Made by a program: the position numbers and the translations under genes. Shown here in pieces: positions 1 through 42,968 of a stretch of DNA of 42,968 nt. A model generated the notes under the pieces. It did not search any database. It had not been told where the DNA came from and saw only the letters and a program-made list of their open reading frames with translations. The stretch comes from Thermoplasmata archaeon (lineage in GTDB: Archaea; Thermoplasmatota; Thermoplasmata; UBA10834), in the NCBI GenBank assembly GCA_049273895.1, contig JBASRQ010000071.1, positions 1-42,968 of the forward strand. Direction: 5' to 3'. How positions within the stretch are numbered: the stretch's first letter is position 1; every line of letters begins with the position of its first letter.

Positions 1-1
1 C

Positions 2-784
2 GTGCTCTTCAAACCGTCTCCGAAGTCGATCGTGAAGGCTTTCATTGCGAGCAGGGTGTACAGGGGGAAGCCGATCGAGGAGGAGGAGAACAAGAAGTTT
101 TACTTCGAAGAGTCGGTGGACGCGGAATCTCTGGACTACGACTCGCTGTATTCGCGGTACAAGGAAGAGTTTGGCGGACTCGACTTCCTCGAGGACCAGA
201 AGCTCTGGGAAATACTGGAGGACGAGATCTTCTGGGCTTCCAGGTTCAACTCCGTGGACAGGTTCCAGCTCGTCTTCACAGTCCTTGCCCAGATAGAGAG
301 GACAGGCACCAAGGCCTATCTCGCCCAGCAGTCCCCTGAGGCGAAGGAGATGAAGGATCGGGTCAGACGAGTGACGGGCGAGTTCAGAAGGGCGAAGCAG
401 TACATCGCATTCGCAGAGGATGCACAGAACAAGGTGATGATAGGCAAAGCGAGCTTCGAGCACAGGATCATAGACCTTGTGCTCAGGCACTATGCGAAAA
501 GACATCCCGGAGACTCGGTGGTCATTCTCGACGAAGAGCATGCGCACATCTGCTTCAAGGACGAGATCCTCATCGACTCGCGGAAGAAGTTCCCCGAGAG
601 GCCCGGGAGGAAGGATGCTGCCCGGTATTGGATGTTGTTCTCTGATCTCAAGCATCTGGAGTCGAAGAGGGACAGGGAATACTACGCGGGAGCGCTTCCG
701 ACGAACTATTGGAAGTGGGTTTCCGACGGAGCGCAGGTATTTGGAACTATCCCAAAGACCACCCTGGACGATTTCTCATCCTAG
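2..784 (+). CDS. 3' part of a gene entering from the left edge; hypothetical protein, possibly DUF4130/TIGR03915-like 'probable DNA metabolism protein'
   Basis: The frame is open from the window edge to TAG at 782-784, so the true start lies outside the window. The C-terminal ...ARYWMLFSDLKHLESKRDREYYAGALPTNYWKWV resembles, from memory, the W/YW-rich tail of DUF4130 proteins. The family assignment is tentative. Confidence 0.45.
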   Translation: MLFKPSPKSIVKAFIASRVYRGKPIEEEENKKFYFEESVDAESLDYDSLYSRYKEEFGGLDFLEDQKLWEILEDEIFWASRFNSVDRFQLVFTVLAQIERTGTKAYLAQQSPEAKEMKDRVRRVTGEFRRAKQYIAFAEDAQNKVMIGKASFEHRIIDLVLRHYAKRHPGDSVVILDEEHAHICFKDEILIDSRKKFPERPGRKDAARYWMLFSDLKHLESKRDREYYAGALPTNYWKWVSDGAQVFGTIPKTTLDDFSS

Positions 785-920
785 GGCAGACCTCAAATAC
801 CCGCGAGGACAGACTTTTGAGACAACGATGAGGTGGAATTCGAGTGTTTTGCCCCCAAAGTTAGATAACCCCTCCCTCCCATAATAAGCATGTCTGGGGC
901 ATCACTCAGGGAACATCAGC

Positions 921-1649
921 TTGACCGAAAGAACACATGCCGCGGAGAAAGAGAAGCAGTTCGCGTTCTTCATGGACCTCCTAGGGCACGACATATTGAA
1001 CAACAACCAGGCGGTGCTCGGGTACCTGGAGCTCCTCCTTGCCACCCCGGGCGCGGACAGGGTCGCCAAGAGATATGCCGAGAAAGCAATCTCCCACGTG
1101 CGAACTTCCACGATCCTTGTCGACAACATCAAGCGGTTGCTCGCAACGATGGCGGCCGATCCGGACTCATTCAGGCCAATCGATCTCCACTCCGCTATCA
1201 ACCTATCTGAGAGGGATCTTGTCAGGATGTATCCGGACAAGAGGATAAAGGTCCAAATCGCGCCCGAGGTCGAGAAGGCATTTGTCATCGGGAACAACGC
1301 CGCGCGCGATCTCATCATGAACGCCATGGCGAACATCGTGAAGCTCGATCAGAGCGATGAGGTCGAGCTGTCGATGAAGCTCAAGGAGGTCGAGTACAAG
1401 GGCAAGATGTGCTGGAGGATCTCCTTGGAGGACTCCAATGCGCAGCTCCCGCCCGCTCTGAAAGGCAAAGATGTAGAGTCCATCTACCTCCAGGACAGTT
1501 CCACAGCTGTGAAGCTGTCCGGGCTCCTCTTCGCAAAGATGATCTGCGAGAATCTAGGCGGAGATTTCGACGTGCGGGAACTCCCCGGGAAGGGACAGAA
1601 GAAGGGCGCGGCCTTTGTAATGACTTTGAGGAAGGCGAGTGGGCCATGA
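921..1649 (+). CDS. Sensor-less histidine kinase (HisKA + HATPase_c only)
   Basis: Motifs seen are the H-box FFMDLLGHDILNNNQAVLGYLELL, an N-box-like NAMANIVK and a G2-like LSGLLFAKMICENLGG. The start is TTG. The stop TGA (1647-1649) overlaps the ATG of the next gene (ATGA). No TM or PAS/GAF region precedes the H-box. Confidence 0.75.
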   Translation: MTERTHAAEKEKQFAFFMDLLGHDILNNNQAVLGYLELLLATPGADRVAKRYAEKAISHVRTSTILVDNIKRLLATMAADPDSFRPIDLHSAINLSERDLVRMYPDKRIKVQIAPEVEKAFVIGNNAARDLIMNAMANIVKLDQSDEVELSMKLKEVEYKGKMCWRISLEDSNAQLPPALKGKDVESIYLQDSSTAVKLSGLLFAKMICENLGGDFDVRELPGKGQKKGAAFVMTLRKASGP

Positions 1650-2011
1650 CAAGCGTACTCATAGTGGACGACGAACTCTTCATCGTTGAGCTGTACAGGG
1701 ATATCCTGCAGCTAAGAGGCTACAGGGTCGTCGGCACCGCCTTCGACGGGGAGGAGGCGCTGAAGAAGTACAGTGCATCGACCGACAAGCCCGATGTGAT
1801 AATAATGGACCACAGGATGCCAGTCATGAACGGTGTCGATGCGACAAAGGAGATCATAAGGCTGAACCCGAGCCAAAAGGTCATCTTCGTCAGTGCGGAC
1901 GTGCTGGTCGAGAAGGAAGCGAAGGACGCGGGAGCGCTGGAGTTCCTGCCGAAGCCTTTCAGAATGGACGACCTCATCGAGAAGATGGAGAGGATCACCT
2001 CCCCTCGATGA
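1646..2011 (+). CDS. Single-domain CheY-like response regulator (receiver only)
   Basis: MTSVLIVDDE acidic pocket, phospho-acceptor Asp in DVIIMDHRMP, FVSA and KPF motifs; 121 aa with no output domain. The ATG at 1646 is translationally coupled to the kinase gene. Confidence 0.9.
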   Translation: MTSVLIVDDELFIVELYRDILQLRGYRVVGTAFDGEEALKKYSASTDKPDVIIMDHRMPVMNGVDATKEIIRLNPSQKVIFVSADVLVEKEAKDAGALEFLPKPFRMDDLIEKMERITSPR

Positions 2012-2121
2012 TTGGCAACTGTGCTGTTGTCGCCCGACTGGCAATAATATGCGAACGCCCGAATACAAACCGATAAGTTAAAAAGCCAAACGGGCATATT
2101 GGAGCAAGGTAGTGTTTCACG

Positions 2122-3186
2122 ATGTTGGATGGCTTCACTAAGGCGAGGGCCATGAACTTCCCGAGGCAGGTCCTCGCAGGCCACGGATGCATAGACCAAG
2201 TGGGATCCGTGTGCAAGGACTTCGAGCTCAAGGGAATAGGCCTCATAGTCACCGGACCCACGACGGGCACTCTCGCAGCCAAAGCGGTGAAGGAGTCCCT
2301 CGAGGGAAGGGATTTCGACGTGCAGCAGATCGAGGTCGGTGTGGCGAACCAGCAGAACCTCGTGAAGGTTGAGGAAGTGGCCAAGGATGTTCGCGCATCC
2401 TTCCTGCTGGGAGTTGGCGGCGGCAGCAAGATAGATCTCGCAAAGCTGGCTTCCGTGAATCTCAGAATGCCTTTCCTGAGCATCCCGACATCGGCCTCGC
2501 ACGACGGGATCGCGAGTCCCCGGGCGTCCATCAAGGACGGAGGCAATTCCCTCTCGCTGAACGCGACGGTGCCCTTGGGAGTCATCGCAGACACCGCTCT
2601 CATCGTCAAGGCACCGTACAGGCTCCTCGCGTCTGGATGCGCAGACGTGATCTCCAACTCGACAGCGATACTCGACTGGCAACTTGCGGAGAGGCTCCGC
2701 TCGGACGACTTCAGCTCCAGCGCAGCCAACCTCGCGAAGTACGCCGCAGAGTCAATCATCGAGAACGCAGCCTCCATCAAGCCCAACCTCGAGGAGAGCG
2801 TCTGGGTCGCGATAAGGCCGATAATCATCTCAGGCATATCGATGGCGGTGGCCGGGTCCTCGAGACCGACTAGCGGCTCGGAGCACATGTTCTCTCATCT
2901 TCTCGATAAAATCGCGCCAGGCAAGGCTCTTCACGGAGAGCAATGCGGCGTCGGGTCAGTCATGATGATGTACCTTCACGGAGGGGATTGGCAGCGCATA
3001 CGCGAAGCCCTTCTGCTGATAGGTGCGCCTACTAGCGCCAAGGATCTAGGTGTGTCGAAGGAACAGCTGATAGAAGCTCTCGTGCACGCTCACGAAATAA
3101 GAAAGGACCGGTACACCATACTTGGAGACAGGGGGTTGAACCCAGACGCCGCTGAACGCTTGGCGAGGATTACGAAAGTGATCTGA
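2122..3186 (+). CDS. egsA: sn-Glycerol-1-phosphate dehydrogenase [NAD(P)+]
   Basis: 354 aa. Has an iron-ADH/DHQS-like fold signature (GVGGGSKIDLAK, SASHDGIASP, GSEHMFSH...HGEQCG) typical of archaeal G1PDH. An A/T-rich box (aagttaaaaag) lies about 45 nt upstream. Confidence 0.9.
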   Translation: MLDGFTKARAMNFPRQVLAGHGCIDQVGSVCKDFELKGIGLIVTGPTTGTLAAKAVKESLEGRDFDVQQIEVGVANQQNLVKVEEVAKDVRASFLLGVGGGSKIDLAKLASVNLRMPFLSIPTSASHDGIASPRASIKDGGNSLSLNATVPLGVIADTALIVKAPYRLLASGCADVISNSTAILDWQLAERLRSDDFSSSAANLAKYAAESIIENAASIKPNLEESVWVAIRPIIISGISMAVAGSSRPTSGSEHMFSHLLDKIAPGKALHGEQCGVGSVMMMYLHGGDWQRIREALLLIGAPTSAKDLGVSKEQLIEALVHAHEIRKDRYTILGDRGLNPDAAERLARITKVI

Positions 3187-3202
3187 GATAGAGGTGTTCA
3201 GC

Positions 3203-3628
3203 ATGGTACTGGTGACTGTCGTCGGCGAACAGCAGTGCAAGAAGGGTTTCGAGTTCGTCTTCGGGGGCCCTCTGGCCGAGTGCAGGGAGTGCAAGGTGAA
3301 GAACGTGTGCTTCCACCTCGAGCAGAATCGGTGGTACAGGGTCACTGAAGTTAGAGACGTCCACCACGAGTGCAGGATTCACGAGGGCGGAGTCAGGGTG
3401 GTCGAGGTCGAGAAGCTACCGACGCGGGCCGCATTGCCGACGAGGGCTGCCGTCGAGGGTTCGATGATAACCTACGAGGAGATCGACTGCAACCGCCTGG
3501 GGTGCACCAACTACAGGATATGCAGGCCGTGGGGCGCTGGAGAGGGAATGAGGTTCAGGATAGCCTCGGTGGAGAAGGAGATTGACTGCCCACGGGGCGA
3601 TAGCCTCAGAGTCGTCTTGCTGGATTGA
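3203..3628 (+). CDS. UPF0179 family protein (archaeal, Cys-rich)
   Basis: VLVTVVGEQQCKKGFEFVFGGPLAECRECKVKNVCFHLEQNRWYRV matches the N-terminal pattern I recall for UPF0179. I prefer ATG 3203, which has GAGGTG 7 nt upstream, over the GTG 3194 in the ORF track. Confidence 0.7.
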   Translation: MVLVTVVGEQQCKKGFEFVFGGPLAECRECKVKNVCFHLEQNRWYRVTEVRDVHHECRIHEGGVRVVEVEKLPTRAALPTRAAVEGSMITYEEIDCNRLGCTNYRICRPWGAGEGMRFRIASVEKEIDCPRGDSLRVVLLD

Positions 3629-3658
3629 CCTAAGGCACAGAATTCGATTCGACGGTGA

Positions 3659-3904
3659 CTATCCCCCGCTGACCGGCGGAAGGAACGACACTTCGTCCCC
3701 CTCCTTGAGTACCTTGGCTGGGGGGCCGTACTCTTTGTTCACGGAGAGGATTATGTGCTCTCGGTATCTGTCCATTTGCGGGAATCTGCGCACATAGTCG
3801 TCGAGAAGCATCTGGACTGTCGTGCCATCTTTCAGGTTCAGTTCCTCTTCCTTCGCGCCCACGATTTCTCTGAAGGCGGCGAACAGCTTCACCTTGATTC
3901 TCAT
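3659..3904 (-). CDS. MoaD/ThiS-type beta-grasp protein ending in Gly-Gly (candidate small archaeal modifier protein / sulfur carrier)
   Basis: 81 aa, MRIKVKLFAAFREIVG...EGDEVSFLPPVSGG followed directly by a stop. A TATA-like gtataatcc on the minus strand lies about 25 nt upstream of the ATG. Confidence 0.85.
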   Translation of the reverse strand: MRIKVKLFAAFREIVGAKEEELNLKDGTTVQMLLDDYVRRFPQMDRYREHIILSVNKEYGPPAKVLKEGDEVSFLPPVSGG

Positions 3905-4468
3905 GATGGATCACTGCGCGGGATTATACGGCTCTCTGTCGAGTAGTAGATGTCTTGCCGGTATTCAAATCATCCGCAGAATTCCGAAAGGACTTTGTCT
4001 GCACGGAGTTCTGTGCTCGAGTCATTCTGTTCTACGGAAGGCCACACATGAGTGTTAGGGTTGATTACCAGGTTTTGTTTCTCCTGGTCGAGGAGTTTGA
4101 TAATAAACCAGATAACACATATGATAATCATTTCCACTTGAACCGGCGCTTCCTTTGAAAGTCTGTTACCAACTCTTGTGGGAAAACGTACTTATGTGAT
4201 GTATGATGTTGGCAACCTGCACGCAGTAGCAAAGCTTTTCACCTCCAAAGTGCCAAGCTGAGGTGGAAGCGCAACAGATGGTCTTCTACGGGCAAAAACA
4301 GGGGCAAGGCTATCGAGATTGCCTGGTGCTGTGGGCTTCGCAGCTTGGACAAAGACTCACGATCGCAGAGGGGGAGTAATGTCGGCATCATCGGGTCATT
4401 CAAGAGGGGGCGCTGTCGGTCCCGGCGACAGCCGCGCGGCAGCGCAGGGATGGGCTCTCGAGCCTCAG

Positions 4469-7400
4469 ATGACCGCGAACGCGAAGGTCGTGCTCGAGCG
4501 CAGGTACCTCAAGAAAGACGACCAGGGAAAACCAATTGAGACGCCAAGGGAACTGTTCGAGCGAGTGGCGAAGGGAATAGCCATTGCGGAAAGGAACTAC
4601 GGCAAATCCGATGCGGAGATGGACAAGACAGCCGAAAAATACTACGAGATAATGGCTCGGCTTGAGTTCATGCCGAACAGCCCGACACTGATGAACGCAG
4701 GCAGAGAGCTGGGGCAGCTGTCCGCTTGCTTCGTCCTGCCAATCGAAGACTCGATGGAAGACATCTTTGACGCCATCAAATACACAGCCCTGATTCACAA
4801 ATGTCTTGTTCCAGAAACTCTGGTGATGACAGACGCAGGGTGCAGGACGCTTGGGACAGTCGGATCCGGCGCGTGGGTGGAAACCCATGAGGGCATGGAT
4901 GTAGTTCACTCGAAGCACGTGAACGGCATTCAGGAAGTGTTCACGGTCGAGACTCATGAAGGCAACAGGATCACAGGGACCGCGCTCCATAGGCTCATGA
5001 CATGGAACCCCGATGGCGAGCTCGCCTGGCAGAAGATAGGTCAGCTGAAGCCCGGCGACAAACTCGTGATGAAACTCGGCGGCTGGCTTGGGGGCGCAGA
5101 GATGAGCGTACCTTTCGACCTATCTGAGTTCGCCGAGTCTGGCGTTGACGACAGATTGATAGGTGCAGATGAGAGGGCTCTGTGCGCATTCCTCAGGAAG
5201 ACCTTCAGCGACAGAGGCTGGATCTCACCTGCGGGCGTCGTCAGCGCTGAGTGCAGCTCACGGAAACTCGCTTCAGACTTGCAGACCGTCCTGTTCTATC
5301 TTGGAATTCTGACGGTCAGAGAGGGAGCCAGACTGACCGTGTGCAACAGGGCAGGCTTCATGGCGTTCAAGGAGAAGGTCGGATTCGACTCCGTCGTGCT
5401 TGCAAGGCGCCTCGAGGCGGTCGACGTCGAGCTAATGCTCGAGGAGCTGGCCGCGATGGGCACGCTCCACGAAGAGCCGGACGATGAAGGACACTATGTC
5501 GTGACCGTGAGGGGTGTCCTGCCCGAGGGAAAGCGGGAGGTGGTCGACCTGACCGTGCCTCAGCGGCATGCATACCTCGCGAACGGATTCATATCTCACA
5601 ACAGCGGAGGGGGAACCGGATTCAGCTTCTCTAGGCTGAGGCCTGCGAGCGACTCCGTCAAGAGCACTGCAGGTGTCTCGAGCGGGCCGATTTCGTTCAT
5701 GGAGGTCTTCAACGCGGCCACGGAGACCATCAAGCAGGGGGGGACGCGCAGGGGGGCGAACATGGGCATACTGCGCGTGGACCATCCCGACATCCTCGAG
5801 TTCATCACCAGCAAGCGCGACAGCACCAAGCTGACCAACTTCAACATATCCGTGGCATTGACCGACAAGTTCGTTCAGGCCCTGGAGGTGGACGGGGAGT
5901 ACGACCTCGTCAACCCGAGGACAAAACAGGTAGCCAGGAAGTTGAAGGCCAGGAAGGTCTTCGACCTCATAATCAACATGGCCTGGAGGAATGGGGAGCC
6001 GGGCGTGATCTTCTTAGACCGGATCAACAGGGACAACCCGACACCGAAGGTGGGGGAGATCGAGAGCACCAACCCTTGCGGCGAGCAACCCTTGCTGCCT
6101 TACGAATCGTGCAACCTGGGATCCATTAACCTCGCGAAGATGCTGACCCACAAGGACGGCCGTCCCGCATTCGACTGGGCGAAGCTGGGAGAGACCGTCC
6201 GCTGGTCGGTGAGGTTCCTCGACGATGTCATCGACGTCAACAAGTACCCGCTCAAGCAGATCGAGGAGATGACCAGGGCGAACCGCAAGATAGGCCTCGG
6301 CGTAATGGGTTTCGCTGACATGCTCCTGAGGCTGGGCATTCCCTACGACACCGAGGAGGCGGCCGGGCTCGGCCGCGACATCATGAAGTTCATCAACGAC
6401 AAGGGACACGAGGCCTCCGTCGTGCTGGCGGAGGAGCGGGGAAGCTTCCCGAACTTCCCTGAGAGCACGCTGGCGAGCATGTACAAGCGCATCAGGAACG
6501 CGACGGTGACGACCATCGCCCCGACAGGAACCATCAGCATAATCTCGGGGGTGTCGAGCGGCATCGAGCCAATATTCGCCATTGCCTATGTCCGCAATGT
6601 CATGGACAAGGACATCCTGCCCGAGGTGAACCCGATATTCGAGGAGGTCGCCAGAGACAGGGGCTTCTACACCGAGGAACTCATGAAGGAGATCGCCACA
6701 AAAGGCTCCGTGAAGGACCTCAAGATGGTCCCGGAGGACATACGAAGGCTCTTCGTCACGGCGTTGGATATCTCGCCGGAGTGGCACATAAAGATGCAGG
6801 CCACATTCCAAGATTTCACGGACAACGCGGTCTCGAAGACCGTCAACTTCCCGAAGGAGGCCACGCCCAAGGATGTCGAGGACGTCTATCTCATGGCCTA
6901 CAAGCTGGGATGCAAGGGCGTAACTGTGTACCGATATGGAAGCCGCGAGGATCAGGTACTCAGCGTGGGCGAGGAGGCCAAACAGGCGGATGAACTGCGG
7001 GCCGAGCAGGAGGAGGCGTCGAGGCTCCCCAGGGCCAGACCGTATGTGACTCGCGGCTCGACCCAGAGGCTCGAGACCGGCTGCGGCCATCTCTATGTCA
7101 CGATCAACGAGGACGAGAGAGGCCTGTGCGAGGTGTTCACCCAGATGGGCAAATCCGGCGGGTGCACGGCCTCTCAGGCGGAGGCGGTCGGCAGGCTGAT
7201 ATCGCTTGCGCTCAGGTCCGGAATCGAGCCCGAGGCTATCGTCAAGCAGCTCAAGGGCATACGCTGCCCCTCACCGTTGTGGCAGCCGGGAGGAATGGTG
7301 CTCTCCTGCAGCGACGCCGTCGCCAAAGCCCTTGAACGGTTCGTCAAGAACAGTCCGCTCGCGGAGGAGAAGGGCGAGGGGACGGTCCCGGCAACGGCTG

Positions 7401-7537
7401 GGCCGGGCGGTCCAGCAAAGCAGAACTACATCAACAGAGGGGATGTGTGCCCCGAGTGTCCTGAATGTGGAAGCATGGTGGAGTATGTCGAGGGTTGCGT
7501 CGTCTGCAGAACCTGCGGCTTCTCCAAGTGCTGGTGA
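4469..7537 (+). CDS. nrdJ: Adenosylcobalamin-dependent (class II) ribonucleotide reductase, interrupted by an intein
   Basis: The N-extein ...MPNSPTLMNAG...ACFVLPIEDSMEDIFDAIKYTALIHK continues after the intein as SGGGTGFSFSRLRP. Later motifs are NPCGEQPL and TIAPTGTISI, and there is a C-terminal zinc ribbon CPECPECG...CVVCRTCG. I place the start at ATG 4469 (MTANAKVVLERRYL). The 50 upstream codons in the ORF track (from 4319) are G/R/A-rich and look non-coding. Confidence 0.9.
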   Translation: MTANAKVVLERRYLKKDDQGKPIETPRELFERVAKGIAIAERNYGKSDAEMDKTAEKYYEIMARLEFMPNSPTLMNAGRELGQLSACFVLPIEDSMEDIFDAIKYTALIHKCLVPETLVMTDAGCRTLGTVGSGAWVETHEGMDVVHSKHVNGIQEVFTVETHEGNRITGTALHRLMTWNPDGELAWQKIGQLKPGDKLVMKLGGWLGGAEMSVPFDLSEFAESGVDDRLIGADERALCAFLRKTFSDRGWISPAGVVSAECSSRKLASDLQTVLFYLGILTVREGARLTVCNRAGFMAFKEKVGFDSVVLARRLEAVDVELMLEELAAMGTLHEEPDDEGHYVVTVRGVLPEGKREVVDLTVPQRHAYLANGFISHNSGGGTGFSFSRLRPASDSVKSTAGVSSGPISFMEVFNAATETIKQGGTRRGANMGILRVDHPDILEFITSKRDSTKLTNFNISVALTDKFVQALEVDGEYDLVNPRTKQVARKLKARKVFDLIINMAWRNGEPGVIFLDRINRDNPTPKVGEIESTNPCGEQPLLPYESCNLGSINLAKMLTHKDGRPAFDWAKLGETVRWSVRFLDDVIDVNKYPLKQIEEMTRANRKIGLGVMGFADMLLRLGIPYDTEEAAGLGRDIMKFINDKGHEASVVLAEERGSFPNFPESTLASMYKRIRNATVTTIAPTGTISIISGVSSGIEPIFAIAYVRNVMDKDILPEVNPIFEEVARDRGFYTEELMKEIATKGSVKDLKMVPEDIRRLFVTALDISPEWHIKMQATFQDFTDNAVSKTVNFPKEATPKDVEDVYLMAYKLGCKGVTVYRYGSREDQVLSVGEEAKQADELRAEQEEASRLPRARPYVTRGSTQRLETGCGHLYVTINEDERGLCEVFTQMGKSGGCTASQAEAVGRLISLALRSGIEPEAIVKQLKGIRCPSPLWQPGGMVLSCSDAVAKALERFVKNSPLAEEKGEGTVPATAGPGGPAKQNYINRGDVCPECPECGSMVEYVEGCVVCRTCGFSKCW
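4802..5602 (+). mobile_element. Intein (267 codons) inserted in nrdJ between ...ALIHK and SGGGTG...
   Basis: Begins with Cys (TGT 4802; CLVPETLVMTDAG, block A). Has a TxxH block B (TGTALH). Ends ...VVDLTVPQRHAYLANGFISHN (AAC 5600-5602) with Ser +1. The middle carries one degenerate LAGLIDADG-like motif (AFLRKTFSDRGWI) plus SRKLASDLQTVLFYLGI. Confidence 0.85.
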
Positions 7538-7572
7538 TGGGACCAAGAAAAGAGGGAGTCTGAATTGCCTCT

Positions 7573-7605
7573 GGCCCCGAGGGATGCGGGGCCGAGGCGC
7601 GTTTT
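7573..7605 (+). terminator. Hairpin plus short T-run downstream of nrdJ
   Basis: GGCCCCG (7573-7579) / CGGGGCC (7587-7593) forms a 7-bp GC stem with a 7-nt loop, followed by TTTT at 7602-7605. Archaeal termination mainly needs oligo-T, so this is only suggestive. Confidence 0.35.
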
Positions 7606-7677
7606 CATCCTTCCCGGGAACGACAACTATTTCGCGCGCCTAGTCCAGTCGGGATGCATACCAAAGGAGGGCGGACA

Positions 7678-8253
7678 ATGAAAGTGCTGGCAATCAACGG
7701 GAGCCCGAGGAAGAACGGGAACACACAGGCGATGATCGACGAGGCTGCTGAGGGGCTCAGAGAGGGCGGAATCAAAGTCGAGAAGATATCGCTGGCAGAC
7801 CATGACATCCAGCCGTGCAATGGATGCGAGGCGTGTTGCAGTAGGCGTTGGAGCTGCCCGATCAAGGACGATGCAATCGTGGTCCTGAGGAGGATGGTCT
7901 CAGCCGACGGAGCGCTCATCGGCTCCCCCGTGTACTATGGAGGAGTGACGGCGCAACTGAAGGCGCTGTTCGACAGGTCCGTCATGCCGTACCAGATGCA
8001 TGCAATGAAGGGGAAGGTGGGAGGAGCGGTCTGCGTAGGGGGTGGAGCTCATGGAGGGCAGGAGCTGACGATCATGCAGATTGGCACCTACTTCTTCATG
8101 AGCGAAATGATTGTCGCGTGTTCCGAAGGCGGACTGTGCGGCGCGATGGCCGTTGGCAACGACAGAGGAGAAGTCCTGAAGGATGCGGAGGGACTCAGAA
8201 GCGCGCGATACATAGGCAATAGAATGGCGGAGCTGCTTACGAGGAATGATTAG
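7678..8253 (+). CDS. Iron-sulfur flavoprotein / NADPH-dependent FMN reductase family
   Basis: MKVLAINGSPRKNGNT flavodoxin-like start, the compact Cys cluster CNGCEACC-x5-C typical of Isf proteins, and GSPVYYGG. ATG 7678 is preceded by AAAGGAGGG. Confidence 0.8.
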   Translation: MKVLAINGSPRKNGNTQAMIDEAAEGLREGGIKVEKISLADHDIQPCNGCEACCSRRWSCPIKDDAIVVLRRMVSADGALIGSPVYYGGVTAQLKALFDRSVMPYQMHAMKGKVGGAVCVGGGAHGGQELTIMQIGTYFFMSEMIVACSEGGLCGAMAVGNDRGEVLKDAEGLRSARYIGNRMAELLTRND

Positions 8254-8490
8254 ATGACTTGCTTCGTCGCTCATATGAAGAAGAAGGGCTATTTCGAGCC
8301 TCTAGGCATGACAGTAACGAAGGAAAATGCGAAGGCGATCGAGGAGGAGATCGCCAGAACAGTCGGACTGGAGGGAGAGAGGTGTCCGATGATCTGGAAG
8401 GAGGTCAAGGTCTGGATCGCAGACCCTCAGAAGAAGGCCGTGCTCGACAAGAGCCTGAAAAAGAGGTTCGCCCCCAAGGAGAAAGAGTAG
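8254..8490 (+). CDS. Small hypothetical protein (78 aa, Lys/Glu-rich)
   Basis: The ATG abuts the TAG of the upstream flavoprotein gene (TAGATG). I recognise no family. An alternative start is Met8. Confidence 0.45.
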   Translation: MTCFVAHMKKKGYFEPLGMTVTKENAKAIEEEIARTVGLEGERCPMIWKEVKVWIADPQKKAVLDKSLKKRFAPKEKE

Positions 8491-8715
8491 CGTACAAGCA
8501 GTGGAAGTCGTTGTCATCCCTCTCGGATATCTTGGTTCGTGTGCGGCCGGATGTCCATGCACTCGAGTCCGGAGACAGATGCGGGGATGGCGATTGAGCA
8601 TACCGCGGTCCGACAGCTCAGAGGGGGGACTTTCGGCGCACCCACGATAAAACGAATATACCTACCGTTGCCGATAACCCGAAGAGAGGGAGGAACAGCT
8701 AGGGAGCAGAAGATC

Positions 8716-9684
8716 ATGGGACCCAAGCAACTGATTGCAGAACTGAAACCGGGAGACAAGGTCGAGAGCTATTTCTCCGTGAATTTCAGGAAGCCGGTCA
8801 CCGATTACAAGTACGGTTTCATGTTCGAGTTCAGGGCAGCTGACAAGTCCGGCCAGATAACGATCAAGTACTGGGGAGGGCAGGACAAGGGCAGCGTGCA
8901 GAAGCTCTACGACTCGTTCGACAGGGAGCAGGTCGTGAGAATCAGAGGGGAAGCGCAGGAGTACAAGGGACAGCTAGAGGTGTCGATCAGTGAGAAGAAC
9001 GGTGGCTGGCTGGAGAGAATGGCAGAGGGCGAGTACGACCTCCAACAGCTGGTCAAGTCTTACGAGAACATCGAGGAGATGAAGGCGAGGCTCAGGGAGC
9101 TCGTCTCGAGCGTCCAGGACCCTAGCATGAGGAAGCTTCTCGACGACTTCTTCGGCGACGAGCAGTTCATGAGCGCATTCTCAGACGCTCCAGCTTCGAT
9201 AACCCTTCACTCAGCAGCCGTCGGAGGACTCATCCACCACACGATCAACGTCGCGGAGATCTGCAACAGAGTCGCCGAGCTCCATCCAGAGCTTGACAGA
9301 GACCTCGTCCTGACTGGGGCACTTCTGCACGATATCGGCAAGATCCAGAGCTTCAAGGTCACGAGCAACATAAGCCAGACCGAAGAGGGAAACCTCGTGG
9401 GCCATATCATATTAGGCGATCAGGTGCTGATGGCGAGGATCACGCGGGTCAAGGATTTCCCGGAGCTCACAGCGTCGAAGTTGAGGCACATACTGCTGTC
9501 GCACCACGGCAAGAAGGAATGGGGCTCGCCCGTGGAGCCGATGTTCCCGGAGGCTCTGGCCGTTCACGAGGCCGACGACATCGACGCCAAGCTCGACAAC
9601 ATGATCACTAGACGGGAGGATGCTGTCACAGAGGACGACTGGATCTGGGACGCTCGACACAACCGCTTGATCTACCTGAAGTGA
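8716..9684 (+). CDS. OB-fold + HD-domain phosphohydrolase (YhaM-like 3'-5' exoribonuclease family)
   Basis: N-terminal OB-like region (KVESYFSV...ITIKYWGG...VVRIRGEAQEYKGQLEV) followed by an HD domain (LHSAAVGGLIHHT...ALLHDIGK...GHI...LSHHG). I prefer ATG 8716 (MGPKQLIAELK), which has GAGGGAGGA upstream, over the 8539 ORF-track start. Confidence 0.75.
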   Translation: MGPKQLIAELKPGDKVESYFSVNFRKPVTDYKYGFMFEFRAADKSGQITIKYWGGQDKGSVQKLYDSFDREQVVRIRGEAQEYKGQLEVSISEKNGGWLERMAEGEYDLQQLVKSYENIEEMKARLRELVSSVQDPSMRKLLDDFFGDEQFMSAFSDAPASITLHSAAVGGLIHHTINVAEICNRVAELHPELDRDLVLTGALLHDIGKIQSFKVTSNISQTEEGNLVGHIILGDQVLMARITRVKDFPELTASKLRHILLSHHGKKEWGSPVEPMFPEALAVHEADDIDAKLDNMITRREDAVTEDDWIWDARHNRLIYLK

Positions 9685-9802
9685 CGCCCGCTATTGCGCA
9701 CATGCGCACACAAGGGACATCTGGCGTGCATATAATTGTTCATCATTGCTCGAAAGAGCTATATATTGTACATGATTACGGGGCTCCCGAGGAATTCATG
9801 TG

Positions 9803-11101
9803 ATGCCCGTGCGAACGAACCTGACAACAGACGAGATGCCGAGGAAATGGTACAACATACTCCCGGACCTCCCGGAGCCCCTGGCTCCGCCGCTCAACCC
9901 CGCGACGAGGAAGCCAATCTCGCCCTCCGACTTGGAGGCGCTCTTCCCGAAGGCCCTGATCGCCCAGGAGATGGCCACTGACCACTACATAGACATCCCG
10001 GAGGAGGTCCTCCAGGGGTACATGATGGTCAACCGGCCGAGTCCGCTTCAGAGGGCGATCGGTCTCGAGAAGGCGCTCAAGACGCCCGCGAAGATCTACT
10101 TCAAGCGGGAGGATCTCAGTCCGGCCGGCAGCCACAAGACGAACACATCCCTAGCACAAGCTTACTACAACATGAAGGAGGGCGTGGCGAACCTGACAAC
10201 CGAGACAGGTGCTGGTCAGTGGGGCACCGCTCTCAGCCTGGCTTGCTGTCACTTCGGATTGGGATGCAAGGTCTTCATGGTACGTGCGTCGTACGATCAG
10301 AAGCCGTACAGACGCGAGATGATGAGAGTGTACGGAGCCGAAGTCAACCCGTCCCCGAGCGACCTGACCGAGTTCGGCAGGAAGATGCTCGCCAAGGACC
10401 CGAAGCACCCGGGCTCTCTTGGGATCGCGATAAGCGAGGCCATGGAGATGGCGCTCAAGGACGGGAACACGAAGTACAGCCTCGGGAGCGTTCTGAACCA
10501 CGTCATGCTTCACCAGACCATCATCGGCGAGGAGACGCTGCTTCAGTTCAAGAAGCTCGATGAGGAGCCGGACTACATGATAGGCTGCGTCGGCGGAGGC
10601 TCCAACTTCGCAGGGTTCTCGTTCCCCGCGATCGGCCAGAAGCTGAAGAAGAAGATGAACACGGAGTTCATAGCGGTGGAACCGACGGTGGTCCCGAGCT
10701 TGACGGGCGGGAAGTTCGAATACGACTTCGGGGACACCGCTGGCATGACGCCGTTGCTCATGATGTACACTCTGGGCCACAACTTCGTGCCCTCGCCCAT
10801 ACATGCGGGCGGGCTTAGGTACCACGGGGCCGCGCCGACCGTGAGCCTACTGGTCAACAAGAAGATCATCAAGCCGGTCGCATACAAGCAGAAGGAGGTC
10901 TTCGACGCTGCAATCATGTTCGCCAGGGCAGAGGGAATCGTGCCCGCGCCCGAGACGAGCCATGCCATCAAAGCAGCTGTCGATCTTGCGCTCGAGGCCA
11001 AGAAGAAGAACGAGAAGAAGATCATCGCGCTCAACTTCTCGGGCCACGGACTGCTGGACCTCGGCGGATACCAGCAGTACATGGACGGCAAGATGGTCTG
11101 A
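9803..11101 (+). CDS. TrpB-like PLP-dependent enzyme (TrpB2-type tryptophan synthase beta paralogue), stand-alone
   Basis: [17 protein letters not shown]-terminus, PLP-Lys motif GSHKTNTS and GGGSNFAGF. No other trp genes lie nearby. The TATA-like ctatatattg is about 40 nt upstream. Confidence 0.88.
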
Positions 11102-11104
11102 GGC

Positions 11105-11590
11105 TCAGGCGAAGTAGCCTTCCTGGGTCTCCCTCAGACTCCTGTGCGCGGTCCTGTACTCGGGGCGCTCCAAGAGGACCTTCACGCTCCTCTCCAGCTC
11201 TTGCTCGAGCTGGTCTTGTCTCGACGGGAAGTACTCTCTTCTGAGAAGATCGGAGATGTCGGACGAGTACTGCTGCATTCCGAACATGATGACCGAATAC
11301 GCTGACGGAGTCCTGGAAGTCACGTTCAGCGGGACGGGCGAACCGCCCTTGATGACATCGAGGAGGTCCGGAGAGGGCCCTCCGACCTCCCTGGCCACGG
11401 CAGCCATCTTCTTCGGGGCTATCTCTGTGGCCTTGATCTGGAAGACCTTCTCCTCCGTGAAGATGAACGTGTCGTACTCGGAAGTCACATGGTTCCTTCC
11501 CGTGAGCGCGCGCCAATCTTGCCTCCTCTCGCTGAGGTCGTAGCGCCCCTTCAGGTAAAGCATGAACTCGTCGATCCCGCGAAACTCCAT
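11105..11590 (-). CDS. Hypothetical protein (161 aa)
   Basis: Clean ORF on the same strand as purC and just downstream of it. Its end converges on the trpB-like gene with a 3-nt gap. No motif recognised. Confidence 0.55.
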   Translation of the reverse strand: MEFRGIDEFMLYLKGRYDLSERRQDWRALTGRNHVTSEYDTFIFTEEKVFQIKATEIAPKKMAAVAREVGGPSPDLLDVIKGGSPVPLNVTSRTPSAYSVIMFGMQQYSSDISDLLRREYFPSRQDQLEQELERSVKVLLERPEYRTAHRSLRETQEGYFA

Positions 11591-11658
11591 ATCGAGCCGG
11601 ACAAGTGGTGGAACACCGCAATTAACCTTTCGGAGGGGGAGGGTCTAGAACCAGAAAA

Positions 11659-12591
11659 TCATCTATAACTCTCGCCCGTGATACGCTCGAACATCTCTAT
11701 GTAGAGCTCGGAGATCTCCTCGATCTTCGCCTCTGGCAGAGACGGGATCCTCGGCTCCGCCTTGCCCATCTTCCTGGCTTCCACGAGCTTGTCATAGTAG
11801 CCCAGCTGCCTGTAGTACTGCCTGACATTCTCCTTGCTCAGTTCGACGAACTGTCCCTTGGAGTAGCTCTCCCAGTCCCACCATCGGTCCTCGTCCGCAG
11901 TCCCGAACGTGTCGACGATCATCAGCTCTCGCTCCTCGTCGAACGCGTATTCCTTCTTGCCGTCGACGTGTATGAGGTCTCTCTTCTCGACCTCCTCTGC
12001 GATCTTCTCATCTATCTTGAGGACGGCGTCCACGATCAATTTGTACTCCTCATTTGCTAGCCCTGAGATCTTCATGGTTTCCTTCTTCGTGAGCAGCCTA
12101 TCGACCTTCTCCAGTTTTGTCGTGAATTCAAGGTAGGGCTCCGGAAGTTTGTCGCCGTACTTGACCTCCTTCGTGGCCTTGAACCCGAGCTTGACAGGCC
12201 TCAGCTTTCCGCTTTGAATCCTGTCCCACAAGGAACCGGCGACGTAGTGTCTGCAGATGACCTCGAGCGGGATCAGGTAGTTTACGGTCTTCTTGTTGAT
12301 CTTCGAGTAGTCGAGAACCTGAACCTTCTGGACTCTCATTCGATTCGGTGGGATCAGCTCCCGGAAATGCGACTTGATCCCACACGATCTCGCCACCTGG
12401 AACCAGAATGCGCTGGACCTGCAGAGCGTCTCGCCCTTGTGGGGGATAAGCGAAGGTATGATCTTGTCGAAGACAGAGATTTTGTCGGAGAAGACGAACT
12501 CTAACGAGTGAGAATCCACCTCGTATACGTCCTTGACCTTTCCCTGGCGGATCAGTTTCATGGCGTCAGTCGCCTTGTACACGATATTCAT
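11659..12591 (-). CDS. purC: Phosphoribosylaminoimidazole-succinocarboxamide (SAICAR) synthase
   Basis: LIRQGKVKDVYEV...VFSDKISVFDKIIPSLIPHKGETLCRSSAFWF and later LIHVDGKKEY / DTFGTADEDRWW are typical PurC motifs. Confidence 0.9.
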   Translation of the reverse strand: MNIVYKATDAMKLIRQGKVKDVYEVDSHSLEFVFSDKISVFDKIIPSLIPHKGETLCRSSAFWFQVARSCGIKSHFRELIPPNRMRVQKVQVLDYSKINKKTVNYLIPLEVICRHYVAGSLWDRIQSGKLRPVKLGFKATKEVKYGDKLPEPYLEFTTKLEKVDRLLTKKETMKISGLANEEYKLIVDAVLKIDEKIAEEVEKRDLIHVDGKKEYAFDEERELMIVDTFGTADEDRWWDWESYSKGQFVELSKENVRQYYRQLGYYDKLVEARKMGKAEPRIPSLPEAKIEEISELYIEMFERITGESYR

Positions 12592-12726
12592 TCTTAAGCG
12601 TTTTGGTGTTGAGGACAGACACTGACTGCGCGTGAATTGGACGCCGCAAACGCGTTTCCTAGGTTGGTAGCCTCAAAATCATTAAGGTGCTAGCGACTTC
12701 TAAACCGAACGACAGAGGATGGCGAG

Positions 12727-14016
12727 ATGGCCCTGAATCTGACGAGACATTTTTCCGAAAGGACCAAGGAGATGCGCGCATCCGAAGTCAGGGAATTGCT
12801 GAAGCTACTCCAGGTTCCAGACATGATCTCGTTTGCCGGAGGCTTTCCAAACCCGGAATCGTTCCCTGTAGAGATAATCAGACAGATCGTGAGCGACGTT
12901 CTCGAGAAGGATGGGGCGCAGGCACTGCAGTACGGGATCACCGAGGGATACGCCCCCCTCAGAGAGAGCGTCGCAGACCGGATGAACAAAAGAGGCATGG
13001 ACATCTCAAAAGAGAACGTGTTGATTGTGAGCGGATCGCAGCAGGCAATCGATCTCATGGGCAAGATATTCATCGATCCAAAGGACACGATCGTGATTTC
13101 CGCTCCTACTTATCTTGCCGCTCTGACAAACTGGGCGGTCATGCAGGCCACGTTTGAATCCATCCCGATCGACCATAACAACATGCGGATGGACATCTTC
13201 GAGGAGAGAATGAAGAGGCTGGTGAAGAGGTCGAACCCGCCAGAGATAGTGTACGTCCTGCCGAACTTCCAGAACCCTGCCGGTGTCACGATGCCGGAGA
13301 AGAACAGGAGGAAGATGGTGGACATGGCTTCGGAGTACGATTTCATCATCCTCGAGGACGACCCCTACGGAGACCTCCGTTACAAAGGAGATCCGATCCC
13401 GCCGCTGAAGCATTGGGATGACGAGGGGAGAGTCGTCTACACCAGCACATTCTCGAAGATCCTTGCTCCAGGACTACGAGTGGGGTGGGTCGTCGCTGCT
13501 CCAGAGATCCTGAAGAAGTTGATAGTCGCGAAACAGTCCACGGATGTTTGCGCGAACGTCCTCGGGCAGAGGATAGCTCACGAGTACATCGTCAGAGGCC
13601 ACATAGATCCGCAGATCGAGAAGATCAAGCAGTTGTACAAGCGCAAGATGGACCTGATGCTCTCTGGGATGGAGGAATTCATGCCCGACGGAATCGGGTG
13701 GACAAAGCCGGAAGGAGGGATGTTCCTCTGGGTCACGCTCCCAGAGATGATGGATTCTGTGGAGCTCCTGAAGAAGGCGTTGAGGAAGAGAGTGGCATTC
13801 GTCTCCGGGAGGGCGTTCTTCGCGGATCCGAAGGAGGGAACGAGCACCATGAGGCTGAACTTCACTCATCCTTCGGACCAGATGATAACCGAGGGGCTTC
13901 GGAGGCTCGGCTCGGTCCTGAATCAGGAGATCGTTTCCAAGTGGGACAAGTCGAAGGAGACGGATGAGCGCAGGATGGAAGATGTAGTCCGGGGATCGCT
14001 CCTCGGCAAATCCTAG
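12727..14016 (+). CDS. Class I/II PLP-dependent aminotransferase (2-aminoadipate/aromatic aminotransferase-like)
   Basis: ISFAGGFPNPESFP, NFQNPAGVT, EDDPYGDLRY and the PLP-Lys motif STFSKILAPGLRVGW. Confidence 0.85.
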   Translation: MALNLTRHFSERTKEMRASEVRELLKLLQVPDMISFAGGFPNPESFPVEIIRQIVSDVLEKDGAQALQYGITEGYAPLRESVADRMNKRGMDISKENVLIVSGSQQAIDLMGKIFIDPKDTIVISAPTYLAALTNWAVMQATFESIPIDHNNMRMDIFEERMKRLVKRSNPPEIVYVLPNFQNPAGVTMPEKNRRKMVDMASEYDFIILEDDPYGDLRYKGDPIPPLKHWDDEGRVVYTSTFSKILAPGLRVGWVVAAPEILKKLIVAKQSTDVCANVLGQRIAHEYIVRGHIDPQIEKIKQLYKRKMDLMLSGMEEFMPDGIGWTKPEGGMFLWVTLPEMMDSVELLKKALRKRVAFVSGRAFFADPKEGTSTMRLNFTHPSDQMITEGLRRLGSVLNQEIVSKWDKSKETDERRMEDVVRGSLLGKS

Positions 14017-14714
14017 AAGACTTCCGCGCCAGCGTGCACGACGATGCCTTTGTCCGTGATCGAATAGGGCTTCACTCGTCTGGAATGATTCGTCCGCCTC
14101 ATCTTCAGTATCCTCACCGTCAGCTGGACCTCGCCGCCCTCCTTGCTCTCGTCAGACTGGAGCAGAAGGACGCCATCTGCAGTGTATTCCGCAAGCCCGT
14201 CTCTGGAAGACCGAGGATTCTCGTCCTTGACTTCCGCGGTCAACAGGACCGTGGCTCCGGTGCTGCGCAACAGCTGGCACAAGTTGAACAGGTTGGACCG
14301 ACGCTCGTTCTCGTCGGCGAACATCATGTTGAGCAAGGACACGGAATCCAGTACGACCCTCTTAGCGCCGAAGGACTTGATGAACTTCGGAAGTTCGCTC
14401 TTGATGCGCGTGATGGTCGTCTTAGCATCCGACGGCTCGAGCTTGAACAGCCCGAGCTTCTTCTTGTCGATGGCTCCCGAAAGGTCCCAGCCAAATGATG
14501 AGGCGTTCTTGGCGATCGAGTCCTTGTCCTCTTCAAGAGAGATGAAAATGCAGGGCTCATCGTGCTTCAAGCCCTCGACGATGAACTGAAGACCCAGAGT
14601 CGTCTTGCCGGTCCCGAAGGATCCCATCGCGACCACGATGTGGTTCTCAGGCAACCCCCCTTGGAGCATTTCGTCCAGTCCATCGATTCCAGTCTTCACC
14701 CTGTTCACTGCCAT
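14013..14714 (-). CDS. KaiC/RecA-superfamily ATPase (single domain, intact motifs)
   Basis: GIDGLDEMLQGGLP, Walker A GSFGTGKTTLG, catalytic-Glu region FISLEE and Walker B RVVLDSVS. Confidence 0.85.
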   Translation of the reverse strand: MAVNRVKTGIDGLDEMLQGGLPENHIVVAMGSFGTGKTTLGLQFIVEGLKHDEPCIFISLEEDKDSIAKNASSFGWDLSGAIDKKKLGLFKLEPSDAKTTITRIKSELPKFIKSFGAKRVVLDSVSLLNMMFADENERRSNLFNLCQLLRSTGATVLLTAEVKDENPRSSRDGLAEYTADGVLLLQSDESKEGGEVQLTVRILKMRRTNHSRRVKPYSITDKGIVVHAGAEVF

Positions 14715-14718
14715 ATGA

Positions 14719-15567
14719 TTATGCCACCCGTTCCGTGTTTATTACAACGAAGCCACTCTGAGATGTTATGAGCGTCGCGAACCGCGCTATCCTCTCTTGG
14801 TCCAGATGCGGTAGAACGCTCATGAACTTCTCAACATAGAGATACCTCTGACGCTTGGATGTGTGATGAAACTTCGCCCATTCGAACTTGAATACGCCAT
14901 CTACGCTGTCGATTATCATCTGCTGCCGCTTCCGGTCGAGTATCTCATCCGTCAGGATGAGGTAGAACACAGCGCCCCATCTCTTGGCCATTCTCTGGAT
15001 GCCTTTGAGCAGTGCGATGACATCCTGGAAGGCTACCGTCTCGGAGACCACGAGGTCCGTGAGGGAGTCCAGGATCACCATGCTTCTCGGCGCGTTCACA
15101 TCCAGGAAATCCACGAGAGATTCCAGCAGCCCGTTCTTCTTCTTATCGGAGAAGATTTCTTCGGATCCCTCCGAACCCAACCAGGACGTCGGAACGACCG
15201 TGTGAATGAAGTAGTCCCTCGAGAAGTCCTTGAAAAGGAGAGTGGACTTCAGAGACTCGTAGAAATCCTTGTTGAAGGATAGCTTGACGTCCTGTAGGAT
15301 GTCATCCTTCGAGCGAGAGAACGTGATGTAGCACGTCTTGTCGGGGAGTCTTCCGCTCTTCCCCGCATCACCAAGCATGAAGGCCCTCGTGTCTGGATAT
15401 TCCTTGACAATGCCGATCTTGGCTGCGGACGTCAGGGCGAACTCATGACCCCCGCCACCGACATCGCCTAGCAACAGGACAACTGAGCCAGCAGGCAATC
15501 CTCCCTGGATGATAGAATCGAAGTCGGCAACCCCAGTAGGTATCCTCAGGACATCCCCTTCTGACAT
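14719..15567 (-). CDS. KaiC/RecA-like paralogue with degenerate P-loop (predicted non-catalytic partner)
   Basis: It has the same N-terminal layout (GVADFDSIIQGGLPAGSVVLLLGD). However, the Walker A position reads GDVGGGGHEF, lacking the Lys-Ser/Thr. A Walker B-like MVILDSLTD is retained. It lies 4 nt upstream of the intact paralogue. Confidence 0.7.
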   Translation of the reverse strand: MSEGDVLRIPTGVADFDSIIQGGLPAGSVVLLLGDVGGGGHEFALTSAAKIGIVKEYPDTRAFMLGDAGKSGRLPDKTCYITFSRSKDDILQDVKLSFNKDFYESLKSTLLFKDFSRDYFIHTVVPTSWLGSEGSEEIFSDKKKNGLLESLVDFLDVNAPRSMVILDSLTDLVVSETVAFQDVIALLKGIQRMAKRWGAVFYLILTDEILDRKRQQMIIDSVDGVFKFEWAKFHHTSKRQRYLYVEKFMSVLPHLDQERIARFATLITSQSGFVVINTERVA

Positions 15568-15580
15568 CAGAAAGCCTTCG

Positions 15581-15606
15581 CGCGCGTACGACGCGCGTTA
15601 TAAAAT
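15581..15606 (-). promoter_or_regulatory. TATA-like box plus perfect 7-bp-arm palindrome between box and start codon of the KaiC-like operon
   Basis: On the minus strand, ATTTTATAA (15606-15598) lies about 35 nt upstream of the ATG at 15567. It is followed immediately by CGCGCGT-ACG-ACGCGCG (15581-15597), where the transcription start would be expected. Confidence 0.35.
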
Positions 15607-15672
15607 CGGGTTGTTGGTATAAATATTTTCGTGAACCCAGCAGAAATGGAACGAGATTGACAAGTGCTAGGC

Positions 15673-16149
15673 TCACTCCAGATACGCCACGAATTCTCTG
15701 AGCATCTCCAAAGCCCTGTTGGCCGATTGAGTCTTGATCTCAGATCGTGACCCTTTGAACACGCACCTGGAGCATTTCGATGATTTGCTGGAGCTGATCG
15801 CAACATAGACGAGCCCAACAGGCTTCGTCGGAGTCCCGCCGGTGGGACCGGCGATTCCAGTGATGCCGACCCCGACATCTGCCCGAAGCTGTCTCCTTGC
15901 CCCAGCAGCCATTTGGATTGCAACCTCTTCGCTCACGGCTCCTTTCGCTGTGAGCGTCTTGCCGTCTACACCGAGCAGACTCGACTTTACGTCGTTGCTG
16001 TAGGAGATCACGCCGCCCAGGAAGTAGTCGCTGCTTCCAGGAACATCAGTTAGCATATCTCCGAGCTTGCCTCCAGTGCACGATTCTGCGACAGCAACGG
16101 TTAGCCCCTTTGACATCAGCAACCGGCCGATTTCTTCAGCGAGCAACAC
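15673..16149 (-). CDS. pncC: CinA C-terminal domain protein / nicotinamide-nucleotide amidohydrolase (PncC type)
   Basis: LTVAVAESCTGGKLGDMLTDVPGSSDYFLGGVISYSN and GITGIAGPTGG are signature motifs of the CinA/PncC domain. Confidence 0.85.
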   Translation of the reverse strand: MLLAEEIGRLLMSKGLTVAVAESCTGGKLGDMLTDVPGSSDYFLGGVISYSNDVKSSLLGVDGKTLTAKGAVSEEVAIQMAAGARRQLRADVGVGITGIAGPTGGTPTKPVGLVYVAISSSKSSKCSRCVFKGSRSEIKTQSANRALEMLREFVAYLE

Positions 16150-16690
16150 GTCCGCCTCGCCTCCTGTGGGGGTTCATGCCCGCATCGAGCAGCCTTTGCT
16201 TCGCATCGATGCCGTCGAGGAACCTGGCGACTGGCTCCGGCACAAGATGACTCCATCTCTTGCCTGAGACAATCCGCCTTCTGATTTCAGTGGCAGAATA
16301 CTCCTTCGGGTTGTACGCCTTGGTCCTGCTGACCCCGTAGCCGGCCTGCTTGAAGAGCGATCTTGTCAGATCGCTGTTGGAAAACACAACATCAAAAGGC
16401 GGGGCGTAAGACTCGAGATGATTCACCCAGACGGAGTACCGGTTGACGTCTCTGACAGGGATGATCAGAACACGCGCCCTCTCTTCCTGGGTGAGAGAGG
16501 ACAGCAACATCTGATATCGCTCGCCCGCGGTGAAGGGATTCTTTTCTGTGTGAGACTCCTCGGCACTCCCGATCACAACAACAACATCATCACATTTTCG
16601 GAGGACCTCTCGGATGACCGCTAGATGTCCTTTGTGGAAAGGCTGAAACCTTCCAACGATTAGGCCGCGCACTAGAGCACCTCCCGTCAA
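16136..16690 (-). CDS. nadM: Archaeal-type nicotinamide-nucleotide adenylyltransferase
   Basis: [14 protein letters not shown] (the (H/T)xGH nucleotidyltransferase motif) and [10 protein letters not shown]-like SATEIRRR. The TTG start overlaps the lon stop (TTGA). The 3' end overlaps pncC by 14 nt. A start at an internal Val a few codons downstream is also possible. Confidence 0.85.
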
Positions 16691-18669
16691 TGAGCAGCAG
16701 GTCTGTCAGCACCCGGCATTGTCGGCGCTGGAGTCGAAGGACGCTTTGCCGCGACCAGAGCTGCGAGCTTCTTGAGCAGGCCTTCCTTGCGCGCACCAAC
16801 GAGGGCGTGCGACAGAACATCGTTGAGCGTCCGAACGGGTATGACCTCTATCTTGCCCAGGTACTTGTCCTCAAGAAGGACGTCCTTCAGATTCTCTTCC
16901 GGAATCAGGACTTTCTTCAGGCCGATCTCTGCTGCAGCCTCGATCTTGGCCGTTACTCCGCCAACGGGCAACACCTGACCGCGCACGCTCAGGCTACCGG
17001 TCATCGCGCATGTCTGGTCCACCTCGATCTCTTCGAATGCCGATATCACGGCGGTGGCAACCGCGATTGACGCACTGTCTCCTTCGATGCCCTCGTAAGT
17101 CCCGATGAACTGAACATGTATGTCGTGGTTGCTGATGTCCTCACCCGTGTACTTCTTGATGAGGGCAGAGACGTTCTGGACAGACTCCTTGGCAATCTCC
17201 CCGAGCTTGCCCGTGGCGATGATCTTGCCACCCTCTTTTGCCTGTGGGGGTGTGACCTCGGCGACTATGGGCGTGACAATGCCTGAGAATTCGGCCATGG
17301 AAGATTCCGCATTTAGGACCGCGAGACCGTTGACGATGCCGACAACAGCGCCTTCTGTAAGCGATATCTTGTAGTCCTTTCTGCGCTCGACCGCGCGGTC
17401 CGTGACCTGCTGCTCCAGTGACCTTGCGATTTTCTTTGCCTCAAGGACATGCTTGGTGTCGACCTCGGATGCGCCCTTCTCAGTGGCGATATCGCCCGCC
17501 ACCCTGATGAGCCCGCCGAGCTCCCTCAGCCTCAAAGTGAGCATGCCCCTTCTTCCGGCCCTTCTCTGTGCCTCTCTGATGATCTCCGCCACAGCACCTT
17601 TGTTGAAGTGCGGGATCTTCTTGTCCTTCGAGACTTCCTGGGCGACGAACCTTATCAGCTTCTCGCGGTTCATGTCGGTGTCGGGCATGGTGCTCCTCAT
17701 GTAGATCTCGTACCCGTAGCCTCTGATCCTTGATCTGAGCGCGGGATGCATTCCAGCAACGGCATCCAGGTTCCCTGCGGCCACTAGAATGAAGTCACAA
17801 GGCACAGGTTCGCTCTTCACCATCGCCCCTGAGCTCCTCTCGCTCTGACCTAGAATGCTGAACTCGCCCTCCTGAAGTGCGGTGAGAAGGCTCTGCTGAC
17901 TCTCTATCCGGAGCATATTGATCTCGTCGATGAAAAGCACGCCTTTGTTCGCTTTGTGAATCGCCCCTGGCTCGAGCCGCTCGTGTGCAGGTGTCTCCAG
18001 ACCTCCGCTCTGGAAGGGGTCGTGCTTGACATCGCCAAGCAGTGCGCCCGCATGCGCGCCCGTGGCATCTATGAACGGTGGCGGCTCGTCAAGCTTGTGT
18101 GTGACGATGAGCTTCGGCACTAGCGAAGCCTCTCTCCTTTGAGTGTAGGACCTCGCCAAGAAGTAGATGACCAATCCGCCAATCGCGGTGATCAGGAGCG
18201 GAGTCGAATTCCCCTGCTGCCATGAGAGGATCGCTCCCAATATGATGAACATGACAATCAACATCATCCACGACGAGTTCTTCTGAGCCTTCTTCTGCTC
18301 GGCCTCGAGTTTCTGGGCCTGGACGATCTCCTTACCCTTGCCTGCGGGGACTATCCTGATTCTCGGCTCGTTCTGGTCATCGGGATTGTTGTACGCGACG
18401 ACATCCTGAAGCTCTCCCTTTGGAAGGAAGTCCGTCATCGACCTCGCGAGCATGGACTTGCCCGTTCCGGGATCACCGATCAGAATAAGGTGCCTCTTCT
18501 GCTCGGCAGCCTTCCTGATGACGAGGACGGCCTCGTCCTGTCCGATTACCTGGTCGACCAGCTGCGGCGGTATCTTGACATCTGCAGTGGTCTCGAACTT
18601 CTGAGGCCTGATCCATTCCTCAATGTCGGAGAGCCCCACCGTCGAACTCCAAGAATCACCAGTCACCAT
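16687..18669 (-). CDS. lonB: Archaeal membrane-anchored Lon protease (LonB)
   Basis: Walker [12 protein letters not shown], two hydrophobic segments inserted in the AAA+ module ([17 protein letters not shown] / [15 protein letters not shown]), Walker B LFIDEI and the protease Ser motif [13 protein letters not shown]. Confidence 0.95.
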
Positions 18670-18883
18670 TAGTTACACCAGTAACATTCACGGATGCGAC
18701 TGTCAGAGCTATTAACCCTGGTGCTAAATAAGGATTGCGCCGCCAACAAGCACCGCTGTTAGAGAGGCCAGTGTGCCCAACACCGTCTCGAGAAAGAGCC
18801 GTCTCTGAGTTCCTTCGAACGCCCTGACGAACAAGTATTAGGAAGAGGGGCATCCATACGGCGCTGGCGCTCTGAGGACTGCA

Positions 18884-21055
18884 ATGAGGATCGACGATTT
18901 GGGCCTGGATCCACGCATAGCGAGGAAGCTGACAGAGGACGGAATCGAAGAGCTCTATCCGCCTCAGGAGAAAGCGATCGGACCCGCTTTGGAGGGAAGG
19001 AACGTCGTTCTCGCTATCCCCACAGCTTCCGGCAAAAGCCTGATTGCATACTTAGCTATGCTCCAGGCAGTTCTCAGGGGAGGGAAGGCATTATACATCG
19101 TTCCGCTGAAGGCCCTAGCATCCGAGAAATTCGAGGACCTCGTGAAGTTCGAAGAACTTGGCATCAGGATCGGCGAATCGACGGGTGACTACGATGAGGT
19201 GGATCCGAAACTGCACAGGTACGACATCGTCGTGGCAACTTCCGAGAAGGCCGATTCGCTTCTTAGGCACAGATCGAAGTGGCTTGACCAGCTTTCGGTC
19301 GTCGTCGCAGATGAGGTTCACCTAATCAATGATCCCGAAAGGGGTCCCACGCTCGAAGTGACCCTGGTCAAGTTCAGGACCTTCAACCCGAACGCGCAGA
19401 TCATCGCCCTTTCAGCCACAATAAGGAACTCGCGCGAACTGGCCGATTGGCTCGGTGCCACCCTAGTCGAGAGCGAGTGGAGACCCGTTCCGCTGAGAGA
19501 GGGCGTGTTCTCCGATGGGCACATCTTCTTCACTGACAACTCGAAGAGGAGCGTCCCAGATGAAGGCGAGCCGATTCACAGCCTCGTGAAGTACGCGCTG
19601 TCCTCGGGAGGCCAATGCCTCATATTCGTGAACACTCGGAAATCAAGTGAGTCGCTCGCAAATGAACTCGCCGGCGTAGTGAAGGCATCGGAAGGATACC
19701 GAGCGGACGAGCTTTCGAAGTTGGCAAGGCGTCTTGTCGGCGAGCAGGAGGAGCCCACGACGATGGGCAACAAACTCGGACGGAATCTGAGGAACGGCTG
19801 CGCTTTCCATCATGCGGGACTCACCAGTGCCCAGAGGAGACTCGTCGAATCGAGTTTCAGGAAGGGCCTGCTGAGATGCATCGTCGCAACGCCCACACTG
19901 GCCGCCGGAATAAACCTCCCTGCAAGGACCGTGCTCGTGAGGGATGTCCGACGGTTCGACTCCAACATCGGATACACGACCATACCGGTGCTCGAGGTGA
20001 AGCAGATGTGCGGAAGGGCGGGAAGACCGAGGTTCGACACTTACGGCGAGGCCATACTCGTCGCAAAGAACGAGGAGGAGAAGGACATGTTGCTGGAGAC
20101 ATACCTTCTCGGCGAGAACGAGAACATCTTCTCGAAGCTCGGCAGTGAACCGGCGATACGATCGCACGTTCTGGCGCTCATTGCCACAAAGGCGGCCTCA
20201 TCCCTTGACGAGCTCAAGGCGTTCTTCGAAAAGACCTTTCTATCGCACCAGGCAGACGCCACCTACCTCAATGACATGATTGCGGATGTCGTGGAGTTCC
20301 TGGCAAAGGAGGGGATGGTCCATGATGAGGAACCTCTCAGGGCAACGCTCTTTGGGAGATGTGTCAGCGATCTCTATATCGACCCTCAGTCCGCGACAAT
20401 CATCAGGGACGCTCTTGCGAAGTACGCACCAGGGAAGACCTTTGGCTTGCTCCACGCGATCTGCGCGATCCCGGACATGCAGCTCCTCTATCTGCGCCAA
20501 TCTGACTACTCGTGGATCGAGGATTTCGAGGGTGAGATGAACCCCCAACTTCTGATTGCTTCTCCATCTGACCTTGCAAAATACGAGATATTCCTTGCGG
20601 AGATCAAGACAGCAAAGATGGTCAGCGATTGGGTCTCGGAGATCCACGAGAACGATATCGCTCACGCCTTCAATGTAGGTCCAGGCGACATAAGAAACAA
20701 GATGGAAATTGCGGAATGGCTCATCCACGCAACGGCGCGTCTGGCCGAGCTGTTCAACAAGGACGCAGTGACCGATGTCAGGGAGCTCAGAACTCGCATA
20801 AGATACGGCATCAAACCCGAGCTTCTGGAGCTAGTCAAACTCAGCGGTGTAGGAAGGGTCCGAGCGAGGGCGCTGTTCGACAGGGGAATCAGGCGCATCG
20901 AAGATCTCAGGTTTACGAGCTACGACAGGCTCAAGCAGATACCAACCATCGGCGAGGCCGTGGCCAGATCTATCAAGAAACAGCTGGGCCAGACAGAGCC
21001 AGGGATGCCTGTTGAAGTCGACGAGGAGCAGAGATCCCTGAAAGACTATCGATAG
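18884..21055 (+). CDS. hel308: Hel308/Ski2-like ATP-dependent DNA helicase
   Basis: AIPTASGKS (motif I), DEVH (motif II), SAT, a HHAGL region, QMCGRAGRP (motif VI) and a C-terminal helix-hairpin-helix-like tail. Confidence 0.9.
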   Translation: MRIDDLGLDPRIARKLTEDGIEELYPPQEKAIGPALEGRNVVLAIPTASGKSLIAYLAMLQAVLRGGKALYIVPLKALASEKFEDLVKFEELGIRIGESTGDYDEVDPKLHRYDIVVATSEKADSLLRHRSKWLDQLSVVVADEVHLINDPERGPTLEVTLVKFRTFNPNAQIIALSATIRNSRELADWLGATLVESEWRPVPLREGVFSDGHIFFTDNSKRSVPDEGEPIHSLVKYALSSGGQCLIFVNTRKSSESLANELAGVVKASEGYRADELSKLARRLVGEQEEPTTMGNKLGRNLRNGCAFHHAGLTSAQRRLVESSFRKGLLRCIVATPTLAAGINLPARTVLVRDVRRFDSNIGYTTIPVLEVKQMCGRAGRPRFDTYGEAILVAKNEEEKDMLLETYLLGENENIFSKLGSEPAIRSHVLALIATKAASSLDELKAFFEKTFLSHQADATYLNDMIADVVEFLAKEGMVHDEEPLRATLFGRCVSDLYIDPQSATIIRDALAKYAPGKTFGLLHAICAIPDMQLLYLRQSDYSWIEDFEGEMNPQLLIASPSDLAKYEIFLAEIKTAKMVSDWVSEIHENDIAHAFNVGPGDIRNKMEIAEWLIHATARLAELFNKDAVTDVRELRTRIRYGIKPELLELVKLSGVGRVRARALFDRGIRRIEDLRFTSYDRLKQIPTIGEAVARSIKKQLGQTEPGMPVEVDEEQRSLKDYR

Positions 21056-21068
21056 TACTTAATCTGAT

Positions 21069-21608
21069 ATGCAGATTGGTCGAGAGAGCACGATGACGGA
21101 CATAGCGGAGAAGGCCACCAAGGATCTGAAAGCATGGACGGTCCATACGAAGAGGGGTCATGCGAAGACCATCATGGAGGAAATCCTTGCAGGCAACTCC
21201 TCGTCGGACACGCAGGTGCTCGTCACGAGGGCGGACGCGGTCTTCGGGATGGATCACCTTCGGAGCGCACTCTATCATGCAAAACGAGCAATTGAGCAGG
21301 GCACAAATTCCTCCGACTCATTAGCAATGGAGACTCTATTGTATGCCTCGGCCGAGAGGCAGCTGAGCACGGCGATAAAGAAGATGTCGGTGAACGCTCA
21401 AACGGAGGAACTCGTCGTGGCACAGCTCGCGGGACACCCGATCGAACCTGAAGAAGACTGGCGCAAGCTAGACGACGCAACGGGTCTCATGGCAGATCGA
21501 TTGCTTCGGTTCGGCTTAACGAAGACAGAGCTCGCGACCATTGAGAGGAGATCCCCCTTGGAGCTAGTCCTGGAGAAGGTCGCCGCGGTCGACATACTGA
21601 AGAAATAG
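21069..21608 (+). CDS. cgi121: KEOPS complex subunit Cgi121
   Basis: ...HLRSALYHAKRAIEQGTNSSDSLAMETLLYASAERQLSTAIKKM... and the C-terminal LELVLEKVAAVDILKK align well by eye with archaeal Cgi121 (ILVRASGQRQIHEAIK ... VLEKIALIELKK). The start may instead be ATG 21093. Confidence 0.7.
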   Translation: MQIGRESTMTDIAEKATKDLKAWTVHTKRGHAKTIMEEILAGNSSSDTQVLVTRADAVFGMDHLRSALYHAKRAIEQGTNSSDSLAMETLLYASAERQLSTAIKKMSVNAQTEELVVAQLAGHPIEPEEDWRKLDDATGLMADRLLRFGLTKTELATIERRSPLELVLEKVAAVDILKK

Positions 21609-21662
21609 GACAGATGGGTTCTTTCGCGGTCTCGGATATAGGTATAATTAGAAGCTAAGACG

Positions 21663-22586
21663 ATGCCCGTGACCGGTCCGACCTCGATGGCTGCAGTAGT
21701 GGAATGCGTACCCAATTTCAGCGAGGGACGGCAGAAGGAGGTAGTTGACAGGATCGTCTACTCGATTCGATCTGTCCCTGGAATAAAGGTTCTCAACGTC
21801 GAGATGGACCCCGATCACAACAGATCGGTCGTGACATTCACGGGAAACCGTGAGAACGTCCAGGAGGGCGCCTTCAGGGGAGCTAGGGCGGCATCCGAGC
21901 TCATCGACCTCAACAAGCACAAGGGACAGCACCCTCGCATGGGAGCTCTGGACGTGCTGCCTTTCGTGCCCATATCTGGGGTCACCTTGGAGGACTGCGT
22001 GGAGATCGCCAACAAGGTTGGTGCGAGAATCGCCAAGGAGCTCAAGATTCCGGTCTATCTCTATGAATCGGCCGCGAAGAAACCGGAGCGAGCGAACCTC
22101 GAGAACGTCCGTCGTGGGGAATTCGAGGGGCTGAAGGAGGCCATCCTCACGGACGAATCGAAGTATCCCGATTACGGGCCTCGGATGCTGCACCCGACCG
22201 CCGGGGCTGTGGCCGTTGGCGCGAGAATGCCATTGATCGCATTCAACGTGAATCTCAAATCGACCGATGTCAAGATTGCCAAGGAAATAGCTAAGAAGAT
22301 CAGGGCCAGCAACGGAGGCCTCCCGAAAGTCAAAGCTCTCGGGTTCGCGCTAGAGGCGAGAGGGATGGTTCAGATCTCGATGAACCTCACAGACTACAAG
22401 GTCACCCCGATAACAAAGGTTTTCGAGGCGATTGCCAAAGAGGCCGACGAAAAGGGCGTCGAAATCGCGGAGAGCGAAATCATTGGACTGGTGCCGCTGG
22501 ATGCGGTGTGCGACCTCGCGGCCAAGTATCTGAAGATCGGTCAATTCAGCAGCGACCAGGTTTTGGAGAGGAGAATTTGGGGTTGA
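21663..22586 (+). CDS. Glutamate formimidoyltransferase (FtcD N-terminal-type)
   Basis: VECVPNFSEGRQKEVVDRIV..., HPRMGALDVLPFVP and the IAFNVNL motif are typical of the formiminotransferase domain. Confidence 0.9.
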   Translation: MPVTGPTSMAAVVECVPNFSEGRQKEVVDRIVYSIRSVPGIKVLNVEMDPDHNRSVVTFTGNRENVQEGAFRGARAASELIDLNKHKGQHPRMGALDVLPFVPISGVTLEDCVEIANKVGARIAKELKIPVYLYESAAKKPERANLENVRRGEFEGLKEAILTDESKYPDYGPRMLHPTAGAVAVGARMPLIAFNVNLKSTDVKIAKEIAKKIRASNGGLPKVKALGFALEARGMVQISMNLTDYKVTPITKVFEAIAKEADEKGVEIAESEIIGLVPLDAVCDLAAKYLKIGQFSSDQVLERRIWG

Positions 22587-23206
22587 GAAACCTCGAGGCT
22601 CTGCGTTCGCTCTGCCTCGAGCTGTCGTCAGATGCGCCTTCGCCAGGTGGGGGGACCGCATCAGCTGCTGCAGGCGCAATGGCGGCTTCGCTTCTGGCGA
22701 TGGTCTGTGGGATAACTGCAAAGAGCAAGCGCCATGAGCCGAACAGGGAGAGACTCGACGCGCTCAAGGTCCATCTGTCTGCAATGAGAGACGAACTCGT
22801 GGATCTCGCCAAAGAAGACGCGCGCGCGTACGACCTCGTTGTCGAAGCGTTCAGGAAGAGCAGAGAGCACGAAAGCAAGGAGAGCGTCATGGCCGTCCAG
22901 GACGCGCTCAGGTTCGCAGCGGAGATCCCGATGAAGACCGCCGGCATGTGCGTCGACGTCCTGGAGGCCTCGGTTGGCGTGGCAGAACTCGGGAAACGAA
23001 GCGCTGCGTCGGACGTCGGCGTCGCAATCCTGTTGGCTGAGGCGGGATTCAAGGGCGCATCGATGAACGTCAGGACCAACCTCAGAGACCTCCAAGACTC
23101 GACGTTTGTCAAGTCGGCCGGAGGGAAGCTTGCTTCTTACGACAAACGTGTGAAGGATCTCACGAGCGATGCTCTGGGAAGGCTCGGGAACGTGGCAGAA
23201 GATTGA
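22583..23206 (+). CDS. Formiminotetrahydrofolate cyclodeaminase / methenyl-THF cyclohydrolase family
   Basis: The SSDAPSPGGGTASAAAGAMAASLLAMVCGIT signature. The most likely start is TTG 22583, overlapping the upstream stop (TTGA). TTG 22577 is also possible. The ORF-track start at 22508 lies inside the upstream gene. Confidence 0.8.
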   Translation: MRNLEALRSLCLELSSDAPSPGGGTASAAAGAMAASLLAMVCGITAKSKRHEPNRERLDALKVHLSAMRDELVDLAKEDARAYDLVVEAFRKSREHESKESVMAVQDALRFAAEIPMKTAGMCVDVLEASVGVAELGKRSAASDVGVAILLAEAGFKGASMNVRTNLRDLQDSTFVKSAGGKLASYDKRVKDLTSDALGRLGNVAED

Positions 23207-23350
23207 CGCCTCCGCGTGCTCTGGACGATTCTATCAATTCTGATACACATAACGATACATTTATATGAGCATAGTAAAATGATAACTCGTCACAATCCTG
23301 TCAGTAGCCCATTGGGTTCAGAGCTATCGACAGGCGGAGCTTGGTGAGTC

Positions 23351-26300
23351 TTGGCAGGCAGTTACCTCAAGCAACTCCAACTAGCTAAGCAGCTAGAAGA
23401 GAAGACAAAAGAAGCGCAGAAGAACAGAGACCTCGCCGAGAAAGAAAACGATGCCCTTGAGAAGTTCCTGAAATTCTGCAAAGAGAGCAATGTAGACATC
23501 TCGTCAGTCGAAAAGCCCCAGCGAGATTTCGAGAGCTCGATGGCAGCCAAGGACTATCAGGCAGCTCTGGCACATGTCAGGAAGGCCCAGGAAGAGGCGA
23601 AAGCCGCCTACATGCGCAACATTGGAGAGGTGGGGGATTCAGTCGAGGCCATTCTAACGCTCGTTCAGGGTTCGGGAAGCGAGTCGAAGAGTGCTCGAGA
23701 GCTCTTGGAAAAAAGCAAAGAACGGGCACTGAACGACGACCTCGAGAGCGCAATGAAACTGGCCAGAGACGCCTACGATGCCTCGGAAAGAACGCTTCAC
23801 GAGGTATTCTCCCAGTTATTCTCTCAGGCCCAGGAGACGGTCATGCAGGCCAAGGAGATTGGCGACGACGTCAGCATCTTTGAGGACGGTTTGTCCAGGG
23901 CGAAGGCTGCGCTGCAAGCGCAAGAATACGAAGCATGCATGACCCAGATCAAGGAAGTGCTCGATGGAGCTGAAGAGGATCTGAAAGCACAGGTCACCGC
24001 CGTGATATCCCGCGCAGATGAGCTCATGTCGGCCAGCCAAGACTTGGGCGCAGACATGTCCCGGGTTAAGGCGCATTCCGAGAAAGCGGTCGCTGCACTC
24101 ACCGCCATGAAATTCAAAGAGGCGCTCTCGTATGCCAAGAAGGCGGAGGCGGAGGGAGAGGGCGCCATCTCCGCTAGGTTCCAGGAAAGGGTCAGGGAGA
24201 CAAGAGAGAGCATCAGGAAAATGAAGAACGCGAAGGAGTACGCCGCGGTTCCTCAGCAGCTACTGGATCAAGCTCTCAGCGCCCTCAAGGAGAAGAAGTA
24301 CATTGAGGCCCTTCACGCAATCAATAGCGCTCATGAGTTCGTCCACAAAGCGGAGTTCGAATCCGTTCTAGAAGTCATTTCTCAGGCCCGGGACCGATTT
24401 GTTCTCGCGAAGAAAGTCGGCGTCGACATGACCAAGGCGATCATGCTTCTGAACACTTCCCGGGACAACTTGAAGCTCGGCAAATTCGACGACGCAATCC
24501 GATATGCGGAGCAGAGCCGGAAGGAAATTGACAGTGCCCTCGAGATGTTTTACAAGGCGAGAGACAATGTCGTCGAGCTGGCAAAGGCGGTCAAGTTCGC
24601 TGCTGACCTAGGCGCGGACACGAGCGAAGTCAAAAACACTTTAACTGATGCCAGGAAGTTCTTCGAGCAGCAAGATTACGGCAAGACCGCCGAGGTGACA
24701 AAGCGCGGCCTTGACGAAGTGAAGAAGCTCACATATGACCGCACCATGGAGGCAATCAACGCCTCGGACAACTCCGTCAAGCTGGGCAAGGAGATTGGCG
24801 CGGACATGACCGAGGCGGAGGGAATGTTGCAGAGGGCGATGGACAGCCTCGGCAAGGACAACATGATGGATAGCGTCGGCCTCGCGAAGTCCAGCAAGGA
24901 AGCCGCAAATGCGGCAATGACGAGAGTCATGAGCGACAAGCTCCAGAGCATCGATCAATTCGTGAAAGGGTATCCTGGTGAGTCAAACTTGGCAGAGGTC
25001 GGAGAGACAATCACACAGGCAAGACAGTATGTTGCCTCATACGAATTTGATAAGGCGCAAGGTCTCATCAAGCAAGTGACGCACAGGATAGAAACGATCG
25101 GTCAGGTGGAGTGCGACAGACTTATCGCTTCTGCGACCTCGAGAATCAATGCAGTCAAATCGATGGAGGGGGATGCATCCGATCTCGAGATCCTTCTCAC
25201 CCGCGCAAACGAGGCGTTGTCCAAGAAGATCTATGAGGATGCCACGGCGAGGGCGAGGGAGATCATCCAGAACGCCGACGATATGATGACCAAACTGGTC
25301 CAGACCGAGTTCTCATCCGTCAAGGACAGCCTCGAGGAAGCGAAGACCATCGGGATCGACGTCGAGGATGCTAAGACCCAACTCAAGGAGGCCAGGACTA
25401 AGGCCGAGGGGCAGGATTTCAGCGCGGCGTTCAAAATCGTGAGAAATGCGAAAACCGCCCTCCTTCAGAGAATCACCCGATACGATGGAATCAAGGGCAA
25501 GGTCCGAAAAACGGAGGAGCTCATCTCGGAGGCTGGCCGGACCAAGACCGATCTCACGGCGGCAGTCCGTAAGCTGGACGCCGCGAGAAACGCGTTCTCG
25601 ACAGGCCAGCTAGACGAAGCAGAGAGGCTCCTCGACGAGGTGATGGCGGAGACTGAGAAGAACCTCGGCATGTATCTCGCAGCCAAGTTCATCTTAAGCT
25701 CAAAGGAGAGCATCGAGCTCGCCCAGACCTACGGGATCGACGTCGAGCCTGCGGTCAGGCTTCTCAGCAGGGCAAAGGAGATGATGAAGTCCAAGAGCTA
25801 CGACGAGGCCCTGACAGCTGCCAAGCAATGCGATGAAGACGCGCGGAAGACCATCACGAAGAACATAGCAGAAATGACAAAGGACCTCCAAAGGCTCTTG
25901 ACAGATGCGAGGAACGTGGGCGTCGACACAGTCGGACCCGAGAAGCTCGCAGAGAAGGCTAGAGAGCTAGCAAGGGCCGGTGACTATGTCGAGTCGCTCC
26001 GGTGCATCGCCTCCGCGAAGGAGGACATCAACCATGTCAAGAACCTCAGCTCCCAGGCAGCTCTCGAGATAAGGGTCGCCAGGAATAACCTGAAGGATGC
26101 GGAGACCCTCGACATGGACGTGGGAAAGGCAAGGGAGTTCTTGGAGCAGGCCATCGAGGGCCTTACTAGGCATCAATATGCCATCGCTCTCGAGCTTGCC
26201 AAGAAATCGTCCGAGGCATCTTCCGAGGTGACGAGGACCCGCATATGGGACACCCTTGAGAAGTTCAAGGGAAGACTGGAGAAGTCCGCGGCCGAGGGCT

Positions 26301-27862
26301 TCAATCTCGGGACGGCCGAATCATGCGTCGCGGATGGCATCAGGGCATTCAAAGAAGAAAGGTATCAGGATTCACTCAAGCTAGCCATGAAATGCGAGAT
26401 AGAGATGGAAAGGGCTGAGCTTCAGCGGGATATAAGCGCGAGGTCCGTGGAACTCGCCCGAAAGAAGCTGACGGATGCTTCGGCTGATGGCATCAGGAGC
26501 CAGCGGTTGAACGACCTTGTCGACAAGGCAGAAACACTTCTGAGGCAGGGCAAGTACGTGGACGCGATGACCGCGGCCATAGAGAGCGGGGACGAGCTCT
26601 ATCTCATAAGGGAGAACCTAGACAGCAGCAGAATCGAGTTGAGCGCGAGCAGAGAGCGCGTCGAGAGACTCAAGAAGATAGGGATAGACACTTCCGAGTG
26701 CGACGAGATTTTGGACATCGCGCAGGAACATCTGTCGGCACACGAGTTCGCCAAATCAAGGGATGCATTGAGAAGGGCCTCCGAGAGGGCTGAATCGCTC
26801 TTCGAGAACTCGATCAAGGACGTGATGGACCAGAACCGCCAGGTGATTGCCAAAGCCAAGGCAATGGGCATCAACACGAAGTCCTCCGAGGACTTGCTCG
26901 ATGTGGCGAACACTTCGTTCCAGGAGAAACTGTGGGACTTCGCGTTCCAGCAGGCGATGGCGTGCAGGGACACCTGCCTGCAGCTGATTTCCAAGAAGCT
27001 TTCGAACTTGATCGAGGAGATACAGGACAAGACGGATAGCTTGAGGCGTTTCGGGGCTGCCGTCAAACCGATAGAGGACATGGTCGACATCGCGCAGGCT
27101 GCTGAAGGAAAAGGAGACATTGCGAAGGCGTTCCAGACGCTCATGGACGCCGACCAGAAGATCAGCAGCCTTGAGGATGCACACAAGAAGTACCTGGACA
27201 TATCGATAGCAGCTGACAGCGCCATGGAGAACCTCGGAAGGTATGGATTCTCCAAGAAGGAACCGGAAAGACTGATTGCGATGGCTGAGATTGAGAAGGA
27301 AAAGGATTACGACTCCGCAATCGAGCTCGTCGCAGAGGCGCTTGACACCGCGAAGGAGCTCATGGAAGCGTATTCGCCTGAGATCGCCGGCTCGATATCC
27401 GGCGTCGGACTCCAGGAAGGCGCCCAGAGCGATCTGACAGTCAGGCTCACGAACATCGGCAAGGCGCTGGCGCGGGATGTGTCACTCGAAGTCCGGGGAG
27501 ACTTCGACGTCAAGACGGCGCAAGGTGTCGCATCATTGAAGCCCGATGCAGAAGCCACAGTGACAATCAACCTCGTTCCAAGGCGCAGCGGAAGCGTCCC
27601 CGTCCGGATCAGGATCACCAGCAAGAGGCAGCTCGACGGGAAGATGCAGATGTTCGAGATAGAGGACACGGTCAACGTCTTCGCCGCGGGGCCTCCGTTC
27701 AAGCTCGGCAGGGCTACAGACACTACGAGGTGCATCTCCTGCCAGGGCAGGATCAAGCCCGGCTTCGACATAGTCACATGCAGATGCGGAGGACAGATGC
27801 ACCTTTCGTGCGCCAAGAGGACGAGCCAGTGCCAGGTCTGCGGTCAGAAGTACCAGTTCTAG
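23351..27862 (+). CDS. Giant (1,503 aa) alpha-helical tandem-repeat protein with C-terminal Ig-like beta domain and C4HC3 zinc finger; function unknown
   Basis: Uninterrupted 4.5-kb ORF with a TTG start and GGTGA just upstream, and an A/T-rich box (acatttatatg) about 85 nt upstream. The N-terminus is hydrophilic, with no signal peptide or TM segment visible. See findings for the repeat and finger details. Confidence 0.85.
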   Translation: MAGSYLKQLQLAKQLEEKTKEAQKNRDLAEKENDALEKFLKFCKESNVDISSVEKPQRDFESSMAAKDYQAALAHVRKAQEEAKAAYMRNIGEVGDSVEAILTLVQGSGSESKSARELLEKSKERALNDDLESAMKLARDAYDASERTLHEVFSQLFSQAQETVMQAKEIGDDVSIFEDGLSRAKAALQAQEYEACMTQIKEVLDGAEEDLKAQVTAVISRADELMSASQDLGADMSRVKAHSEKAVAALTAMKFKEALSYAKKAEAEGEGAISARFQERVRETRESIRKMKNAKEYAAVPQQLLDQALSALKEKKYIEALHAINSAHEFVHKAEFESVLEVISQARDRFVLAKKVGVDMTKAIMLLNTSRDNLKLGKFDDAIRYAEQSRKEIDSALEMFYKARDNVVELAKAVKFAADLGADTSEVKNTLTDARKFFEQQDYGKTAEVTKRGLDEVKKLTYDRTMEAINASDNSVKLGKEIGADMTEAEGMLQRAMDSLGKDNMMDSVGLAKSSKEAANAAMTRVMSDKLQSIDQFVKGYPGESNLAEVGETITQARQYVASYEFDKAQGLIKQVTHRIETIGQVECDRLIASATSRINAVKSMEGDASDLEILLTRANEALSKKIYEDATARAREIIQNADDMMTKLVQTEFSSVKDSLEEAKTIGIDVEDAKTQLKEARTKAEGQDFSAAFKIVRNAKTALLQRITRYDGIKGKVRKTEELISEAGRTKTDLTAAVRKLDAARNAFSTGQLDEAERLLDEVMAETEKNLGMYLAAKFILSSKESIELAQTYGIDVEPAVRLLSRAKEMMKSKSYDEALTAAKQCDEDARKTITKNIAEMTKDLQRLLTDARNVGVDTVGPEKLAEKARELARAGDYVESLRCIASAKEDINHVKNLSSQAALEIRVARNNLKDAETLDMDVGKAREFLEQAIEGLTRHQYAIALELAKKSSEASSEVTRTRIWDTLEKFKGRLEKSAAEGFNLGTAESCVADGIRAFKEERYQDSLKLAMKCEIEMERAELQRDISARSVELARKKLTDASADGIRSQRLNDLVDKAETLLRQGKYVDAMTAAIESGDELYLIRENLDSSRIELSASRERVERLKKIGIDTSECDEILDIAQEHLSAHEFAKSRDALRRASERAESLFENSIKDVMDQNRQVIAKAKAMGINTKSSEDLLDVANTSFQEKLWDFAFQQAMACRDTCLQLISKKLSNLIEEIQDKTDSLRRFGAAVKPIEDMVDIAQAAEGKGDIAKAFQTLMDADQKISSLEDAHKKYLDISIAADSAMENLGRYGFSKKEPERLIAMAEIEKEKDYDSAIELVAEALDTAKELMEAYSPEIAGSISGVGLQEGAQSDLTVRLTNIGKALARDVSLEVRGDFDVKTAQGVASLKPDAEATVTINLVPRRSGSVPVRIRITSKRQLDGKMQMFEIEDTVNVFAAGPPFKLGRATDTTRCISCQGRIKPGFDIVTCRCGGQMHLSCAKRTSQCQVCGQKYQF
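23480..27385 (+). repeat. About 21 tandem, diverged ~62-codon (~186-nt) protein-level repeats
   Basis: G-x-D anchors are IGDDVS(170), LGADMS(232), VGVDMT(356), LGADTS(420), IGADMT(482), IGIDVE(667), YGIDVE(794), VGVDTV(856), LDMDVG(920), IGIDTS(1110) and MGINTK(1172). They fall at multiples of 61-65 residues, with degenerate units in between. Each anchor is followed by a-x3-L-x2-A-x6-(Y/F)-x2-A. Positions were hand-counted. Confidence 0.7.
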
Positions 27863-29211
27863 CTTGACCCGCCTATCTTTGCTTTCGAGATCCTCAAAGC
27901 AGGTGTGATCACTCCGAACGCTTCCCGTGGCTCCTTGCCTGCCATGTCGACTCGCTTAAGGAGATCGATCAAACCGATGCCAATGGTGGCTTGCCGAACA
28001 GATGGGCCCAAGCCTCCGCGATCGATCTTGTAGCTTTCCATCATCAGACCCGAGAACTCGCCCGTCGCGAGGTTGGGGTAATCATACGTGAGCCTGAGAT
28101 AGACGCCGCCCTTCGTTTCTCTGATCATCTCATCCAGCGAGGAATCACCTTTCTTGACGACAAGATTGGAGCTGGAGATAGATGGCGGTCGCCTGTAGCT
28201 CCAGATGGTTCCCCCTCGAGAGGAGTTCCCCGTGCTGGGCACCGAGTCCTTCCCCGCGGTGTAGCTGTCATGGAGGTACGATTTCAGAACCCCATTCTCG
28301 ACTATCGGGGTGAGCCGCGACGGCGTACCCTCTCCGTCAAAGGAACAGCTACCAGTCGCCCATTCTATTCGGGGGTCATCGGAGACGGTGAGAGAACGAG
28401 CAGCCACCTCTGACCCCAGCTTCCCTGCCAGATAGCTTCTCTTGCGCTGAATACTTTCGGCGTTCACTCCTCCACCTATTGCCATCGAGAAGATGAATCC
28501 GACCGCCAGTGGGTCGATCACCACTGGGTAGTCTCCAGTCAGGATCTTCGTCTGAGTGAGTCCCATGATCGCGTGATCAGCGGAGCTTCGAGCAACTTTC
28601 GCAATCATAGCCCTGTCGAGTCTCCTGCTCGACCCGGCGTCGAAGCCCGAGAACATCGCAGATCCTGATTTCGCGACAGACTCAGCGCTCACCTCGCAGA
28701 ATGTCAGCCTCTGGGAGGAGTTGAAGCCATTGCTGTTGGCGAGCACGAACTTGCATTCACCGACAGCGATGCTTGCGTTCACCGAAGTGATCTTCTTTTC
28801 GCTCCCCGCAGTCTCTGAGAGCTCTATGGCCATTTCGACTATGTCATCAGGCTCGAGCTTCGCAATGCGCACATCGAAGAGACCATTGACTTTCGATGGC
28901 CGGGCAGACTCGGGAAGGCTCTTGAAGTCTGGATCGGGAGTTCCCGCCTTGGCGAGGGAGACCGCAAGCTTCGCCGCTTTCTTGATCGCAGAAGGGTCGT
29001 AGCCGGTGCAGGACGAGAAACCCGAACATCCCGCCCTGAACGCTCTGATCGCCACTCCCGGATCGAGGACATTGCTCGATTGTTTCATGGACCCTTTCTC
29101 GATCTCGGCGGAGGAGTACCACGAGTCCGTGATGAGCACATCACAGCAAGACGGACCGAGCTTCATCACATGCTCGACCGTTCTCTCCGCGAGCTTTTTC
29201 ATGTCCACCAT
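27859..29211 (-). CDS. pmbA: PmbA/TldE-family metallopeptidase subunit
   Basis: 450 aa. TldD/PmbA-family architecture lacking the HExxxH motif, with a C-terminal GGVYLR...FSGL...GIGLIDLLKRV pattern. It lies 12 nt downstream of tldD. Confidence 0.85.
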   Translation of the reverse strand: MVDMKKLAERTVEHVMKLGPSCCDVLITDSWYSSAEIEKGSMKQSSNVLDPGVAIRAFRAGCSGFSSCTGYDPSAIKKAAKLAVSLAKAGTPDPDFKSLPESARPSKVNGLFDVRIAKLEPDDIVEMAIELSETAGSEKKITSVNASIAVGECKFVLANSNGFNSSQRLTFCEVSAESVAKSGSAMFSGFDAGSSRRLDRAMIAKVARSSADHAIMGLTQTKILTGDYPVVIDPLAVGFIFSMAIGGGVNAESIQRKRSYLAGKLGSEVAARSLTVSDDPRIEWATGSCSFDGEGTPSRLTPIVENGVLKSYLHDSYTAGKDSVPSTGNSSRGGTIWSYRRPPSISSSNLVVKKGDSSLDEMIRETKGGVYLRLTYDYPNLATGEFSGLMMESYKIDRGGLGPSVRQATIGIGLIDLLKRVDMAGKEPREAFGVITPALRISKAKIGGSS

Positions 29212-29223
29212 GCCCCGTCCCTC

Positions 29224-30639
29224 CTATGCGAGTCCTCCGACGACCATGTCGGCCACGCACATGTGCGGCCCACCGTCTGTCGTCCTGGCCGACTGGCCGC
29301 CCTTGCCGCAGTAACCGGGATCTCCCAGGCTGAAGTCGTCGCCAATGCCTTGCACTTTGTTGAGGACTTCCAGTATCACACCTGAAAGAGATGCGTCCCT
29401 GTACCTTTGCCCTGTCTCCCCGTTCCTGATCTCGTAGGCCTCGTCGCATTTGAACATGAATTGGCCCTTCGAAGGCTCGACATAGCCGTACTGACTGCCC
29501 TGGATCAGGAGGCCGTGCTTCAGCTCTTCGATGAGTTCGTCTCTTTTCCAGTCGCCTGGACCGACGTACGTATTGCTCATACGTATGATTGGAGGGCTGT
29601 TGAACGCCTGGGATCTTGACGAACCGTTTGGCCGAACGCCCATCCGGCTGCTCGACTCGAGGCTGTGCAGGTACTCATTCAACATGCCCTTCTCAATGAG
29701 GACATGCTTTTTCGCAGAAACTCCTTCCCAATCCAGTGAGAAGTAACCGAATGTGTTCTTGATCGTTGGATCGTCGATGAGACTGACCCGCTCGTCGGCG
29801 ACTTTCTTGCCGAGTCGCCCCTCGAGCACTGACGCGCCCGCCAGGATCGCGTCCGCCTCACACGCATGTCCGAAAGCCTCGTGAGCCAGCATGCCGGTCA
29901 TCTTGTTGTCCAGGACGACAGTGAATTTGCCAGCAGGTGCGGGCTTCGACTCAAGAAGACGAAGCGCCTGGGAAGCCGCATCTTTCCCAAGACGTACGGT
30001 CTCCTCGGTGTTCATCAACTCGTAGCCGCCCACGCTGCCCACGGCTGCATGACCACGTTGAAGGACGCCTTCTGATGTCGCATACGCGGAGCACGCTGCC
30101 AAGACCCATCTCTCCTTCGTCCTCGCTAGGGTCCCGAACGAATTCGCAACTATCCGGTCGACCTCGAGATCGTCATATCTTGAATTCGTGCTCGTGATCC
30201 TTCGGTCGAACTCGCGCATGGCCTTGTCCTGTCCGAGTGCACACCTCAGCTTCTCTTCGACGGGAACGTCGGTCGGCTTCTGCCTGCATCGGTATTCCTC
30301 TGACCTTCCGACTGCTGGAGAGTCGGCAATTTCGAACGAATGCTTCGCCTTCGATTTGGCGACCTTGGCCATCTTGACGGCGGATGACGCCGCGGACTTC
30401 GTGGAGGAGGCTGAGAGAACGTTAGTGGACGCGAATCCCCACGCCCCTCCCATGAACGCTCGGACACCACAGCCAGAGTCGTGCTGCGCGATGAGGATCC
30501 TGGTCTTTCCATCCATTATCACGATGTTCGTGCCTGTGGAATGCTCAAGCCTCAGATCGGCAAACTCTGCTCCGAGCCTGAGCATTTGATCGATGGTCTT
30601 CCTAGCGATGTCTTCCAAGGTAATCTCTCCTGGTGTCAT
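29224..30639 (-). CDS. tldD: TldD-family zinc metallopeptidase
   Basis: 471 aa. Contains the HExxxH-type motif in MLAHEAFGHACEAD plus GxC...CGKGG near the C-terminus (DPGYCGKGGQ). Confidence 0.9.
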   Translation of the reverse strand: MTPGEITLEDIARKTIDQMLRLGAEFADLRLEHSTGTNIVIMDGKTRILIAQHDSGCGVRAFMGGAWGFASTNVLSASSTKSAASSAVKMAKVAKSKAKHSFEIADSPAVGRSEEYRCRQKPTDVPVEEKLRCALGQDKAMREFDRRITSTNSRYDDLEVDRIVANSFGTLARTKERWVLAACSAYATSEGVLQRGHAAVGSVGGYELMNTEETVRLGKDAASQALRLLESKPAPAGKFTVVLDNKMTGMLAHEAFGHACEADAILAGASVLEGRLGKKVADERVSLIDDPTIKNTFGYFSLDWEGVSAKKHVLIEKGMLNEYLHSLESSSRMGVRPNGSSRSQAFNSPPIIRMSNTYVGPGDWKRDELIEELKHGLLIQGSQYGYVEPSKGQFMFKCDEAYEIRNGETGQRYRDASLSGVILEVLNKVQGIGDDFSLGDPGYCGKGGQSARTTDGGPHMCVADMVVGGLA

Positions 30640-30675
30640 TCCAGACCGCAGTGCACTGGTTCAAACCATCTCCTT

Positions 30676-32223
30676 TCAGGTTCGCTGGAATCCGCAGGCG
30701 CCTTCCGCGGCCTCGACAAAAACCCCGGCGGAAATCATTTGCGCGACCTTCTCGATCTCCGCTCCAAGGGATCTGTCCTCCTCAAGCGCAGGCACCTCCT
30801 TCCGAAGCACGGCCTTGACCTTCTCGATCCCTGGACTCGAGCTCAGGTGGATGAAGTCAAGGCCCTGCGCGGCGGTAATCATCTCGATGGCGATCACGCG
30901 CCCGCAATTCTCGACTATCTGACGGGCTTTCCAGGCCGCAATCGTGCCCATGCTGTTGTGATCCTCCTGGTTTGCGCTTGTCGGGATCGAATCGGCAGAG
31001 GCAGGATGCACAAGGACCTTGTTCTCAGACACGATGGAAGCCGCCACATACTGAGGCACCATAAGCCCTGACCCGACTCCTCCATGCCTTGTCAGGAAGG
31101 CTGGGAGACCGCTGAGCTTCTCGTCGACAAGACGCGCGGTTCTTCTCTCGGAGAAGCTGCCCAGTTCGTGAGCCGCCAGGCCCAGGAAATCCATGGCCAA
31201 AGCCACAGGTTGCCCGTGGAAATTGCCTCCTGAGATGACCATTTGATCCTCTGGGAAGAACAGAGGATTGTCAGTCGCCGAGTTCATCTCGACATCTAGA
31301 ACGTCTTCCGCGTACCAGATGGCCTCCAAGCTCGCCCCGATGACCTGGGGGATGCACCGAAGCGTGTAGGCGTCCTGGATCTTGGGGCAGTCATGGTGGG
31401 AGACCATGATCTCACTCCCATGAAGAAGCGAGAGCATGTTCCGAGAAACGTGCAGCTGACCCTTGTGTGGCCTGACTCTGGAGATCCTCATGTCAAAGGC
31501 CGAAGATGTTCCCTTGAGCGCTTCCAAAGACATGGCCGCAGCTAGCTGAGCGTTGTCAGCGAGTGTTGCTGCATCATTGACTGAAAGGACACCTATCGCT
31601 CCCATGGCCTGCGTCCCGTTGATTATTGAAATCGCCTCTTTGGGCTCCAGAGAGAGCGGGGAGATCTTCTTCCTCCTGAGCGCCCGACCTCCTGGCTCGA
31701 AGCCGCTTCCAGCATCAGCCTCTCCTTCGCCGATCATCGCAAGACCGAGGTGAGCGAGCATCACGAGATCCCCGCTGGCGCCAACTGAGCCCTGGCGGGG
31801 AACGCTCGGGTGAACGTCTTTGTTGAGCATTTTGATCAGCATTTCTACGACCTCAGGCCTCACTCCTGAATAGCCCTTGGCAAGCGCGTTCGCCCTCAGA
31901 AGCATCATCGCTCTCACTATCTCGACAGGATAGCGCTCGCCGACCCCACATGCGTGGCTTCTGAGAAGGTTCACCTGAAGATGCTTGAGCTCCTCAGGAG
32001 GAATCCTGACATCGACCAGCTCTCCGACGCCGGTGTTGATGGCATATATCGTCCTGCCGTCCTCGACAAGCTTCTCAAGTGCCCTGCGCGAGGTCTGCAT
32101 CCGATCGCTGGCGTTCGTGGCCAACTCGACCTTGGCACCTTCCCTAGCCACGCGAACGACCTGCTCGATGGTGAGGCTGTTGCCGTCGATTCTTACACGT
32201 TCTCGGAGTATGTCTTCTGTCAT
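30676..32223 (-). CDS. hutH: Histidine ammonia-lyase
   Basis: The MIO-forming Ala-Ser-Gly triad in GSVGASGDLVMLAHL, plus NTGVGE and QEDHNSMG motifs. Confidence 0.9.
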   Translation of the reverse strand: MTEDILRERVRIDGNSLTIEQVVRVAREGAKVELATNASDRMQTSRRALEKLVEDGRTIYAINTGVGELVDVRIPPEELKHLQVNLLRSHACGVGERYPVEIVRAMMLLRANALAKGYSGVRPEVVEMLIKMLNKDVHPSVPRQGSVGASGDLVMLAHLGLAMIGEGEADAGSGFEPGGRALRRKKISPLSLEPKEAISIINGTQAMGAIGVLSVNDAATLADNAQLAAAMSLEALKGTSSAFDMRISRVRPHKGQLHVSRNMLSLLHGSEIMVSHHDCPKIQDAYTLRCIPQVIGASLEAIWYAEDVLDVEMNSATDNPLFFPEDQMVISGGNFHGQPVALAMDFLGLAAHELGSFSERRTARLVDEKLSGLPAFLTRHGGVGSGLMVPQYVAASIVSENKVLVHPASADSIPTSANQEDHNSMGTIAAWKARQIVENCGRVIAIEMITAAQGLDFIHLSSSPGIEKVKAVLRKEVPALEEDRSLGAEIEKVAQMISAGVFVEAAEGACGFQRT

Positions 32224-32286
32224 CGCAGGACCGCCAATGCCTAAGACGCGTATGAGCCTGACGATATCTCAAACTAGTGGGAACAC

Positions 32287-32703
32287 TCAGGGGGCTTTCT
32301 CCTTCACTGGGACGAACTTGTAACCGTAGTGTATGATGCCTGACGGCCCTTCCTCGCTCAGCTTCCGCAGCGTGACCCTAACGGGTGTCCCGATTTGGAG
32401 ATTGCACGCGTCGCAGTCGATCACCTGGCCGGTCACCTTGACGCCTTCGTCCAGCTCCACCATGGCGATGACATACGGCTTCTGCATGGGAAGCTCCTCG
32501 AGTCCCTCCTGCACTTCGGTCAGTGAGAATATCTTGCCCTCGCCCTTCAGCTTGACCGTCTCGATCTTGCCGACGCTCTTCCTGTGGCAGACTGGACAGA
32601 TGGCCCTCGGCGGGAAGAAATGGCGTCCACAGCTGTTGCACTGCATTCCCACAAGGTTGTACCTGCTCGGGTTCTCTCTCCAGAATCTCGGTGCAGTGGC
32701 CAT
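32287..32703 (-). CDS. DUF35 OB-fold/zinc-ribbon protein (scaffold of the archaeal thiolase/HMG-CoA synthase complex)
   Basis: Zinc ribbon CNSCGRHFFPPRAICPVCH followed by an OB-fold region. It starts 1 nt after the thiolase stop. Confidence 0.85.
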   Translation of the reverse strand: MATAPRFWRENPSRYNLVGMQCNSCGRHFFPPRAICPVCHRKSVGKIETVKLKGEGKIFSLTEVQEGLEELPMQKPYVIAMVELDEGVKVTGQVIDCDACNLQIGTPVRVTLRKLSEEGPSGIIHYGYKFVPVKEKAP

Positions 32704-32704
32704 C

Positions 32705-33877
32705 TCAAGCCCTCCTAAATAAGTGTACGACGACCGTCGCGCCAGTTCCGCCCACGTTGTGCGTCAGCCCCACAGCCGCATCCTTGACCTGCCTCTTGTC
32801 CGCCTTGCCCCTCAGCTGGGCGACTATCTCGACTGCCTGCGCAAGGCCCGTCGCGCCGATTGGATCCCCGCGGGCCTTGAGCCCGCCGGAGGTGTTCACC
32901 GCGATCTCACCACTCAGAGCTGTCAGGCCTGCTTCTGTCGCCTTTCCTCCCTCGCCTTTCTTGAAGAACCCAAGGTCCTCGATCGCGAGTATCTCGCTTA
33001 TGGTGAAGTTGTCGTGCACTTCCGCAACGTCGACATCCTTCTGGTTTAGCGTGGCCATTTCAAACGCGCGCCTGGCCGCAACCTTCGTCGCCTCCATCGT
33101 GCATATGTCCTTTCTATCATGCAACGAGAGCGAATCGCTTGCTTGGCCAGAGCCCACGATCTCGATTGGGATCTCGGTATACTTCTTCGCGCTGTCCAAC
33201 GGACAGAGGACGACCGCCGCCGCACCATCCGAGCTAGGAGCGCAGTCGAAGACCCTCAGTGGCGATGACACGAGCGGAGATGACATGACCGTCTCCCTGG
33301 TTATCTCCCTCTTGAACTGGGCCTTCGGGTTCAGAGAACCGTTCTTGTGGTTCTTCACCGCGACATCTGCCAGCTGCTCCCGAGTGGTCCCATATTCGTG
33401 CATGTGCCGTTTCGCAATCAGCGCATGAAGGGCAGGGAAGGTGGCTCCCAGGACGGTCTCCCACTCCTGATCCACTGCAGACGATTGTATGACCGCAGAC
33501 TCGACATCGCTGACATCGGTCATCTTCTCCGCGCCTCCGACAACGACGATATCGTGAAGACCAGATGCGACCGCAAGAAAACCTTGCCTAAGGGCAAGAC
33601 CGCCAGAGGCGCCCGCGGCCTCGACCCTGGTCGCGGGGATGTGGTCTCGGGCAAGACCCGAGTAGTCCGCAATCAGGGCACCAATGTGTTCCTGCTCTAT
33701 GAAGCGACCAGCGGACATGTTGCCGACGTATAGGGCGTCGATCTTGTCCGCCGTGATGTTCGCATCAGCGACCGCCGTGAGTCCGGCTTGGATCCCCAGA
33801 TCCCTGAAAGAATAATCCCACAGCTCGCCAAACTCAGTATCGCCCACGCCTATTATCGCCACGCGCCTCATGGTCAC
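32705..33877 (-). CDS. Acetyl-CoA acetyltransferase (archaeal thiolase)
   Basis: [14 protein letters not shown]-terminus, active-site Cys in the SGLARDH.../...AGASGG region, and C-terminal [14 protein letters not shown]...HNVGGTG. GTG 33877 overlaps the upstream stop. ATG 33871 is an alternative start. Confidence 0.9.
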
Positions 33878-34926
33878 TCACTCCCCAGGGTGATCTTGCC
33901 CCTGAACTTCGCGTATGTGGCATAGTCCAGGAACCTGAGGTTCGAGTTCAACTCGATGATTGTAGGGGCTTTGTGCTTAGGGTATCGTTCGATTTCATCC
34001 GTAACGCTTATGTCAAACGCGTCCGACCCAGCTCCCGAGCCATAAGCGACGGCGAATATCCTGTCCCCCGTCTTCGCCTCATCGAGGATCGCAGCCAGTC
34101 CAAGCGGAACTGAGGCAGAGTAGGTGTTGCCGATGATTGGCGCAAGCAGGCCCGTCTTGACCTGTGGATCCGTGAAGCCGAGCTGCTTGGCTACCCTTGT
34201 AGGGAACTTGCCGTTCGGCTGATGAAACACCGCATAAGTGTAGTCCTTCGCTGCCGACCCTGTTCGCTCCATCAGACCCTTTGCGCCGCTGACGATATGA
34301 TGGAAATAAGCTGGCTCTCCGGTGAACCTTCCGCCATGCCGAGGATACATCTGTCCTTCTCTCCTCCAAAAATCAGGTGTGTCAGTTGTGTACGAATAGG
34401 TGCGGTCAATCGTCGCGATCATCTTCTCGGAACCGATCAGAAACGCCGCCCCGCCCGCCGATGCTGAGTACTCAAGAGCGTCGCCGGGCGCGCCCTGCGA
34501 TGTGTCCGCTCCGATCGCGACGCCGTACTTCACCATGCCCGAACCGACGAGTCCCATGCACGTCTGGATCGCAGCTGTGCCCGCCTTGCAGGCAAACTCG
34601 TAATCGGCAACGGTCAAATGTGGAGAAGCCTCTATGGCCTCAGCGACGATCGTTCCTGATGGTTTGACGGCGTACGGGTGAGATTCTGAGCCCACATAGA
34701 GAGCTCCGATGTCCTGCGGGTTCACCTCACACCGCTTCATCATATTTCTGGCGGCCTCGACAGCGATGGTGATGGTGTCTTCATCGGGCGACGGCACGGA
34801 CTTGCAGTTGATCATCAGTCCCTTGCTCATGGCCTTTCCGTCGACTCCCCAGACCTTCCCGATCTCCTCTGGCGTAATCCTGTAGCGTGGCACATAGGCT
34901 CCATAGCTGACGATTCCGACTTTCAT
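33874..34926 (-). CDS. Hydroxymethylglutaryl-CoA synthase (archaeal type)
   Basis: [34 protein letters not shown] and HQPNGKF motifs. I prefer ATG 34926 (GGTGAT 8 nt upstream) over 34944. Confidence 0.9.
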
Positions 34927-34944
34927 ACAGACATCACCTACCAC

Positions 34945-35628
34945 TCATCCAAGCGATTGGAGTTCCTCGACCAGATCGCCGATTGCGAGCTGGGTTCGCA
35001 CGAGCGGAATGCCTTCGAGCTCCGCAAGGCGGATTGCGAGCTCGTCTACCTGCTCTGGTTTCTGATAGACGACCATGGCGGGCTTCAGCGGATGAGCTCT
35101 GATAGCTATCATCGGCGATCTCCCGAACCTGACTCCCGTGAAGACGAGAGCTCTCTGGCTGCTCCACCCATATATCTTGAGATAATCGAAGGAACTCAAC
35201 GAGGTTATGGCCCTCACGCTGTCGATCACGGTGTACCCATGGATGTGTTTGTCAAGCGATATGGCAGGCGTCAGATTCTCCCCTTCGATCTTGTCAACGA
35301 GGTCGGACGCCAGGATCTCAACCGCAAACTCCTTGATAGAGATGATCGAGTCGGTCTTTGCTGCGAGAGAGTACTGCTTGAGGATGGTTCCTCCTGTCTT
35401 CTCATCGATGTCGAGGAACGCGTCGACGATCTTCCTGACAGTCACAATCCCCGGAGACTTCCTTCGGCCCGCTTCGTAGTCGCTGATGACTGAAGGCGAG
35501 ACGCCGAGGTGCTTTGAGAGCTCCTGCTGAGAGATGTCGAACTGCTCTCTCCACTTCCTGATCGTCTTGCCGGGCTCCTCCGAGAGACATATCTCTCCCG
35601 CAATCTTCTCTCTCACCTGGTCCCGCAT
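34945..35628 (-). CDS. XRE-type HTH transcriptional regulator with C-terminal domain (COG1395-like)
   Basis: HTH region IRKWREQFDISQQELSKHLGVSPSVISDYEAGRR followed by a ~150-aa uncharacterised domain. The minus-strand TATA-like CTATAAATAT is about 25-35 nt upstream of the ATG. Confidence 0.75.
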   Translation of the reverse strand: MRDQVREKIAGEICLSEEPGKTIRKWREQFDISQQELSKHLGVSPSVISDYEAGRRKSPGIVTVRKIVDAFLDIDEKTGGTILKQYSLAAKTDSIISIKEFAVEILASDLVDKIEGENLTPAISLDKHIHGYTVIDSVRAITSLSSFDYLKIYGWSSQRALVFTGVRFGRSPMIAIRAHPLKPAMVVYQKPEQVDELAIRLAELEGIPLVRTQLAIGDLVEELQSLG

Positions 35629-35828
35629 GAGGAAAGGAGAAGAATGTCGATATTTATAGTTTGCCGTATCTGATTATCGGCAAAAGACGATTGCATCTGG
35701 CTTGAGGAATTGACGCTCGTTTCGATATGAAATGGCAGAAGCTACGCAAGCAACCCAACGACCTCTTTCCGCTCCAAACACAACTGCATGAGCATCGACA
35801 CTGACAACACACGTTGGGCTACATTAGG

Positions 35829-35836
35829 AATAAATA
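35829..35836 (+). promoter_or_regulatory. TATA-like box upstream of tRNA-Pro
   Basis: AATAAATA is centred about 42 nt upstream of the mature tRNA 5' end. Confidence 0.4.
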
Positions 35837-35873
35837 ACACAGCCCTTCTATCCCTGAATCGCCTGAGCACGAT

Positions 35874-35947
35874 GGGGTAGTGGTCTAGCTTGGTATGATC
35901 CGTGGTTCGGGACCACGTGACCGTCGGTTCAAATCCGGCCTACCCCA
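35874..35947 (+). tRNA. tRNA-Pro (anticodon CGG)
   Basis: A hand-folded cloverleaf fits. The acceptor is GGGGTAG/CTACCCC. U8 is present and the D-loop has GG. The anticodon stem is CGTGG/CCACG with loop TT-CGG-GA (G37). The variable loop is 5 nt. The T-arm is GTCGG-TTCAAAT-CCGGC and the discriminator is A. CCA is not encoded. Confidence 0.85.
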
Positions 35948-35989
35948 CTGATTCTTCTTCCGAGTGATGTCGGTCGCTCTGACAAACAC

Positions 35990-35999
35990 GTATTTATCA
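35990..35999 (+). promoter_or_regulatory. TATA-like box upstream of the intron-containing tRNA
   Basis: GTATTTATCA is centred about 29 nt upstream of the tRNA 5' end at 36023. Confidence 0.5.
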
Positions 36000-36022
36000 A
36001 GGAAGGTGCTTCCCAACATCGA

Positions 36023-36133
36023 GCAGGTGTAATCTAGCTGGTTAGGATTTTGGCCTTCCAACTCTTCAAGAAACATGATAAAATTGGAGAGGGACGAAAG
36101 CCAACGGCCCGGGTTCAAATCCCGGCACCTGCA
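36023..36133 (+). tRNA. Intron-containing tRNA, most likely tRNA-Gly (anticodon UCC), 38-nt intron at about 36061-36098
   Basis: The acceptor is GCAGGTG/CACCTGC and the D-arm is ATCT-AGCTGGTTA-GGAT. The anticodon stem is TTGGC (36050-54)/GCCAA (36100-04). The 5' half of the loop is CT-TCC-A. The T-arm is CCGGG-TTCAAAT-CCCGG and the discriminator is A. Total length is 111 nt (73 + 38). Confidence 0.7.
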
Positions 36134-36185
36134 CTTTCGTTCCATTGAGTCTCAGTTCAGCCCCGCTCGCAATTCTGCAATTGGT

Positions 36186-36395
36186 CTAAGCCTCGTCCTC
36201 GTTCTCTCCGAGCACAGGGTGGTGCGCCAAGGCGTACATCTCGTCGAACTGCTTCGACTCCGCCAGTGCAAGTTGCTGGACGAAGCAGTGCGGGTGGAAA
36301 CCAACAACCTTCTCTCTCGAGCAGCTGTTGGTATATTCCTCGTCTTCCGTCATTTTCTGTGGCTTGGGTCTCCTCAGTCGTACCATTTCAAACAC
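36186..36395 (-). CDS. Small hypothetical ORF (66-69 aa)
   Basis: GTG 36395 or ATG 36386 (MVRLRRPKPQKMTEDEE...). It abuts the stop of the upstream small ORF. No family recognised, and coding status is uncertain. Confidence 0.35.
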   Translation of the reverse strand: MFEMVRLRRPKPQKMTEDEEYTNSCSREKVVGFHPHCFVQQLALAESKQFDEMYALAHHPVLGENEDEA

Positions 36396-36728
36396 CTATC
36401 CTGCAATCTCTGCGATCTCACTCGCCTCGGGCTCAGGAACGACGTGCATGTCGGTCTGCAGGCTCCGATCTATCTCAGACAGATCAGTCAGGAGCTGTGA
36501 GATGTCCGTGACATCTTCTCCAAGGCTCGACATCTCGTTCACGAGATCCTCGAGGTCCTGAAGCGTGTGAGTCTTCGCCCACTGTATGGCTTGGACGTTT
36601 CGGACTGCTGCCTTCAAGGCGTCCCTGTGCTTCATTGCATCCCATCCTAAACGGTTTGTCTGACGATTTGTCAGCTGTTCCACCGTATAACGCTCACATC
36701 TATTTATAAATTGCTTGAATGACGCCAT
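36396..36728 (-). CDS. Small hypothetical helical/acidic ORF (up to 110 aa)
   Basis: MASFKQFINRCERY... contains a strong TTTATAAATA element within its first 30 nt. The real product may therefore start at the internal Met (MKHRDALKAAV...). No family recognised. Confidence 0.4.
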   Translation of the reverse strand: MASFKQFINRCERYTVEQLTNRQTNRLGWDAMKHRDALKAAVRNVQAIQWAKTHTLQDLEDLVNEMSSLGEDVTDISQLLTDLSEIDRSLQTDMHVVPEPEASEIAEIAG

Positions 36729-36956
36729 CTTTGAGCCAGATTCGTCAGACTGCCATGCTGACCCCGTCTGAGAAATCTCTACGAGATTTCCGAGCTGGGT
36801 TCTGGAGAAATCAGGTCGTCCAACCTAGCCGCAACAAACCCCTGTCAGACATGGAATGGCCGCATTTGGACTCCCAGGAGAAACACTCAGAAAGAATGCC
36901 GGAAACTCTTTTATCAAGCCACGCATATTAAGTCGCAATCAGCCAGGTGGACTGCT

Positions 36957-39900
36957 TTGGGCCTACTTGACACGCTCTTGAACAAAGAGAAGAAGCTTCT
37001 GGAGAGATCCAGGAAAGAGCTGGCAAGAGCCGATTCACTCGAAAAGAGCGGCCGAGTGAAGGACGCTCTTGCGGAGCTCGAAAAGACAAGCGCACTGCTG
37101 AAAGAGAACATGCTTTTCATCGGGAAGATGAGGCTGGACTTCTCGCAGGTGTTCACTCAGCTGGGCGATGGCTACCTCGGTCACGAGAAGGCGCAGATGG
37201 CGCAGGATGCTGCGAAGGTGGCACTCCAGCTGGATCCGAAGAACCCGCTCGCCATGGGCGTTGAAGGGCGCTCAGCGCTGAAGCTCGGCATGGCCGAACA
37301 GGCACTCGCATCGCTCAGAAATGCCGTGGCACTGGCACCTGACTCTGAGAATCTGTGGTCGGCGCTGGGCGAGGCCCAGGATGCGATAGGTGATTTTGTC
37401 GGGGCGATCGAGAGCTACAAGCGCGCTCTGGCCATCAACCCTCTTGGCATTAGTCACTTCGACGAGATACTCGCGCACACGCCCAACGATCTCGATATGA
37501 TCAAGAAGAAAGGAACCACATTGAGCAAGCTGCAGAGGTACGATGAGGCCGTCAGCACATTCCAGACCGGAATTGACATCGAGCCCAAGGACAAGGATCT
37601 CTGGATAGGAAAGGCGGCTGCGCTCAACCTCGCGGGCAAGAGCGAGCCAGCAATCGAGGCGCTCAACTACGCCCTGAAGATAGATCCAAACGATGTGTAC
37701 TGCCTCGACAACCTCGGAAGGATCCTGCACAAGCAGGGCATGCGCGAGGAGGCCCTGACGAGTTTCACCAAAGCTTCAGAAATCAGTCGAGGGAACAAGG
37801 TTGTCTGGAACGAGCTCGGGGTTGTGCAAGAGGAGCTCGACCTGCACGACAAGGCCCTCGAGTCTTTCGACCAGGCGCTGAGGATTGATCCGAACGATAT
37901 CAACGTTCTGAACAACAAGAAGAAGACCCTGCTGAAGATCGCGCGTTACACAGAGCTCATAGGGGTTTGTGACAAGATACTTCTGATCAGCCCGCATGAT
38001 CACGAATCGCTGCTTGACAAGGCTAAGGCCCTGTACGAATTGAAGAGATACGACGAGGCGCTGACCTTCATCGACGCAACGCTCAACCTGGCGCCTAGAC
38101 TGAAGGAAGCGATGAACCTCAAGAAGGAGTGTCTGATCAAGCTTGAGAAGCACGGCGAAGTGATCGCGTGGTGCACCAGGATTCTCGAAGTCGACCCCGA
38201 CGACTATGCTGCGATGCACGACAAAGGTGTCGCACAGCTGAAGGCCGACCGACCGCAGGAAGCCATGAAGACTCTCGAGAAGGCATTGAAAACAGCTCCT
38301 GACCCTCTGCCGATGCTCGAGAGCTTGAAGGACGCCTACAAAAGGCTCCAGAAAGACGATCAGGTCGTGCAGACATGCGATCGGATAATCGCAATTGACG
38401 CGAACAACAAGACCGCGCACCTCGACAAGGCCGTCGCGTTGGACAGAGCTGACCAGTTCGACGAAGGCCAGGCGGCGTACAGGCTGGCTCTCAAGTACGA
38501 TCCTAAGAACCCGGAGATCTTCTTCAACTTGGCCGCTCTGTTCCTCAGGTCCGGTAGGCCCAAAGAGGCCATGGACTACTCCAAACAGGGGATTCAGATT
38601 GCGCCGACGAACCACGCGCTGTGGAAGATCAATGGCGACGCGAGTCTCAATGCCAAGGACTACGAGGCAGCAGTCGCAGCCTACTCGAAGGCTGTCGAGC
38701 TTGGTCCAAAAGATCAGACGAGCTTCGCGAAACTCGGCCGGTCGTTCATAGAACTCAAGCGGTTCGAGCAGGGCCTGATGGCGTACGAACATGCGCTACA
38801 GCTTGACCCGAAAGACGCCGAAGTGTGGTTCCAGAGGGCCGAGACGCTCGAATGGCTCGACAGAGACCAGGATGCGCTCTCTTCGGTTCAAGAGGCCATG
38901 AGGCTCAAGGCCACGACGCCCGAGTACAGAGTGAAGGAAGGCATGCTCCTCAGGAACCTTGGCAAGCTAGATGACGCTCTGAGGGCATTCGACGAGGCCC
39001 TCAGGCTGTCCCCGAGAAACCCTGCCGTGCTGAACTCGAAGAAGGATCTGTTGAAATCCCTGAAGAGGAACGATGATGTGATAGCCGTGTGCAACGAGAT
39101 ACTTCAGTTGGCCCCCAAGGACCGAGATGCTCTGATAGACAAGGGCAGCGCGGCGCTCTTTCTGAAGCGGCCCAACGAGGCTCTAGTGTGCTTCAACAAG
39201 GCTCTCGAGCACGATGCGGACAACCTCGACACACTGGAGCTCAAGAAGATGGCGCTCATCTCCCTCGACGACTCTGAGAGTGTCGTGACGGTCACTGATC
39301 ACATTCTGCGCCTGAGCCCGAAGAATAAGAATGCGTTGGCGGACAGGGCGAGCGCGCTCGAGAAGCTGGGCAGAGCTGACGAGGCCATCAGAAGCTACGA
39401 GACTGCACTGACACTCGACCCGAAAGATATCTTCCTCTGGAACAGGAAGGGGCTTCTTCTTCTAGGGGCGGGTAACCCAGCGCAGGCGGCGGAGGCGTTC
39501 GAGTACGCGATCAAGCTAGACTCCAACCAACCGTTCGTCCTGAACAACAGGGGAAAAGCGTATCTCGAGCTCAGAAGGTTCGAGGAGTCTCTCGCCGATT
39601 TCAAGAAGGCCATAAAGATCCTGCCCAACGTGGCCGAATTCCACACAAACGAGGGCAGAGCCCTTGCGAGCCTCGGCAGATTCGACGACAGCATTGGGTC
39701 GTTCAACGAGGCACGCAGACAGGCTCCCAGAGACTCCTCCACATTCAAGTACATGGGCATGGCCCTCCTCAAATTGAACAGGGTGTCGGAAGCACTCGGG
39801 GCGTTCGACGAGGCGATCAAGCTAGGCTCCGACGACAAGGACATGTGGAAGAGCAGAGCGAAAGGGTTCGAGGCGATGGGCGACAAGGAGGAGGCTGTGA

Positions 39901-41414
39901 GATCCTACATGAAGGCGCTCGAGATCGACCCCGAGGACCAAGCAGCTTGGTACAGGCTCGGCCTGCTGCACCTGGAGATCGGCGGGTTCTCGGACGCGAA
40001 CGCATGCTTCGACAAAGCGCTGGACCTCGACAGCGCCAACCCCAAGATATGGATGAGCAAAGGCTTCGCGATGGAGAAGCAGAACCTCTACGAGGAAGCT
40101 GTGAGTTCCTACGACAGGGCGATCGGGCTCGACTCCAACGACAAGGAGGCATGGAAGAGCAAGGGACAGGTGCTGCTCGCGCTCGGACGCGCGGAACCAG
40201 CGTTGCGATGCTTCGACCACGCGCTCAGCATCGACCCCTACTTCGAGGCCGCCTCAGAGGGCAGGAAGCAAGCGGAGGACGATATCCGCAAGAACAAGAT
40301 CGAGGACTACTCCAGGGCGGTGCTTGAGTTCGAGTACGCCCATGGCCGCCCAGTGACCAAGGAGGAGGCGTTCAAGGTGTGTGGAATTCCCTATGCATTC
40401 CTCGGAGACGTGCTGGAATTCCTGAGCGGTAAGGAGAATGTCAGCCTCACTGGCATGGTCAAGGAGGAGTCCGACAGATACGAGAGGATGTCGCGAGAGG
40501 TCCTCGTGAACACGATGGAGAAGCGAGATCTTGCGGCACATGGTCTACGACTCTGCGACATCACCGTCAATTTCCCAGATCTCAGAATTTCGAGCGGGAA
40601 GAAGATACTCAGCTACATACAGGCGGTCGAGGAGCATGAGTTCAGCACGAAGTCATCGGACCCCCAGACTGAGGCATTGCTGCGACAGGCGCTCGAACTG
40701 CCCAACGACCAGAAGAACGTCCTGGGACTGATCAGGAACCTCGGCATCGGGGCGTATTGGGCACGGCAAATTGTGACGATCCTTCACACCTTCCAGGGCG
40801 CTGGATTCGCGACGCCAGCAGTGGCGCTCAAGTCCATCGTCAGCGAGAGCTACGGGCACTACTCCCCTTACGACGAGCGTGCAGCTTGGCGAGAGAGGCC
40901 TCCGCCTGAACAGCCTTCATTTCCGCACGAGAGGAGAGAACGCCGTCGAGAAGGGCCCCAGCCCGAAGAGATGTATGAAGAGGTGCGGGAGCCGAGAGCG
41001 GCCGACAGGTACAGTCGTGAGGGCGAAGTCCTCAGACAAAAACCGCGGCCGAGGCCTCAGAGGGAGCGGCCAGGAAGGGAGAGCGAGCGCGCTCCTCAGG
41101 AAATTCCCTCTGATTTGGTCGGGCGCAGATGCCTGTTCCACGGGGGCATCGCGGTCGCGAGGTGCGCGAAATGCAAGGCGGTGCTCTGCAGGGAATGCAT
41201 CAGAGGGTCTGACAGATGCCCCAGATGCAACACCCCGCTGAGGGCGGTGGAAGAGACCGAAGAAGGGAGACGGCCGAGAGATGTCGAGGCCGAGGAAGAG
41301 TCTGAAGAGCAGGCCGAGCAGGAGCAGGAAGAAAGGCCTCGGAAGAGACCGAGGGAAAGGCAGAAACCTCTCCGAAAGAAGACGGAAGAGGATGAGGATC
41401 TGAGTCGCCTTTGA
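36957..41414 (+). CDS. Giant (1,485 aa) TPR-repeat protein with a globular region, R/E/P-rich low-complexity region, B-box-like zinc finger and charged tail
   Basis: Uninterrupted 4.46-kb ORF with a TTG start and AGGTGG 6 nt upstream. It has about 31 units of the A-x3-(F/Y)-x2-A(L)-x-(L/I)-(D/S)P-x-(N/D) type. No TM segment is visible. Confidence 0.9.
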   Translation: MGLLDTLLNKEKKLLERSRKELARADSLEKSGRVKDALAELEKTSALLKENMLFIGKMRLDFSQVFTQLGDGYLGHEKAQMAQDAAKVALQLDPKNPLAMGVEGRSALKLGMAEQALASLRNAVALAPDSENLWSALGEAQDAIGDFVGAIESYKRALAINPLGISHFDEILAHTPNDLDMIKKKGTTLSKLQRYDEAVSTFQTGIDIEPKDKDLWIGKAAALNLAGKSEPAIEALNYALKIDPNDVYCLDNLGRILHKQGMREEALTSFTKASEISRGNKVVWNELGVVQEELDLHDKALESFDQALRIDPNDINVLNNKKKTLLKIARYTELIGVCDKILLISPHDHESLLDKAKALYELKRYDEALTFIDATLNLAPRLKEAMNLKKECLIKLEKHGEVIAWCTRILEVDPDDYAAMHDKGVAQLKADRPQEAMKTLEKALKTAPDPLPMLESLKDAYKRLQKDDQVVQTCDRIIAIDANNKTAHLDKAVALDRADQFDEGQAAYRLALKYDPKNPEIFFNLAALFLRSGRPKEAMDYSKQGIQIAPTNHALWKINGDASLNAKDYEAAVAAYSKAVELGPKDQTSFAKLGRSFIELKRFEQGLMAYEHALQLDPKDAEVWFQRAETLEWLDRDQDALSSVQEAMRLKATTPEYRVKEGMLLRNLGKLDDALRAFDEALRLSPRNPAVLNSKKDLLKSLKRNDDVIAVCNEILQLAPKDRDALIDKGSAALFLKRPNEALVCFNKALEHDADNLDTLELKKMALISLDDSESVVTVTDHILRLSPKNKNALADRASALEKLGRADEAIRSYETALTLDPKDIFLWNRKGLLLLGAGNPAQAAEAFEYAIKLDSNQPFVLNNRGKAYLELRRFEESLADFKKAIKILPNVAEFHTNEGRALASLGRFDDSIGSFNEARRQAPRDSSTFKYMGMALLKLNRVSEALGAFDEAIKLGSDDKDMWKSRAKGFEAMGDKEEAVRSYMKALEIDPEDQAAWYRLGLLHLEIGGFSDANACFDKALDLDSANPKIWMSKGFAMEKQNLYEEAVSSYDRAIGLDSNDKEAWKSKGQVLLALGRAEPALRCFDHALSIDPYFEAASEGRKQAEDDIRKNKIEDYSRAVLEFEYAHGRPVTKEEAFKVCGIPYAFLGDVLEFLSGKENVSLTGMVKEESDRYERMSREVLVNTMEKRDLAAHGLRLCDITVNFPDLRISSGKKILSYIQAVEEHEFSTKSSDPQTEALLRQALELPNDQKNVLGLIRNLGIGAYWARQIVTILHTFQGAGFATPAVALKSIVSESYGHYSPYDERAAWRERPPPEQPSFPHERRERRREGPQPEEMYEEVREPRAADRYSREGEVLRQKPRPRPQRERPGRESERAPQEIPSDLVGRRCLFHGGIAVARCAKCKAVLCRECIRGSDRCPRCNTPLRAVEETEEGRRPRDVEAEEESEEQAEQEQEERPRKRPRERQKPLRKKTEEDEDLSRL
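37130..40260 (+). repeat. Array of about 31 consecutive 34-residue TPR units (protein-level repeat)
   Basis: Inter-repeat turns recur from LDPKNPLA, IDPNDVYC, IDPNDINV, VDPDDYAA, YDPKNPEI, LDPKDAEV, LSPRNPAV, LSPKNKNA, LDPKDIFL, IDPEDQAA and LDSNDKEA through to IDPYFEAA. Confidence 0.85.
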
Positions 41415-41509
41415 TCGGAATTCGATTCTGTACGCATGAGCAGGCTATTTTCAGGTCATTTCATATACGGGCACTGTAATCCAAATCTGCGGTTGTTGGA
41501 GCTGAGATT

Positions 41510-42346
41510 GTGGGACGCATAGGACGTGGCTGGCAATTGGCCAAGATGAGCTTAAGAGTCGTGCGAAAGGACAAGGAGATCCTGATATTCCCGTTCTTGT
41601 CGGGGTTGATCACCCTGCTTATCCTCGCTAGTTTCTTCATCGGGGCGCTTTTCACGTGGGGTTTCAGCGGCATCTCCGACAACGCGAACCAGTGGGTATT
41701 TATCGTGTTCTTCGCTGTCTTCTACTTCGTTGCCTTCTTCCTCTCGATATTCTTCAATGCTGCGGTGATAGGTTGCGCGACGATCAGGATGAACGGCGGG
41801 GATCCGACGGTCGCAGACGGCTTCAGAATCGCTCGGCAGAACATCAAGCAGATAGTGCTCTGGGCTCTATTCGCAGCCACCGTCGGCTTGATTTTGCGGG
41901 CTATCCAGGAGAGGTTAGGATTCATCGGGAAGCTGGTGGTTGGGGCACTTGGCGCCGCTTTCACGATCGCGGCCTACTTCGTGGTGCCAGTATTCATCTA
42001 TGAGAAGTTGGGTCCATGGGCCTCGCTGAAGAGGAGCGTCTCGATCTTGAAGAACACCTGGGGAGAGGCGCTTGTGGGCAACCTCGGGTTGGGGGCGATC
42101 TTCGTTCTTCTGGGTCTCGTCGGACTGATACCAATCCTCATAGGGGTCGCCTTCATGACCCTATGGTCGGTAGTGGTCGGCATCGCGGTGGCCATAGTCT
42201 ACTGGCTGATTCTGGGGCTGATCGCGGCTGCGGCCCAATCGGTGCTCGTCGCGGCCCTCTACAGATACGCCACGACTGGAAAAGTGTCCGAGGAGTTCGA
42301 GGGCCTTTCGTTCCAGAACCCGTGGAGCGTACCGAAACGAATCTGA
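41510..42346 (+). CDS. Polytopic integral membrane protein (about 6 TM segments), function unknown
   Basis: GTG start. Hydrophobic stretches include ILIFPFLSGLITLLILASFFIGALF, WVFIVFFAVFYFVAFFLSIFF, VLWALFAATVGLIL, VVGALGAAFTIAAYFVVPVFI, LGLGAIFVLLGLVGLIPILIGVAF and VVVGIAVAIVYWLILGLIAAAA. Confidence 0.75.
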   Translation: MGRIGRGWQLAKMSLRVVRKDKEILIFPFLSGLITLLILASFFIGALFTWGFSGISDNANQWVFIVFFAVFYFVAFFLSIFFNAAVIGCATIRMNGGDPTVADGFRIARQNIKQIVLWALFAATVGLILRAIQERLGFIGKLVVGALGAAFTIAAYFVVPVFIYEKLGPWASLKRSVSILKNTWGEALVGNLGLGAIFVLLGLVGLIPILIGVAFMTLWSVVVGIAVAIVYWLILGLIAAAAQSVLVAALYRYATTGKVSEEFEGLSFQNPWSVPKRI

Positions 42347-42348
42347 GA

Positions 42349-42825
42349 CTAACCGTGCAACTTCTTGGTCAGCTTCGCGACGCGCCTTCCGTACCTCACG
42401 CAGACAGCCTCCGCCCTCTTGTCTGGCTTCTCGATGGCCACGGGACCGTAGTGATCGCCCAGGGAATCGCCGCAGACGACCATGCCATGTATCAGGAGAC
42501 CTTGGAGGATGGCCATGATGGTCGTCTCGTTCCCACCTCCGACGTTGGCACTTGAGGAGAAAGCTCCGCCGACCTTGTCCTGAAGCTTCCCGTGATGCTT
42601 GATGCTCTTGTCCAGCAGGTCCTTGATAGGGGCCGCCGGGCCGCCATAGTATGTGGGTGAGCCGATGACGATCCCGTCGTAATTCTTGAGGTCGTCCACC
42701 TTGACCTCCTTGACGTCTTTCGTATCGACTTCGACGTCCTCATCCATGACCCCCTTCTGAATCAGGTAGGCCATCTTCTTCGTGTTGCCCGATCTAGAGT
42801 AGTAACATATCAGTATCCTAGCCAA
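42349..42825 (-). CDS. Flavodoxin-like fold protein (WrbA/NAD(P)H:quinone oxidoreductase-like)
   Basis: ILICYYSRSGNTKKMA FMN-binding start and GSPTYYGGPAAPIK. I prefer TTG 42825 (M-ARILICYY), which has GGAGGGAG 5-6 nt upstream. The Cys/Pro-rich extension from 42900 in the ORF track looks non-coding. Confidence 0.8.
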   Translation of the reverse strand: MARILICYYSRSGNTKKMAYLIQKGVMDEDVEVDTKDVKEVKVDDLKNYDGIVIGSPTYYGGPAAPIKDLLDKSIKHHGKLQDKVGGAFSSSANVGGGNETTIMAILQGLLIHGMVVCGDSLGDHYGPVAIEKPDKRAEAVCVRYGRRVAKLTKKLHG

Positions 42826-42968
42826 CAGATCTCCCTCCGAATGAACCGGAATCGAGGGAAGACAACATAAACAATTGCATGAGACAGGACTAGGAGGCAA
42901 CTATCCTATCACGAGCGCGCCGGTATGGTGTCCCCTGCGTACGCGCGAACATGCTTGCCGCTGAATGT

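Follow-up and report, generated by a model that had tools for sequence, protein, structure and literature searches.

Scaffold-type RING ligases of eukaryotes, including cullin-RING ligases, TRIM proteins and giant helical-repeat E3s, combine a long helical scaffold with a RING module and an adjoining beta-sandwich. In archaea, srfp, an E3-like small RING finger protein, is part of the ubiquitin operons of Caldiarchaeum subterraneum and Asgard archaea (PMC5654768; PMC3082918). The E2 enzymes of Thermoplasmatota occupy a deep position among archaeal E2 sequences in a published tree (bioRxiv 10.1101/2023.07.25.550441), and no paper was found on an E3 partner for these enzymes. Among helical-repeat proteins, bacterial EzrA carries spectrin-like triple-helical repeats (PMC4243239).

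Here we describe a single gene for a 167-kDa protein from a Thermoplasmata archaeon, located within the window, i.e. the whole 42,968-nt stretch of DNA that was analysed. Throughout an entire archaeal class the protein keeps exactly 21 helical units, but it is unannotated. Public names of its orthologues range from 'hypothetical' to 'molybdopterin synthase catalytic subunit', the latter being plainly wrong, and the JGI label of some is 'TPR repeat protein'. The initial annotation counted it as one of the two least explained large objects of the window; the protein proved to be one orthologue of a very large Thermoplasmatota family, some members of which are encoded in E1/ubiquitin/E2/JAB operons. 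The features of the locus are summarized in Table 1.

Table 1. Positions of the gene, its signals and the domains of its product within the window
Feature	Position	Strand	Basis or remark
TATA-box-like TTTATATG	23260..23267	+	read from sequence; putative promoter element
GGAGC Shine-Dalgarno-like motif	23336..23340	+	10-15 nt 5' of start
Second motif GGTGA	23343-23347	+	near GGAGC
ORF, 1,503 aa	23351..27862	+	TTG start
TTG start codon	23351..23353	+	earliest possible start past in-frame stop
N-terminal conserved helix, residues 1-33 (M-A-G-S-Y-L-K-Q-L-Q-L-A-K-Q-L-E-E-K...)	23351..23449	+	conservation, AF2
Array of 21 helical units of 61-65 residues (residues 34-1346)	23450..27388	+	autocorrelation, unit HMMs, AF2, covariation
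Ig-like beta sandwich (CARDB), residues ~1347-1455	27389..27715	+	Pfam, AF2, Foldseek
C4HC3 RING-type zinc finger: C1461, C1464, C1477, C1479, H1484, C1487, C1494, C1497	27731..27841	+	motif, alignment
Stop codon	27860..27862	+	4-nt overlap with end of convergent PmbA/TldD gene
PmbA/TldD gene	27859..29211	-	convergent with 1,503-aa ORF

The gene and its array of 62-residue units

The TATA-box-like sequence is located ~84 nt 5' of the start codon, inside the 144-bp gap after the FTCD_C gene. At the aligned start position of 29 orthologous loci, TTG was observed in 23 and GTG in six, with no ATG, and in most of these loci the codon is preceded by a GGAGC-type motif, both of which support the TTG start proposed in the initial annotation. 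The dN/dS of the gene is 0.07-0.16; the ORF is a real gene under purifying selection. Neither a signal peptide nor a transmembrane segment was detected in the product (maximum 19-residue Kyte-Doolittle mean 0.99), as had been read before. Conserved neighbours include genes for Hel308, CGI-121, FTCD, TldD/PmbA, HutH and thiolase/HMG-CoA synthase; this is synteny with housekeeping genes, and no functional operon is suggested by it. The same window also encodes a true TPR giant, matched by Pfam TPR models with up to 391 bits.

The N-terminal 33 residues are among the most conserved of the protein (mean conservation 0.83), and AlphaFold2 predicts a helix at residues 2-45. Relatives with 21 units and 21-27% identity retain the motif G-x-Y-L-K-x-L-Q-L-x-K-Q-L-E-E-K, whether or not they have the RING. 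Residues 8-29 resemble positions 39-57 of the unit profile, though the match is weak; the N-terminal helix represents the 'orphan' half of the first long helix, without a preceding bundle.

Autocorrelation of residues 1-1345 (BLOSUM62, against 200 shuffles) gave z values of 9.5 at lag 62, 6.7 at lag 126 and ~3.5 at lags 188-190, and the 62-residue peak sets the period apart from those of TPR, HEAT, ARM and spectrin. An HMM constructed from 11 obvious G-x-D units detected 21 evenly spaced units. With an HMM pooled over orthologues, all 21 units were found in register at E <= 8e-9, a result that is partly circular because the model was trained on the same sequences that were scored. The AlphaFold2 models (pLDDT 83.9 and 89.8) contained exactly 21 short helices interleaved with ~40-residue helices, followed by a beta sandwich and a small finger. 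The approximately 21 tandem units of ~62 residues proposed in the initial annotation, and their distinction from the known repeat periods, were thus borne out. The pTM of the models was low (0.33-0.55), as would be expected for a rod, but equally for an uncertain arrangement.

Each unit opens with the end of a ~40-aa helix and proceeds through the G-x-D loop and a 15-aa helix; a 3-aa turn then leads into the first part of the following ~40-aa helix. The unit alignment gave the consensus x13-G-x-D-x7-L-x2-A-x8-Y-x2-A with a long/short helix pair. In the pooled units, the short helix covaried with the beginning of the long helix that follows it (pairs 26-42, 30-42, 20-46 and 19-49) and with the end of the one before it (11-21, 10-17 and 5-28); covariation was also observed between long helices (2-47). 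Each unit closes a small three-helix bundle, in which the 15-residue helix is combined with the end of one long helix and the beginning of the following one; the hairpin inside the unit is TPR-like, and successive units are connected in a spectrin-like manner. The G-x-D and aromatic-x2-Ala motifs are probably helix caps and core positions, of structural rather than functional nature. Conservation was markedly higher in units 6, 14-16, 19 and 21 than elsewhere in the array.

No family matching the 62-residue unit was found in Pfam, NCBIfam or PDB, in line with the earlier view that the unit lies outside the named families. PDB sequence searches with the whole protein, the finger alone or the family profile gave nothing significant, and no description of a 62-residue-unit family was found in the literature. 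By sequence comparison, the 62-residue helical unit is new and previously undescribed, and it could become a family model for annotation. A Pfam match to GapR_DNA-bd at residues 1137-1178 (23.4 bits, just over the cut-off of 22.6) was dismissed as a coiled-coil artefact because it covers 41 of the 72 profile positions, falls in one of 21 homologous units and is unrecorded in every homologue. Matches to PET and HEPN stayed under their Pfam cut-offs, the NCBIfam match of the protein was irrelevant, and PADLOC gave no defence-system match for it.

The local pattern A-x3-L-x2-A-x6-Y-x2-A had been described as TPR/MIT-like. On the TPR side this agrees with weak matches of the unit profile to consensus TPR (E 3e-5) and to the TPR of PP5 (unit positions 16-47), while the Vps4 MIT domain reached only E ~1. 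Together with the JGI labels and a sub-threshold TPR_2 match in one remote member of the family, these matches could be taken to indicate an ordinary long TPR-type adaptor, in which the 62-residue period is a TPR variant without special geometry. However, the period is 62 and not 34, and no Pfam TPR model matches the protein at E <= 1, against the 391 bits of the TPR giant in the window. Foldseek searches with the helical model gave nothing below E = 0.15, the best matches being designed helical repeats, and no TPR structure was found among them. The alternation of 40- and 15-residue helices would not permit TPR superhelix stacking, and the array would therefore be staggered and elongated. We consider the TPR adaptor very improbable.

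The Ig-like domain and the RING-type finger

Following the array, Pfam CARDB (PF07705) matches residues 1355-1422 with 27.2 bits, over the cut-off of 22.7, and the AlphaFold2 strands of the sandwich (~residues 1345-1454) have a pLDDT of ~85-91. These findings confirm the CARDB/Ig-like domain that had been assigned to this position. With the C-terminal model as a query, Foldseek matched TRAP-beta (E 4e-7), CARDB of PF1109 (3idu and 2kl6, E 1e-4), NBR1 and the adaptin ear, all at E 4e-7 to 1e-4; the matches come mostly from the Ig domain, with the finger included in the same query. An adhesin-type beta domain had been regarded as odd in an intracellular protein. This view was not upheld, because cytosolic platforms, namely the adaptin ear, arrestin and NBR1, also match the fold.

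The C-terminal Cys/His finger of the initial annotation is present but had been under-read, since its eight ligands form a C4HC3 RING-type motif that fits the cross-brace pattern C-x2-C ... C-x-C/H ... H/C-x2-C ... C-x2-C. All eight are invariant in 86 aligned sequences. The 12/4/6 spacing shows no variation across 116 orthogroup sequences, nor across those superfamily representatives, 39 out of 148, in which the motif is matched. Prok-RING_1 (PF14446) scores 23.4 bits at residues 1459-1502, under its cut-off of 29.1; the same domain is precomputed for most homologues and is listed for the remote relative P0122 with no mark as weak or faint. The best PDB matches of the finger alone were PHD finger protein 23 and the MDM2 RING, at E 0.7-3. 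The segment of residues 1450-1503, including the finger, has a net charge of +7, and the rod is acidic.

In the Caldiarchaeum protein, the E2-contact hydrophobic residue, the Trp of the central helix and the linchpin Arg are I30, W58 and R69 (PMC5654768). The window finger reads C-I-S-C, with A-K-R after Cys6 and Gly after Cys8 at the linchpin position; the E2-contact hydrophobic residue, the central-helix Trp/Leu and the linchpin Arg/Lys are all absent from it. Of 116 orthogroup members, 74 have Ser immediately in front of Cys2; of 39 family representatives, 32 have I, V or L there. Pro follows Cys7 in 111 of the 116 members, and this Pro and the kept zinc ligands would also fit a still-functional RING in the window's clade.

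Distribution of the family and linkage to ubiquitin-system genes

Homologues down to 35% identity are 1,498-1,520 aa in length, and only two indel sites were detected within the array among 115 full-length homologues. Single collinear BLAST alignments span residues 1-1,500 at 21-27% identity; in a comparison with P0122, the diagonal holds 14 of 22 unit matches. All 21 units are retained end to end down to 21% identity, which shows that the units of a repeat protein can stay frozen individually over deep time. RING-less 21-unit relatives were found at 21-23% identity, one of them with partial synteny. The unit profile detected 1,366 clusters, 138 of these at E <= 1e-30; a single protein contained up to 46 matched stretches. 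Unit numbers fall into classes of 21, ~47, ~60 and ~115-120, the members beyond ~47 covering ~60-120 units. The family is large and restricted to Thermoplasmatota among the sources seen, which are named Thermoplasmata, Thermoplasmatota or Methanobacteriota, the exceptions being two fragments labelled Planctomycetota.

From the helix lengths, each unit is estimated at ~3.8 nm, and the rod of the window protein would extend for ~60-80 nm if straight. One interpretation is a cytoskeletal or membrane-skeleton element, a functional analogue of spectrin or EzrA that self-associates end to end or side by side and sets a cellular dimension, with the basic finger as an anchor to membrane or DNA. Small three-helix bundles with spectrin-like connectivity, a unit number strictly fixed across deep divergence, and discrete size classes, the largest ~0.45 um by the same helix-length estimate, are all in its favour, as is the contrast between the acidic rod and the +7 C-terminal segment. 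The orphan N-terminal helix would also be suited to bundle completion, by which the tetramerisation site of spectrin is formed. In contrast, Pfam and NCBIfam revealed no domain that binds membrane, actin, tubulin or DNA, and polymerisation is hypothetical. The spectrin repeat was matched neither by Pfam nor by Foldseek with the helical model, for which EzrA (4uxv) appeared only at E = 6. The conserved weak TTG/GTG start argues for low abundance, unusual for a bulk structural polymer. We regard the cytoskeletal element as quite unlikely; if the proteins are structural rods, they would be relevant to the cellular organisation of often wall-less archaea.

The relatives with ~47 units carry the same CARDB and RING head as the window protein. 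In all three RING members of this class examined, a ThiF E1 gene is located directly upstream, overlapping or abutting, and in two of the three UQ_con E2 and JAB genes follow downstream. One of the three loci (L045) contains a ubiquitin-like gene in between, whose product ends with ...PEGG-HGQRV. PADLOC assigned only generic E1-E2, BilD and JAB models to the operon E1 and JAB. The ~47-unit members thus occupy the E3 position of E1/giant/ubiquitin-like/E2/JAB operons, and the window protein and a presumptive E3 have homologous heads. The RING head and these operons of the longer relatives provide a first functional handle on the family.

No ubiquitin-system genes were detected in the window, nor in the related loci L001-L044 over 6 kb on either side of the gene, and no linkage to such genes was observed in 42 species of the window's clade. 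From the closed chromosome CP070736.1, which carries an orthologue, no E2 cluster was obtained in a word-indexed search with contigs matched by length, an indirect test. The window's clade apparently lacks the operon E2. E2 clusters number 81, compared with the 1,366 giant clusters. When 80 metagenomic E2 loci were scanned, upstream giants were found only in the P0126 lineage, with five full-length loci, besides one locus (L059) with a truncated C-terminal giant fragment carrying the same RING motif; the operon link is therefore not general. Most Thermoplasmata E2 loci with long flanks have no RING gene within ~10 kb, and the giants were the only RING proteins seen in these lineages.

The window protein could also be imagined as a working RING E3 ligase or adaptor, acting in trans with an E1/E2/ubiquitin-like system encoded elsewhere in the genome, its rod presenting substrates or placing the ligase. 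The cross-brace finger with the Pro after Cys7, the Prok-RING_1 assignments and the operons of the ~47-unit relatives agree with this idea, and E2 loci with no RING nearby would need an E3 in trans, for which the giants are the sole RINGs seen. An E1/E2/small-RING cascade has been proven biochemically in Caldiarchaeum (PMC5654768). Canonical E3 activity is nevertheless disfavoured because of the absence of linked ubiquitin genes in the 42 species, the lack of an E2 match in the closed genome, the Ser before Cys2 and the existence of RING-less 21-unit relatives. By Caldiarchaeum numbering (PMC5654768) this Ser takes the place of I30, and Gly that of R69; in addition, E2 clusters are far fewer than giant clusters. 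A working ligase is unlikely on this evidence, and E3 activity of the window protein is doubtful. If the giants are the E3 partner of the Thermoplasmatota E2 enzymes, they would bear on the origin of ubiquitin ligase scaffolds before eukaryotes.

Proposed role and comparison with known systems

We tentatively propose, with a probability of roughly 0.45, that the protein is a cytosolic, elongated rod scaffold of fixed length, which carries docking modules at both ends and is related to the proteins in the E3 slot of the operons. Its 21 non-interchangeable units are linked by continuous ~40-residue helices. Through completion of a bundle, the orphan N-terminal helix could bind a partner or another molecule of the protein. 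The opposite end, with the Ig-like CARDB domain and the basic C4HC3 RING-type finger, would also serve interactions, and units 6, 14-16, 19 and 21 are candidate side docking sites. In the window's clade, where coupling to E2 may have been lost, the rod would most likely serve as a spacer and platform rather than as a canonical E2-dependent ligase.

A bolder proposal, which we rate as rather unlikely, is that giant RING rods constitute an unrecognised class, the E3/scaffold of the Thermoplasmatota ubiquitin system, whose fixed unit numbers (21, ~47 and ~115-120) act as rulers of ~80 to 450 nm; the window protein would then be a ubiquitin-linked cytoskeleton-like element. If so, no giant scaffold E3 would have been known in prokaryotes before it, and a ubiquitin system with an architecture of its own would exist beyond the Asgard/TACK lineages.

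The A-x3-L-x2-A ... Y-x2-A packing pattern of TPR and MIT hairpins extends over the short helix, the turn and the first part of the long helix. The array differs from TPR in its period (62 instead of 34), in a second helix about three times longer and in the failure of Pfam TPR models to match. With spectrin and EzrA it would share consecutive three-helix bundles, a continuous joining helix, an elongated array and, at one of its ends, an incomplete bundle element. A unit comprises 62 residues with helices of ~40 and 15, and not ~106 as in spectrin; a sequence or Foldseek match to spectrin or EzrA (4uxv, E = 6) and an actin-binding or transmembrane module are lacking. Compared with the eukaryotic scaffold RING ligases, the scaffold is non-homologous, the rod is by estimate several times longer, and the ligase activity is putative.

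Unlike srfp, which is small and has neither a long helical rod nor an Ig domain, the window protein possesses both. Its finger is of the C4HC3 type with fixed 12/4/6 spacing and a short Cys6-Cys7 segment, and has no equivalent of the Trp or the linchpin Arg. In the window's clade the gene lies outside any operon of this kind, and the finger has Ser in place of the hydrophobic residue that contacts E2. On the other hand, the binuclear cross-brace zinc finger is common to srfp and the window family, and the operons of the ~47-unit relatives contain, like those of srfp, a ThiF-type E1, a UQ_con E2 and a JAB/Rpn11-like protease, one of them also with a pro-ubiquitin bearing residues after Gly-Gly, as in the srfp systems.

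Reading frame and predicted rod

The gene of the window protein was confirmed as an intact reading frame with a TTG start. Values of dN/dS against three orthologues were 0.07-0.16. At the aligned position, 29 orthologous loci start with TTG (23) or GTG (six) and never with ATG; in most of them a GGAGC-type motif was located 10-15 nt upstream. That this weak start codon is conserved points to selection for low expression.

Features of the window (nucleotide positions unless noted) and of loci carrying relatives or E2 genes (L handles)
Feature	Location	Strand	Description
Giant ORF	23351..27862	+	Uninterrupted; 1,503 codons; TTG start
GGAGC-type motif	23336-23340	+	Upstream of TTG start
TTTATATG box	23260-23267	+	Upstream of giant ORF
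Finger (motif read)	Residues 1461-1497 of window protein		C1461-x2-C-x12-C-x-C-x4-H-x2-C-x6-C-x2-C1497
Ribonucleotide reductase large subunit	4319-7537	+	1,072 aa; interrupted by intein splicing domain; TSCPD domain present
Two neighbouring KaiC/RadA-like ATPase genes	14013-15567	-	Second covers just first ~45 KaiC-profile positions
Second giant	36957-41414	+	1,485 aa; true TPR protein (TPR_1, 391 bits); C-terminal Cys-rich finger C-x10-C-x2-C-x4-C-x2-C-x6-C-P-R-C within highly charged tail
Relative P0216	L046:8001-29825		Thermoplasmatota; 7,274 aa
Small ORF in operon of relative P0131	L047:15514-15849	+	Between giant and E2, at expected ubiquitin position
ORF adjoining P0124 (21-unit member, 4.2-Mb chromosome CP070672.1)	L048:10624-15576	-	1,650 aa; convergent; no Pfam match; another giant without explanation
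'Mini' member	L089:17422-18507	+	362 aa; four units and strict C4HC3 finger; 7 kb downstream of Thermoplasmata E2 gene

The initial annotation had proposed ~21 tandem repeats of ~62 residues, and both figures were recovered. Autocorrelation of residues 1-1345 (BLOSUM62 scores, background of 200 shuffles) was maximal at lag 62 (z = 9.5), with harmonics at lag 126 (z = 6.7) and lags 188-190 (z about 3.5). A profile of the eleven obvious G-x-D units detected 21 regularly spaced units, each found in register at E <= 8e-9 by an orthologue-pooled profile, itself derived from the very sequences that it scored. Identity between units is low (10-24%). No hydrophobic segment was detected by a 19-residue Kyte-Doolittle scan (maximum mean 0.99), as expected from the proposed lack of a TM segment. 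The rod is acidic, and the last 54 residues, finger included, carry a net charge of +7.

Two AlphaFold2 runs with an input alignment of 86 sequences covered residues 1-1100 (pLDDT 83.9, pTM 0.33) and 1036-1503 (pLDDT 89.8, pTM 0.55). In both models a ~40-residue helix, a 4-7-residue loop carrying the G-x-D motif, a 15-residue helix and a 3-residue turn recur in this order; the long/short helix pattern is repeated 21 times, followed by a beta sandwich (residues ~1345-1454) and a small strand/helix finger. Mean-field covariation was determined on 2,320 double units (effective number about 1,260), pooled from 21 units of 116 orthologues. According to the top pairs, the short helix runs antiparallel to both long helices, pairing with the beginning of the next one (26-42, 30-42, 26-38, 20-46, 19-49) and with the final part of the one before (11-21, 10-17, 5-28); long-long pairs such as 2-47 were also present. 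Because the short helix is linked to both long helices, each unit is predicted to be a closed small three-helix bundle of spectrin-like connectivity, each long helix being common to two bundles. As 40 residues run up and 15 down, the rise is estimated from helix length at ~3.8 nm per unit, and 21 units would extend ~80 nm if straight. In our reading, G-x-D-x-[ST] and D-[YF] cap the helices or sit in the core and are structural, not catalytic. In the first long helix, the N-terminal half (residues 1-33) has no bundle to pack against, and it is among the best-kept parts (mean conservation 0.83 versus 0.57-0.83 for the units).

The unit had been assigned to no named family, and this view stood. 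The window protein matched no repeat family in Pfam, NCBIfam gave nothing useful, and Foldseek with the helical model gave no match under E = 0.15. PDB sequence and profile searches yielded nothing significant apart from a faint resemblance of the unit's hairpin to TPR (consensus TPR, E 3e-5; also PP5; Vps4 MIT domain, E about 1). An ordinary long TPR adaptor, to which this faint likeness would point, is highly improbable. The Ig-like domain and zinc finger described at the C-terminus were both supported: CARDB matched residues 1355-1422 above the Pfam cut-off, and Prok-RING_1 matched residues 1459-1502 at 23.4 bits, under its cut-off of 29.1. All eight finger ligands are invariant, as is the 12/4/6 spacing in 116 orthogroup sequences and in the 39 of 148 family representatives matching the motif. 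Foldseek with the C-terminal model gave Ig-like sandwiches (TRAP-beta, CARDB domain of Pyrococcus PF1109, NBR1, adaptin ears, arrestins); several of these serve as interaction platforms in the cytosol. Since the TPR giant also ends Cys-rich, both giants of the window carry C-terminal zinc fingers.

Relatives and size classes

A word-indexed search yielded 135 proteins, every name given being that of a Thermoplasmata or Thermoplasmatota MAG, and a genome scan located the gene in 42 species, all Thermoplasmata-type MAGs. Homologue length stays at 1,498-1,520 aa down to 35% identity, and 115 full-length homologues show two indel sites in the whole array. Gene order is kept over the same range (Hel308, CGI-121, FTCD_N, FTCD_C, giant, optional TldD/PmbA, histidine ammonia-lyase), these neighbours being housekeeping genes. 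Orthologues P0002, P0005-P0007 and P0091 bear JGI names including 'molybdopterin synthase catalytic subunit' and 'methionine synthase II', for which no sequence support was found; these seem to be mis-annotations liable to propagate.

When a 62-position profile of the protein's own 21 units was run against 1.84 billion representative proteins, 1,366 clusters matched at E <= 1e-3 and 138 at E <= 1e-30. Remote members likewise matched no Pfam repeat family, and literature searches gave no description of giants built of 62-residue units. Family sizes fall into discrete classes. Members of ~1,490-1,540 aa carry 21 units, CARDB and RING, align collinearly with the window protein over 1-1,500 at 21-27% identity, and retain the N-terminal motif G-x-Y-L-K-x-L-Q-L-x-K-Q-L-E-E-K; against one of them, P0122, the best match of unit i was unit i in 14 of 22 cases. 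Members of 1,440-1,445 aa keep the same 21 units and CARDB without the finger, and one, P0223, retains the thiolase/HMG-CoA-synthase neighbours found in the window. Proteins of 3,019-3,129 aa combine ~44-47 units with the same CARDB and RING head, and larger ones (3,904, 7,274 and 7,686 aa) have ~60 and ~115-120 units with plain zinc ribbons at the end or start. The largest, P0216 and P0227 (7,686 aa, also Thermoplasmatota), carry ~115-120 units, end in a C-x2-C...C-x2-C ribbon, and would span ~0.45 um by the same helix-length estimate; no ubiquitin-system neighbours of P0216 were found. P0123 (2,584 aa) has its CARDB-like segment mid-array instead of terminally, together with an additional globular insert that Pfam does not recognise.

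What the 21-unit class conserves throughout is its N-terminal helix, its Ig domain and an array of exactly 21 units, each conserved individually. The finger is an accessory to this core and is homologous to the head of presumptive E3s. Because of this composition we favour, at a probability of about 0.45, a fixed-length rod serving as scaffold or spacer, evolutionarily tied to archaeal ubiquitin machinery; in this clade it would probably not work as a canonical E2-dependent ligase. The N-terminal helix and C-terminal head would dock partners at opposite ends, and units 6, 14-16, 19 and 21, singled out by conservation analysis, may provide unit-specific side sites. Constant length would also suit a cytoskeleton-like polymer or ruler, which we consider quite unlikely.

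Ubiquitin operons and the window protein

A short ThiF-family E1 gene lies directly upstream of ~47-unit RING members, overlapping or abutting, in all three contigs examined. For P0126 and P0131 a small ORF, a UQ_con E2 and a JAB protease follow; for P0160 the E1 is accompanied by a nearby PAN-like AAA ATPase. At locus L045 the small ORF is ubiquitin-like (PDB ubiquitin chains, E 4e-7; Pfam ubiquitin family, E 5e-4), and E1, E2 and JAB each exceeded the Pfam cut-off. As its C-terminus reads ...PEGG-HGQRV, the product is, judged by sequence, a pro-form. The small ORF of the P0131 operon was rejected as ubiquitin: it is not beta-grasp, has no Pfam match, and resembles a single 62-residue helical unit ending V-V-G-G-D. 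Either the ORF was called wrongly, or it encodes an unusual helical protein with a Gly-Gly end. The gene set present at L045 is the one that works as an E1/E2/RING-E3 cascade in Caldiarchaeum (PMC5654768), the giant occupying the E3 slot in operons of ~47-unit relatives, and a Thermoplasmatota E2 clade was noted earlier (bioRxiv 10.1101/2023.07.25.550441). Extending this role to the family as a whole, as rod-shaped giants that act as E3 or scaffold in a Thermoplasmatota ubiquitin system, is doubtful.

This lead applies only partly to the window protein. No ubiquitin-system genes were found in the window or within +/-6 kb of the giant gene in related loci L001-L044. Among 80 metagenomic E2 loci, a full-length giant lies upstream of E2 in only five, and in all of these the E2 shares at least 89% identity with the P0126 one; another (L059) holds a truncated C-terminal giant fragment with the same RING motif, one more (L089) has the four-unit 'mini' member, and about twenty long-flank loci lack a RING gene. 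On the closed chromosome CP070767.1, genes for Ub-like protein, E2 and JAB lie together, with ThiF nearby beyond two opposite-strand genes, and no giant is in the cluster. Since none of the 81 clusters from the E2 search is on a contig of the length of CP070736.1, a closed chromosome with an orthologue and with proteins in the database, there is indirect evidence that the window's clade is without such an E2. The residue preceding Cys2, equivalent to I30 that is essential in the Caldiarchaeum E3 (PMC5654768), is I/V/L in 32 of 39 family representatives and Ser in 74 of 116 orthogroup members (C-I-S-C); the linchpin position following Cys8 is Gly, and the 1,440-aa subclass has lost the RING entirely. 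A true E3 acting in trans, to which the invariant finger ligands would conform, is unlikely.

What appears undescribed is the helical unit itself, its fixed array of 21, the division into size classes and the link to ubiquitin operons. The terminal domains are of known kinds, and the whole is best read as a helical-repeat scaffold with a RING head, its predicted bundles being connected as in spectrin by long helices that run through two bundles.
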